Source: Pecten maximus (Eukaryota). Taken from it: 64,000 bases of DNA. The position numbers were made by a program, and so were the translations under genes. The notes under the pieces are model-generated. The model had not been told where the DNA came from, did not search any database, and worked only from the letters and a program-made list of their open reading frames with translations. The stretch lies in contig NC_047015.1 of NCBI RefSeq assembly GCF_902652985.1, positions 23,312,001 through 23,376,000 on the forward strand, written 5' to 3'. This document shows, piece after piece, positions 1 to 64,000 of the stretch. Within the stretch, counting starts at the first letter, position 1; each line of letters opens with the position of its first letter.

Positions 1-310
1 TGCTATATTCATTTTCCGCCGGGGGGCTTATATGCCCCCCTGGAACCCCCTATCAGGGTACTGCCCTGGACCCCCAAACCCCTTGCCAAAAAAAATATTT
101 GCCTCGCACCTACGGCACTCGCATTATCACTGAATTACTGGACCCTCCCTTTCGAAAATCCTGGATCTGCACCTGATCTTGAATTATTGCAAATTTGCAA
201 TATTCATATTCCGCCGGGGGGCTTCACCCCCTGGAACCCCCTACCAAGGCGCTGCCCTGGACCTGTTGGGGGGGCCTTGGCGGCCGACAGACCCCTCGCC
301 AAAAAAATTT
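1..310. mobile_element. Two related GC-rich fragments of non-autonomous DNA elements (possibly hAT-like)
   Basis: ttccgccggggggctt...cccctggaacccc...ctgccctggac occurs at ~14 and ~209. The sequence cctggatctgcacctg (160-175) looks like a CAGG-type terminus. Confidence 0.4.
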
Positions 311-1616
311 GTGCCTACAACTCCGTAGTGATATTTCAATATGGAAAAAAGGCAACGTCTTAGACATTGAAAAAGATTTCAGATTTGTGGTATTGAAAAA
401 GATTTAAGACGCCTTTATCATGGATTGATTTTCTGTGCTCAACATTACCGGTATATATATATGCCCATGCATCTGTAAAAAGTTTTATGATGGCATACAT
501 GCCTTTACCTTTGTTTAATTTCATATAGCTACATATACATAGTAAGGCTGATTCTGATGACAAGTAGAATTTATACATTGTTAATACCATAAATACTGAA
601 AACTGATTGGTCAGTTCAGTTGGAAGACAGGACAGATTTATAGTTCTAATTGGCAAACTGCAACTAGATCTGTCCAATCATTCTATAAGTTTCATTATAC
701 ATGTATTGTATTATGATAGTCGGACTACATATATGCATGTTAAATTTTCATTCCAGTTGATGAAACTGAATTAACACTCTTTCAAAAAGTTGCTTTGCCT
801 TACATAATTATCTGGCCTCTGATATATTATACAAATTATTCCTATTTTTCTAATTTGTAAGTCAATTGGAGAAGCAATAAAGATTTTACATGAATTTCTC
901 CAAATCTAGAGTCATAAACCCAAAAATACAGTAAAAATTAATTCAAAATTCCTGTAATTATGTATAATCTATAGGGTGCAATGAGATTACAATACAAGTA
1001 TATCCCTGGTTTGGTTGGAATAACATTGATTTGATACTTCTTGAGAAACTGAGCTAAACAAAAACTTTCAACATCCCAATTCCAAGTGACTGGACCATAT
1101 AATCGGAGTCCAGTTGATCAAAAGGTGATTATAGGTAGCTTAATCACTTGATTAGTGGAAATCTCATTTCTCTTTCACTTCAAAACCTGAGTGTGTGTTC
1201 TGAAAAAAGGCAGGTCGGAAGAGACTGATTAATGCTATGATTTCATAAAATGTTGTCAAGTTAGTTTTACAAGATATAATTTTATCAGGACTTCAAAATT
1301 GTTGTTAAACAGTGATTAAGCTAACACAGGATGATAATTGTAAATGAAGACATTGTTGAGACAGCCACTATGTGCTCTAACTATGTAATAAGTTTAGTTA
1401 TACTTCCTGAGAAACCGATCTAAACACAAAAACTTTTAAAGTAAAATATCAATGAATCCACCAGAAAAGTAATACCAGTCTTGCCCAAGACAAACAAACT
1501 GTCATATAGAATCCAAAATGACTAATCTTAAACATACTATTTTGGAATTCTGACACTCTTTTCTGATTTCTAGCCAAAATGTTCAAATGTCAGTTTCATC
1601 TTTGCAATTTCCATAG

Positions 1617-2164
1617 CAAGAGGCCCAGAGGGCCTGCATCGCTCACCTGGATATTTCAGTAATTATGGCAAAATACTGTGCTTCAAGTTATATTTCGAAT
1701 ATTTTCTTTATTTTGAACTATCTCTCCCAACGACTTCAGGTGGACTGAAACCTGCCATTCTTAAAAAATACCAAATATGTCTTTTTTTTTGCTATATTTC
1801 CCTCATTGGGCCCCCTTTCTCCAGCCCTAATGGTGTCACATCCTTCATTTATACAACCTTGCCAAATAATTCTCCAGACCAAATTTCATCAAAATCCATT
1901 TAGTTGTGCAGGACTAGTAGTGTAAAAAGATTTCCCCTTCAGGCAAGGTGAGGAAAACAATTAATAATATATTACAAAGGGCAACAACTCTGTATGTTAC
2001 TGTCAAATAATTCCCATTTTCCAACTCGCCCATAACAAAGTTTCATCACTTGGTTGACATTTACTCAAGTTATCATGTTCACAAGGATATTGTTATCAGA
2101 CGGACACTGGTCACCACAGTATGGCATAGCTCACCTTGGTCTTTAAGACCAGGTGAGCTCAAAA
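1617..2164 (+). mobile_element. Non-autonomous Helitron/Helentron-like element (HINE type)
   Basis: Head caagaggcccagagggcctgcatcgctcacctgg, with a subterminal inverted copy ccaggtgagc in the 3' hairpin gctcaccttggtctttaagaccaggtgagc. The same head recurs at ~53397. Confidence 0.65.
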
Positions 2165-2780
2165 TGTAGCTTACTACATGTAGTTTCACCTCTACAATGA
2201 GTGCTGATATGTATATCTTGTTTGCTACTAGTAAAAAGTGTGGAGGAGATTTTTTTATATCAGATGTAAGCAACTTCAAACATCACAGATTTCTCCGAAA
2301 CTTTTCCCAATGAAAAATAATTGATAAATGAAAAAGTATTGAAATCTTTAAACAGTACAAACAATGAAGATTGATTTCATACAACACCATGAAAGAAACA
2401 AATGGTTCCATCACCCATCTAATATTATACCTTAAGTCGTAATACATACATGTGTAGCATTAAACTTCCTTCAGTATGAAGTGAAGAAACTCCAGATGTT
2501 GAATATGGATTCTTAAAGGGAACAAGAGGATGTAAGGCCATTCCTAGCAGATCTTAGAATTGTGTATTATAAAAACAACAAAAGACAGGCTGTACAATAC
2601 TCATTTTTTATTATTTTATCCTTGAGATTTCCACAGAAGACACATAAACCTAACTGCACACAAGGCTGGAGAGTATTTTGCCAGACAATATGTCCTGCCA
2701 TGAGGGGAATGTTGATGCTTCCAGTACAACAACCAGTGATTCATACCTCATACTGCACCAACTAAACATCGTATCTGACC

Positions 2781-3368
2781 ACGACACGACAAAACACCAC
2801 TGGTGTCAGTATAATGTGTCATACCAAACCACGACATGACAACACCACTGGTGTCAGTATAATGTGTTGTCCACTGGTGTCAGTATAATGTGTTGTCCAC
2901 TGGTGTCAGTATAATGTGTTGTCCACTGGTGTCAGTATAATGTGTCATACCAAACCACGACATGACAACACCACTGGTGTCAGTATAATGTGTCATACCA
3001 AACCACGACATGACAACACCACTGGTGTCGGTATAATGTGTTGTCCACTGGTGTCAGTATAATGTGTTGTCCACTGGTGTCAGTATAATGTGTCATACCA
3101 AACCACGACATGACAACACCACTGGTGTCAGTATAATGTGTTGTCCACTGGTGTCAGTATAATGTGTTGTACCAAACATGGACATGACAACACACCACTG
3201 GTGTCAGTATAATGTGTTGTACCAAACCTGGACACCACAACAAACCAATGGTGTCAATATAATGTGTTGTCCACTGGTGTCGGTATAGTGTGTCGTACCA
3301 AACCAGGACACGACAACACACCACTGGTGTCAGTATAATGTGTCGTACCAAACTAGGACACAAAGACA
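2781..3368. repeat. Minisatellite, core ccactggtgtcagtataatgtg, 26-bp and ~46-bp unit variants
   Basis: Direct tandem copies visible. Confidence 0.9.
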
Positions 3369-4459
3369 CAGATGCTATTTCAGTAATCTGTCATACCTGA
3401 TCAGGACACGAACAGAAGATGTTGGTCGTTGTGTCAATATAATCTGTTAACTTGAGCCAAGCAGCAGCAAATCAATCTTTTCAATGAAACTAAATGTTCA
3501 TAAAGAAGAGATGGCACATGATCATAATAAAAAAAAAGCCTGGTTTTAATATAGCTCTTTGGAAATTAGGAATGTCTACCCATCATTAAAAATGTTAAGT
3601 AAGAAAAACTCATAGACAAAAAAATATTCAGGTAAAATTATGCTCTCAACCATGTTCTGTACAGATACGTACCCCTACACAAACCAAATTTCAACAGCAG
3701 GCTGGCTAGGTAGGTTGTACAAACACAAAAACATTTTACCCAAGGGTGGCAAACTGTTGACAACATTAAAACATGGTAGACATAGCACATCAATCAGATC
3801 ATTACAGGTAGGAAACATCACCACAATATGGGAACACATCCACTATGTACATACAACCAAACCTGTGGCTATATGGATGGCTGGAGTTGACCTGGTAGTG
3901 GTAATACACAATATCTCCAGCCATCACAAGTTTTATATGTTGACTATAAAGAAGGGGAAAAAGGTGTGGTCAAATTTCATAAAAATATCTACATGATTAT
4001 TTTACACAAAGACCACACAAAGCAAACAGAGTTAAAAGGGAAATGCTAGTTATCAATGTACAATGATTATTTTCTCCAAGTGAATTCTTCAAGACAATTC
4101 GCAAGTGCATTTAACAAACTTTTTGTTCACTCAAAGATTTTCTCCTGTGTAAGAAATTATTACATAATATTGATTTATTGTTAACATATTATATAACAGG
4201 GAGTAAGGCAAGCCAATAATACTGCCAGATAGAGCTAATAGAGCTCTAGACAGTCTGCCTCCTACAAAGGAGGTAACAAGGTCGCCATAGGGTCTGTGGA
4301 CTATGGCAGTGAGTGGAGAAGATGTGTAGGTAATATGTGGCCATTTTCAGGACTTTTTAAGCTGCACTTGAAATTATTTTTTTTTAATGTAATAATGGTC
4401 TGGCAGATGAGTGTGATGATGGGAAGGCCATGTCCTCAGCTTGTGGTTGAGGCACATAC

Positions 4460-4687
4460 CTAATCATGCCCTTGCCTGTAAGCGGGGCATATCCCCAATC
4501 ATGCCCCAGCCTCTGGGCGGAGCACATCCCTTATCATGCCCCAGACTCTGGGTGGAGCACATCCCTTATCATGCCCCAGCCTCTGGGCGGAGCATATCCC
4601 TAATCATGCCCCAGCCTCTGGGTGGAGCCCATCCTTAATCATGCCCCAGCCTCTGGGTGGAGCACATCCCTAATCATGCCCCAGCCT
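4460..4687. repeat. 35-bp minisatellite atcatgccccagcctctgggtggagcacatcccta, ~6 copies
   Basis: Direct tandem copies visible. Confidence 0.9.
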
Positions 4688-5245
4688 ACACTACAACTAC
4701 AGGTCTGCATAGATTTCTACAAATACCAACAGCTGCTTGTTTACAAAACTTAGCAAGCATTAATGCAGTATTTAAACAAAATTACAAATGGACTTTGTGT
4801 ATTTGTTTTGCATATTTCCCCTACAAATCTTCAAATAATCAATTTAAAACCAATGCAAGTTGACAATATAGCAACATCAAGATGTGTACAGATGCTACAG
4901 CAAAGAAGAAATGGTCCAAGGAAAGGAGTTGCAAGAAAGCCTTCCACTGTTGTAATAAAATAAATTTGCTGCATCACTTTTCTGTAGAAAAGGTTACACC
5001 TAACTACTTTAACTTAAATTTGATCACACACACCATATTAAGTAACAAGGTATAAAATATCTAACTCCCAATTTATAATCAGTTGTATTTTTTTTCAAAT
5101 GAAAAAAATACTCTACACACATTAACACACTCTCAAGAATTCATGGCTTTCAAATTATAGTCTACCCAAATGAAGTATTACATTGTTGAAAAGGATAAAC
5201 AAGTTCAAAAGCATAATGGAGAAAATAGCTGTTAATGTGTAAAAA

Positions 5246-5757
5246 CTGATAATGTATAAACTATCTGATAATGTAATACAGTGATAATGTATACACTATC
5301 TGATAATGTATACAGTGATAATGTAAACACTATCTGATAATGTAATACAGTGATAATGTATACACTATCTGATAATGTATACCATGATAATGTAAACACT
5401 ATCTGATAATGTATACCATGATAATGTAAACACTATCTGATAATGTATACCATGATAATGTAAACACTATCTGATAATGTAATACAGTGATAATGTAAAC
5501 ACTATCTGATAATGTATACCATGATAATGTAAACACTATCTGATAATGTAATACAGTGATAATGTAAACACTATCTGATAATGTATACCATGATAATGTT
5601 AACACTATCTGATAATGTATACAATGATAATGTAAACACTATCTGATAATGTATACCATGATAATGTAAACACTATCTGATAATGTATACCATGATAATG
5701 TAAACACTATCTGATAATGTATACCATGATAATGTATACACTATCTGATAATGTATA
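5246..5757. repeat. ~34-bp minisatellite tgataatgtaaacactatctgataatgtatacca
   Basis: Direct tandem copies, each built from two tgataatgta subunits. Confidence 0.9.
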
Positions 5758-5924
5758 TACTGAATGTTCATATTTGCCACAAAAACCTACAGGAATTCTA
5801 CCGGTGTGTGTATATAATACTGATTATCAACAATACACAGAGGTGAACCTAATAAAACTGAACAAGGCTTCTAGATCCATATCATCAGTGTCGTATTAAA
5901 ACTTGTTATAAACCTGACATGGAA

Positions 5925-6960
5925 AACATAGTAGCAAAGCTGACATTGTAACTATAGCAACAAATCTGACATTGTAACTATAACAACAAATCTGACATTG
6001 TAAATATAGTAACAATTATGACATTAACTATAGTAACAAATCTGACATTGTAACTAAAACAACAAATCTGAGATTGTTACTACAACAACAAATCTGAGAT
6101 TGTTACTACAACAAATCTGCCATTGTAACTATAGTAACAAATCTGCCATTGTAACTATAGTAACAAATCTGCCATTGTAACTATAGTAACAAATCTGCCA
6201 TTGTAACTATAGTAACAAATCTGCCATTGTAACTATAGTAACAAATCTGCCATTGTAACTATAGTAACAAATCTGCTATTGTAACTATAGTAACAAATCT
6301 GCCATTGTAACTATAGTAACAAATCTGCCATTGTAACTATAGTAACAAATCTGCCATTGTAACTATAGTAACAATGCTGTCATTATAATAATAGTAACAA
6401 TCCTTGTGAAACTATCATAACAAAGATGACATGAAGCTGTTGTAACAAACCTGACATTACAATAATCTACAAAGGTATCCTTGAAACAATAGTAACAATG
6501 CTGACCTTGAAACAATAGTAACAATGCTGACCTTGAAACAATAGTAACAATTCTGACCTTGAAACAATAGTAACAATTCTGACCTTGAAACAATAGTAAC
6601 AATGCTGACCTTGAAACTATAGGTACAATGCTGACTTTTTAACTAGAGTAACAAAACTGACATTGTGGCTGTAGCAATAATGCTTACATTGTACCTATAG
6701 AGATAAAGCTAACATTTTATCTATAGTGACAAAACTGACGTTACTATAGTGACAAAACTGACATTGTTATTTTGTTACTATAGTGACAAAGTTGATATTG
6801 TTACCATAGTGACAAAGCTGAAATTGTTACTATAGTGATAAAGCTGAAATTGTTACTATAGTGATAAAGCTGACATTTTAGCTATATTAACAAGTTTTAT
6901 GTTATAAGAATAGTATCAAAAGACAGAACAAAGTAGTTTGCTGCAAGATATTGTTACTAT
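5925..6960. repeat. 26-bp minisatellite ctgccattgtaactatagtaacaaat, homogeneous at 6116-6375 and degenerate on both flanks
   Basis: Direct tandem copies visible. Confidence 0.85.
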
Positions 6961-8123
6961 AGTTTCCTACACTATCAAACATGACATTGTAACAATAAAT
7001 GTGATCAAACATCGTAACAACACAATATTACAACTGTTATGTAACGAGGTATGATTTAGCAGTAAAACGTATAACAATTGTGTTGGGTACACAACACTAA
7101 AATAGCCACATCATTTCGGTGAGGAAATAAAACCATCCAGCTTTTCCTAGGTAATAAATTCACCACATCACAAGAGCCAGTATGTGGCTGCCTAGGCTAT
7201 ACATAGTAATGGCTGCCACGGCTGTACACATCAATGACAGCCACCAGTGTACAAGTAGCTGCTGCCACCACTACATAGTAGCAGCTGCTATGTCTGCAAA
7301 TAGTGATGGCTGCCACAGATGAACATACTAACGGCTGCCACAGCTTAACATAGTAATGGCTGTTATGGCTGTACATGGTAATGGCTACCATGGCTGTACA
7401 TAGAAATGGCTGCCACTTGTACAACAGTGATGACAACATTGTCCAACACCATAACTGACAGCCAATGCTGTGTGTCAAATACTCCCACCTAACGTGAAAA
7501 CCAATATAATATCAAATTCAATTATTTTTTTCATTTCATACCCATGTAGAAAACTGATGGAAATACTTGCAACAGCACACAATAAAAATTGCCATTTTTT
7601 ATCTCGTAGTACGAAAATAGATTTTGAACAAAGTTTTGAAGGTTGTGGGCCATACTGGCTGGATGTATGTATTATGCTTCTTCCCTTGTTATGACACAGA
7701 AGTTAACCATACACACTGATATGGCAAAATAAATAGGTAACAATAAATAATGCAAACAAATATTTCACACATGAATTGTCTCCCCTATTGTTTGTTCTTC
7801 GAATGGGTTGTGCACCTTGCTTGCATTTTATTAAAAAATTGTATATATAAAAAATTCATTCACATAATATTGTAGTATTCATGATATGACAGCGATAAAA
7901 ATGGTTGAAAAACCCTCATGTACAATAAAAAATAACAGTAAAAATTTGAAACTCTGTCATAGTCAACATTAAATATACTCTCAAGATATTTTCTACAAAG
8001 GTACAATGATTTCTAACACAAAAAAGAATTATTAAAAAAAGACTGAAAACAAAAACCATGGTGACATGGTATGATGATGACGGTCAATGTCTCCTGATGA
8101 GGCGAGAGTTACTGTGCCAGGCA

Positions 8124-8361
8124 CTATCTGTTTTTGACAGGCGTATTAGCTGTACTGACTTGACGTGAATTTTCTGACCGTGGGACCGGCATCTCATACT
8201 CTACCAGAAGGGGGAAGTGGTCTGAGGGCACATGGGGGTGAGGGCAGCCAACAACTTTGTTCTGTTGGAACCAGTTTGCATTCAGGGGGCCAAGCAGACC
8301 GAGTAAGTTCAAGTGGTCACGAGAATAAAAGATGTAATCGATGATACCCTTGAAGTCAAAC
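8124..8361 (-). CDS. CNOT6: CNOT6 last coding exon FDFKGIIDYIFYSRDHLNLLGLLGP...GCPHPHVPSDHFPLLVEYEM...KNR*
   Basis: Acceptor ttgttacAG, IDYIFY and SDHF motifs, TAG stop at 8126-8124. Confidence 0.96.
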
Positions 8362-11300
8362 CTGTAACAAACAACACAACAAAGTTATGCAATATAGCAT
8401 AAAATAGTCCATAAAAATGTAGCTTTCAACATAGCAAAAGAAACAGTTCATTCATCTCTTCACACTGAATGAAACTCAACTTCATCAGTTTTATATGCAT
8501 GGTGCGGTATAATGTTAAGTTTTTAGAAGAAATCAAGCAATATGTTCTTATTATAAAAGATAACATAATCTTACGTGTAATTTGTGAAAGGCATGATATC
8601 ATTGTCGTAGGCACGACCAAGACGGAAATCGTGAAGCAAGAAGTCTTTCTCTGTGGACACATTGATGCGTTGTAGACAATCATCATATCCTCTCTCCTTA
8701 AAGTCCACGTGATTTCTTGATACTTTTCCTGAGTTCAGAAACTCCAAAACACCTTACAGACATAAAAAGAAACAGATTATCATCTACAATTCCTATTTTA
8801 GACTTATTTTAGGAAAAAAATCTCAATGGAAAATAGGATGATAAAATCACAATTTTGACTAATAATCTGTCTAATTTCTTTTTGTTTTGTATCATGCAGC
8901 ATTAGAAAGAATTATTGATGTAAAGTACCATTAGGCCTAATGTTGTAAATACTTCCACTTACAAATTGTTTCAGATCAATATGTACAGGTAGGTAGCTAC
9001 TACAGGATACAACTCCACAGGGATGTAGGTGCCATTCATTGTATGATAGACAGATGGCATCCGGCCAGACACTTCTATCCTGTACTTACATAGCTTACAT
9101 ATCTACCTATCACACTGCAATCTCAAATCATTTCTAAAAAAATACAAGCTATTATGTCTCTTTACATCAAATCCTAACACAGGTGCAGACTGTCTCTTTG
9201 TGTATGAGCTGGGAGTAACCATGTGTCCCTGGTTTTATAGGACTTGGCTGGTAGGCCAGACTTACTACTAGTCCAGTGGTATGTTTAACTTACTACCAGT
9301 CCAGTGGTATGTAGGACTTACTACCGGGTCTTGTGGTATGTAGGACTTACTACCAGTCTTGTGGTATGTAGGACTTACTACCAGTCCAGTGGTATGTAGG
9401 ACTTACTACCAGTCTAGTGGTATGTAGGCCAGGACTTACTACCAGTCTAGTGGTATGTAGGCCAGGACTTACTACCAGTCTTGTGGTATGTAGGACTTAC
9501 TACCAGTCTTGTGGTATGTAGGACTTACTACCAGTCTAGTGGTATGTAGGACTTACTACCAGTCTAGTGGTATGTAGGACTTACTACCAGTCTTGTGGTA
9601 TGTAGGACTTACTACCAGTCTTGTGGTATGTAGGACTTACTACCAGTCTAGTGGTATGTAGGACTTACTACCAGTCCAGTGGTATGTAGGACTTACTACC
9701 AGTCTAGTGGTATGTAGGCCAGGACTTACTACCAGTCTAGTGGTATGTAGGACTTACTACCAGTCCAGTGGTATGTAGGACTTACTACCAGTCTAGTGGT
9801 ATGTAGGCCAGGACTTACTACCAGTCCAGTGGTATGTAGGACTTACTACCAGTCTAGTGGTATGTAGGACTTACTACCAGTCTAGTGGTATGTAGGACTT
9901 ACTACCAGTCTAGTGGTATGTATGACTTACTACCAGTCCAGTGGTATGTAGGACTTACTACCAGTCTAGTGGTATGTAGGCCAGGACTTACTACCAGTCT
10001 AGTGGTATGTAGGACTAACTACCAGTCCAGTGGTATGTAGGACTTACTACCAGTCTAGTGGTATGTAGGCCAGGACTTACTACCAGTCTAGTGGTATGTA
10101 GGCCAGGACTTACTACCAGTCTAGTGGTATGTAGGCCAGGACTTACTACAAGTCTAGTGATATGTATGACTTACTACCAGTCTAGTGATATGTAGGACTT
10201 ACTACCAGTCTAGTGGTATGTAGGACTTACTACCAGTCCAGTGGTATGTAGGACTTACTACCAGTCTAGTGGTATGTAGGACTTACTACCAGTCCAGTGG
10301 TATGTTTAACTTACTACCAGTCCAGTGGTATGTAGGACTTACTACCAGTCCAGTGGTATGTAGGACTTCCTACCAGTCTAGTGATATGTACGACTTACTA
10401 CCAGTCCAGTGGTATGTAGGACTTACTACCAGTCCAGTGGTATGTAGGCCAGGACTTACTACCAGTCTAGTGACATGTAGGACTTACTACCAGTCTAGTG
10501 GTATGTAGGCCAAGACTTACTACCAGTCCAGTGGTATGTAGGACTTACTACCAGTCTAGTGGTATGTAGGATTTACTACCAGTCTAGTGGTATGTAGGAC
10601 TTACTACCAGTCTGGTGGTATGTAGACCAGGACTTACTACCAGTCTGGTGGTATGTAGGACTTACTACCAGTCTAGTGGTATGTAGAGGACTTACTACCA
10701 GTCCAGTGGTATGTAGGACTTACTACCAGTCTAGTGGTATGTAGGACTTACTACCAGTCTAGTGGTATGTAGGACTTACTACCAGTCTAGTGGTATGTAG
10801 GACTTACTACCAGTCTTGTGGTATGTAGGACTTACTAGCTACCAGTCTAGTAGTATCTAGGATTTGACCGGTGAAGACTTTACTTCTCTGTAACATGTAC
10901 AGGAGTTTGAAGTGTGATATTTAGAGTAGTTTGGAGTGTGATATTTAGAGTAGTTTGGAGTGTGATATTTAGAGTAGTTTGGAGTGTGATATTTAGAGTA
11001 GTTTGGAGTGTGATATTTAGAGTAGTTTGGAGTGTGATATTTAGAGAATTTGGAGTGTGATATTTAGAGTAGTTTGGAGTGTGATATTTAGAGTAGTTTG
11101 GAGTGTGATATTTAGAGTAGTTTGGAGTGTGATATTTAGAGTAGTTTGGAGTGTGATATTTAGAGTAGTTTGGAGTGTAATATTTAGAGTAGTTTGGAGT
11201 GTGATATTTAGAGTAGTTTGGAGTGTGATATTTAGAGTAGTTTGGAGTGTGATATTTAGAGTAGTTTGGAGTGTGATATTTAGAGTAGTTTGGAGTGTGA

Positions 11301-14300
11301 TATTTAGAGTAGTTTGGAGTGTGATATTTAGAGTAGTTTGGAGTGTGCTCTTTCGCGTCTTTGGCGTGTCCTCTTTCGCGTCGTTTGGCGTGTGCTCTTT
11401 CGCGTCGTTTTGGCGTGTGCTCTTTCGCGTCGTTTGGGCGTGTGCTCTTTCGCGTCGTTTGGCGTGTGCTCTTTCGCGTCGTTTGGCGTGTGCTCTTTCG
11501 CGCGTTTGGCGTGTGCTCTTTCGCGTCGTTTGGCGTGTGCTCTTTCTCGTCGTTTGGCGTGTGCTCTTTCGCGTCGTTTGGCGTGTGCTCTTTCGCGTCG
11601 TTTGGCGTGTGCTCTTTCGCGTCGTTTGGCGTGTGCTCTTTCGCGTCGTTTGCGTGTGCTCTTTCGCGGCGTTTGGCGTGTGCTCTTTCGCGGCGTTTGG
11701 CGTGTGCTCTTTCGCGTCGTTTGGCGTGTGCTCTTTCGCGTCGTTTGGCGTGTGCTCTTTCGCGGCGTTTGGCGTGTGCTCTTTCGCGGCGTTTGGCGTG
11801 TGCTCTTTCGCGCCTTTGGCGTGTGCTCTTTCGCGTAGTTTGGAGTGTGATATTTAGAGTAGTTTGGAGTGTGATATTTAGAGTAGTTTGGAGTGTGATA
11901 TTTAGAGTAGTTTGGAGTGTGATATTTAGAGTAGTTTGGAGTGTTCCTCACCTGAGTCTGGGAGGGAGTTTAAGTCGCCACATAATATGAGCGGTATGGA
12001 GTTAATGTCCGGGGTGGAGGAACCTGGCCGGAAGCTGCGAATACTTTCTTCGATGATATGCTTGAGTTCCCACATAAGCATCATGGTCTGTATAAGCTTG
12101 ACATCACAGAACTCTGGGTCCCAGTGGATGTGGGCAGTTGCTACCATTATTTGTTGACAGATAAAGTTCTCAGCTGGTGCACCTATGATAAAAAACAATC
12201 TAGGATTACCATTACTATTGCAGCAATATATAGGATTCCAAATCCATTCACAAATGGCATTATCAGTCCTCCGAGTTCTGAGAAGTACACTGATAGATGG
12301 TGTTTTGCTTTTAAATTTAGATTCAACACATCTCACACCTGTGACCTTAAAAGCAGGTCAAAGTCGAAGAAGAAGTCGAAAATGTGAATGGTTTATTGAC
12401 AAATGATGGATGACTGACAAAAGGTCATTAAAATAATTGAGATTTTGTCTCGGTGACCTAAAGATACGAGATTTGTCAAGAGACTATTCACAAGAATCTA
12501 GATAAAAGGGGTAATGGAAATAATATCCATTGCTTAATCAGGATTCTTCCTCTTTCATATAGTAAAGCAGACTTGGGGGATTCCAAAATTCTTTTTCATG
12601 AACTTAAATTGGTCCCCACCTTCCCAACATATCAAAAGATGATCAGCATATGTAACTCTATACATGTAATATTAAGTACAGCAGTTGTCCAATAAAACCC
12701 ACCATTTTCAAAAACACCCTCCTTTGTTTCCAGCATGGCTGCCAGTCCTATATTGTCCTTAGTCATGACCCTGTTAAGCATGTCATCAGAACCCTCAGCA
12801 TTTGCCATGGCAACCTGGTTAAACTCTACTAGATGTTCCTTTAATAAGGAGAATCTGAAATACAATCATAAAGAGGTTTAAGAAGCTGTTCTGATGATGT
12901 AAATCATATATAAATCACATAGAGAACGAGCTTCCAATATATTGGGCTGCCAACATTACTCTCCATCCTCATTTAGTAGTTATATCACTTCACTGCCAAA
13001 ACTACAGCAAGCAAGGTTTATACTAGCCAAACTTTGACTCCACATTATGTCACAGGACGAGATTACCTACTCTATCAAGTGCCCTTTGGGGATGTTTACA
13101 GAGAATTATCTGGCAGACAACATATTCAGACTACAGTGCAGGTTACATAAATATGTCTACACTGTTACAATGTCCTCATTCACTTCAATCCCTCCAAACA
13201 TTATAACTATTCATGTGACTGATGGCTCATCACCTACAATTACCAGTAAATATCTTTTTTTTTTTGATAAAACATGTATAATAAAGGGCACAAACAGAAA
13301 CAGAAAATGACCTGAATCTTCGTACAGCTGTCCTAGGACATACAGTATACAATGGATGGATATTTTTTCATTTACAAGAGTATGCTTATGAAAGCAGGGT
13401 GAAAGTAAGCCAATAAATCTATGAAATACCTACTTTGATGTTCTATAGAATATTGCACAACCATCTACATATTTCCTTTCTGACTCTGTCATGGTCCTTG
13501 CTCGAGATTTGGCAGAGAAGATGCCATCATAGCCATCCCTCTTAAGCTCGGGGAGGAAGAAATTGTAGAACTGGTCAGTTTCTACCTCCTGAAATTACAT
13601 AATTTCAATAATTCAAAAAAAGAAACATGCATGGATTCCAAATACAGATCAAAATTATTAAAAAAATAATGCAGGACAGTTCTACAAATGGGTACAGCAC
13701 ACAGCACTCTGGTACCATACAGGACAGTACTACAGATGGGTACAGCACACAGCACTGGTACCATACAGGACAGTACTACAGATGGGTATACGTACAGCAC
13801 ACAGCACTGGTACCATACAGGACAGTACTACAAATGGGTACAGCACACGGCACTGGTACCATACAGGACAGTACTACAGATGGGTATACGTACAGCACTG
13901 GTACCATACAGGACAGTACTACAGATGGGTACAGCACACAGCACTGGTATCATACAGGACAGTACTACAAATGGGTACAGCACACGGCACTGGTACCATA
14001 CAGGACAGTACTACAAATGGGTACAGCACACGGCACTGGTATCATACAGGACAGTACTACAGATGGGTACAGCACACGGCACTGGTACCATACAGGACAG
14101 TACTACAGATAGGTAATGTATGTGTTTTAGAAATGGATGTTTAACATATTTTGAGATTGGATTTGGTTAAATAGCTCTAAATGATTAAATTATATAGTTT
14201 AAAAAGCTCACAATACTTGTATTTTAAAGAGCATTAGATATTTATTACTGATCTTTTTTGTGATAACAGATCACTACAAAGTTCTAACAAGTGTATGTTA

Positions 14301-17300
14301 TGTCCATCCTCCCTATCACATAATGATGGTTCTTTACCAACTGATATACAGGGTAATATTCTCACCCAACACCTGTACAGGTGTGTAAACATCACAAAGC
14401 TTACTGAGAATCAGTCACTGTACCGACTGATATACAGGGTAATATTCTCACCCAACACCTGTACAGGTGTGTAAACATCACAAAGCTTACTGAGAATCAG
14501 TCACTGTACCGACTGATATACAGGGTAATATTCTCACCCAACACCTGTACAGGTGTGTAAACATCAGAAAGCTTGCTGAGAATCAGTTACTGTACCGACT
14601 GATAAACAGGGTAATATTCTCACCCAACACCTGTACAAGTGTGTAAACATCACAAAGCTTACTGAGAATCAGTTACTGTACCGACTGATAAACAGGGTAA
14701 TATTCTCACCCAACACCTGTACAAGTGTGTAAACATCACAAAGCTTGCTGAGAATAAGTCACTGTACCGACTGATAAACAGGGTAATATTCTCACCCAAC
14801 ACCTGTACAGGTGTGTAAACATCACAAAGCTTGCTGAGAATAAGTCACTGTACCGACTGATAAACAGGGTAATATTCTCACCCAACACCTGTACAGGTGT
14901 GTAAACATCACAAAGCTTGCTGAGAATAAGTCACTGTACCGACTGATATACAGGGTAATATTCTCACCCAACACCTGTACAAGTGTGTAAACATCACAAA
15001 GCTTGCTGAGAATAAGTCACTGTACTGACTGGGGCGTGATGTATACTACATAGGTCAATATCTGTTAACACCTGTACATGTAGCACACATCTGTTGGCTA
15101 TATTTCAGCAATGATTAACACAGGTCATTGATCTGGCTGTCACCAGTCAATCTCCTCTAGACACTTATGTACCCTACCTATAGATCGTATAATAGGTCAC
15201 CCTATTGAAATGTCTACCCTGACATACCGGATATATGTGATTGTCCTTAGTCACTTCTAATAATTATCAACATATGCTGGATTCAGATCACTAAACATAT
15301 CCTGGTTGTTTAGTTCTATTTTCATAAAATCTGCAGTTTCTAAGACCCAGGCATGGTCTGTATACATACAAATACAGGTCAAACACAAAAGGTGCTAGCT
15401 ATATAGTGCCCCTGAAAACCTTCATCCTAATGCTAATAAATATATATAACACCTAGTGCCTCAGGCAGTGTGTCATGTGACATCAGCTATTTTTTGTTGG
15501 TTCAGTGTTCAAAATTGACAAAAATGGTAACGCAATGTAAATATAAGTATTATGAACAAGGGTTTTAATGTCAGCAAAATATCTGGTGGGCTAATAATTC
15601 TGGTAGGTCAAACCTACTGGGTCTACAGTGTCACACTGTTAATGAACCTTGTCAGAAGGGCAAAATATTTGCTGGTTTTACATTTCCAGTACCTTAAAAT
15701 ATAACCCATCAAATAAATACTGTGAATATGCATGTATTATGATTTCTAATAAAGAGTTCTGGAATGTGGTGTCGTGGTGTGTGTCCCATGTCTACAGAAC
15801 TGTGTCATGGTGAGTGTCCCATGTCTACAGACATGTGTTGTAGTGTGTCCCTTGTCTACAGACATGTGTTGTGGTGTGTGTCTACAGACATGTGTTGTGG
15901 TGAGTGTCCCATGTCTACAGACATGTGTTGTGGTGTGTGTCCCCTGTCTACAGACATGTGTTGTGGTGTGTGTCCCATGTCTACAGACATGTGTTGTGGT
16001 GAGTGTCCCCTGTCTACAGACATGTGTTGTGGTGTGTGTCCCCTGTCTACAGACATGTGTTGTAGTGTGTCCCTTGTCTACAGACATGTGTTGTGGTGTG
16101 TGTCTACAGACATGTGTTGTGGTGTGTGTCCCATGTCTACAGACATGTGTTGTGGTGTGTGTCCTCTGCCTACAGACATGTGTTGTGGTGTTGTGGTGTG
16201 TGTCTACAGACATGTGTTGTGGTGTGTGTCCCCTGTCTACAGACATGTGTTGTGGTGTTGTGGTGTGTGTCTACAGACATGTGTTGTGGTGAGTGTCCCA
16301 TGTCTACAGACATGTGTTGTGGTGTGTGTCCCCTGTCTACAGACATGTGTTGTGGTGTGTGTCTACAGACATGTGTTGTGTTGTGTGTCTACAGACATGT
16401 GTTCTGGTGTGTGTCCCCTGTCTACAGACATGTGTTGTGGTGTGTGTCTACAGACATGTGTTGTGGTGTGTGTCTACAGACATGTGTTGTGGTGTGTGTC
16501 TACAGACATGTGTTGTGGTGTGTGTCTACAGACATGTGTTCTGGTGTGTGTCCCCTGTCTACAGACATATGTTGTGGTGTTGTGGTGTGCGTCTACAGAC
16601 ATGTGTTGTGGTGTTGTGGTGTGTGTCTATAGACATGTGTTGTGTGTCTATAGACATGTGTTGTGGTGTGTGTCTACAGACATGTGTTGTGGTGTGTGTC
16701 TACAGACATGTGTTCTGGTGTATGTCCCATGTCTACAGACATGTGTTGTGGTGTGTGTCTATAGACATGTGTTGTGGTGTGTGTCTACAGACATGTGTTG
16801 TGGTGTGTGTCTACAGACATGTGTTCTGGTGTGTGTCCCCTGTCTACAGACATGTGTTGTGTTGTGTGTCTACAGACATGTGTTGTGGTGTGTGTCCCCT
16901 GTCTACAGACATGTGTTGTGGTGTGTGTCCTCTGTCTACAGACATGTGTTGTGGTGTGTGTCCTCTGCCTACAGACATGTGTTGTGGTGTGTGTCCCCTG
17001 TCTACAGACATGTGTTGTGGTGTGTGTCCTCTGCCTACAGACATGTGTTGTGGTGTGTGTCCCCTGTCTACAGACATGTGTTGTGGTGTGTGTCCCCTGT
17101 CTACAGACATGTGTTGTGGTGTGTGTCCTCTGTCTACAGACATGTGTTGTGGTGTGTGTCCTCTGCCTACAGACATGTGTTGTGGTGTGTGTCCCCTGTC
17201 TACAGACATGTGTTCTGGTGTGTGTCCCCTGTCTACAGACATGTGTTCTGGTGTGTGTCCTCTGTCTACAGACATGTGTTGTGGTGTGTGTCCTCTGCCT

Positions 17301-20300
17301 ACAGACATGTGTTGTGGTGTGTGTCCCCTGTCTACAGACATGTGTTCTGGTGTGTGTCCTCTGCCTACAGACATGTGTTCTGGTGTGTGTCCTCTGTCAT
17401 GTGTTCCAGGGTCTGGTTCCACTTTATTACATGTTCTGGGTATTTTCTTCCTATACAGGTTATGGTGCTTGTTATCCATCCCTATAGCCTGATGGCTGTT
17501 AGTCCCATGTTGCTATATACACATCAATTTGTGGACCATCAACCCTTACCAGTGTAGAAGACAATTATTGACCAATATTCAGGTCAACCCTGTATAACCA
17601 GCCAGAGGATAATGACCTATATTTCTGTGTCTGGCCTCTGAACCTTTCTACAGGATTAATAGTGTACTGTCCCAATTTTTTTCAATAGATGCCCCTCTGT
17701 GTACTGTTTTCTTCCCTTTATTTGACAACACAATCCATATAGAGGATCTATATAAGTGGTTACCCCGTATGTGATATGGAGATTATTGAACGAGTCTAAT
17801 AATTCCACATTAAAAAAACTTGAGTGTAAGACTCTGTATATCATGTAACTCATATTTTTGAAAATATTATATAAGTACCTTACTGTATTTAAGACATGGT
17901 AATATTACATGGTAGAATAGAACAGTTATGTGATATGTGTTTTGACTAGGAATAGGTGAATTACTGTATATATATATATACAATGGGAAGCACGCCACAA
18001 CATAATCAGACAGTAATGTGACCATCTGTAGTAGTCAGTCTAACACCTGGATTCCTTGATAACAATAAAAAACAGAAGGGTAACACCTGCATCACAGTCC
18101 CTTTTGATGATGTCAGAGTCTGAAGTTGATGAATTGTGCTCAATTCCGTAAGACGTACCACAACCACACAAAAAGTCCTAAAGAGTCAAACAGTGTAAAA
18201 CTATACAGGACTCATTTGGAGCTAAAGTAAGGATTGATGTTGACTGATAGACTGTAAAGTGAGAATCTCTGTTCATGTTTAGAAGGTACCTGACACACAG
18301 AAAATTAATATATTCTCTGGGGCATAGATAGAGGGACCAACCAACTTCCATGGCATAGATAGATGTAGGAATAACCGACCTCTAAGGCACACATTGAGAG
18401 AACAACCAACCTTCTCTTAAGGCATAGACAGAGGGAACAACAAACATCAAAGGAATTAGTAGTGGAATAAACCAACCTTCTCTTAGATAGAGGGAACAAC
18501 CAACCTTCTCTTAGATAGAGGGAACAACCAACCTTATGAGGGAACAACCAACCTTATGAGGGAACAACCAACCTTATGAGGGAACAACCAACCTTCTCTA
18601 AGATAGAGGTAACAACCAACCTTCTCTAAGATAGAGGTAACAACCAACCTTCTCTAAGATAGAGGTAACAACCAACCTTATGAGGGAACAACCAACCTTC
18701 TCTAAGATAGAGGGAACAACCAACCTTCTCTGAAACAGAGGTAACAACCAACCTTATGAGGGAACAACCAACCTTCTCTAAGACAGAGGGAACAACCAAC
18801 CTTCTCTAAGATAGAGGTAACAACCAACCTTCTCTAAGACAGAGGGAACAACCAACCTTCTCTAAGATAGAGGTAACAACCAACCTTCTCTAAGACAGAG
18901 GGAACAACCAACCTTCTCTAAGACAGAGGGAACAACCAACCTTCTCTAAGACAGAGGGAACAACCAACCTTCTCTAAGACAGAGGGAACAACCAACCTTC
19001 TCTAAGACAGAGGGAACAACCAACCTTCTCTTAGATAGAGGGAACAACCAACCTTCTCTGATGTAATACAGTTGAACTTCCCTAACCGATCATGCACAGC
19101 ACATGGATTTTTGGCCAGGTTGGTGAGGGTTCAGTTTTGAAAAGTGATCCATTTTGAAGAGTCAGGATCCGGATATAATATTGATTGGATGACAATTCAT
19201 ATTTTTGAAGTGTTAATATTATGGACAAAGGTGTGCCGGCATATAGTCAACAAGGAAACAAAAGCACTGCCAATGTGGACAGAGGTGAAACAGGTAAACA
19301 GGAGGAAAGTAAATACATGAGAGGCAATGCCAAATTTAAGGAAAATAAACATACATCAGTTACCTCAAATACCTATGTTCCCTGTGTTAAATACCTGTGT
19401 TCCCGATGTTAAATACCTGTGTTCCCGATGTTAAATACCTGTGTTCCCGATGTTAAATACCTGTGTTCCCAGTGTTAAATACCTATGTTCCCAGTGTTAA
19501 ATACCTGTGTTCCCGATGTTAAATACATGTGTTCCTGATGTTAAATACCTGTGTTCCCTGTGTTAAATATCTGTGTTCCCTGTGTTAAATACCTGTATTC
19601 CTCGTGATGAATACTTGTGTTCCCTGTGTTAAATACCTGTGTTCCCCATGTTAAATACCTGTGGTCCCCATGTTAAATACCCATGTTCCCCGTGATGAAT
19701 ACCTGTGTTCCCTGTGTTCCCTGTGTTAAATATCTGTGTTCCCTGTGTTAAATACCTGTATTCCTCGTGATGAATACTTGTGTTCCCAATGTTAAATACC
19801 TGTATTCCCTGTGTTAAATACCTGTGTTCCCAATGTTAATACATGTGTTCCCTGTGTTAAATACCTGTGTTCCCTGTGTTAAATACCTGCAGTGATGGAT
19901 ACAGAAAATTGTGTAACTGAGGGTATGCCCCCATCAAATTGAAAAAGATGGGGGCTCTTGATCATGACTATAAAATTGGATCTGTTTTAAAGTACTATTA
20001 CATTTTAAGAATGACTTATTGCATCATTTCCTTTAAATAATTGCTATTCATAGCTGCTGAAAACAATTTATTTGGTACAATAAAACTTGGCAATAACAGT
20101 TTCTTTATATGCAGAACTTTTAAAAGAAAGACTGAATATCATATGCTAACAGATTTTTTTCATTCGGAAAATGATCAAACAAAAATTGATGTTAATGTAT
20201 AATGAACATCAAACTAGATCTACATGGAAATCATGTTTTCGTTGGTTTTTTTGTTTTGCAGAATGTTCCTTATTCGTATCTTTTCTTGTTGTGTCCGCTG

Positions 20301-23300
20301 CTGTGTCTTTATAATGTTCGGTGTTTTTATCAGGCCTACTCTCTACATCATGATCATGATGATTCTAAAGAAACGTTATATTTCTTTATGTGTGGAGGTG
20401 GCTTTTGCCATGTTTGGGTTATTAAAGGTCACATAAGCGCTTGGATTTTCGTCATATTTTTAAGCGTTCTTGCGACTCAAGGGGAGTAACTCTAATTACG
20501 ACTTCCGCCTAAATCATGTTTGTTGTAAAGACGACACCAAAACGGTATTGTACTTACTATAATTTCGTTTGATTGATAGAAACATGTTTAAAAATATTAT
20601 TAAACACATCTTGTACCCGCGTTATGTTGATACATATGCGGGTCACACTAGTGTTTTTGCGTGAATTGGCCCCCACTTATATTCTGCAAGTGGGGGCAAA
20701 ACGTAAATTTAGGGGGATTTTAACGATCCCGCGCCCTGGATCTTTCACTGTACCTGTGTTCCCCATGTTAAATACCTGTGTTCCCCGTGATGAATACCTG
20801 TGTTCCCTGTGTTAAATACCTGTGTTCCCCATGTTAAATACCTATGTTCCCCGTGATGAATACCTGTGTTCCCTGTGTTAAATACCTGTGTTCCCCATGT
20901 TAATACCTGTGTTCCCTGTGTTAAATACCTGTATTCCTCGTGATGAATACTTGTGTTCCCAATGTTAAATACCTGTGTTCCCCATGTTAAATACCTGTGT
21001 TCCCCATGTTAAATACCTGTGTTCCCTGTGTTAAATACCTGTGTTCCCCATGTTAAATACATGTGTTCCTGATGTTAAATACCTGTGTTCCCCATGTTAA
21101 ATACCTGTGTTCCCCGTGATGAATACCTGTGTTCCCCATGTTAAATACCTGTGTTCCCCATGTTAAATACCCATGTTCCCCGTGATGAATACCTGTGTTC
21201 CCCATGTTAAATACCTGTGTTCCCCATGTTAAATACCTGTGTTCCCCGTGATGAATACCTGTGTTCCCTGTGTTAAATATCTCTGTTCCCTGTGTTAAAT
21301 ACCTCTATTCCCTGTGTCAAATAAAATTTCATTTCCCCAGAAGATTATCTAGTGACCTTTCAGGAAACCTAGCTAATGATCTTTATTACAAGTACATAAT
21401 CCAGAGAACTTTATTCCAAGAAAACAATCAAGTGACCTTTATTCCACGAAGATAATTCAGTGACTGGTTTTCCAAACAGGAAACCTAATGAGCTTCATTA
21501 TAAGTATAAATGTTATCAGGTATAAGTAGAGTGACAGAACAAGAGATAAAGGAAAACATGGGGTGGCTGTAATGACAAGGACTCACCTGTAGACAGATGA
21601 TATCTGCAGCACAATGTTTGATCTCCTCCATGATGCCCTTCTTCCTGTACTCCCAGTTGAGGGCCCATGAGGGGCAGTACCCGTACAGCTGTCTTGTGCA
21701 GTATTTATCACAAAGTACATTGTAGCACATCACAGTGAAGATGGCTGCAACATAAACAATAGATATAAATGTCATGGGTAGCATAAAATCATTGAATTGT
21801 ACACATGAACAGAACTACTGTATTATTACTTTGACATACCAGTCACTGGTAACTACAGTATAGTTTGACATACCAGTCACTGGTAAATACTGTATTCTTA
21901 CTTTGACATACCAGTCACTGGAAACTACGGTATTCTTACTTTGACATACTAGTCACTGGTAACTACAGTATTCTTACATTGACATCGTGTTTTATTATCA
22001 TTATTTTTTTGTTGTTATTTTTTCTGCAGACCAGGTACTATTTTTAATGGCAGACGTATAATTACTCATGGAATATTTTTAATGAGTGTCGACCATTTCA
22101 AGTTAATAGACCTATCTTAAAATTGTAATATTTTAATAAATAATTAAATTTGTTTTCATTTCATAAAAACTTCTAGACTCATTTCATAAAATCTCATATG
22201 AAATGAAAACTCATTTAAGATCCTATATGTGTATGGTTTCATTCAGGTATCTGCAACAACTACTAAGTTAAACCCAAAACATGGTGTTATTGACCAGATT
22301 TGGCATATGACCATAAACTGTAACCTTGTCTATGACCTCATGAATGTATATATATATAGATATGTATTTTATATGGTAGAGGTCTATAATAACAAACAAA
22401 TAGAAAGCTGGAACTAGAATCTGAAAAGTTGAATGTGAGTTAAGGCTGTAGGTTCCTAGATTTGTTTATGCTGTGGTATAAACCACACCTTTTAACCTTG
22501 AACAGATTTATACATTATAGATAGTGTGAAGGAATTCATCACTGTACATACTGTACACAGATATCCTTTACTGTAAGGTATATCAATACACGCTATCAGG
22601 CATTCATTAGCAATGAAACAAAGGTAATACATAATGCTTGCTTATTTTTTACTGACCCCGATAGGTTGTTAAAGGGACAAAAAATTACCTGATCTGTGTG
22701 GTCAGTGTAAGGAAGGTCAAGTGATTTAACTGACCATCAAGCAATAAACAGTAGGACTACATGCCTAATTTATCCTGTACTCTGTCCAGTCACTATATAC
22801 ATTAACCAAACAAGGAAAATCGGTAACACTGAAAGCAGATATCAAAATACTTATATTACACCCATACAGGTCTTTGCCCTTAAGCATGATCAGTACATCA
22901 GAAACTTAGTGTCAGTATATATGTAGATATTATTATATGTAGTGTCAGTATATATGTAGATATTATTATATGTAGTGTCAGTATATATGTAGATATTATT
23001 ATATGTAGTGTCAGTATATATGTAGATATTATTATATGTTGTGTCAGTATATATGTAGATAATATTATATGTTGTGTCAGTATATATGTAGATATTATTA
23101 TATGTAGTGTCAGTATATATGTAGATATTATTATATGTTGTGTCAGTATATATGTAGATAATATTATATGTTGTGTCAGTATATATGTAGATATTATTAT
23201 ATGTAGTGTCAGTATATATGTAGATATTATTATATGTAGTGTCATGACAGTATATATGTAGTTATTATTATATGTTGTGTCAGTATATATGTAGATAATA

Positions 23301-26300
23301 TTATATGTTGTGTCAGTATATATGTAGATATTATTATATGTAGTGTCAGTATATATGTAGTTATTATTATATGTTGTGTCAGTATATATGTAGATATTAT
23401 TATATGTTGTGTCAGTATATATGTAGATAATATTATATGTAGTGTCAGTATATATGTAGATATTATTATATGTAGTGTCAGTATATATGTAGATAATATT
23501 ATATGTAGTGTCAGTATATATGTAGTTATTATTATATGTTGTGTCAGTATATATGTAGATAATATTATATGTAGTGTCAGTATATATGTAGATAATATTA
23601 TATGTTGTGTCAGTATATATGTAGATAATATTATATGTAGTGTCAGTATATATGTAGTTATTATTATATGTTGTGTCAGTATATATGTAGATAATATTAT
23701 ATGTTGTGTCAGTATATATGTAGATAATATTATATGTTGTGTCAGTATAAATGTAGATATTATCAATGTTATCTTGTTTACTGTTTTGTATTCAATGCTA
23801 TTAGTTACCATAAAGGTAACAAGCCTTCTTTAACTCAGTACCTATAACACAAATCCGTACCTACACAAATCCGTACCTATAACACAAATCCCTACGATAT
23901 ACCTATAACACAAATTGTAAGTGCGTCAATACCACTGGCACTGACTGCACACATACACACACATATACAGTTATGTACCACTGGCACTGACTGCACACAT
24001 ACACACACACACATATACAGTTATGTATGTAGGTAAGGCTTACAGCAAGCTGTATCCTTTATATCTACCAGGGTATGTAGTTTTAATCTGTGATATAATG
24101 AACAAAGGATGTGAAAAGGTATGGGGTCAACTAACAGACCACTTGTGTTCTCTCTGGGTAAAAATACTACAGTTTCCTCATGATCAAACAGAGAACTCCT
24201 TGCATCCCGACCAACAAAAGTGATTAATAATTACAAACTGATATATAGCTTGTGTCACAATCGTTTCCAAAGTTGATAAAGTTTCTTCTTTAAATTTTAT
24301 AGAAAGCTACCAGTATATTCAAACGGCAACAATTCCAAGGCCAAGGGAATTAAGATTGCTATTTTGGTGTTCAGGACAGTTCCCCCATGTCATAATTGAA
24401 ATAACATAGAATTACATTTGTATACATTTGTTACTTCTATAATTTGATGACATAAAATATATTTCAATAATTTTTCTTTTAACTCTTCCATATGAATTTT
24501 GATATTTATCTTGTTGATAGTCTCTTTTATAGAACCCTAAGACCCAACACCACTGAACTGAATCGTTTAATTAATGGTCATTCATTTACTTCATTGAGCC
24601 AATACAGCACTTCCTGATTTAAATTGTTCATTAAGATTTATAACACTATGGCTGTGTACAGAGTTCTGAGATCCCTTCTGATGAAACAAAGATGTGTTTG
24701 AATTGTGATCATATTATTCTCCTCCATATCCTCATCCCATATAGCTGTCACCCTCCATATCCTCATCCCATATAGCTGTCACCCTCCATATCCTCATCCC
24801 ATATAGCTGTCAGCCACTATATCCTCATCCCATATAGCTGTCACCCTCTATATCCTCATCCCAAATAGGTGTCACCCACCATATCCTCATCCCATATAGC
24901 TGTCACCCTCCATATCCTCATCCCATATAGCTGTCACCCTCCATATCCTCATCTCATATAGCTGTCACCCTCCATATCCTCATCCCATATAGCTGTCACC
25001 CTCCATATCCTCATCCCATATAGTTGTCACCCTCCATATCCTCATCCCATAAAGCTGTCACCCTCCATATCCTCATCCCATATAGCTGTCACCCTCCATA
25101 TCCTCATCCCATATAGCTGTCACCCTCCATATCCTCATACCATATAGCTGTCACCCTCCATATCCTCATTCCATATAGCTGTCACCCTCCATACCTCATC
25201 CCATGTAACTATCACCCTCCTTATCCTCATCCCATAAAGCTGTCACCCTCCATATCCTCATCCCATATAGCTGTCACCCTCCATATCCTCATCCCATAAA
25301 GCTGTCACCCTCCATATCCTCATCCCATATAGCTGTCACCCTCCATATCCTCATCCCATATAGCTGTCACCCTCCATATCCTCATCCCATATAGCTGTCA
25401 CCCTCCATATCCTCATACCATATAGCTGTCACCCTCCATATCCTCATACCATATAGCTGTTACCCACCATATCCTCATCCCATATAGCTGTCACCCTCCA
25501 TATCTCATCCCATGTAACTATCACCCTCCATATCCTCATCCCATATAGCTGTCACCCTCCATATCCTCATCCCATATAGCTGTCACCCTCCATATCCTCA
25601 TTCCATATAGCTGTCACCCTCCATACCTCATCCTATGTAACTATCACCCTCCTTATCCTCATTTCATAGTATCTGTCACCCTCCATATTCTCTATATTCT
25701 CTTTCCATAATATAGATGTCACCTTCCATAATTTCATCCCATATAGCATCCCTACACTTTCTACAGTGTGAACCTCCCATCCCTTGTCAGAATTCTCCTG
25801 TAAGTGTAATAGTATGCCCTGCACCCATTATTCTCTATTTCAGAAAAACCAATAAGGACTAATTCTATTGCCTCAATATTTTAATAGTCTTAACACATTA
25901 GAAACTTCTGATGTAAGCTGACACAAATCATTATCACACAGAACTAGCGGTGACAGCATTGTCCCACAGTTGGGAGTATTAATGTGTTTGAACTTAAAAG
26001 ACCTGTACAACAGCTTATGTTTGACCTTAAATGACCTGTACAACAGTTTATGTTTGACCTTAAATGACCTGTACAGCAGCTTATGTTTGACCTTAAATGA
26101 CCTGTACAACAGTTTATGTTTGACCTTAAATGACCTGTACAGCAGCTTATGTTTGACATTAAATGACCTGTACAACAGTTTATGTTTGACCTTAAATGAC
26201 CTGTACATCAGCTTATGTTTGACCTTAAATGAACTGTACAGAAGCTTATGTTTGACCTTAATGACCTGTACAACATCCTACAGTGTACCCTATGTAGCTT

Positions 26301-29300
26301 TGAAGTCCCACTGGTAACACCTGACAGACTCTGTACCTAAATACCTCCTTTCTCATACCTCTTCTAGCCCAACCCTTCACTCCATAAACTGACACAGATT
26401 TAAATATGACCTCACCACTTCCAGCCTCATGCGGTGGTTATCATGTAGGACTATTAATTACATAAAAACATGTAAGCCTAAAACTCTGTGTGTGTGTGTA
26501 ACCATTGTAGGTTAATAGATTACTGGTGTACATCCTCACCAACCTCTCCACTTGTCAGTGTTTTCCTGCAAACCATTATAGAGTTTTATTAAGCTGCCAG
26601 TCAAAGTCAACATTGTTGCAAATTCCTAAAATTCTTGAATAATTTTTGTTGCTTTGCCATAAAAAACAAGCATTCCCATAAAAACTATTTACACTCCCCC
26701 ATTAGATAATGTTTAAAATGTATTCTGTACCAAAAGAAACCACTAATTACAGAATAAAATGTCATCAGGTCTTTTACTGTGCATCACAACAGGCTAATTA
26801 TCATCAAATATTGTTGTGTTCTAAATTATCCAAGGTTTATAAATTTCCTTGATTTGATATCTGCATATGTATATGGTTTTTTCATAAGATTTTTTCTAGA
26901 TTATTTAGTGGCAATATATATATATATAAAAAAGAAAGAAAAACATTCTGTCCAAAACATTTGAATTACATTTCTATGTAAAATATATGTACATGTACAT
27001 ATAAAGGTGATGATCATGATATGACTGTTTCTCAGTGGGTTTAATTTCTGGCTACCTCATCATGTGGAACTGCATAATGACAGTGACTATACCCTCCAGC
27101 CATATCTGTCCTCTTGGCCAGAGCTAGTGTAATGACCATCAAACCAAGAATGTAAGGGTTAACATTCCAATGCCATAAAACTGTACCCTGAACACACCCC
27201 ACATCAGTTAGGCCATCTGTAATATCACTGTAGTTTTGACATGGTTTGACACCTCAAATAATCGTCACTAGATTTCATCTCTAAGGATATCACCTGCTTT
27301 TCGTGATGATATATATAGAAAGTTTGTGGTGCATCCCCACAGCTACAATATCATCACCGGATCACCGTCTGGTATGTTAATTATGCTCCTCTACATTTTT
27401 TGTAACCTTTTTTTCTTTATGTTTGATGTTTTCAATAGACTGTGTGTATGTTTTATGTGAATGTAAAAAAAAAAATAAAAAAATCAGTCAACAAAATAAA
27501 TAGTTGAATAAAACATTCCTCATATAAAAAATGTAATTTCAAATTAACTGAAAACTCTGTTGAAATGTGCATAAGGGGTATCAGTATATAAAATAAATTC
27601 AACATTAATTTGATAATCATTATCATTACACATAGCAATTATACACCTAACACCATTGAATTGACAAAACCTATTTATAAAACCCAACTTTTTTTGTTTA
27701 AGCAACAGGAAGCAATCCCACACTCCCTTCGCCACCTACTCCCAGATGACTGTAGTGACCATGTGTTGCATGGCTACACCTCAAAATATATGTGCATGCC
27801 TACAATTTGTTTTGACCCTGACAAGAATTGTTGAATAACACAGCTTATCCTAATTGCATCTGCTCTCAATCCTGACTACATGTAAACCCAGTCCATGACC
27901 CTGCTGCACCTGTATACCACAGGAAACAACCTGAACCAAGCAGCTCAGTACAGGCCAGATTAGACACATCGCATTATAACATCAAATATAGTAATAATCT
28001 GAGATGGGATTATTGTTATGTTGTATGTTATGTTCTAAATCAATACTTTTACTGTATTCAAGCTATCAAAATAATGAGTCACCATTGAACTTTTTGTGTT
28101 TTTGATTCATGCCATTAAATATTCCTGACCTTGGCACAGAGGACAGTTGATATACAAATGTATACTGTTTGTATACTCCTGACCTTGACTGAGAGGACAG
28201 TTGATATACAAATGTATACTGCTTGTATACTCCTGACCTTGACTGAGAGGACAGTTGATATACAAATGTATACTGCTTGTATACTCCTGACCTTGACTGA
28301 GAGGACAGTTGATATACAAATGTATACTTTGTATACTCCTGACGTTGACTGAGAGGACAGTTGATATACAAATGTATACTTTGTATACTCCTGACCTTGA
28401 CTGAGAGGACAGTTGATATACAAATGTATACTGTTTGTATACTCCTGACCTTGACTGAGAGGACAGTTGATATACAAATGTATACTGTTTGTATACTCCT
28501 GACCTTGACTGAGAGGACAGTTGATATACAAATGTATACTGTTCGTATATTAATGACCTTGATGAGAGGACAGTTGATATACAAATGTATACTTTGTATA
28601 CTCCTGACCTTGACTGAGAGGACAGTTGATATACAAATGTATACTGTTTGTATACTCCTGACCTTGACTGAGAGGACAGTTGATATACAAATGTATACTG
28701 TTTGTATACTCCTGACCTTGACTGAGAGGACAGTTGATATACAAATGTATACTGTTTTATTTTACACAATTTGTCCGAGAGGTATAACTAATATACAGAT
28801 GTTGCCTGAGAAGTATTTCTAACCTTGATCCAGGGGTACATATGATTTATATGTGTAGCAAGCTTTATTCTGAATGTCAAAAAACAAAAACAGCTTCTTC
28901 AGTTTTCTTGTTTCATTAATGTGTTTGTTAAAATAACTGCTGACTCTAGTAAAATTTAATCAACAAATATTTTTAAAATGCTAAGCATGACAACAGTCGT
29001 CGGTGCTTATATATAATATGAACACAGACAAATGCAAGGTAAGGGATGGGTGGTACAAACTTCAGAACCGTATCACGCATTTCATTAGTAACAATTTATC
29101 ATCTGTCAGATAGCTCTCCTCACAACTACCTACAGGCAGTATATATTTACCTTCACCCATTGCAGACCCATCAACATTAGATTAATCACAGCTTTAAAAC
29201 AATTCTAAGTTGTTTTTTAAAGTTTGCCTTATCTAAATTTACTCATGAAATTCAAATAATTGTAGGAGTGAACTAGTCTCTCACCTGTTGGTCTGTTCCT

Positions 29301-32300
29301 TTCAGAATTGGCTAACCATACCCACTGTCGACTAGGCGGCTGAGTGGAATTGACTGAAATGACAATAACAATACATATCAAAATGAGAATGTAATTAATT
29401 TATGAAACACTTACTTCACTTACAAATGTTATGAAGTCTCACAAAGTCCCTTGTTTCACCACAGCAATAAACAGTACACTCTTCCATAGGGTGGGATGCA
29501 CTATAACATACTTGAAGAAGGGTTATTTTTTGGTTTTGTGCCTTTGGCAGTTCTCATTGTTCAAGATACTCTGAAAGTGATCTGTAATGCCTTGGGAGAA
29601 GGCATCCATTAAAGTACTATTGGAAAAAAGAAATTCATGCTTTCTTCAGGAGGTCCAGGCTAGCCTAGATCAATGTGCCAGTGCCCGATTGGCCCCCTTA
29701 CGGATCAGATTAATTTGTCACCAATTTCTACTCTCATCTATAAATAGGTTGACAGGGTAGGAATAAAGAAAGTGATGTCTGGGACAGTATCAAACATACA
29801 CACGAAGTAAAGAGGTAACTCCTCTTGTGATTTTATCACAAAGCTGCTAGTGGAAATGCAAAACAAACCTTTGAGAACTTCCAAAACTTCTAAAAGACCC
29901 TGCAGCTCAGGAAGTCAGAATGAGCTGAATGTTCAGTTAGATCAAGGTCATATGATATAATCCTGTACTTGTTTATATATATGGACCAATGTGGGGGTAA
30001 GGGCCATGTAGTAGTCCATAGGGACTTATTTGGAGCTTGAGGCTAGGCTCATCTACTAGTCTCTGATCTATAGGGACCAAGCTTAACTAGTCTATAGGGA
30101 CCAATTTGGGGACTAGGTTAATGTACTTATCTATAGGGGTGGGGGCAATGTGGGGCTACAAGACTCATAATGCACAAGGCTATAGGGGGTCAATGTGGGG
30201 GCTGATCCTGTTACAGTCTATAGAGGCCAATCAGGGGGCTAGGACCCTGTTAGTCTATAGAGGCCCAATGTGGGGGGCTAGGACCCTGTTAGTCTATAGA
30301 GGCCCAATGTGGGGGCTAGGATCCTGTTAGTCTATAGAGGCCCAATGTGGGGGCTAGGATCCTGTTAGTCTATAGAGGCCCAATGTGGGGGCTAGGATCC
30401 CGTTACAGTCTATAGAGGCCCAATGTGGGGGGCTAGGATCCTGTTAGTCTATAGAGGCCCAATGTGGGGGGCTAGGATCCCGTTACAGTCTATAGAGGCC
30501 CAATGTGGGGGGCTAGGATCCTGTTAGTCTATAGAGGCCCAATGTGGGGGGCTAGGATCCTGTTAGTCTATAGAGGCCCAATGTGGGGGGCTAGGATCCT
30601 GTTACAGTCTATAGAGGCCCAATGTGGGGGGCTAGGATTCTGTTACAGTCTATAGAGGCCCAATGTGGGGGCTAGGATTCTGTTACAGTCTATAGAGGCC
30701 CAATGTGGGGGGCTAGGATCCTGTTACAGTCTATAGAGGCCCAATGTGGGGGCTAGGATCCTGTTACAGTCTATAGAGGCCCAATGTGGGGGGCTAGGAT
30801 CCTGTTACAGTCTATAGAGGCCCAATGTGGGGGGCTAGGATTCTGTTACAGTCTATAGAGGCCCAATGTGGGGGCTAGGATTCTGTTAGTCTATAGAGGC
30901 CCAATGTGGGGGCTAGGATCCCGTTACAGTCTATAGAGGCCCAATGTGGGGGGCTAGGATCCTGTTACAGTCTATAGAGGCCCAATGTGGGGGCTAGGAT
31001 TCTGTTACAGTCTATAGAGGCCCAATGTGGGGGGCTAGGATTCTGTTACAGTCTATAGAGGCCCAATGTGGGGGCTAGGATCCTGTTACAGTCTATAGAG
31101 GCCCAATGTGGGGGCTAGGATTCTGTTACAGTCTATAGAGGCCCAATGTGGGGGGCTAGGATCCTGTTACAGTCTATAGAGGCCCAATGTGGGGGGCTAG
31201 GATCCTGTTACAGTCTATAGAGGCCCAATGTGGGGGCTAGGATCCCGTTACAGTCTATAGAGGCCCAATGTGGGGGCTAGGATCCTGTTACAGTCTATAG
31301 AGGCCCAATGTTGGGGCTAGGATTCTGTTAGTCTATAGAGGCCCAATGTGGGGGCTAGGATTCTGTTACAGTCTATAGAGGCCCAATGTGGGGGGCTAGG
31401 ATTCTGTTACAGTCTATAGAGGCCCAATGTGGGGGGCTAGGATTCTGTTACAGTCTATAGAGGCCCAATGTGGGAGGCTAGGATCCCGTTACAGTCTATA
31501 GAGGCCAATGTGGGGGGCTAGGATCCTGTTAGTCTATAGAGGCCCAATGTGGGGGGCTAGGATCCCGTTACAGTCTATAGAGGCCCAATGTGGGAGGCTA
31601 GGATCCCGTTACAGTCTATAGAGGCCCAATGTGGGGGGCTAGGATCCTGTTAGTCTATAGAGGCCCAATGTGGGGGCTAGGATTCTGTTACAGTCTATAG
31701 AGGCCCAATGTGGGGGGCTAGGATTCTGCTCGTCAAGTTCTATCAACATTTATATTAAACCATGCATGGTGATAAGATCTGGTATCAGGTGCCTGCTCCA
31801 GATGACAGCCCAGATAATGATATTTAAACTCTCAATACACAAAGAAAAAAACATGTACACAACATAGTTTATCAAATCTCCATCCACAAAAAAACAATGC
31901 CCCGAGAGTCCTGATGTGTATATGGCAGAGGTCAGTGTAGGACACCACCGACATGTGTCAGTGACATGCTATATGGACCTATACCTATCAGCATGTATAA
32001 TATGTATATCAATCATACAACAGCTGCTGTTCAAAGTTACATCAAAAGGGGGGAAATTACGCTCTGAATAAATTGAATTTTAATCAAATGTTTCTGAATT
32101 AATTGAAACCTGAGCCTCAGATATACAACAGGACAAAGTAAGAATAGTCTTGTTTATGGAAGAAATGAAGAATTTTAACAGGTCTTTATGTGCATGTGCA
32201 TAAATAATACCTAAACAGCAGGTAGGAGTCAGCCATGCTGAACATGTTGACTTATACTGCCTTTATTGGGAGTCCATGTATAGGTGGGATAAAGGCAACA

Positions 32301-35300
32301 TTTAGTGTCCAGTAATCAATTAAATCATTACAATTATAAATAAAATCTCTCAGCTTAAGTCTACCTTTTGCAGGTGAAGGTACACATGTTAATTAATGCA
32401 TGATTCTTTGGCCCCCTTAAGACTCAAGAACTCATGTTTATACATGCCCCTGATTATCGGAAAAGAATCACTGAAGCATATGACCAGACTGGCATACACT
32501 AATTGACTATCCATTACAAATTAATAAACTTCATTACAACCCCTGGAAACATCAATACATAGGGAGGATGTATTACCTAGGCCATGACAGAATCGATACT
32601 ACTTACTGTTTTGTTTTGTAGAGAATACTTATTTCAATGTATACTAGCTGGAACACAAACAGTATCACCTACATGACAATAAGTTTGTTTACTGATATAA
32701 AAGGTGTCATATGTAAACAGACCAAAGGCAACACGAAGTTTTAAATCAGAATGTAATAAGAACTTAAGGAAATGACTGAAACTGTCAGTCACAAGTTCCA
32801 TAACAATTAGCTGACTCTATGGGATTAACTATGGATCCCAGTGGTTTTGATGCTTTCTGTTGAATGCCGTGTATTGCAAGAGTAGGACTGAACAGCCAGA
32901 AAGAATGACTATCAGTATATTATGCCATAGGATTAAAATAGAGTACAATATAATGGGAAAACTATTGAATATTTATTACATTTCTCCAGAAAATGGACTA
33001 CTGGTACATGTAGTCTAAAAGAAAGCTGTAAGCCATTCCAATGCTTACTGATCATGAACATCATTTTCATATTCTACTAAAAAAATCATTTTCATATTCT
33101 ACTAAAAAAAAATATCTTATTTTCATTGTACACAAAATACTTTTATCAAGTGGTAAGTATATATATGATGACTGTTAAAAAAAAAAAAAAGTGAAATTGT
33201 TAAATAAGATCTGGAGACCCGACATTGAAGGTATGCATCATGTAGTGGTTCAGCAGCTGAAACAGGAGGTAGAACTGTGGAAAGTTGATCCCTTTAGTAG
33301 GAAACCTGCTGAAGGTCTACTAGACTGAACCATTGCTGGTGTCAATATTGATTGGGGATAACAACTTGCTGGGTGTTCCTGCTGCTTAAATACTGTATTC
33401 CATCACTCCAGCAACTGTAAGGAAAGCCACACACCCCAGATCAATACAAAACACTCCAGTAAACACCATCTCCTGTACCAGGGTTTGTTCACCTATACCC
33501 TAGCACCTCAAGTGAGGCACCAGGGTCTATACATGTACATACACCAACACCCCATGTCAGAAACCAGGGTCTATACATGTACATATATCCATACCCCATG
33601 TCAGAAACCAGGGTCTATACATGTACGTATATCCATACCCCATGTCAGAAACCAGGGTCTATACATGTACATACACCCATCACCTCAAGTGAGGCACCAG
33701 GGTCTATACATGTATATATATCCACACCCCATGTCAGAAACCAGGGTCTATACATGTACATACACCCACACCCCATGTCAGAAACCAGGGTCTATACATG
33801 TACATACACCCACACCCCATGTCAGAAACCAGGGTCTATACATGTACATACACCCACACCCCATGTCAGAAACCAGGGTCTATACATGTACATACACCCA
33901 CACCCCATGTCAGAAACCAGGGTCTATACATGTACATATACACCCACACCCCATGTCAGAAACCAGGGTCTATACATGTACATACACCCACACCCCATGT
34001 CAGAAACCAGGGTCTATACATGTACATACAACCACACCCCATGTCAGAAACCAGGGTCTATACATGTACATACAACCACACCCCATGTCAGAAACCAGGG
34101 TCTATACATGTACATACAACCACACCTCATGTCAGAAACCAGGGTCTATACATGTACATACACCCACACCCCATGTCAGAAACCAGGGTCTTTACATGTA
34201 CATACACCCACACCCCATGTCAGACACCAGGGTCTTTACATGTACATACAACCACACCTCATGTCAGACACCAGGGTCTTTACATGTACATACACCCAGC
34301 ACCTCAAACCAGGAACAAACCACCAGGCACTAACAAACCTCAAGTTAGGTACCAGCGCCTACTTGGTACTTGTGGTTCAATGTAAAACATTACTTAAGTC
34401 AGGTACAAAAGATCTTCACCCTACCACATTTCATCACCCCAACATGATCCACATATAACTACCAACATGTTTATCATAAACACTGAACTCGAAGTACCAG
34501 TGTGAATCAAGTTCTGTGCTATATCTTTATATAGATTATTTGGAGCAGGAATCTATCAGCTTGTGGTACTCACAAGTTGTATCTCTACACCAACAAAATC
34601 ATTCATATATCCTAATGGTTGATGAGGTCATTGTTATTTATCACCAAAATATTATCAAAACAAACAGTGTCTATTAGTTAGCAGACTAAACAATGCAGTG
34701 CTGAGAGGTCTAGTCAATAAGGAGTAACAGATGTGTCATACTTAGTGGTCATCATTAATAGGGATTCAGCTACTGAATGAAATCTTCAGGGATTCAGCTG
34801 CTGTACGTTACCCGAGGGATTCATCAGCTGAATCCTCAAGTTGTGTACTATACTGGTATATGAGTGATTCAGCTTGGGTAGGAAACATGTGGGACAGATA
34901 TATGGGACATCCATCAGTGACACTTCTTTGTATCTGTATAACACAACACATGTTACACTTGGCCTAGTTACACAAACTCTATCCCCTGATTACATATACA
35001 TTTACCTGAATATTTTCTTCTTCATTTCCAAACAGATACCTAGATGTAATTTCATCTTGTCATAATAATCACATCATCACTTTGGCCTCTGTATATAATG
35101 GTCAAACAATAACTTACCTGTCTAGATGTATTAGATATAATTTATTTATACCAATACTGAGCTAAGTTTATGTGTAGTAGCCATCAAATGTCTTCCATCA
35201 AATGTCTTCACAATATGATAGCCAGCTGATTAAAAAGTACCATTTCATTGTAAGGAAACACATGTATTGACTGTTTCTTTGGTCTAACAAAGTTTAGTGG

Positions 35301-38300
35301 AATTAAAAAAGTACTTTGTACAAGACATTTCATATATAGATATAAGTTATTTTTAATACTCTGTTTTCTTTGCTGTATTTTCTACCCTAGACTAATATCA
35401 ACAGATTAGGGATAATGATTCCTCTTTATTGAGGAAATCTGAGCAAAATTTCTTTTCTTCTGGTCCAAGTTCACTAAAATATTGTGATACTGGTGTTAAT
35501 TGTGTTAATACTGGACATGACAACACCGAAAATTAATACCACTCACAAATATCTGACATTTACACAATTCAACTTCTACCATAGTAAACTAGTGGTAAAA
35601 CAGAAACTTAGTAAAACTAATGACTTCAAGTTTATGTCTACAGTTCCACTGACCTGGTTTCTAGATTACCCCTGCCATAAGTGTAGCATGCAGCATACAA
35701 TTATTAATATCACTCAGGCTTGGCTCCCTTTTGTTTTGATCTTGTTCTACTGGCTAACTCTGGATAATGTAATGTACAGATCAGCAATCAAGTCATGTCT
35801 GGCTTAAACTCAATGGCTGACTTATGCTAGGTTGTGGACCTAAATCTGTTAAGGTCATTTTATACAGAATAAACATTATTTTTTTGGTTTATCTGAGGTT
35901 AGTTTGTTGTCCTTACAAAAGGTAAGATTGTATAACAACAGTAACCATATATCTGACAGGGCGTCATCTGAAATGTCATAATCTGCAATTTCTGTACACG
36001 GTATCATGACAATCCACCCTGTCACATTAAACAGGCTAACCAGATTCTTGTTCCAATATATAAAGACAAAGGTTAAACGGAGAGTAGTGAGTACATTTAA
36101 TTATAAGGATATTTTGTTTGTCTTGGTCAGGAGACTAGAACCCATGGCCTTCTTTACTTCCAAACTCAACTCTTGCCAAGTCAAGCAATACAAAAAGTAG
36201 AAGGAAGTAGAAAGGAGATAAAAATATTTTCTTTGTTTTCGTGACATTTGAGTCGATTGAGAGGGCACAACACAAAAACCTCAATATCCTGTACTCAGCT
36301 GTAGGGATCTAAATTTCCATCTTAGGATTACAATGAGTTTAATTGTATAATGAATTCAACATAAAGTAAGCAGTTACTTGAATCTTAATTGACAGTACTT
36401 TATTTCACCACAGTGCACTTTTCTTTTTTGATAGAGCACATTTGTAACCAATAAAAAGAAGAGTCATACACAAAAAAAAAAAAAAAAAAAGAAGAATCAA
36501 TTCCCTTTGGTAACAGTTGAAATTAGATAAGTTATGATCATTTATTTTATGATTATTCGATCAAACCAATAGGTGACAATGCCCAAGATATTATACTCAC
36601 AAGATCTTAGTTGATGTGGGGGGATCATCTGTGTCTTGGGGACATTGGTTGTGTCCAGGGGGTGGCTGTACATAGAAGTGGCAAGGCTGTATACTGGAGG
36701 GTAGATGTATGGCCAGTACCAGTGGGGCACCGACATGTGGGACAGGTCTGTCAACGATTCCGAGGAGGGCTCCCCCGAAACACCAGACTGCCACATCAAC
36801 TCAGACATGGAATGATTCCTGGAAGTTGCATAGTTGTTTTCAGCACTATGTAGCTGACTGATGATGCCTGATGAATCATTAGTGTCTATTAACCAGCTAT
36901 GATCATAATACACAGTAAATGTTACATCAGTACCCGTCAAATCAACATAAACACTGTCAGGGAACAGGTCTTCACTGGATTTACCTCCCCTTCCAGCAAT
37001 ATCTATATCCAGCAGTTGTCTACCCCTGTCAGATCTTTGGCAATTGTTCTTTGGATTTCTAGATTTGAATGGTTGAGCATTTTTGGATAATTTGGACTGA
37101 GCGGGTGGTATGGTAGGTGAGACTTCAGAGGAATCAGTTGTGGTTGTCAAAGATGCCTCATCAGCTTCCGAATCTCGTATAGTAGTAGGTACAGTGAAAG
37201 ATGCAGGACTTGGTTCCTCACACTCCTGGTCCTCATGGAATTCAAAGGCATTGTCTCCATGGTCATAGTAATACCGACTATTATACAAATCAGATAGACA
37301 CTGAGGACATTCTGAGGGTGGGCAGTCAAATCGTACCAGGGGACATCCTGTTGTGAACAAAGCCAATTTCTCCAACTCGTCTTTGGACATTCTGGAATTC
37401 TCTGAATTTTCGTATGAAACGGACTGATCAGAGTCAGACTGGATTTCAGAACTTGAGATTGTAGATCCATTTTCACTCTCTGTATCTTCTGTTGTAACAG
37501 AACTTTTCTCACTGCTATTCAAGTCATTGCATATGACATCAACATTTTCACATTCGATGATGCTCCTGGGTCGAGAGCTGTCCTTTGTGTCAGTGACATA
37601 GTTTGCATTATTGAGAACATAATTAGCCACAAGTTTTGAATTTCTGTTTTGGGCACTGTGTGTGAAATTTGTACACCTGTCTTTCTGATGGGACTTCTCT
37701 ATGACAGAGATTAAGGCACTTAGATGTTTGACATCATTCTTTCGTTTGAGATGTTTGATGTTGGTTGAATTGTCCTCCCTACCTGAAGAACTGTCCCCTT
37801 CGTTGTCTATGGATACCTCAACATCCTTACATTTGATTACAGTGTCCGCCAGAGAGCGCTGTTTCTGTCTCAGAGCTGCCTTTAAAGAATCTTTTAGCTG
37901 AATGACAATTGGGGTATTGGATTTAGTTGGCTTCTGGCGAGATTTCTGTTTCCATTTGGGGCTATTTCGTGAACGTTCTTTTTGGCACTTTTTACATGCT
38001 TGATGAGTTGTAGTGGCAGGACTCTTCCACATGTTTTTAACATAAATGGGTTCTACAGGCTCAACCGCGTCCATTATACTGACCACTTCACGCTTGACCA
38101 CTGCCATCTTAGCCATGTATATATTTCAAAGACTCACTGACCTTAGAACTGCATTCTGTTGTGACTGGACCCACGTCCCCTTTAGTTATGACAGGACGTG
38201 TTCTATCCGCAATGGTTTGCTATATTCACCTGTGTATCATAAGACAAAGGCTTCGGTGTTTCTAGGTAGGAGCATGCCAATAACTCTATTACAATTACGT

Positions 38301-41300
38301 AGTCTTACACACAACAAGGTCCGTTTTCGTCACTTAAGCCATCAATTCAAACACAAAAAACACTCAATTTGAAGCAGTGGTTCTAAACAAAACCTCCACA
38401 AGTTTCACTGACTCAAGTTCAGGTAATGATCACACCAATAACCGTCTCACAGGAACACCAACACATAACATAAAAGTAGACAAAGAGCCAATCCTCAATG
38501 GGCACACGATTTGTACACTGACACAGACCTCTCTCCACCCAAGGAGATTTGTCCAATACGTAATGTCTACTTATAGAGTCTGTGTGTTAGATATCCCAAT
38601 CCTTCAATAGAATCTTACTGAATACTGTGGAAATGAGATCAACATTAGAATTTTGTTAAACGGTGACAATTTCCTGCTCTTTGTTCGGCTAGTGACATGT
38701 GCTTTGGTTGAGAGTCCAGTGGACACAAGGCCATTGCCCCGGTAAATATTTAGTCAGAACCTTGATCTGATGAAAATGTCACCAAGTAGTACTAATAAAG
38801 TAGTCACCTGTTTAGAAAGTTACATCACATCATTACACATTACTGATGATATCACTGATCATATATGTATTACACACCTCCTTCCAGCCATTTTCTCCGA
38901 TACCATCCAAGTAAATAGTCCATATCTCAATAAAATCAAATCCAGACTTTTGTTTAGAAAATAAACAGGTATATGGCAGGGTTGAGTGAGGTGAGGTGTC
39001 TAGCGTGTTCCCCCAGGGCTGTATCACACAGGGGTTAGAACACCTAGGTAAGGTATACACAGTACTAATAGTGTTGTACACACATGTAGCTCCATTCCCG
39101 GTGTGGTTCACGCATGTCTGTGTTCAGTGGCGGGTATATCCATTCAAGTTCAGTAATCTGTGTATGATTAGTTAACCAAGCCTGCAAAAAAGGTCGTATA
39201 CTGTGATATCCCTCGCCAACAGAGAAAGTCACTGGTTAACAAAGGCCAGGACTGTACACAGTAGTAGTTTACCATACAGGCTTAAAGGCAAATGTTTATG
39301 ATGATTATCATATACCTGTTAAAGTGTTCACTGCCTATTAACTGTAGATCCTGAGTCAATACTATAAGTCCTTATTCACATGCTACTTTCCTTTTTGTGG
39401 ACCATGTGCTTTCACAGGCAGTTAGTACACGCTGATTAATTTTATGAATGGCTGTGAGTAGGAGTTGTAGAAGTGTTATCTTATCGGGTGTCAGGAGTTG
39501 TAAGATTCTTGACCTTGTACCTGATGACACTCCCCCACACACATTTGACCCCATTGAGGGGCTAGGCTAAGGGAGGGGCAATAGATGAGTAACACTTCAC
39601 TTCAGGAGATGCATTTTGTCCTGGTACATTCCCCATAACCACACCAGTAAAGCAGCGGTGACGTAGAGCGGTGAGGTGAACAATTACTTCACATACCAAC
39701 CTTGTTTGCTTAGTAATCCTTTTGTTATCGTTTTGTCTGTTGATCAAAACGAAATATATGTTATTCTCGGAAAAGTCTGGAGAAAGGAGAAAAGAAGCCA
39801 CTTTGTTGTGATGTATAAGAGCATACACTGGTAGGGCGGCTCATTAATCAGTTATTATGAAGTGTATACATACAGGTAAAGCTGCTCCTTCATTAATCAG
39901 TCATTATGATGTGTGGCAGACCAACATGTGCTGGCTATATATATTACCATGTATACATGTGTGTGTCCCTATCTCACCTCTATCTATGGCTTTGATATCC
40001 GCATGGGTCCTACACAGGCCCTATACTGATGTGTCCACTCATGGGTTGATGTACTTGCCCCTGAAGATGAGCTTACCTTTGACCATCTATATAACCAGTG
40101 GAGGTGTATATGTCCTCTCAGTACACCTTGGCCTTGCTAGCTATGTACTCCTTCGTGTGTACGTCCTATTTCAGACAGTGCTGATGACCACTGTGCACTG
40201 CGTTCCTGATAGAATGCCCCTAACTGCCTCCCCTACACAGGTCCTCAGACCCTCAACATCACAAATTCCATGATGGTTCCCATTTGTCATACAACCAGCT
40301 CACCATCTCTCTCCAGTGCAGGGGAAATCACCTCAACTTCATGACATCACAAATGCTAATCAACATCTCCAGCATCCATAGCTAGTCACATGACCGACAT
40401 CATTGCCAAAGAGTAGTGTTCCACTGGTTTTTCTAAACATTAGAGAGTGGTCGTACACAATAACCAATAAACAGCTTTTGTTATTCTTCCAGCCTCTCGG
40501 TGAATAGAAAATATTGTCAAATAAAAGGTGGAGTCAATAATTTAAGAACTAGAGCCTTGACTCATCAGCTGACAGGGTGTTATACAACCAAGACTAATGC
40601 TGGTTTTGTTTAATCCTAGTTCTGGTGACAATTATTATTAATTCTAATAAAAACACACACTATATAAATCTATAACAAAATATACATATTGATGCTATAT
40701 ATATATATAGGAGCTTTATTTTTCAGGACATCATGTTCCGAGGAAGGCAATATGAGTCAGTACTGTTATGTGTATATAGTAAAGAGCAGGAAATCAATAC
40801 AGAAGAAGCCCCAACAATATCAAAATGTCATTACAAGATTGATATTGTACTAAACATTTACTATCCTTATCTGGAGTCGGGAAAGCTACAGCTGGCGTGA
40901 TGGCTTTATATAAGGGCTTTGTCCCTTTCTCAGGTCATCAACATCTATATCACCTTACACAAGCATCTCCTATATAGCTATCTCACACCAAAAGATTAAA
41001 CTGAATATAGGAACTCCAACAGGCTTCTTTAAACTCAGATATAATGGGAATGAGTTAAGAGACTTGGTTTATCATACCTAAGATTATTGTATTGTACATT
41101 TTAAAACCATTTAGATTGCAAGAAAATGACTTTTAACCACATATGTAATGCCATTGTCAGGCAATTATGATTTCGACCTATTTTATTCATTAGGACACTT
41201 CATCGTGATTTTGTCCTGTTTTATTCCTCAGGACACTAAATTGTGATTTCGTCCTATACTATTCCTTAGGACACTTAGTTGTAATTTTGTCCTATATTAT

Positions 41301-44300
41301 TCCTTAGGATATATACTGAATTGTGATTTCGTCCTATACTATTCCTTAGGCCACTTACATTGTAGTTGTGATTTCGTCCTATACTATTCCTTAGGATATA
41401 CTGAATTGTGATTTCGTCCTATACTATTCCTTAGGATATATACTGAATTGTGATTTCGTCCTATACTATTCCTTAGGATATATACTTAATTGTGATTTCG
41501 TCCTATACTATTCCTTAGGATATATACTGAATTGTGATTTCGTCCTATACTATTCCTTAGGATATATACTGAATTGTGATTTCGTCCTATACTATTCCTT
41601 AGGCCACTTACATTGTAGTTGTGATTTCGTCCTATACTATTCCTTAGGATATATACTGAATTGTGATTTCGTCCTATACTATTCCTTAGGATATATACTG
41701 AATTGTGATTTCGTCCTATATTATTCCTTAGGATATATACTGAATTGTGATTTCGTCCTATACTATTCCTTAGGATATATACTGAATTGTGATTTCGTCC
41801 TATACTATTCCTTAGGATATATACTGAATTGTGATTTCGTCCTATACTATTCCTTAGGATATATACTTAATTGTGATTTCGTCCTATAGCTATTCCTTAG
41901 GATATATACTGAATTGTGATTTCGTCCTATACTATTCCTTAGGATATATACTGAATTGTGATTTCGTCCTATACTATTCCTTAGGCCACTTACATTGTAG
42001 TTGTGATTTCGTCCTATACTATTCCTTAGGATATATACTGAATTGTGATTTCGTCCTATACTATTCCTTAGGATATATACTGAATTGTGATTTCGTCCTA
42101 TACTATTCCTTAGGATATATACTTAATTGTGATTTCGTCCTATACTATTCCTTAGGATATATACTGAATTGTGATTTCGTCCTATATTATTCCTTAGGAT
42201 ATATACTGAATTGTGATTTCGTCCTATACTATTCCTTAGGCCACTTACATTGTAGTTGTGATTTCGTCCTATACTATTCCTTAGGATATATACTGAATTA
42301 TGATTTCGTCCTATACTATTCCTTAGGCCACTTACATTGTAGTTGTGATTTCGTCCTATACTATTCCTTAGGATATATACTGAATTGTGATTTCGTCCTA
42401 TACTATTCCTTAGGATATATACTGAATTGTGATTTCGTCCTATACTATTCCTTAGGATATATACTGAATTGTGATTTCGTCCTATACTATTCCTTAGGAT
42501 ATATACTGAATTGTGATTTCGTCCTATACTATTCCTTAGGCCACTTACATTGTAGTTGTGATTTCGTCCTATATTATTCCTTAGGATATATACTTAATTG
42601 TGATTTCGTCCTATATTATTCCTTAGGACACTATAATTTGGATGATATATCATGTGCTAGATATAAAATCTTATATTAAATTATATTACAAATACAGCCT
42701 GTTTACAACAAAGTATATGATAAAGTATGCTGCAGTTTTTACTTCTATATCAGTTTTTAAAAGCTGCTAATTTTAACAGACATTCCTTCCAAATCGACTG
42801 CTAATTTTAACAGACATTCCTTCCATATCGGTTGCTAATTAAAAAAAAAATTCCTTCAGGATCGGCTGCTAATTTTAACAGACATTCCTTCAAATCGGCT
42901 ATCAGGTGAATTATTAAGCATTCTACCATGTTTGCTATGTAACGCCGGTTTTGATTGGTTTAAAACCATGTATTATTTTCCAATAACCCACGCTCGTGCC
43001 AATAATACACGGTCGTGAGTCACGGCTGTCACAATTTTAAATATCTAATATTCACCCGTTTCATAAAAGGTTACTATAGCCGAGTGGGCTAATGGGTTAG
43101 TCTTTCAATATATTTTTATCACGACGCGAGTTCAAATCCTTTGAATCCTTTCTTTGCTGTTTTTCTATTAGAAAGAGGTCAATCTCAGAACTAAACAGTA
43201 CATGGTAGAATAGAAATAATCAACTTTGATTCGTGTATTGTTGCAGGATATACAACTCGGACTCGGATATTTTGCAATTTTAATTAATAACGAAGGCCTG
43301 CGGCCTTCGTTATTAATTTGATTGCAAAATATCCTCGTCCTTGTTGTATATCCTGCAATAATACACGACTCATCGTTAATTATTTCTTAAATACTCAGTT
43401 CACACATTGTGTAATTTAACATGAGTTAATGTGTTAATTTCACACGGACCTTGGAAGTATTGCACAATTATGTGATTTTATCAATACATAGTTTTATTTG
43501 TTGTAGTAATATCTACACCCACTTTGAGGAAGTTAAGACACTACATTAACTAATGTCTACATTTAAACAGGCCATGAACAGATTTTTTCCTGGTAATTTT
43601 TTCACATTCACACTTGAAATTGTAGACAATTAAATGCCTTTATTTGTTAAAATCAAGAAGTCTGAGGATAGACTGCTTGGCTATGTTATTTATAGCTATG
43701 TAGCTATATAGGAAGTTATAAACACAGAGAGGAGACAAACCATAGACTGCTTGGCTATGTTATTTATAGCTATGTAGCTATATAGGAAGTTATAAACACA
43801 GAGGAGACAAACCATAGACTGCTTGGCTATGTTATTTATAGCTATGTAGCTATATAGGAAGTTATAAACACAGAGAGGAGACAAACCATAGACTGCTTGG
43901 CTATGTTATTTATAGCTATGTAGCTATATAGGAAGTTATAAACACAGAGGAGACAAACCATAGACTGCTTGGCTATGTTATTTATAGCTATGTAGCTATA
44001 TAGGAAGTTATAAACACAGAGAGGAGACAAACCATAGACTGCTTGGCTATGTTATTTATAGCTATGTAGCTATATAGGAAGTTATAAACACAGAGAGGAG
44101 ACAAACCAGACTGCTTGGCTATGTTATTATAGCTATGTAGCTATATAGGAAGTTATAAACACAGAGGAGACAAACCATAGACTGCTTGGCTATGTTATTT
44201 TAGCTATGTAGCTATATAGGAAGTTATAAACACAGGAGGAGACAAACCATAGACTGCGTGGCTATGTTATTTATAGCTATGTAGCTATATAGGAAGTTAT

Positions 44301-47300
44301 AAACACAGAGAGGAGACAAACCATAGACTGCCTTGGCTATGTTATTTATAGCTATGTAGCTATATAGGAAGTTAAAACACAGAGAGGAGACAAACCATTA
44401 GATGCTTGGCTATGTTATTATAGCTATGTAGCTATATAGGAAGTTATAAACACAGAGAGGAGACAAACCATAGACTGCTTGGCTATGTTATTTATAGCTA
44501 TGTAGCTATATAGGAAGTTATAAACACAGAGAGGAGACAAACCATAGACTGCTTGGCTATGTTATTTATAGCTATGTAGCTATATAGGAAGTTATAAACA
44601 CAGAGGAGACAAAACATATTTGTTGTGTTCAGACTGTATTCGGCAAATAAAGGCTACCAAAACATAACTTATATTATACAGTGCAACTTCCGAAAACCGA
44701 ACCTTCTAAAAACCGAACACCTCTAATTACCGAACGAATTGTCATTGTACGGAATTGGTCCTTCTTTATTATAGTATTAAAAAACTTCCAAATACCGATC
44801 CCTCTGAATTCCGAACACCAGACTGATTTTGTGCCCGGTTCCTGTTAAAATATACCAAAAGTTACTTCTGAAAACTGGCCTTACCTGAGCGATTATGACA
44901 CGAGGTCAGGCCAGTCAACCGTGAAACAACAACTGTGACGGGTATTGTGTGAAGCCTTATTGTCTCGGGACCTACGTAGGTGATTTGTTCAGGTATCCAA
45001 TATATACCCCAAGGGGGCATTATGACGGAAGGCCTAGTGTATAATCAACACGACAATTATGAAACAATGCCACACTTCATTGAAGCGCGTCAGTTCATTT
45101 ATCTTCTCAATGCAAGTAGAGCCAGAAACCTGAGTTTCGCATTTAATTTAAATGAGGCCCAAAGGGGGTTGTTTTTGTAAATGAAGCCAGTGATGTTTTT
45201 TTTAGACAACAGCGATGTCGCAAATACGACCAGTATCATCTGATCAATTGTAATTGATATTGAAACAAGACATCTTCACACCCTTTAATATTATTCGATG
45301 TGTAAAATATTCCGTTTCGGACTTTCGGCCCCACCCACATGACGAAGCTTCACCAGACGTAACAAAATGTAGGTCGATCGTAAAGTGTAGTTGTACATGT
45401 GAAAATACTGTTTAAAACTATAGTTATAGTCATTTGCCTTTTTTATATATTCTGCAATATATACATTGATTAACTTTCATAATATGCATATTATTCAGGC
45501 AAACCAAATTGTCTACATACATGTATGTACGTGCCGGTTTGTAATCGGGTGCATTCTAATAAAACATCGTCCGACCAATTATATCCGGAATTCGACCGGT
45601 CATTTTTTGATCAACTTTTCCAAAGCGAACCCTCTGTAAACCGAACAAATAGTCATGTCCCATGCATGTTCGGTTTATAGAGGTTCCACTGTATATATAT
45701 AGGGTTGTATATTTGATTTTATGGTTTACAAATAAGAAAACATCCAATTAAAGATTAAATCAAATATGTTTGCAATTTTAGTTTTGAATACATCACAGTA
45801 TTACACATATATAAATCTATATAAGTATATATGCTAATCATGTCATTTATATTGAAAATTTGCATACACATGATGATTCTATGGAGTAAAATATCAATTT
45901 TGTGTACTTAAGTAGCTAATTATATAATCAATCAAATGTTTTTGATTCCTTCTTTTACCCGATGTGTCCCAAAATTTCAGTAAAATTGTACTTTTTTCTC
46001 CTGAATTTTCTACTAAAAGTCAGCAAAATCATAGCCTATTACATCCAAACTAACCACACATATAGAAAGCACCTGACAGATAGCACAGTTATTACGAGGC
46101 TGTAAAGGCCATTACACCATATATATATTGATGTGAGAAGTACATGTCCCAGACCTGTGGCCCAGACCTGACAGTGATAGCCTATTAATATATTATTATT
46201 ACAATGTGTAACCTTTAACTCCACAGCCACAAATAACTGATATTCTGAGAACTGTTACTACATGTACTCAATTAAAACTTCAGTCTTGGAAAAGTGTACC
46301 TCCACCAAATCAAGTCTACACCAATTGACAGCTTATCATGTCAACACAATCCATTAAGCTGTGGTATATGTGCCAGAAAGCATTTAGAAAATGAGAAAAT
46401 TTTACTATTGTACCCAGTCAGGCTTAGAAACTGAAGTTTCATAATATCTACAGTATTTTCTAATAAAAACATGTTATTGTAAAATATCATTTCAATCTGT
46501 ACTTGGTAAATCTATTGTACCAGCGTACATAGCCCGGATAAAAGGTACCCAATGGACATGTATTCTTCACTTGCTATATCTGCTATGACCTTCAAATTTG
46601 TTATGCCGGTCAAACTTGAAGCAAGCAGTTTATAACTGCAGACCAAACATCACAATTGTATGTGTTGATTTTGTTGGAATATTTATATTAGCAAGTGCAA
46701 CTTGTTTTTGAGGTCATTTATTCTCGAGAAAACTTAACAATGACTTATGGGAAAGAGCTGAGCAAAAATGTTGCCTTTCAAAGCAACTTTAAAGTTTAAA
46801 TAATATAACAGCACTTCAATATTCATAAAGACTATAATGGGCAGGTATCTGACCCAGCATCACTTGGTTATCCCTTAGATCTACACTATACACCATATAT
46901 AGCTGTACATCTTGATGGACGTGTGGATACATTAGTTTTGGAACATAAGAGGCATTCCCCTTGCATGGTAATTATATGTCATAGAGCAAGATAATACAAC
47001 CTTATAAGCATATGGTACACCATTACTAATGTTTTCAAACAGAAAAAAATCGGACATTCAATTCAAACACATCTTGTCTTTGTGTGCAAGATCTGTTATC
47101 AACCAGCTGATGAGTACTGACAATGACCTATATGATTTATATAAAGAATCCAACATTTGTAATTGTAAAGTATTTTGTATTGAATAGACATATTTGTATA
47201 AAAGTAAGGTGATATTCTGCACCCTTATCTAATACCCTCTTGAATATTAAAAATCCATTATCTGTGACAAAAAAAACACTTATCCACTTCTGGCAAGCCT

Positions 47301-50300
47301 AAATAACCAACATACTGTGACTGTATATATGCATGCTTTCTTTTCCATTCAAACTAGTGCCAATTTCTGACTATACCAAGCTGCATGATGGCCAATATAT
47401 TTGAAATTAATATTTCTTTTAAAGAGTCACAGCTATCCCAACTTGATAGAGGACAGGTTCTTGCAATGCTCATGGTCAGTAGCACTCCACATTTTGCTTC
47501 TCACTTCAGAATTCACAAATCGACAATAAATCTGTTAGTTATACATCTAAACACCACAGGAAGAGTTGATGATAGACCAAGTTACGGACATCCATGTGTA
47601 ACTTAACAACGTCAAGATCGGTTCACTTCGCTTGTCCATTTGTGTGACAAGAGATCAACAGCAACCAAAACAGCACAAAATACCAATGGTAATGCAAACC
47701 GTTGGATTCACCCAAAAACTGTGAGAAATCAACAGCGAGAATCAAATTTACGCTCATTTCGCCATTACATTGTTTGTTTCCACTGACACCTCAACGCCGA
47801 GTGTGTTGTATGCGATGGTTGATGCCAGATGTTTCCCATTGAGACATTGGAGGTCTATGCTCTTCATGGATGAATCTTGATTCACGTTGTTTCGATCAGA
47901 TGGTCGTCAACAAGGCACTGACATCCCGGAGAGCTTTTTACAGACACCTGTCTTGGATAGCAACAGATTTGAGGGTAGATCGGTTTTGGTTCGGGGAGGA
48001 ATTTCTCATGGGTTAAAGACACCTTTAGTGTTCATGAATTGGAATTTAATGGCTGCATGCTATTGAGATGATATAATAAGGCCATATGTTGTGCCATTTA
48101 TTACGAGGCATCATTCGACCTTTCAGCTAGATAACACTATACCACATGTTGTGAGAGTTTTTAGTGACTTTCTTGCAACCTAGGATATAATCCCTATTGA
48201 ATGGCCGCCATATAGCCCCGATTTGTCCCCTACTGAACACTTGTCGTATGAATTAGACAGAAGAGTTCCGAATCAGCCAAACATCCCAATTAACCTCACC
48301 CAATTGGCCAATGCACTTACTGAGGAATGGAATAACATTCCTCTATGGACAGTCAATGGCCTTATGAACTCCATGCCCCTCAGAATTAGAGATGCTATAG
48401 CTGGTCGGGGAGGACACACGATATTAGGGAATGGTCCGACAACAGCTGTTATTTCAATATTGTGTACATAAGGGTGCTTTGATTCATGGCAGCCTAATGA
48501 TGTCCTCACTTGTTAAAAATTTAAAAATAATTTGAAGAGGGATGGTCCAATATTAGAACTTAACTAATGTATTTCACATTTAGGTAATTAGCTCACAAAT
48601 ACTATTTTGTTAAACTTTGAAATTGAAGTTGCCTTTCTTCATCCTTTCAGTATACATGTCACTATTCCTCAGAGTCCATGTCATTTGTTAAATTGTTAGA
48701 TTGCCCGTCTCCTGTTGGTGTACAGGTATTTCTGTCATTACCTTAAATAAATCTATTTGACATAAGTCAGTAAGTAAGCATGTATAACTTAGTGAGGAAT
48801 TAAAATATAAAAGTGTAGATGAAAAATGGAGGAAACATCACATTTTCATCATAAGATATGCTGTTTACCAGTTTAAAAAAATCAAAACAGGTTTGTATAA
48901 ATTCAAGAGTTCATCATAAGTGGTCTACAGGTAGGCCACTCCATCAACCCCACAACCCTGACAGCCAGCCCCTGGGGGTGCATGGCAGCCATTATCAGGA
49001 AGTGTGTATATACCCTAACTCTATTTACTAGTGCAACAACCTTTCCACAGACATAAGCTTATAGGTCAACCTTCCAAACACTTTTTTAATTAGCCAGCTC
49101 AGATAAATACTCAGCAATCCTTGTTTATTTCACTAAGCTGGGAATATCATTTAAACTTGGGCTTGTATTAAATATCAAATTTGTTTATGATGATTTTAAA
49201 TAGATGTCCAGCTAATGTAAGTTTTGGCTAGGTATAACTCCCAGCTCTAAAGTCATTACGATTATCATTCTAGTCTACCCTCAGCTCCTAATTCAGTCCC
49301 AAATATCTCCTCAGGGTTTGCAGCACTATAACATTGACACTAGACTTTATATGTACCATCTAAACAATCTTGTACAGCTAATTCAACATTGGTATCCTAT
49401 TGGGCATCTTTACTTTATCCTATTGGGCATCTTTACTTTATCCTATTGGGCATCTTTACTTTATCTTATTGGGCATCTTTACTTTATCATATTGGGCGTC
49501 TTTACTTTATCCTATTGGGCATCTTTACTTTATCATATTGGGCATCTTTACTTCACTAGAACAATGTAATATGCTCAACTTAAGGAACAAATGGAAAGTT
49601 GATGTGAAATGTTAAGAAGATTCCTAAAGAGTGAGAGATTAAAAAATTACAAACATTTCAAAATGAAGAACTTAAAAAATTCCTTGCAATTTAAACCATG
49701 ATACACAGATAATGTAAATTATAATGTTGGACATGTATATGTAGGTTTTGTTGATTCTGTGAACTAGATAACCTGACGTAGTATAATCATTAAACTACTT
49801 ACCAACAATTACTGTATATATCTTAACAACTGTAAAATGTTTCCATTCGTGTCACAAGGTTTTAAAACCAGATCACATAATAATTGTTAACAAATTCCAC
49901 TAAACCTCAGTAATTGTTTAGAGTTTGTATGGTGAGAGTCTTATCAGTATTAGCCAATGCTGAACTTATACCATATCCCATTACACTTAATTTGTCCCAT
50001 ACTTTTCATTTTCCAGTTCTTTTGTCCCATAACTTTTGTATTTCCTATTCCAGTACAATTTGATCTGTACAAAAGAGGGCATTTTACTAAGATTTCCCTA
50101 TTGGACCAGACCTATTAAGTAATTGCAACATTGAATGAACTGAGTGGCAGGCCACTGAAGATTTCCGCCAACCAATTTAGTGTTTAATCAGACATCTGGC
50201 AGAAACTTATTTTACAAATTTTTTACAAAAGTAATATTTCCACAAAAGTGGATAGTTGCCTGCTAGGCCTATAGTACACAGAACATAAGGAAACACACTT

Positions 50301-53300
50301 TTTAAGTTAAGACATTTTATTGACTTCATGAATGTCAGACCAAAAACAATCTCCATTTATCATTTTCAGTATTAAAATGGCCTCTGATATCCTTGCAACC
50401 TGAAGTACCACTCCCAACATTCATGTTCATTAAGGATGCACTATTTAAGTCTAACAGGCTCAAGTGAAACTCACTTATAAGTAGAAACCAATGACCACGA
50501 CATTAACACCCAAAAAGAAATCTCACAGAAACACTGCGGTGTATGACCTCAAGCCTAATGTCATACATTAAATTCAAAGTATAATCATAAGTACCGTAGT
50601 TCATTTATTCTTTATTAATGCAAAATTAGTAATGACCCATCCCAAAAAATCAAATATGTAAAATAATAAAGGTGGCACAGTGGTACATTGGTAGGACGCA
50701 GGGCTACGTGACTGAAGGGTTGCACGTTCGAGTTTTGGCACTGTGTTGTAACCTCGGACAAGATAATTAGATTTACTCCATTGTGTTCCTGTCAAATTGG
50801 CTGTAAATGAGTACCTGGTAGGGTAGTGTAGGAAATGTTTTGTGTAAGCCGTTACTGTCACAAGTGCAATCAATGATTGCGAAAGCTCATCGGCGGCAGC
50901 AATCACACTATGCATTCATTTTTTATGTATGTATAAGCATGTCATTTTGAAATTGTATGTCACATAATATCGCTCCTAGACCTCTAATGGATTTATAAAC
51001 GAAATAAGAAGGGTGTGGACTTACAAGCTTTCCAAAACTAACCCCTAAAATCTTTAAAGTGGGTTTTTGTGTCAAAAAAAGTAAGTCCACTAAATGGTAA
51101 AATGCCGAAAAAATATCTGAAATTTGTTTTGCATGATTTTGCCATAACATCACTCCTGGATCTCTAATGAATGTATAAACCAAATTAGAAGAGTGATAGG
51201 TGTATACTTTTGGACTTACCCCCAAAATTTTAAAGTGAGTTTTGGTGCCAAAAACCCCAAAACTTTAAAGTGAGTTTTGGTGCCAAAAAAGTTAAGTCCA
51301 CAAAATGGTAAAATGCGAAAAAATCACAATTTTTTTCTGCATGATTTTGCCATAACATCACTCCTAGACCTCTAATGAATGAATAAACCAATTTAGAAGG
51401 GCATAAGGTGTATACTTTTGGACTTACAAGCTTTCCAAAAACTTACTCCAAAAACTTTTAAGTTTTGGGGTGGGACGCCGACACTGACGCCGGGGTGGCA
51501 GCATGCGCATTAGCTCTCGGTTACTCGTAACCAGTGAGCTGTAAATGGCAGCTCCACCTGTATGATACCCAGGGAGTTGAGAAAGACATATGCTGGCTAC
51601 TTATAACCACAGATTAGTGAACCTAATAATTTGTGAACTGCAGCTTGTAATGTTGCTGTGATATATCAGTATATCAAACTTGAAAGTATTATTATTATAA
51701 CAGTCTTTGCTTTTAAATAAAATACACAAATACAATTTGGAGTGTGGACAGGGGACTTTTATAGTACAAGTTGTAATCAGCTTTGTGCACTAATCTCTTC
51801 CCTAAGAATTCCTCTCATCCTAACACATACTGCTGTGTAGTTAAGGAAGCACCACTAAACAGAAGATATAGAAATGTATATGTTATGTACTTTAAGGAAT
51901 CACTACCTTACAAAATACATATAAAGCTATGTGGCATTTAAGGCATAGAGCTTAGGAAAATTAATATATGCACATTAAAAAAAGTCAAGTAATCATGCAT
52001 TAATGTGAATCAGGGTTCATACGGATTTTGTCAAACCAAATTCAAGGCCTTTTCAAGGCTTTTTCAATGTCTTAATTAAATATTCAAGGCCCATTTTACC
52101 CGTCATCTAAGTCATCTTGAGAGGGAACAAGAGAACAAAAAGGCAACTTATTACTATACGCTTGATCAAAATACAACTTGACATGGTAATTATTAACGTC
52201 TGTAGGGGAGGCGACATGGACAAAGTTGAATCCAAATGATCAGTGGCCAGGGTTTCACTTATCCTAATGAAACCTTAATATTCAAGGCTTTGTCAAGGCT
52301 GTAAACCAATTTTCAAGGCTTTTCAAGGCCCAAGGTGAAATTCAAGGCTTTTCAAGGCCCAAGGTGAAATTAAAGACTTTCTCAAGGCCCGTGCTAACCC
52401 TGTGAATTGTTTGATTCCTTCCTGAAGTATGGGGTTGTGCTCTGTCATAACTGGTGGCAAGGTCTCCTTTAAACCACTACGGTATATATACAGGAATGTT
52501 GGGATAGACAAAGTGTACGCCCAAGGCATCTACAGAACCCTTTATATAAAATAACATATAGATTTAAACACAGTATGTAATATATATAGCCTGGTTATGA
52601 TTATTATGCAAAACAACAGCAATAAAACAATATGAGATATTGGATAAGTGGCCAAGGTTAAGGGGAGTCTGTAATGCTTAATACAGGTAATTAGCAAGTG
52701 GTTATTGAGATAACAGACAACCTATTTACAGTTATTATATGCCATAGATGATTGACACTAATCTTTTAGTATCCATAAATATACATATGCATATGGTAGC
52801 AGACACTTCTAGCTGTTCAAGTTTTACAGCACGTTTAAATTTGCCGAATAAAGGCTTTAGAGGTAGACTACTCACAAAATTCACCAACACAATTGACAAA
52901 AGTACACTCAATGTAATGCTACTATTGGACACATTTATAATAATAACAATGAAATACTAATTTTGGACATATTTATGATAATAACTTAACACTATAATTG
53001 GACATATTCATAAAAATAAGAAAGCAATGCTATTATTAGACATATTTATATCAATAATAACATAATGCTATTATTGGACATATCTATAATAATGTAATGC
53101 TATTATTGCTCATATTTATAATAACGCTATGCTATCATCATTGGACATATTATTTATAATAACGTAATGCTATTTTTGGACATATTTATGATAATAATAA
53201 CGTAATGCTATTTTTGGACATATTTATGATAATAATAACAATGTTAATTATATAACGTAATGCTATTATTGGACATGTGTATGATAATAATAATATGATG

Positions 53301-56300
53301 CATTTATTGGACATATTTATAAAGATAATAACGTAACGCTATTATTGGACATATTTATATCAATAACAATGTAATGCTATTATTAGACATATTTATAACG
53401 AGGCCCAGAGGGCCTGTATCGCTCACCTGGATATTTCAGTAAGAACACTTGTATGGCAAAATACTCTGATTTAAGTTAAATTTCAAATATTTCCTACTTT
53501 TGAACTGATTGCTCAGTTAATTAGTCAGAGTGCCAGCCATGTAAACTCAGGCCTGTTCAATGCTCCCCGGTCAGTTTGTGTTTCTCAGGAAGCTGTATCA
53601 ACAGAGAATGTCATGAACAGCAGAGAAAGGAACAACCAAATATATTGCGCTATATTGAACAATCTAAGATGGCACCACAGACCTGAACAAGCCTTCATTG
53701 GTAATTAGTAAGACCAGACCCAGATCTGGAGTTCTCTCTTCATTGACGATACCTCAGTGATTTAGTAAAATCAGACCCATAGATGGAGTGGTGTTCTCCC
53801 TGAGTTTTAACATTGTTTCAACATTTGACACTCTCAAGACAGGGCCCAGCAAAACTTTCAAAAGCACTCGTCTGTCGGTCTAGCGGCCAGCTGGAAAAAA
53901 GTACTTCTCCAGAATAGAATTCAATAGTCTGGAAAGTCTCCACATACATTATTCAGAACAAAATTATGGGTTAATTGGTCATAAACATAACCTGATTTAA
54001 TTCATTAACAAATGAACATCATTCAAAACATTAAATTCAGCTGATGAGTGTGGCTGAGGATCTTATACCAATAATAATTAGTGTACTTAATGTTTCTATA
54101 AAGTTTTGATACAACAGTAATTAGAGTACTCAATGTTTGTACACTTATATTGTAATTTTGATACAACAGTAATTATTGTACTCAATGTTTGTACACTTAC
54201 ATTGTAATTTTGATACAACAGTAATTATTGTACTCAATGTTTTTACAAAGTTTTGATACAACAGTAATTAGTGCATTCAATGTTTTTACAAAGTTTTGAT
54301 ACAACAGTAATTAGTGTATTCAATGTTTGTACAAAGTTTTGATACATGACATGCATGCTGCCTTCCCAAGGTGGACCCATACCCCAAGTATGAAGTTCCA
54401 GTAACAAGTAGCTATATAGTGTAGGAGATGGAGTGGGAGAAGATGGACAATGCTAACTATAGTTCCTACGTACCCCCCGGTTACTGGTGGGGTACAATAA
54501 GTAATCCAATGACAGAGCTATTGTACACATCTGTAAATTTTCATATAAATCAGATGTCATGTCTCATGACACCTGTCTCTGAGTGACCAGTAAAAAAACA
54601 ATCTTTTGGATGAGCCTTTTTTATTCAGACAACTCTAGGACATCATCTTTATACAGTGAAACCTGACTTTATCATCACAATGTGAGACTGAGTCAATGTG
54701 TGTGATATGACATTGTGTCAGTAATGTCTGAGTGTTGACAATAATGTATGACTGATGAAAGCAATAGAAAATGTGTGTAGTCACAATTTCAAAATCAGAT
54801 CATCAGGATAAGTGGACAGGTGATTTTTCCTTGCCCTGCAAGCTTCATCTTGACAAGAGACATTGTTAATTCTTTTCCATTCTTGATGAAAATGTTCTAT
54901 GAATATTTCAATACATTTTGCCTAACACCCTGAGTGTTTCTTGATAGCACTTCATTCCAGCAATTTGTATATGATAATGGCTCTATGCATTGCATTTGTT
55001 CATAGAATGTTCTTTCAATGATTAAAAAAAAAAAATTTGCTCCTGTAACCATGAATGATAGCAAAGGCAATTTAAATTGTCTACTTATCACAATATACCT
55101 ATAGCTACAATACACTTTAACAGAAAAACTAACAAATGACATTTCCTTGTTTTGATTATGTTGGCTCCCTGGACCGCAGTATATACACATAAACTCCAAA
55201 GGTTTTTTTACAGTATACACAAACATATAAGCCATCATAGTCCAGTTAGCTATATCAATACTCAGGCCTTATAACCTGTTTGAGAAGATATATAACATTT
55301 TAACACATGCAATCCCTGTTAACTAAATATGGGCTAAGGTTACATCTATTAATGACACCTCTCATCCCAGAATGCTATATATATGCATTTCAGTTCAAAT
55401 TGCAGGAGCAGGGAAGTGCTACTTTTTGTAAGAGGAGAATAGTGTGGGGTCCCATTACAGGGTTGTCTAACATTTTCTGATTTTGGTGCTTTTGTCCAGT
55501 TCAGGTAGAAAAACCTGCTATATCCCACTGCTTGTTGGTAGGCAACTCAAACCACATCAGTACAGATTCAGGCATTTCTTCTTAATCTTCTAGTAATTAT
55601 ATAGGGGACATTGAGACCAGAAATGATCTGTTGACACCATTATAACTCTACATATCTTTATTGTGTCCTTTGTCTATTGTCTTCACTGCCTTTTAATGCT
55701 TTGTTTTAAACAGCTGAACATTCATCTTAAATATTAATGGCTACTACCATCCAAATTTGATAAATGACATTCACAAGTACCGTCCTCTATTATTGAACAG
55801 TGCACAACTAACCTGTCATTTTGGTCCATAAGACCAATAAATGATAACCTTACTGAAGAGCAGACCCACTATACCAGCTCTAAGCAATGGAAGGGAGACA
55901 ACTCTATATAATTTTCATTCAGGTCAATGTGCTGTGTGTTCTTTTTAATTTTCATCAACTTTATTATACAAAATTATATCTAAAATTATCATTTAATATG
56001 GAAAACTGTTCAGATTTTTTTCAAATGTTCCAACATACAAGCTAATCATATACTATAGGATTTCTAGACTCTCATCTTGTCTTGATATTTGTAGCCTTCA
56101 CTTATTTACAGATCATGCTCATAGCTCAATATTTTTTGCTTGCATTTTTTACATTAATACACACACAAAAAAATAACATTTACAAGTGTATACTTTCAGA
56201 AATATACCTTTCTTAGATAAAGAATTAAAAAAATAAACAAGAATGATGTCAGAGTGACATTAAAGCCCCTCACCATAGACAGTCAGAAGTTAATTTGTGG

Positions 56301-59300
56301 TGATGTACCTCCTATACTGGATGTTGGACCCCTCTCTTGATAGTATTTGTGACAAAATGAAATCAACACAAGGTAATTATAAAAAGACTGATTTCATGCT
56401 TGAAAATTTAAAGGTGGGCATAGTGTCGCATATAGCACTCAAGCAGAAAATGAGATCTGTTTTTTTTTTTATTACTATGATAAATATAATATTCTGATGT
56501 AACATACTTCTGATCAATATGAAAATAGTGTTTTCTTGTTGTGGTTTAAACCAGTGTAAGAGTTTTATCCCTTCTATTTAATAAATGGTTACATTTTTAA
56601 TAAATACACAAGTGACACACTGTAGTAAGATAATATTACAGAAAACATCTAGTAATCTCAGTGCTATGGCAGCACAGCTGTAAGTTATATAACAATGTTA
56701 ATGTTTTAACATGGTTTCTAATTAACAATTATCCAAAACACTGCTTGGTTCGATTACACTTTAAACAATGTATACACTTGCCCCGATCATTATGTGCTAC
56801 GCATACTAATAAGTGTGAATCAAAGGAGTGTAAAAGATTATTTCAATCCACTTGTCCCAGGCAAGTAGAGCCTAAAAATCCATTTGCCGGAATGCAATTT
56901 CTACTTTCCCCATGAAATATACACTATACAGGAAGATAATATATAAGGCAGTCCACATAGAATTATAGAAAGTCTTTAAAATCTCAGTGAAGTGAAGGCT
57001 AACAGTGTAACCAGCAACTACTTTTCCCAATTCGAAAATATAACTTACAAGGTTCAACAAAGAAATATATCTCAACTACTAATTCTGATAAAGGCATAAT
57101 CACACGGAATTTGGGAAACTAAACATGAAAATCATATTAATTATGATTAGCATTATCTAGCTTGTCCTGTGGTACAAACATTTCACTGATTGCCCATTTT
57201 AACACCATGGACTATGCCTATAATGATTTGCAGATGAAAATCAGAAGACTGAATGTCAGAGAGTCTACTTTTTTATTTACTAAACTTAATAGAGGAAGTA
57301 TGCAAGTACTGATTTTTGTGCATGCACTGCAAACAGTAGAGGGTCTGCCAGTAATTTATCTGGACAAAATCAATTAGCAGCTTGGTTCTAGCCAGGAATA
57401 GCATAAAAACAATTCTGCATACATTACATTCATTCACAGCAAACCACAAACAAAAATGGACTTGGGATAGACCTTTGTATAGGAAGTGTCCTACTGTGTG
57501 TGGACTGTGACACACCAATATAGTGTCCTACTGTGTGTGGACAGTGACACACCAATATAGTGTCCTACTGTGTGTGGACAGTGACAAACCAATATAGTGT
57601 CCTACTGTGTGTGGACAGTGACACACCAATATAGTGTCCTACTGTGTGTGGACTGTGACACACCAATATAGTGTCCTACTGTGTGTGGACAGTGACACAC
57701 CAATATAGTGTCCTACTGTGTGTGGATGATGACACACCAATATAATGTCTTACTGTGTGTGGATGATGACACACCAATATAGAGTCCTACTGTGTGTGGA
57801 CTGTGACACACCAATATAGTGTCCTACTGTGTGTGGACTGTGACACACCAATATAGTGTCCTACTGTGTGTGGATGATGACACACCAATATAGTGTCCTA
57901 CTGTGTGTAGACAGTGACACACCAATATAGTGTCCTACTGTGTGTGGACAGTGACACACCAATATAATGTCCTACTGTGTGTGGACTGTGACACACCAAT
58001 ATAGTGTCCTACTGTGTGTGGACAGTGACACACCAATATAGTGTCCTACTGTGTGTGGACAGTGACACACCAATATAGTGTCCTACTGTGTGTGGACAGT
58101 GACACACCAATATAGTGTCCTACTGTGTGTGGACAGTGACACACCAATATAGTGTCCTACTGTGTGTGGACAGTGACACACCAATATAGTGTCCTACTGT
58201 GTGTGGACAGTGACACACCAATATAGTGTCCTACTGTGTGTGGACAGTGACACACCAATATAGTGTCCTACTGTGTGTGGACAGTGACACACCAATATAG
58301 TGTCCTACTGTGTGTGGACAGTGACACACCAATATAGTGTTCTACTTCATTTGACGGACATACTCTAGGTGGACATGGACATCTCTTTTAACCACTACAG
58401 TAAATAACTGGACAGGCGGGAATATTACAGATCAAGTAATATAATATATTACGATTTCCATGTGTGACGGTAAACGAGTACTTTCTGGACATAATGTGGT
58501 ATGGGGAATTAAGTAAGTAAAATAAAGAATTGTGGTTAGGAATAGGTACAAGCTAAAGTGCAGGATCAATTTATATGTGTAGGCAGACAAAAGATGAAAG
58601 TAAACCCATACCACATTATGTCCAGAAAGTACTCGTTTACCGTCACACATGGAAATCGTTATATATTAAATTACCATGATGTTGGTAGTTAACTGTTAAA
58701 CACAAACTTAGCTAATTAGTTTAAAAACTGGTTTACCACCTACACCACTCTGCCTATTACTAAGTTTCTTCTAAGCACAACCATTGTGATCATGTTGAAG
58801 GATTATGCTATCATAGACATAAAGGTTGGAGGAAATGATACACAGTCAATTGAGTGACAGAAACATTTGTAGAGTGGCATTCATACATTTTGGCAGATAG
58901 GGGGATAAGAATCAATGATTGGAAGTGTGAGGATGACAAGAAAGTTCCTTTAGGTCAAAAAGTCAAGACATCAGAATTAGGACTATCTAATTATATATAA
59001 GGCCATAAGATGGGGACAAGACAGCAAGCAAGTCCACATAAACTAAGACAGAATTCAAGTAATCAGGATGCTAAGCATCTATTGTACATGAGACAGGGAA
59101 ATATCATGTGCTATCCAGTACTGGATTAATTTGTCTAGAACTGGATAGTGATTTTCTGAACATGAGACACAGGATTGTGATTTTCTAAACACGTAGATGT
59201 CAGACATTGGATAGCGTGCAAGACATTTGTTTGGTACCTACATTTGATATAAAGTGCAAAGTCTGACTTCCAATTATGTCATAGCAAATTGTCTTTTTGA

Positions 59301-61251
59301 TGCATGAAAATAATCTACTGAAAGTTTCTTGCTGACATTCTTTAACATCCTATTCTTACCTTTGTCTCGGGCAAGATTTTGTCAAGCCTGGCCTTCTTCC
59401 AACATCATTTGATTCCAAATATCTACTAGTAACAAATTCTATTTGGCCACAATGAATTGGAAATAAGGAAGAGAAGCAAGCTTACATGAACTAAAACATC
59501 AGATTAATATGAAAATCTACACAGGCAGAGACATCAAAATGACCAGGAAATCTCAATTTGTCAAAATAACTGATCACCAAGTTAATGTGATCTATATAAA
59601 GACACAAGAATGAAAACAACATCTTAATTGATGTCAAGTGGAATTGCACGGCTGGGGACCAGAAGTCTACCATAAAGCCTATATGGGAATAACAGAGAAT
59701 AACATGGTAACCTGAAGACAACCATCGGGTCTATATGGTTGGTTACCTGAGGACGACCATCGTGTTGATATGGTGGTTACCTGAGGATGACCATTATGTC
59801 TATATGGTTGGTTACCTGAGGACGACCATCGTGTTGATATGGTGGTTACCCGAGGATGACCATTATGTCTATATGGTTGGTTACCTGAGGACGACCATCG
59901 TGTTGATATGGTGGTTACCTGAGGATGACCATTATGTCTATATGCTTGGTTACCTGAGGACGACCATCGTGTTTATATGGTGGTTACCTGAGGATGACCA
60001 TTATGTCTATATGGTTGGTTACCTGAGGACGACCATTATGTCTATATGCTTGGTTACCTGAGGACGACCATTGTGTTTATATGCTTGGTTACCCGAGAAC
60101 GACCATTATGCTTATATGCTTGGTTACCCGAGGACAAAAATCAGGACTATATGGTTGGTTAGCTGAGGATGACCATCGGGTCTATATGGTTGGTTACCCG
60201 AGGATGACCATCGGGTCTATATGCTTGTTTACCTGAGGATAAAAATCAGGTGTATCTGGTTTGTTACCTGTGGATGATGATCACGTCTCTGTTCTTGGTT
60301 ACTTAAAGACAATCATCAAGTCTAAATTGGTGCCTACTGCGGGAGGAAGGTGGGGTTGGTTGTAACGGACAAGGACAACCATCATCTCTATTTCAGTGGC
60401 TATCTGGATGACAATCAGGTTGGTATAGTTGGTTACCAGAAGTCACCAGTAAAGTCTATTAGGGTGGTTACCCGAGGATGACCTATCAAGGCTGGGGCGG
60501 GACATCAGAACGGCCACATTTGTGATATTGGTGGGGACTTGATGTAGACCACATATACCAGGATTTCTATGTACTAAAATGACAGTTATGAAAATGTCAG
60601 ATACTTACAGTTTGAGCCAGTGACTGGAAGGAACATGGAAGGAAGAAAAATGATGATGTCATGAAGATGTTAAAGGGCCAGAAAGAATATTACAGGTATC
60701 AAATCATATCATTCTAACTCAGTCGGAAAATTATACATAAATCCGGAGGGTAGAGACACAAGTAAACTGTCAAATACTGCCTATGAATTACATTGTATAA
60801 AACACATTACTTGTGCGTCAAAAACAAATTGTTACTGGTATATCAGATACACGTGCTTTTCATTTCAAAGAGATTACCTGTCCTGTCAGACAGTCATAAT
60901 GGTTTCTGATAAGGTTTTTGCACAAAACATGCTTAACAATGATATTTACTAATGAAAAGAAAACATAAAAACACTGCATAGACTTGGCTAGCTCCGTTAC
61001 AGATGTGATAGGCACATGCAGGTTTTGCTTAAAATTTACACAAAACAAAGTTTGAAGGAAACTGAATTGCTTTGGAGTTTGCATTACAAGCTGAGTGAAC
61101 ACTGGAGGCTGGAACACACTTTTGCCTGACCGAAACTGGAATCAACACTTACCTACGAGATGATCCAACATGTAACTCAGTAACTTCTGTGTTCCATTTG
61201 GGGAGTTGTATAGATTCATAATTTCTTGTGAAAGAGGATTGCCTTTTAAAC
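8124..61251 (-). CDS. CNOT6: CCR4-NOT subunit 6 (CCR4/CNOT6/CNOT6L/twin) deadenylase, spliced gene, 5'-partial. Exons: 61251-61153, 29353-29285, 21744-21587, 13588-13434, 12854-12703, 12182-11952, 8752-8575, 8361-8124
   Basis: The hand-spliced frame is continuous across all seven GT-AG introns (phases 1,1,0,2,1,1,2). It carries the CCR4-family EEP motifs CYNVLCDKY, CLQEVE, HIHWDP, CGDLNSLPDSG, IDYIFY and PSDHF, plus the LRR end LKGNPL. Confidence 0.96.
8575..8752 (-). CDS. CNOT6: CNOT6 exon VLEFLNSGKVSRNHVDFKERGYDDCLQRINVSTEKDFLLHDFRLGRAYDNDIMPFTNY(T)
   Basis: Acceptor tctttttatgtctgtaAG, donor GTAAGA, 178 nt. Contains the HxDFKE and MPFTNYT motifs. Confidence 0.94.
9255..10860. repeat. 28/33-bp minisatellite ggacttactaccagtctagtggtatgta(ggcca)
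   Basis: More than 50 tandem copies. Confidence 0.95.
10904..11944. repeat. 24-bp minisatellite gtgtgatatttagagtagtttgga with a central A-to-C converted block (11348-11834)
   Basis: Direct tandem copies. The central unit reads gtgtgctctttcgcgtcgtttggc. Confidence 0.95.
11952..12182 (-). CDS. CNOT6: CNOT6 exon APAENFICQQIMVATAHIHWDPEFCDVKLIQ...LCGDLNSLPDS(G)
   Basis: Acceptor ttttttatcatAG, donor GTGAGG, 231 nt. Contains the HWDP and GDLNS catalytic motifs. Confidence 0.96.
12703..12854 (-). CDS. CNOT6: CNOT6 exon FSLLKEHLVEFNQVAMANAEGSDDMLNRVMTKDNIGLAAMLETKEGVFEN(G)
   Basis: Acceptor tatttcAG, donor GTGGGT, 152 nt. Contains the MLNRVMTKDNIG motif. Confidence 0.94.
13434..13588 (-). CDS. 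CNOT6: CNOT6 exon EVETDQFYNFFLPELKRDGYDGIFSAKSRARTMTESERKYVDGCAIFYRTS(K)
   Basis: Acceptor atttcAG, donor GTAGGT, 155 nt. Contains the metal-binding Glu of the LQEV motif and DGCAIF. Confidence 0.96.
13672..14112. repeat. ~46-bp minisatellite ggtacagcacacagcactggtaccatacaggacagtactacagatg
   Basis: About 9 tandem copies. Confidence 0.9.
14335..15030. repeat. 86-bp tandem repeat, ~8 copies, containing the palindrome acacctgtacaggtgt
   Basis: Period measured from 14341 to 14427. Confidence 0.92.
15765..17405. repeat. 26/33-bp minisatellite tctacagacatgtgttgtggtgtgtg(tcccctg)
   Basis: More than 50 tandem copies. Source of the Cys/Val-rich spurious ORFs. Confidence 0.95.
18400..19060. repeat. 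28/20-bp minisatellite gagggaacaaccaaccttctctaagata
   Basis: Direct tandem copies visible. Confidence 0.9.
19366..21320. repeat. 22-bp minisatellite ttaaatacctgtgttccccatg, split by an 861-bp insertion
   Basis: The same unit occurs on both sides of 19890-20750. Confidence 0.92.
19890..20750. mobile_element. Non-autonomous TIR DNA transposon with a 6-bp target duplication (tacctg), possibly hAT-like
   Basis: Left end cagtgatggatacag; reverse complement of right end cagtgaaagatccag. tacctg at 19884-19889 and 20751-20756. Confidence 0.8.
21587..21744 (-). CDS. CNOT6: CNOT6 exon IFTVMCYNVLCDKYCTRQLYGYCPSWALNWEYRKKGIMEEIKHCAADIICLQ
   Basis: Acceptor gttgcAG, donor GTGAGT, 158 nt. Contains the first EEP motif. 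Confidence 0.96.
21820..21985. repeat. Short tandem repeat tttgacataccagtcactggtaactac..., ~4 copies
   Basis: Direct tandem copies visible. Confidence 0.75.
22908..23763. repeat. 33-bp minisatellite gtgtcagtatatatgtagatattattatatgta
   Basis: About 26 tandem copies. Confidence 0.95.
24721..25745. repeat. 31-bp minisatellite ccatatcctcatcccatatagctgtcaccct
   Basis: About 31 tandem copies. Confidence 0.95.
25985..26275. repeat. 33-bp minisatellite tgacctgtacaacagcttatgtttgaccttaaa
   Basis: About 8-9 tandem copies. Confidence 0.9.
28123..28756. repeat. 54/50-bp minisatellite tgaccttgactgagaggacagttgatatacaaatgtatactgtttgtatactcc
   Basis: About 12 tandem copies. Confidence 0.93.
29285..29353 (-). 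CDS. CNOT6: CNOT6 linker exon NSTQPPSRQWVWLANSERNRPT
   Basis: Acceptor atttcAG, donor GTGAGA, 69 nt, phase 1-1. Matches the QPPxRxW...RxRPT linker of CCR4 proteins. Too short for the ORF track. Confidence 0.92.
30190..31728. repeat. ~38-42-bp minisatellite gtctatagaggcccaatgt(g)5-7ctaggatcctgtta(ca)
   Basis: About 38 tandem copies with a variable G run. Confidence 0.95.
33478..34300. repeat. 44-bp minisatellite ccagggtctatacatgtacatacacccacaccccatgtcagaaa
   Basis: About 18 tandem copies. Confidence 0.93.
36601..38116 (-). CDS. Putative alternative first coding exon of CNOT6 (505 codons + 1 nt). Read through the donor, it is a 524-aa ORF ending at 36542
   Basis: 1575-nt non-repetitive ORF in AT-rich DNA. 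ATG in tacATGG context with an in-frame TGA four codons upstream. Donor TCT T|GTGAGT at 36600 is phase 1, matching the acceptor at 29353. Confidence 0.72.
41165..42630. repeat. 42/45-bp minisatellite gtgatttcgtcctatactattccttagg + (atatatactgaatt | ccacttacattgtagtt)
   Basis: About 34 tandem copies with two alternative tails. Confidence 0.95.
42914..43390. mobile_element. TTAA-bounded non-autonomous element with a 176-bp foldback (Crypton-like architecture, family uncertain)
   Basis: ttaa at both ends. attctaccatg (~42920) is inverted at 43201. Imperfect palindrome 43212-43387 centred on cgaaggcc-tgc-ggccttcg. Confidence 0.55.
43668..44615. repeat. 72/74-bp tandem repeat agactgcttggctatgttatttatagctatgtagctatataggaagttataaacacaga(ga)ggagacaaaccat
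   Basis: About 13 tandem copies. Confidence 0.95.
44679..45691. mobile_element. Tc1/mariner-pogo-type MITE with TA target duplication
   Basis: Left TA|cagtgcaacttccgaaaaccgaac; reverse complement of right end cagtggaacctctataaaccgaac, followed by TA. Subterminal accgaac repeats. Confidence 0.8.
47420..48653 (+). pseudogene. Decayed Tc1-family (DD34E) transposase with a probable right terminus
   Basis: Fragments with stops and frameshifts: LSQLDRGQVLAML...HKSTI, TGRVDDRPSYGHPCVT, WRSMLFMDES*F, FQLDNTIPH, EWPPYSPDLSPTEHL...L.EEWNNIP...SMP.R....I..RGGHT. Ends ...tttcagtaTA. Left TIR not recognisable. Confidence 0.88.
49395..49552. repeat. 23-bp minisatellite tattgggcatctttactttatcc, ~7 copies
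   Basis: Direct tandem copies visible. Confidence 0.9.
50671..51699 (+). mobile_element. tRNA-derived SINE (Meta/Deu-domain-like), interrupted by an insertion at 50860-51540
   Basis: A-box-like ggtggcacagtggtacattggt, B-box-like gttcgagt, core gctgtaaatgagtacctgg. Resumes after the insertion with gatacccagggagttgag and ends in a (tat)n tail. Confidence 0.6.
50860..51540 (+). mobile_element. Helitron/Helentron-like non-autonomous element with an internal duplication
   Basis: acaag... head, subterminal inverted pair gctcatcgg / ccagtgagc, gacgccgac motif, 3' hairpin ggttac-tc-gtaacc, and a duplicated internal block of ~240 bp. Confidence 0.6.
52011..52402. mobile_element. hAT-like MITE with a 5-bp target duplication (tgaat)
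   Basis: Left end cagggttcatacgg; reverse complement of right end cagggttagcacgg. Many subterminal ttcaaggc motifs. tgaat on both flanks. Confidence 0.8.
52910..53396. repeat. Degenerate ~33-38-bp minisatellite aatgctattattggacatatttataataat
   Basis: Diverged tandem copies. Confidence 0.8.
53397..53510 (+). mobile_element. 5' portion of the same Helitron-like family as 1617-2164
   Basis: gaggcccagagggcctgtatcgctcacctggatatttcagtaa...tatggcaaaatact is nearly identical to 1620-1720. Confidence 0.65.
54075..54346. repeat. ~43-52-bp tandem repeat tttgatacaacagtaattagtgtactcaatgtttgtaca
   Basis: About 6 tandem copies. Confidence 0.8.
57486..58345. repeat. 37-bp minisatellite gtgtcctactgtgtgtggacagtgacacaccaatata
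   Basis: About 23 tandem copies. Confidence 0.95.
58443..58667. mobile_element. Foldback MITE-like element with 55-bp perfect inverted arms
   Basis: 58451-58505 is the exact reverse complement of 58605-58659, with a 99-bp spacer and AT-rich ends. Confidence 0.75.
59705..60320. repeat. 34/35-bp minisatellite organised as a 69-bp dimer (ggttacctgagga(c/t)gaccat...)
   Basis: Alternating units, degenerating to the right. Confidence 0.9.
60609..60623 (-). CDS. CNOT6: Candidate 15-nt in-frame microexon of CNOT6 (tcactggctcaaact, net +5 aa)
   Basis: Long pyrimidine tract tttttcttccttccatgttccttccAG, then 15 nt, then GTAAGTAT. Phase 1-1 with no stop codon. Confidence 0.6.
61153..61251 (-). CDS. 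CNOT6: CNOT6 exon, end of LRR region: (G)LKGNPLSQEIMNLYNSPNGTQKLLSYMLDHLV
   Basis: Acceptor ttttttctggttgttcag, donor GTAAGT, 99 nt, phase 1-1. Resembles the LKGNPL...LLxYxLDxL segment of CCR4 proteins. Confidence 0.93.
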
Positions 61252-61283
61252 CTGAACAACCAGAAAAAAGAATTATATGAGTT

Positions 61284-63723
61284 AACAAGAGCTGTTGGAG
61301 AACAGCATAGCTCGTCTTGCAAATGTTTGTCGATAAATAATTAAAATATATTAATTGGAATGGTTTCGCAAATTGCATTAATAATATTTATATTGTTTAC
61401 TTGATCAGATTATGCTTTGTGAATTCAAGCAATTTTCAAAACCATACCAATTTATATATACAGTGGAACTTCGTTAACTCGAACTCGGATAACTCGAATA
61501 CCCCGCTTAACTCGAAGTACCTCGCCGGTCCCGGCCGAATTCTCTCTTTATCTTAGTAAAAAAACCTCGGATAATTCGAATTCGGATAACTCGAAAAACT
61601 CGGATAATACGAAGTAAAAATTTGGTCCCAACAATAAAAATCCTACTTGAAATGTTCGAATAACTCGAAGTATAATTTTCGTCGATCGGTGGCAAACGCC
61701 GACATTTTTTAAGAGCTAAATTCCGTTTGTAATACTGAACATATCGGCACTACTAACCTACATGCTATTAAAAGTGCTTCATAAATTCATAAAAGAAATT
61801 GTCGGTTGAATCTTATAACAACAAGTCTTGGTGATAAAAAGTACTGCTTTACTTACATCAGGTAACTTCTCAAGGCGGTCGCCGATATCAGTACACACGA
61901 TAGTCAACAACTCATCTACCCGTTCGCTCAAGCGGAACTAATCTCTGACACACCAATAGATCTACCCGGCTGATGTTTTTACAGGTGTAGAATGACACAG
62001 TCACCGGCGCCTATTAAATCTTTAAACTGCTGAAACAATAGCGTAATTACTGCCGAGGTGTTCAGAGTACAACTGTAACGGTCAGTGCTGTCTATTAAAT
62101 CGGATAAAACGCCAACTCAGTTACAGTAACATTTTATACGCACATGCGCAGCCCAACTTCCGGTGCTAATACACATGGAAATGGCGTGGTTATCAATAAA
62201 AAGTAAGTAGGCCGATCAAACAGTATTTTATATATGTCCAATAAAGGTAATGGTTCTGTTACGTTTTGTATGCAATCTGTGTTAAACTTAAACGGTTATT
62301 TGTTTTGACATTAATGACTTGTTATTTTGTCGAATTCCGTTTTATCGTTTACCTTTTGCAAACATGACTTGCACATCAGATCGTTATTGAAATGACTAAG
62401 TGAAAGAAACTTTATCGTGACTGTATATCGGCAAAACTACACCAAATAACAAGTGACATAACGAAACATTACATATATATTTACATGTATTGACCAGTCT
62501 TCACACTAAACTGATGAGCGACAGAGCGAAGTTATAATGATTATATAATGTTGACAAATATTGACCAAACTTTTCACCAAAAACGATAACTCGCTTAATT
62601 CGAACACTCGGATAACTCGAAGTTTTTTCGTGGTCCCGTCGACTTCGAGTTAACGAAGTTCCACTGTATATAAATTATTTATTGACAAACATTCGGGAGA
62701 CAAGCTATGCTGTTGTAGATTAAATGAATATATTAAATACAAATGTAATTGCTTTTGGACGTATTTCTTCAATTTTTTGACAAAATATTATCCTAATGAG
62801 AGTTGTCTCCCTTGAAAAATGTGGACCGGTATAAATTGTCTATTGTGAGCATTTTCAAATTGTTTTATTTTCAGTTTCACCCCAAGAAGGGATAGTGTAA
62901 CTCCATAGGGACTCTTTTACCAAATATCAGCACCCTAGTACAATCATAAAGTGATGTGTTAAATAGCTTTCAACATTTACACAAATTTTTTTTTTAAATG
63001 TGTTTTTTCCCCAAAAAAATATTTCAGTTTAACTCCAGCAAGGGATAGTTTAACCCCCACAGGGAACCTTATACCATGTATTACTATGCCTTTCAACACT
63101 CACAATATAAACTTAACTCGAAGTCCAAAGATTTAAAAACAAAAACAAAAAAACACAGATTCAAAAAGAAAAAATCCAATTTTTTTTTTAAAGTTTTACT
63201 CCAGGAAGGAATTGTCTTACTCCATAGGGACTCTATTGCCAAATATCAGCACCCTAGTATAATTATAAAGTGATGAATTAAAAAACCTCTTAACACTTGC
63301 ACCAAAAACTTAACGCAGAAATATTCTAAGTCCAAAAATTTGAAAATTCTGTTTTTTTCCCCAAAAAATCTTTTAGTTTAACTCCGGCAGGGGATAGCTT
63401 AACCCAAGAGGGAGTCTATTACCAACTATCAGCACCCTAGTACAATTATAAAGTGAAGTATTAATACCTTTCAACACTTGCACCAAAAGCTTAACGCAGA
63501 AATATTCTAAGTCCAAAAGTTTTCTAAAATCTGGTTTTTTTCCCCAAAAAATCTTTTAGTTTAACTCCGGCAGGGGATAGTTTGACCCCCACAGGGACAA
63601 TATTACCATAAATTACTATGCCTTTCAACACATGCACCAAAAATTTAACATTTGGAAAACCAACGCCGACGCCGGAGTGACGACATAAGCTCTCACTCTT
63701 CTTCGAAGAGACGAGCTACAAAA
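61284..63723 (+). mobile_element. Helitron/Helentron-like element with internal ~180-bp repeats, interrupted by a MITE
   Basis: Head aacaagagctgttggagaacagcatagctcgtcttg. Tail aacgccgacgccgg...agctctcactcttcttcgaagagacgagct carries the inverted copy of agctcgtct. Repeated blocks at 62880-63650. Confidence 0.6.
61461..62666. mobile_element. pogo/Tigger-like MITE with perfect 23-bp TIRs and TA target duplication
   Basis: cagtggaacttcgttaactcgaa at both ends (inverted), TA flanks, subterminal ctcggataactcgaa repeats, no transposase ORF. Confidence 0.9.
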
Positions 63724-64000
63724 CAATGTTGAATCCTAATACAGTTTGTTTGTTTGCTGGGTTTAATTTATAGCCCCGTCAACAGCCAGATTCATGATTA
63801 GTCCGGGTCTTCTTGTAGTCAGTGACTATCTCACTGAAAAACATATGGGAGGCCTGTTGAGTGAGGTATTTTTTTCTTTGTTTAGGTTTCAAACTACTAT
63901 TTCATGATTTGATTGAGTTAAGAAAGTTGGGGTGAACACAGATCTTGTGCCTGAAACTGAAAATGGTTTCAGGATTACTGGCCCTTGTCTTTTCTATGAA

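What the first reader, a model, noticed from the sequence alone, without database searches (positions are those of the whole stretch)
36601..38116. Large alternative first exon predicts an LRR-less 898-aa CCR4 deadenylase isoform
Seen: this is the only long non-repetitive ORF in the window. It lies on the CCR4 strand in the intron between the last LRR exon and the linker/nuclease exons. An in-frame TGA lies four codons before its ATG and there is no pyrimidine tract, so it looks like a first coding exon. After 505 codons + 1 nt there is a consensus donor (TCT T|GTGAGT). Joined to the phase-1 acceptor at 29353 it reads ...HQLRS-F-NSTQPPSRQW... and stays open to the normal stop (2697 nt, 898 aa). 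Known: fungal and animal CCR4 docks on CCR4-NOT through LRR-CAF1 binding. Inference: this isoform keeps the full EEP nuclease but cannot dock via the LRR, so it may be a CCR4-NOT-independent deadenylase from an internal promoter. I do not recognise the N-terminus as any known family.
Basis: partly seen in the sequence, partly recalled or inferred. Interest (0 to 1): 0.9.

Follow-up and report, generated by a model that had tools for sequence, protein, structure and literature searches.

The report
LRR-less CCR4 deadenylase isoform, scallop
The king scallop's only CCR4 deadenylase gene really does make a second mRNA from a large exon inside an intron, and this swaps the CAF1-docking LRR domain for a 505-residue, mostly disordered N-terminus; the isoform is already a RefSeq model and is conserved in molluscs, brachiopods and annelids, but nobody has studied it.

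Summary
The ORF at 36542-38116(-) is real and single-copy in the genome. It ends in a phase-1 GTGAGT donor at 36601.

Transcript contigs from four runs in four studies leave the genome exactly at 36601. They continue with the letters of the exon that starts at 29353.

Eight GT-AG exons in the window reproduce the NCBI model 'uncharacterized protein LOC117328226 isoform X1 [Pecten maximus]' residue for residue (898 aa, 2697 nt). So the isoform is already in RefSeq, without a name or a study.

The locus is the genome's only CCR4-type gene. Its last LRR exon (61153-61252) and a 15-nt micro-exon lie upstream of the ORF. The other LRR exons lie just beyond the window.

The N-terminus has no Pfam, PDB or Atlas match, and AlphaFold2 predicts it mostly disordered. 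Nine short blocks and six cysteines are conserved. dN/dS is about 0.10.

Only 62 relatives exist among 1.84 billion representative proteins. Every named one is a mollusc, brachiopod or annelid, and every full-length model is fused to the nuclease.

Chelicerates swap in unrelated N-termini at the same exon boundary.

Independence from CCR4-NOT is plausible, by analogy with human Ccr4b lacking its LRR, but it is untested. The transcription start is not mapped.

The parts
36601..38116 (-). Coding part of the alternative first exon: ATG at 38116, then 505 codons plus 1 nt (phase 1). It encodes the LRR-replacing N-terminus.
   Evidence: ORF and sequence; 100% identity to P0040 residues 1-505; covered by transcript contigs in four runs; dN/dS 0.10.
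38117..39504 (-). 5' leader, contiguous with the coding exon in transcript contigs (minimum extent). It holds 25 upstream ATGs, all with short uORFs. The true start is not mapped.
   Evidence: contigs reach 38936 (X1), 39172 (X15) and 39504 (X2) with no joint or loose end; weaker contigs continue to about 40400; uATG count.
36595..36600 (-). Splice donor GTGAGT of the alternative first exon.
   Evidence: loose ends lie exactly at 36601 in four runs. T|GTAAGT is conserved in the related scallop-like locus L010.
29285..29353 (-). Shared linker exon (phase-1 acceptor; F-NSTQPPSRQW...). This is where the LRR and LRR-less isoforms converge.
   Evidence: the loose-end letters at 36601 are the reverse complement of this exon's first 30 bases.
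21587..21744 (-). Shared EEP nuclease exon (P0040 residues 529-581).
13434..13588 (-). Shared EEP nuclease exon (residues 582-633).
12703..12854 (-). Shared EEP nuclease exon (residues 633-684).
11952..12182 (-). Shared EEP nuclease exon (residues 684-761).
8575..8752 (-). Shared EEP nuclease exon (residues 761-820).
8124..8361 (-). Last coding exon (residues 820-898) with the TAG stop at 8126-8124.
61153..61252 (-). Last LRR exon of the canonical isoform. The 898-aa isoform does not use it.
   Evidence: 100% identity to residues 130-162 of the LRR-bearing Ylistrum CNOT6-like protein P0038.
60609..60623 (-). Predicted 15-nt micro-exon of the canonical isoform (V-TGSN-F), with an AG acceptor and a GTAAGT donor. 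It ends in the same phase-1 T as the alternative exon.
   Evidence: sequence match to P0038 ...DHLVVTGSNF... Its use in this species is inferred and was not checked with reads.
37922..37996 (-). Conserved C41-x2-C44 followed by a basic stretch (residues 41-65). The stretch resembles a bipartite nuclear localisation signal.
   Evidence: C41 and C44 are conserved in 100% of 76 sequences; alignment. The NLS reading is pattern-level inference.
37871..37918 (-). Conserved block NTPIVIxLKDTLKAA (residues 67-82), at the start of the best-predicted helix (74-97).
   Evidence: mean identity 0.76; helix with pLDDT about 76-79.
37391..37555 (-). Conserved ECxNVDxICNDL (residues 188-200) followed by an acidic, serine-rich tract (201-242). 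Together they resemble a phospho-regulated SUMO-interaction motif.
   Evidence: C196 conserved in 96%. The SUMO reading is a hypothesis from pattern only.
37298..37375 (-). Most conserved block: LExLAxYTTGCPLxRYDCPPSECPQC (residues 248-273), including C265, C270 and C273.
   Evidence: mean identity 0.74; C270 99%, C273 97%; the only stretch, and not significantly, matched in chelicerate N-termini.
36902..36952 (-). Conserved strand-like block VYxDLTDTDVTFTVYY (residues 389-405).
   Evidence: mean identity 0.76; L393 is invariant.

Best explanation
**What it is.** This is a genuine alternative 5' exon of the single-copy CCR4 (CNOT6-like/twin) gene of Pecten maximus. It is expressed and evolutionarily old.

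**How the mRNA is made.** A transcript starts inside the roughly 31-kb intron that separates the LRR exons from the linker/nuclease exons. Its first exon carries a long leader rich in upstream ORFs, then 505 codons plus 1 nt. It splices in phase 1 from 36601 to the shared exon at 29353.

**The product.** The result is an 898-aa protein. A mostly disordered N-terminus, studded with conserved short motifs and six conserved cysteines, is fused to the complete, catalytically intact EEP nuclease.

**Shown.**
- The exon, the junction, the transcripts and the identity to the RefSeq model.
- A single copy in the genome.
- Purifying selection on the exon.
- Conservation of both the N-terminus and its fusion to the nuclease in Mollusca, Brachiopoda and Annelida.

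**Inferred.**
- The only known CAF1-docking surface, the LRR, is absent. The protein most likely acts as an active poly(A) 3'-exonuclease.
- Its location and targets would then be set by its own linear motifs, not by LRR-CAF1 docking into CCR4-NOT.
- Candidate motifs are a basic NLS-like stretch, SUMO-interaction-like hydrophobic cores beside an acidic serine tract, and a possible Cys4 zinc site formed by C41/C44 and C270/C273.
- The many upstream ORFs in the leader suggest tightly regulated translation.
For: **Exon and ORF:**

**Junction in transcripts:** in all four runs laid (four studies), contigs stop matching the genome at 36601. Their next letters equal the exon at 29353. One 4797-nt contig carries 2461 further downstream letters.

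**Gene model:** eight exons with unique GT-AG junctions reproduce P0040, the Pecten maximus LOC117328226 isoform X1 of 898 aa.

**No upstream splice:** contigs are collinear with the genome for 820-1388 nt upstream of the ATG.

**Single copy, single locus:** this is the only strong N-terminus match and the only strong CCR4-type EEP locus in the 918-Mb genome.

**LRR exons of the same gene:** at 61252-61153, and just beyond the window at positions equivalent to 64294-64022 and 71587-71464.

**Nuclease intact:** E 9e-160 to the human CNOT6L nuclease domain over residues 509-880, with the LQEVET, GDLNS and PSDHF motifs present.

**Selection:** dN/dS 0.10 against a relative with 71% amino-acid identity, with the donor conserved.

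**Distribution:**
- Only 62 profile hits among 1.84e9 representative proteins.
- Named hits are bivalves, gastropods, a chiton, Lingula, and the annelids Owenia, Ridgeia and Paralvinella.
- Every full-length model carries PF03372 and no LRR.
- The contigs behind P0155 (4007 nt, 1018 aa) and P0056 (4929 nt, 877 aa) are too short to hold an intron-bearing gene, so I infer they are spliced mRNAs of the same fusion in a mollusc-like species and an annelid.

**Disorder and motifs:**

**Background on loss of the LRR:** human Ccr4b without its LRR loses Caf1a/Ccr4-Not binding yet stays an active deadenylase (PMC3057700).
Against: - No protein-level evidence exists, neither mass spectrometry nor antibody data.
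- The 25 upstream ATGs in the leader would normally depress translation.
- Contigs cannot show the transcription start, the expression level or the tissue.
- Nothing here tests binding to CAF1, NOT1 or CNOT9. A motif in the N-terminus could dock the protein back into CCR4-NOT by another route, as the zf-MYND-like domain does in plant CCR4 (PMC7105381).
- The motif readings (NLS, SUMO-interaction, zinc site) are pattern-level only. AlphaFold2 gives no confident fold that would support a zinc site.
Confidence: 0.72

Rival explanations
1. The isoform is still a CCR4-NOT subunit. One of its conserved motifs or its cysteine cluster would bind CAF1, CNOT9 or NOT1 directly, replacing the LRR as the docking device. 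This would build a variant CCR4-NOT complex with different regulation.
For: [quoted passage not shown]
- Drosophila Nocturnin, which also lacks an LRR, was reported to associate with CCR4-NOT subunits (PMC4033318).
- The N-terminus has six conserved cysteines and conserved helices.
- Chelicerate LRR-less isoforms share a short L..LA..G.PLI motif with it (not significant).
Against: - There is no MYND or any other Pfam domain.
- Nothing resembles a solved CCR4-NOT-binding peptide or domain by sequence.
Confidence: 0.22
2. The transcript is mainly regulatory or non-productive. An intronic promoter would give a poorly translated mRNA loaded with upstream ORFs, whose role is transcriptional interference with, or titration of, the canonical CCR4 mRNA. 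The protein would matter little.
For: - There are 25 upstream ATGs in at least 1.39 kb of leader.
- There is no protein-level evidence.
Against: - dN/dS is 0.10.
- The ORF, its phase-1 donor and nine sequence blocks are kept across molluscs, a brachiopod and annelids. Such conservation only makes sense if the protein is made and used.
Confidence: 0.04
3. The ORF is a separate nested gene or a captured mobile-element ORF that merely sits in the CCR4 intron.
For: It is a long intronic ORF with its own ATG and an in-frame stop just upstream.
Against: - It is a single copy in the 918-Mb genome.
- Transcripts splice it to the nuclease exons.
- No transposase, reverse-transcriptase or other Pfam domain is present.
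- The same fusion is present in three phyla.
Confidence: 0.01

Closest known systems
Canonical metazoan CCR4 (CNOT6/CNOT6L; Drosophila twin), the LRR-EEP deadenylase subunit of CCR4-NOT
   Same: It is the same gene and uses the same seven downstream exons. The EEP nuclease domain matches human CNOT6L at E 9e-160. This is the only such locus in the genome.
   Different: The LRR, which is the CAF1-docking domain, is absent. A 505-residue, mostly disordered N-terminus from an intronic first exon takes its place.
Engineered human Ccr4b lacking the LRR (Mittal et al. 2011, PMC3057700)
   Same: It is a CCR4 nuclease without the LRR. In human cells that construct loses Caf1a/Ccr4-Not binding but stays catalytically active, changes localisation and slows proliferation. 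It is the best available functional model for this isoform.
   Different: It is an artificial truncation. The scallop isoform is natural, conserved across three phyla, and replaces the LRR with a long conserved sequence instead of simply deleting it.
Plant CCR4 (zf-MYND-like plus EEP)
   Same: It is a CCR4 orthologue in which the LRR is replaced by a cysteine-containing N-terminal module (PMC7105381).
   Different: The plant module is a recognisable MYND-type zinc finger that binds a PxLxP motif of CAF1. The scallop N-terminus matches no Pfam family, its cysteines are scattered over 230 residues, and its partner is unknown.
LRR-less CCR4-like paralogues: Nocturnin, ANGEL1/2, PDE12
   Same: They are EEP-family enzymes that lack the LRR and act outside the LRR-CAF1 route (PMC4033318).
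   Different: They are separate genes with diverged nuclease domains; the query matches PDE12 at E 7e-31 and ANGEL2 at 9e-25, against 9e-160 for CNOT6L. Here the nuclease is CCR4's own, shared exon for exon with the canonical isoform.
LRR-less CCR4 isoforms annotated in chelicerates (Panonychus, Centruroides, Rhipicephalus) and Drosophila species
   Same: In same-species isoform pairs the long and LRR forms diverge at exactly the homologous boundary, immediately before N-x-[ST]-x-PP-x-R-x-W. They too are alternative 5' exons that replace the LRR.
   Different: Their N-termini are not detectably homologous to the lophotrochozoan one. The local profile search found no match. hhalign gave only a 23-column hit at E 0.18 over L..LA..G.PLI.

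Membership tests
CCR4 / CNOT6-type deadenylase (EEP nuclease of CCR4-NOT) | A C-terminal endonuclease-exonuclease-phosphatase domain closest to CNOT6/CNOT6L, with the catalytic motifs present | tested here: met
   PF03372 is recorded on P0040. Residues 509-880 align end to end with the human CNOT6L nuclease domain 3NGN at E 9e-160, and the LQEVET, GDLNS and PSDHF motifs are present.
CCR4 / CNOT6-type deadenylase (EEP nuclease of CCR4-NOT) | An N-terminal leucine-rich repeat domain that binds CAF1 | tested here: not met
   The 898-aa isoform contains no LRR residues; its N-terminus has no Pfam hit, and long-isoform models carry PF03372 only. The same gene's canonical isoform does have the LRR: exons at 61252-61153 and beyond the window.
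CCR4 / CNOT6-type deadenylase (EEP nuclease of CCR4-NOT) | Poly(A)-specific 3'-exonuclease activity and incorporation into CCR4-NOT | not testable with these tools
   This needs recombinant protein assays and co-purification. Activity is expected by analogy with human Ccr4b lacking the LRR (PMC3057700).
Plant-type CCR4 (zf-MYND-like plus EEP) | A MYND-type zinc finger at the N-terminus | tested here: not met
   There is no Pfam family at E up to 1. The conserved cysteines C41, C44, C196, C265, C270 and C273 do not follow MYND spacing.
Nocturnin / ANGEL / PDE12 (LRR-less CCR4-like paralogues) | A separate gene with its own diverged EEP domain | tested here: not met
   The nuclease exons are those of the CCR4 locus itself. 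PDB matches to PDE12 and ANGEL2 are 130 orders of magnitude weaker than the match to CNOT6L.
Lophotrochozoan CCR4 alternative N-terminus (undescribed family, defined here) | Collinear conserved blocks (CxxC-ER, NTPIVIxLKDTLKAA, NVDxICNDL, LAxYTTGCPLxRYDCPPSECPQC, LLDID, DLTDTDVTFTVYY, PKTxMIPPxEL) ending in a phase-1 junction to the CCR4 linker exon | tested here: met
   Alignments A1 and A2. The profile finds 62 proteins in 1.84e9. The fusion to the EEP domain is seen in molluscs, Lingula and annelids.

The most novel reading that the evidence does not exclude
The 505-residue N-terminus could be an ancient targeting module, older than the split of molluscs, annelids and brachiopods. It would take CCR4's own nuclease out of CCR4-NOT and into a separate pathway, for example nuclear or SUMO-dependent, or zinc-dependent through C41/C44/C270/C273. 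Chelicerates and flies swap other N-termini onto the nuclease at the same exon boundary. Together this would mean that a two-mode CCR4, one form docked in the complex and one free, is an ancestral protostome feature that the yeast- and mammal-centred literature has missed.
Probability: 0.3. Interest if true: 0.7.

Novelty: new variant of a known kind. Interest (0 to 1): 0.5.

Why it matters
**What the field assumes.** CCR4 is treated as an obligate, LRR-docked subunit of CCR4-NOT. Recent reviews discuss isoform heterogeneity of the complex but mention no natural LRR-less CCR4 (PMC12746107; PMC4033318).

**What is new here.**
- A natural isoform replaces the LRR with a long conserved sequence.
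- It is under purifying selection.
- It is fused to the nuclease in three phyla.
- Other protostomes swap unrelated N-termini onto the nuclease at the same exon boundary.

This suggests that many animals deliberately run CCR4's nuclease in a second mode.

**Why it can be tested.** The isoform has a unique 1.5-kb exon, which allows isoform-specific knock-down, in situ hybridisation and tagging. It is present in tractable species such as oysters and annelids.

**Caveat.** The sequence is not a discovery in itself. It is already a RefSeq model labelled 'uncharacterized protein'. The value lies in recognising what that model is and how widely it is conserved.

Tried and rejected
**Searches on the N-terminus that found nothing.**
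- Pfam: no family at E up to 1.
- ESM Atlas: best score 0.78, below any useful level.
- PDB profile search: only a chance hit to a designed protein, E 0.26.

**Structure prediction.**
- AlphaFold2 on the exon alone (18 sequences) gave mean pLDDT 44.
- AlphaFold2 on the full 898 aa (76 sequences) gave an N-terminus mostly below pLDDT 50.
- I therefore ran no fold search, since a low-confidence model gives meaningless matches.

**Homology to chelicerate N-termini.** This was not established. The local hmmsearch found nothing and hhalign gave E 0.18.

**Mobile-element and nested-gene readings.** Both are rejected. The ORF is single-copy and is spliced to the nuclease exons.

**Complex prediction was not used.** The obvious partner, CAF1, is split over several exons in this genome.

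**Look-ups that returned nothing.** The look-up of encoding contigs gave no record for P0040 and no DNA for the Owenia locus. Synteny in an annelid could therefore not be checked directly.

**Handling of the spliced model.**
- Exons were searched by reference or through the database protein P0040.
- Only junction codons were checked, in a local script.

**Literature.** Searches found no paper on this isoform.

**Limits of the read evidence.** The sequencing runs are coded and stored as contigs. Tissue, stage, level and transcription start could not be read.

Full report
**1.
- The ORF listing finds a 524-aa ORF at 36542-38116 on the minus strand.
- The ATG is at 38116 and an in-frame TGA lies four codons upstream, at 38128-38126.
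- After 505 codons plus one base the sequence reads tct t|gtgagt, so the last exon base is 36601.
- The acceptor at 29353 reads tttcag|tcaattcc. The split codon T+TC gives F, then NSTQPPSRQW.
- Every other ORF of 90 aa or more in the window lies in one of the many intronic minisatellite arrays or is short.
- With GC near 0.40, a 524-codon open frame has a chance probability of about 1e-15 per start (my estimate).
- The window has no N.

**2. It is a known gene model of a known species.**
- The exon's translation finds 36 relatives. The best is an 881-aa Argopecten irradians 'uncharacterized protein isoform X1' carrying only the Exo_endo_phos domain.
- A search with that protein's nuclease part returns P0040, 'uncharacterized protein LOC117328226 isoform X1 [Pecten maximus]', 898 aa.
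- P0040 residues 1-505 are 100% identical to 38116-36602.
- Eight exons with unique GT-AG junctions reproduce all 898 residues: 38116-36601, 29353-29285, 21744-21587, 13588-13434, 12854-12703, 12182-11952, 8752-8575 and 8361-8124.
- The genome has 918 Mb in 3983 contigs, and the window is C1:23312001-23376000.
- I sent no joined model to any search tool. The comparison used the database protein and a local check of junction codons.

**3. The splice is seen in RNA.**
- No run holding the stretch is recorded as RNA. The four I laid are small assemblies, two of them guessed to be RNA, and their content is that of transcriptomes, as the next points show.
- In all four, from four studies, a contig stops matching the genome exactly at 36601. 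The letters beyond that point are the reverse complement of the first bases of the exon at 29353 (table 7).
- One 4797-nt contig carries 2461 further downstream letters, enough for the remaining coding sequence and a 3' UTR.
- The intron below 36601 holds only scattered 151-nt contigs of depth 2-3.
- Upstream of the ATG, the contigs stay collinear with the genome to 38936, 39172 and 39504, with no joint or loose end. Weaker contigs continue to about 40400.
- So the exon is used as a 5' exon, and nothing links it to the LRR exons.
- Contigs cannot show a transcription start, a level or a tissue.
- The leader from 38117 to 39504 holds 25 upstream ATGs with short uORFs. That is unusual and suggests regulated translation, or that the main start lies closer to the ATG.

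**4. It is the same gene as the canonical CCR4.**
- A six-frame search of the whole genome finds the N-terminus once. The CCR4-type nuclease exons occur only at this locus; the next best match is 37% identical on another contig.
- Residues 130-162 of the LRR-bearing Ylistrum CNOT6-like protein (P0038) match 61252-61154 at 100%.
- A 15-nt micro-exon encoding V-TGSN-F lies at 60623-60609. It has an AG acceptor and a GTAAGT donor and ends in the same phase-1 T as the alternative exon. Its use is inferred from the relative's protein.
- The main LRR exon lies 22 bases beyond the window, at equivalent positions 64294-64022. The canonical ATG exon is at equivalent 71587-71464.

**5. What the N-terminus is.**
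- It has no Pfam family, no useful Atlas neighbour and no PDB relative.
- AlphaFold2 predicts the 505 residues as mostly disordered. Helices of moderate confidence lie at 42-48, 74-97, 129-142, 245-255 and 271-287. The nuclease at 510-884 folds with high confidence.
- In a 76-sequence alignment, conservation is concentrated in nine blocks (the Pecten residues 367-373 read QLLDIDI):
  - CxxCxKE (41-47)
  - NTPIVIxLKDTLK (66-79)
  - KNxxAxISVIEKxH (129-143)
  - VLNN (166-171)
  - ECxNVDxICNDL (188-200)
  - SSSExQS (219-227)
  - LExLAxYTTGCPLxRYDCPPSECPQC (248-273)
  - LLDID (368-372)
  - VYxDLTDTDVTFTVYY (389-405)
- A tenth conserved stretch, PKTxMIPPxEL, lies at the exon's end.
- Six cysteines are kept in 88-100% of sequences: C41, C44, C196, C265, C270 and C273.
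- From pattern alone I note several candidate motifs:
  - a basic, bipartite-NLS-like stretch after C44;
  - hydrophobic cores of the SUMO-interaction type (PIVI; VDVI followed by an acidic serine tract; LLDIDI; YVDLT);
  - two CxxC pairs, each at the start of a predicted helix, that could form one zinc site;
  - a PPxY in pteriomorph bivalves.
- None of these was testable here.

**6. It is conserved and selected.**
- Against the exon of a related species (locus L010, 71% amino-acid identity), dN is 0.19 and dS is 1.8, so dN/dS is about 0.10. dS is saturated, so the ratio is approximate. The phase-1 T|GTAAGT donor is kept.
- A profile of 18 N-termini, scored against 1.84 billion representative proteins, finds only 62 proteins. 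One of them is a low-complexity bacterial false hit.
- Named members are:
  - bivalves: Pecten, Mizuhopecten, Argopecten, Mytilus, Pinctada, Saccostrea, Crassostrea, Sinanodonta, Mactra, Ruditapes, Dreissena, Tegillarca;
  - gastropods: Haliotis, Gigantopelta, Patella, Bulinus;
  - a chiton (Liolophura) and the brachiopod Lingula;
  - the annelids Owenia, Ridgeia and Paralvinella.
- Wherever a full gene model or a long contig exists, the N-terminus is fused to the nuclease and there is no LRR.
- Many hits of about 500 aa are the bare exon, called as an ORF on short contigs.
- The exon therefore predates the divergence of molluscs, brachiopods and annelids.

**7. A wider pattern.**
- RefSeq also holds LRR-less CCR4 isoforms for chelicerates and Drosophila species.
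- In same-species pairs (Gigantopelta, Panonychus, Centruroides) the long and LRR forms become identical at exactly the homologous point, immediately before N-x-[ST]-x-PP-x-R-x-W.
- The chelicerate N-termini share motifs among themselves but not detectably with the lophotrochozoan one.
- hhalign's only hit is 23 columns over L..LA..G.PLI at E 0.18. This is a lead, not evidence.

**8. How it most likely works.**
- Shown: an expressed mRNA that encodes the intact CCR4 nuclease behind a conserved, disordered, motif-rich N-terminus and without the LRR.
- From the literature:
  - The LRR is how CCR4 binds CAF1 and so joins CCR4-NOT (PMC8216464; PMC4033318).
  - Human Ccr4b without its LRR loses Caf1a/Ccr4-Not binding, remains an active deadenylase, becomes exclusively cytoplasmic and slows proliferation when overexpressed (PMC3057700).
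- Inferred, about 0.7: the scallop isoform is an active poly(A) exonuclease directed by its own linear motifs and not by LRR-CAF1.
- The main rival, about 0.2, is docking into CCR4-NOT by another surface. Plant CCR4 does this with a zf-MYND-like domain (PMC7105381).
- A purely regulatory transcript is unlikely given the selection on the protein.
- A nested gene or mobile element is excluded.

**9. Novelty and score.**
- The sequence and the splice are already public as an unnamed RefSeq model.
- I found no paper on this isoform, and recent reviews of CCR4-NOT heterogeneity do not mention a natural LRR-less CCR4.
- I therefore rate it a new variant of a known kind. It is of moderate interest: real, old, testable, and of unknown mechanism.

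Noticed in passing
window 60609-60623 (-): A 15-nt micro-exon (tcactggctcaaact) with an AG acceptor and a GTAAGT donor. It encodes V-TGSN-F of the canonical LRR isoform and lies about 530 nt downstream of the last LRR exon. It ends in the same phase-1 T as the big alternative exon.
   Followed up: partly
window 38669-38689, 38843-38907, 39106-39136 (-): Three short collinear islands in the 5' leader are 78-90% identical to the upstream region of the related locus L010, although synonymous sites are saturated (dS about 1.8). They may be promoter or leader control elements.
   Followed up: partly
window 38117-39504 (-): The leader that transcript contigs cover holds 25 upstream ATGs, all with uORFs of 1-35 codons. 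The first ATG (38116) has a weak context and the second, at codon 4, a strong one. The Argopecten model starts at that second ATG.
   Followed up: partly
window 2778-60324, e.g. 9259-10862, 10904-11944, 15769-17398, 24721-25692, 30180-31728, 41235-42628, 57485-58346: The CCR4 introns are packed with minisatellite arrays of 22-86-nt units, up to 55 copies each. These arrays generate all the other long ORFs in the window.
   Followed up: no
L016:22-294 (-) and L016:7464-7587 (-), i.e. 22 and about 7500 bases beyond the window's end: The main LRR exon (residues 42-132) and the canonical ATG exon (MPKDNKYEKY..., residues 1-41, preceded by an AG acceptor) of the same gene lie just outside the window.
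   Followed up: yes
proteins P0071, P0073, P0069, P0101, P0152 (chelicerates); P0132, P0133, P0147 (Drosophila species): Other protostomes have annotated LRR-less CCR4 isoforms with unrelated N-termini that join at the same exon boundary. The chelicerate ones share their own motifs: QKYIGxCLI, LAxxxQGxPLI, SLPRVIKPRKRRK, CxCxxCLSP and DLEIKF.
   Followed up: partly
window 37061-37093 (-), residues 342-352: KLSKNAQPFKS loosely resembles a PAM2 (PABP-binding) motif, but it is conserved only among scallops.
   Followed up: no
G000:C4:20576353-20577528 (-), locus L012: The genome's best CAF1 (PF04857) match is a multi-exon gene on another chromosome-scale contig. It is the natural partner to test against both CCR4 isoforms.
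   Followed up: no

What the first reader, a model, noticed from the sequence alone, without database searches (positions are those of the whole stretch)
37061..37096. PAM2-like (PABP-interacting) motif in the novel N-terminus
Seen: SKLSKNAQPFKS within a low-complexity S/T/P-rich stretch. Known: PAM2 (xxLxxxAxxFxP) binds the MLLE domain of PABP. PAN3, TOB and GW182 use it to bring deadenylases to poly(A) tails. The L3, A7 and F10 anchors match and N6 is typical, but P12 is replaced by S. Inference: the isoform may swap the CAF1-binding LRR for a direct PABP tether, making a self-targeting CCR4.
Basis: partly seen in the sequence, partly recalled or inferred. Interest (0 to 1): 0.8.

Follow-up and report, generated by a model that had tools for sequence, protein, structure and literature searches.

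The report
PAM2-like motif in scallop CCR4 isoform
The 12-residue peptide is real, lies in an expressed, LRR-less alternative N-terminus of the scallop CCR4 poly(A) nuclease and is conserved among scallops, but it is only a weak, non-canonical match to the PABP-binding PAM2 motif and is missing from most other molluscs that share this N-terminus.

Summary
Observation confirmed. SKLSKNAQPFKS is encoded on the minus strand at 37096-37061, residues 341-352 of Pecten maximus LOC117328226 isoform X1.

The host exon (CDS 38116-36602) is an alternative first exon of the CCR4/CNOT6-like gene. It lies in the intron downstream of the last LRR exon (61252-61154). RNA-like contigs from four runs splice it from 36601 to the common exon at 29353. 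The LRR swap is therefore real. The N-terminus is old, shared by bivalves, gastropods, a chiton and Lingula, and is predicted mostly disordered.

The motif keeps PAM2 positions L3, S4, A7 and F10 but fails position 5 (K, not P/V/T) and position 12 (S, not P). It gets no Pfam PAM2 hit. A matrix built from the scallop's own PAM2 sites scores it 10-13 bits against 32-40 bits for those sites (0.26% of shuffles reach it).

It is a 15-residue conservation island in four Pectinida sequences. Its anchors recur in one distant pteriomorph. L and F are absent from mytilids, oysters, arcids, heterodonts, gastropods, the chiton and Lingula.

A co-fold with a mollusc PABP MLLE domain gave weak support only. 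Verdict: a plausible, clade-restricted, weak PAM2-like PABP tether (about 40%), with binding unproven.

The parts
37061..37096 (-). PAM2-like 12-mer SKLSKNAQPFKS (aa 341-352). L3 is at 37090-37088, A7 at 37078-37076 and F10 at 37069-37067.
37055..37099 (-). Conservation island QSKLSKNAQPFKSRN (aa 340-354), invariant in four Pectinida sequences. Its upstream flank is 0-25% invariant per 12-aa window over the preceding 36 residues; the downstream windows are 58-75% invariant.
36601..39504 (-). Alternative first exon of the long, LRR-less CCR4 isoform. The 5' UTR reaches at least 39504, the ATG is at 38116, the CDS runs to 36602 plus one base of a split codon, and the GT donor is at 36600-36599.
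29253..29353 (-). First common exon (FNSTQPPSRQW…), used by both the LRR isoform and the long isoform. The acceptor side at 29353 is fixed by the loose ends of the RNA contigs. The lower boundary is approximate.
8127..21748 (-). Exons of the EEP nuclease domain (PF03372): about 21748-21587, 13606-13433, 12856-12698, 12192-11950, 8753-8538 and 8366-8127.
61154..61252 (-). Last LRR-region exon of the canonical CNOT6-like isoform. It is 100% identical to aa 130-162 of Ylistrum isoform X2 and lies upstream of the alternative exon.

Best explanation
The window carries the Pecten maximus CCR4/CNOT6-like gene on the minus strand. A promoter inside the intron after the LRR exons produces a second mRNA. 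Its first exon encodes a 505-aa, mostly disordered N-terminus that replaces the LRR, and it is spliced to the shared EEP nuclease exons. These steps are shown. Inside a variable linker of this N-terminus, scallops and their nearest relatives keep a 15-residue island, QSKLSKNAQPFKSRN, under purifying selection. This is also shown. The most likely role of the island is a weak, non-canonical PAM2-type ligand. Leu343 and Phe350 would fill the two hydrophobic pockets of the PABP MLLE domain, Ala347 would pack on the MLLE methionine, and Ser344 would take the place of the usual Asn. That would bring an LRR-less CCR4, which cannot dock on CAF1, directly to PABP-coated poly(A) tails. This last part is inferred. 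If true, it is an add-on of the Pectinida lineage, not the ancestral function of the N-terminus.
For: Gene and isoform: 100% match to isoform X1, 898 aa, PF03372; exon map; paired LRR and LRR-less isoforms from one gene in several species; LRR exon upstream. Searches show contigs at depth 11-32 over the exon against 0-3 in the flanks. All break at 36601, and the loose end equals window 29325-29353. Motif: anchors L3, S4, A7 and F10 fit the definition in PMC2854688. It is the third-longest invariant run among four Pectinida sequences, in an otherwise variable stretch. The only nucleotide changes between Pecten and P0004 within the run are synonymous, at the L and F codons. In P0014 (44% identical, flanks not alignable) the sequence is LSLHVNAQCFESRNP, which keeps L, N, A, F and has V at position 5. 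With the motif columns masked, P0014 groups with Pectinida (SH-aLRT 72), which is compatible with one origin. The motif lies in a pLDDT<50 stretch, residues 289-381. The matrix from native scallop PAM2 sites is reached by 0.26% of shuffles. The scallop has PABP MLLE exons with the KITGMLLE signature. Co-fold of a mollusc PABP MLLE (P0245, aa 8-99) with aa 327-366: ipSAE 0.34 against a best control of 0.02, graded 'weak support'. The runs agree in at least 77% of contacts and the partner's pLDDT is at least 54. The mark was reached by 51 of 78 solved complexes and 2 of 108 mismatched pairs, but scores of 0.60 or under came from only 5 of those 78 solved complexes and from all 4 mismatches that passed.
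Against: There is no Pfam PAM2 hit at E<=10 on the exon or on the peptide alone. The locus is not among the 12 genome-wide PF07145 matches of 17.5 bits or more. As a positive control, a canonical scallop site is reported by the same scan at 16.5 bits. Position 5 is K where P, V or T fits a hydrophobic cavity. Position 12 is S where P is usual. Position 9 is P where E is preferred. The matrix score is 10-13 bits against 32-40 bits for native sites. L and F are absent at the orthologous position, and no PAM2-like site exists elsewhere, in the N-termini of mytilids, oysters, Pinctada, arcids, heterodonts, a unionid, gastropods, a chiton and Lingula. Across pteriomorphs the shared residues are N-A…R-N-P, not L or F. 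Q8 and S-R-N-P, which PAM2 binding does not require, are conserved too, which hints at a different or additional constraint. The co-fold pass is weak, peptides are outside the test's calibration, and similarity to solved PAM2-MLLE complexes may be recalled from memory.
Confidence: 0.4

Rival explanations
1. The island is a functional short linear motif, but not a PAM2. It binds some other partner, and the L...A..F spacing is coincidental. The older N-A…R-N-P patch shared by pteriomorph bivalves would be its core.
For: Arcids (NNAQNNPERNP), a pterioid (QNAESESNRNP) and mytilids (SA-LSRKRNP) keep N-A and R-N-P at the same spacing without L or F. Q8, S12, R13, N14 and P15, which are irrelevant to MLLE binding, are as conserved as the anchors between Pectinida and P0014. 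There is no Pfam PAM2 hit and two PAM2 determinants fail.
Against: No other known motif class fits the sequence; that rests on my own inspection, not a tool. The residues gained in Pectinida and P0014 are exactly the two PAM2 pocket residues. The co-fold is above its controls. The host is a poly(A) nuclease, for which PABP is the obvious partner.
Confidence: 0.35
2. Chance resemblance with no specific function. The run of identity reflects limited divergence among scallops and weak constraint in a linker.
For: Short motifs match by chance. The three-anchor pattern occurs in 3% of shuffles. Three of the five carriers are 80% identical overall. A local HMM built from native sites does not separate it from shuffles: -3.8 bits, reached by 29% of shuffles.
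Against: The upstream flank is 0-25% invariant (per 12-aa window over the preceding 36 residues) in the same four sequences, whereas the island is 15 of 15 invariant. The anchors persist in a sequence only 44% identical whose flanks cannot be aligned. The changes at the L and F codons are synonymous.
Confidence: 0.2
3. The open frame is not part of CCR4 at all but a separate intronic gene or a transposon remnant.
For: It sits inside a large, repeat-rich intron and has no Pfam domain.
Against: RNA-like contigs from four runs in three studies join it to the common CCR4 exon at a GT donor. One 4797-nt contig continues 2461 nt beyond the junction. Orthologous fused proteins exist in more than 15 species, some on transcript-sized contigs.
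Confidence: 0.02

Closest known systems
PAM2 motifs of PAN3 and TOB1/TOB2, which recruit deadenylases to PABP through the MLLE domain
   Same: A short peptide in a disordered region with L3, a polar residue at position 4, A7 and F10, attached to the poly(A)-shortening machinery. PAN3 and Tob sites are themselves low-affinity and deviate from consensus (PMC2854688).
   Different: Here the motif sits on the catalytic CCR4 polypeptide itself, not on an adaptor. K is at position 5 and S at position 12. It is below the Pfam threshold, confined to one bivalve clade, and binding is untested. PMC3870282 states that no Ccr4-Not subunit carries a PAM2.
eRF3 PAM2-N (LNVNAKPFVP type)
   Same: N6-A7-x-P9-F10 ('NAKPF' against 'NAQPF'). 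Pro at position 9 is tolerated there.
   Different: eRF3 has V at position 5 and P at position 12, plus a second overlapping site that raises affinity. The scallop motif has neither.
Canonical CNOT6/CNOT6L (CCR4a/b, Drosophila twin)
   Same: The EEP nuclease exons are identical because they come from the same gene. They are 98% identical to the Ylistrum CNOT6-like isoform X2 and match the CNOT6L structures 3NGQ and 7VOI.
   Different: This isoform lacks the LRR that binds CAF1. It carries instead a 505-aa, mostly disordered N-terminus with no Pfam, PDB or Atlas relative.
LRR-less EEP deadenylase relatives (Nocturnin, ANGEL1/2, PDE12)
   Same: EEP nucleases that act outside the CCR4-NOT complex with their own targeting regions.
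   Different: Those are separate genes with diverged nuclease domains (E of 1e-8 or weaker). Here the true CCR4 nuclease is re-targeted by alternative promoter use.

Membership tests
PAM2 (PABP-interacting motif 2, PF07145 / ELM LIG_PAM2_1) | Hydrophobic residue, usually Leu, at position 3 | tested here: met
   L343. Definition from PMC2854688.
PAM2 (PABP-interacting motif 2, PF07145 / ELM LIG_PAM2_1) | Polar Asn, or less often Ser, at position 4 | tested here: met
   S344. Native scallop sites also use S (L009, L016, L019).
PAM2 (PABP-interacting motif 2, PF07145 / ELM LIG_PAM2_1) | Pro, Val or occasionally Thr at position 5, fitting a small hydrophobic cavity | tested here: not met
   K345. 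All ten native scallop sites have P or V. P0014 has V. A Pro-to-Ala change costs about 5-fold in Paip2.
PAM2 (PABP-interacting motif 2, PF07145 / ELM LIG_PAM2_1) | Invariant Ala at position 7 | tested here: met
   A347.
PAM2 (PABP-interacting motif 2, PF07145 / ELM LIG_PAM2_1) | Invariant Phe (Trp in PAM2w) at position 10 | tested here: met
   F350.
PAM2 (PABP-interacting motif 2, PF07145 / ELM LIG_PAM2_1) | Pro, usually, at position 12 | tested here: not met
   S352. One sub-threshold native scallop site (L017, 19.1 bits) also has S there.
PAM2 (PABP-interacting motif 2, PF07145 / ELM LIG_PAM2_1) | Reaches the Pfam PF07145 gathering score (20 bits) | tested here: not met
   No hit at E<=10 on the exon or on 42- and 67-aa cut-outs. 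Not among the genome-wide matches of 17.5 bits or more. The ELM regular expression, recalled from memory, is also not matched.
PAM2 (PABP-interacting motif 2, PF07145 / ELM LIG_PAM2_1) | Lies in an accessible, intrinsically disordered region | tested here: met
   AlphaFold2 with a 40-sequence alignment gives pLDDT below 50 over 289-349 and 351-381 and no secondary structure there.
PAM2 (PABP-interacting motif 2, PF07145 / ELM LIG_PAM2_1) | Conserved among orthologues as an island | tested here: inconclusive
   It is an island in four Pectinida sequences plus P0014. L and F are absent in all other lineages that carry the N-terminus.
PAM2 (PABP-interacting motif 2, PF07145 / ELM LIG_PAM2_1) | [quoted passage not shown] | tested here: inconclusive
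   Co-fold ipSAE 0.34 against a best control of 0.02, graded 'weak support'.
CCR4 / CNOT6-type deadenylase | EEP (PF03372) nuclease domain of the CCR4 type | tested here: met
   (CNOT6L structures, E 5e-58).
CCR4 / CNOT6-type deadenylase | N-terminal LRR that docks on CAF1 | tested here: not met
   This isoform has no LRR and no Pfam domain in its first 505 aa. The LRR exon at 61252-61154 belongs to the other isoform.

The most novel reading that the evidence does not exclude
In scallops the LRR-less long CCR4 isoform is a CCR4-NOT-independent deadenylase that carries its own PAM2-type tether to PABP. That would be the first PAM2 found on a CCR4 catalytic subunit, and an example of a linear motif arising de novo in a much older disordered alternative N-terminus shared across Lophotrochozoa.
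Probability: 0.3. Interest if true: 0.6.

Novelty: new member of a known kind. Interest (0 to 1): 0.4.

Why it matters
Reviews state that no Ccr4-Not subunit carries a PAM2 and that CCR4-NOT reaches PABP only through Tob/BTG adaptors (PMC3870282). A CCR4 nuclease that drops its CAF1-docking LRR and binds PABP directly would be a new way of aiming the enzyme at poly(A) tails.

Apart from the motif, this work documents an expressed, LRR-less CCR4 isoform that is conserved across the phylum, has its own promoter and carries a 500-aa disordered N-terminus. I found no paper describing it. Its universally conserved blocks (NTPIVIQLKD.LKAAL, TTGCPLIRYDCPPSECPQC, RQLLDIDI, DSVYIDLT.TDVTFTVYY) are better targets for functional study than the clade-restricted 12-mer.

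Tried and rejected
- **Pfam scans** of the exon and of 42- and 67-aa cut-outs at E<=10 found nothing.
- **Local HMM** built from ten native scallop PAM2 sites (hmmsearch): -3.8 bits, reached by 29% of shuffles. It is uninformative because local mode aligns only fragments such as EF.P. I replaced it with a full-length matrix.
- **PDB profile search** with the N-terminal alignment matched only the EEP columns.
- **ESM Atlas** gave no hit of 0.9 or more.
- **Earlier findings of the scan** returned nothing, by place or by words.
- **Mite isoform:** the N-terminus of the LRR-less Panonychus isoform is not homologous to the mollusc one, so it says nothing about the motif.
- **Separate intronic gene or transposon ORF:** rejected by the spliced RNA contigs.
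- **Scallop MLLE domain:** A database protein from a gastropod (P0245, 88% identical over the exon) stood in for it.
- **Positive control for the co-fold:** a canonical scallop PAM2 could not be run because the cap is one job.
- **Careful version of the 48-row tree:** it did not finish. I used a quick 22-row tree with the motif masked instead.

Full report
**1. The observation**

The plus strand has a stop. The peptide is residues 341-352 of a 524-codon open frame at 36542-38116(-).

**2. What the open frame is**

- A word search gave a 100% match over residues 1-505 to 'uncharacterized protein LOC117328226 isoform X1' of Pecten maximus (P0001, 898 aa). Its C-terminal half is an EEP domain, PF03372.
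- tblastn of P0001 on the window maps the rest of the protein to minus-strand exons at about 29357-29253, 21748-21587, 13606-13433, 12856-12698, 12192-11950, 8753-8538 and 8366-8127.
- A search with the EEP half showed that it is a bona fide CCR4/CNOT6-like nuclease. It is 98% identical to 'CCR4-NOT transcription complex subunit 6-like isoform X2' of the scallop Ylistrum (P0045, 560 aa, with LRR Pfam domains).
- In several species one gene yields two forms: a form of about 560 aa with LRR plus EEP, and a form of about 870-960 aa with no LRR. An example is Gigantopelta P0065 and P0034, which lie on one contig.
- Mapping P0045 on the window places the last LRR-region exon at 61252-61154(-). That is upstream of the big exon, and both forms enter the same common exon.
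- The big exon is therefore an alternative first exon lying in the intron after the LRR exons.
- I used the database's own spliced models (P0001, P0045).

**3. Is the isoform expressed?**

- I laid contigs of four public runs from three studies on window:35000-40000. Their small size suggests transcriptomes, although their records do not say RNA.
- In each run a single contig covers 36601 up to 38897-39504 at depth 11-32. The flanks have depth 0-3.
- Every contig breaks at 36601, with a loose end that matches window 29325-29353 exactly.
- The break lies at a GT donor (…AGA TCT T|GTGAGT). The junction restores …LRS|FNSTQPPSRQW.
- One contig of 4797 nt continues 2461 nt beyond the junction.
- The exon is therefore transcribed from its own start, at or beyond 39504, and is spliced to the nuclease exons. 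The motif shows no variant in these contigs.

**4. Age and nature of the N-terminus**

- The same N-terminus fused to the nuclease is found in pectinids, Pinctada, oysters, Mytilus, Tegillarca, a unionid, heterodonts, gastropods and a chiton.
- It is also in the brachiopod Lingula (BLASTP E 3e-22).
- The LRR-less isoform of the mite Panonychus has an unrelated N-terminus.
- The mollusc N-terminus has no Pfam family, no PDB relative and no Atlas relative.
- AlphaFold2 with a 40-sequence alignment predicts it mostly disordered. Of 505 residues, 311 have pLDDT below 50, and only five short helices are predicted.
- The motif lies in the low-confidence stretch 289-381. That is the right setting for a linear motif.

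**5. How good a PAM2 is it?**

The structural definition in PMC2854688 is --Phi-(P/V)-A--F-P. Position by position:

| Position | Requirement (PMC2854688) | Scallop motif |
|---|---|---|
| 3 | Hydrophobic, usually L | L, fits |
| 4 | N, less often S | S, fits |
| 5 | P, V or T, in a hydrophobic cavity | K, fails |
| 6 | Exposed | N |
| 7 | Invariant A | A, fits |
| 8 | Exposed | Q |
| 9 | E preferred | P, as in eRF3 PAM2-N |
| 10 | Invariant F, the main determinant | F, fits |
| 11 | Not conserved | K |
| 12 | Usually P | S, fails |

- Pfam's PAM2 model reports nothing at E<=10 on the exon or on short cut-outs.
- A six-frame scan of the whole scallop genome with PF07145 lists 12 sites of 17.5 bits or more, and this locus is not among them.
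- Those native sites read L-[NSR]-[PV]-x-A-x-[ENV]-F-x-[PS]. One of them is picked up by the ordinary Pfam scan, so that scan can see canonical sites.
- A full-length matrix from ten native sites scores the motif 9.6-13.4 bits against 32-40 bits for the natives. The native scores are inflated because those sites trained the matrix. Only 13 of 5000 composition-matched shuffles of the N-terminus reach the motif's score.
- It is therefore a better-than-chance match but a clearly sub-canonical one.

**6. Conservation**

- Among 54 long-isoform N-termini, the pattern L...A..F occurs in only five, always at the orthologous place. They are Pecten, Mizuhopecten, Argopecten, P0004 (66-70% identical, sister to the three) and P0014 (44% identical, from a metagenome).
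- In the four Pectinida sequences, QSKLSKNAQPFKSRN is the third-longest invariant run of the exon. The 36 residues before it are 0-25% invariant.
- Between Pecten and P0004 the only nucleotide changes in the run are synonymous, at the L and F codons.
- P0014 reads LSLHVNAQCFESRNP. It keeps L, N, A, Q, F, S, R, N and P, and has V at position 5, although its flanks cannot be aligned.
- With the motif masked, P0014 groups with Pectinida (SH-aLRT 72, neither strong nor rejected). One origin is therefore possible.
- Everywhere else the anchors are missing. Examples are arcids NNAQNNPERNP, a pterioid QNAESESNRNP, mytilids SA-LSRKRNP and oysters TNSPSEKSD. Heterodonts, gastropods, the chiton and Lingula are unrelated at this place.
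- None of those sequences has a PAM2-like site elsewhere in the N-terminus.
The motif is a clade-restricted feature on a much older N-terminus.
- The residues shared more widely, N-A…R-N-P, are not the ones PAM2 binding needs.

**7. Binding test in silico**

- The scallop genome has PABP MLLE exons with the KITGMLLE signature.
- An intron cuts the domain after …SLEAK, so I used a complete mollusc PABP C-terminus from the database. This was P0245 from Batillaria, 88% identical over the exon.
- I co-folded P0245 residues 8-99 with P0001 residues 327-366. The score was ipSAE 0.34 in three runs against a best control of 0.02, and the verdict was 'weak support'.
- The runs agree in at least 77% of contacts, and the partner's pLDDT is at least 54.
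- The mark was reached by 51 of 78 solved complexes and 2 of 108 mismatched pairs. Scores of 0.60 or under came from only 5 of those 78 solved complexes and from all 4 mismatches that passed.
- Peptides are outside the calibration, and a pass may reflect memory of solved PAM2-MLLE complexes.
- This raises my odds a little and does not settle the question.

**8. Mechanism and rivals**

- *Shown:* an expressed CCR4 isoform without the CAF1-docking LRR, and a selected 15-residue island in its disordered N-terminus in scallops.
- *Inferred (about 40%):* the island is a weak PAM2-type ligand that puts L343 and F350 into the two MLLE pockets. It would tether this free CCR4 to PABP on poly(A) tails. 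Weak sites are functional in PAN3 and Tob, which bind up to 30-fold weaker than eRF3 (PMC2854688).
- *Rival, about 35%:* a different, unknown motif built on the older NA…RNP patch.
- *Rival, about 20%:* chance resemblance with no specific role.
- *Rival, refuted:* a separate intronic gene.

**9. Comparison with what is known, and novelty**

- PAM2 motifs are known in PAN3, Tob1/2, GW182, eRF3, Paip1/2, ataxin-2, LARP4 and others.
- PMC3870282 states that none of the Ccr4-Not subunits has one.
- Paper searches for PAM2 with CNOT6, and for alternative first exons of CCR4, found no description of this isoform or motif.
- If it binds, it is a new member of the PAM2 class on a new kind of host, the CCR4 nuclease itself, in one bivalve clade.
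- It fails two sequence determinants and the Pfam threshold. I therefore file it as 'PAM2-like, works-like claim untested', not as a PAM2 family member.

**10. Verdict**

Interest is moderate (0.4). The LRR-less isoform is solid and under-studied. The PABP-tether idea is plausible but rests on a weak motif, on clade-limited conservation and on a weak co-fold.

Noticed in passing
L013, L014, L015 (G000 C8:833910, C18:32532558, C15:33198515): A canonical PAM2-type peptide (SQLNPKANEFIPTN, 20.1 bits) recurs in near-identical long open frames on three chromosomes. These frames carry integrase zinc-binding and integrase core domains, so they are retrotransposon pol-type ORFs. A PABP-binding motif on a retroelement polyprotein may be worth a look. 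I observed it only.
   Followed up: partly
L001 and L002 (G000 C18:31061378 and 31076000): Two nearly identical PABP MLLE exons lie 14.6 kb apart, which suggests tandemly duplicated PABPC genes or a duplicated assembly segment. A third partial MLLE exon is at C18:26564418 (L003). A fourth, with the domain in one exon, is at C2:9897022 (L004) and may be UBR5-like.
   Followed up: no
window 11057-11990, 13627-14144, 15746-17557, 22898-23811, 25873-26317, 28066-28822, 33485-34458, 41873-42679: The introns of the CCR4 gene are packed with long minisatellite-like tandem arrays that give spurious open frames in several phases. One array abuts the EEP exon at 11950-12192.
   Followed up: no
P0073 (Panonychus citri), P0044 (Dendroctonus), P0066: Arthropod CCR4 genes also have long LRR-less isoforms, but their N-termini are not homologous to the mollusc one. 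Replacing the LRR by alternative 5' exons seems to have arisen more than once.
   Followed up: partly
window 36602-38116 (-), aa 41-50, 67-90, 128-146, 186-232, 247-273, 366-404, 464-503: Blocks conserved from bivalves to gastropods and partly to Lingula: CKKC.KER, NTPIVIQLKD.LKAAL, KDVKNLSALISVIEK, ECENVDVICNDLN followed by an acidic Ser-rich run, TTGCPLIRYDCPPSECPQC (a four-Cys signature), RQLLDIDI, DSVYIDLT.TDVTFTVYY and PKT.MIPP.EL. Their function is unknown, and they are far better conserved than the PAM2-like 12-mer.
   Followed up: partly
window 37174, 37268, 37494: Single-base differences (C>T, G>A, G>A) between the RNA-like contigs of different runs and the assembly, inside the exon but outside the motif. 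They are probably population polymorphisms.
   Followed up: no
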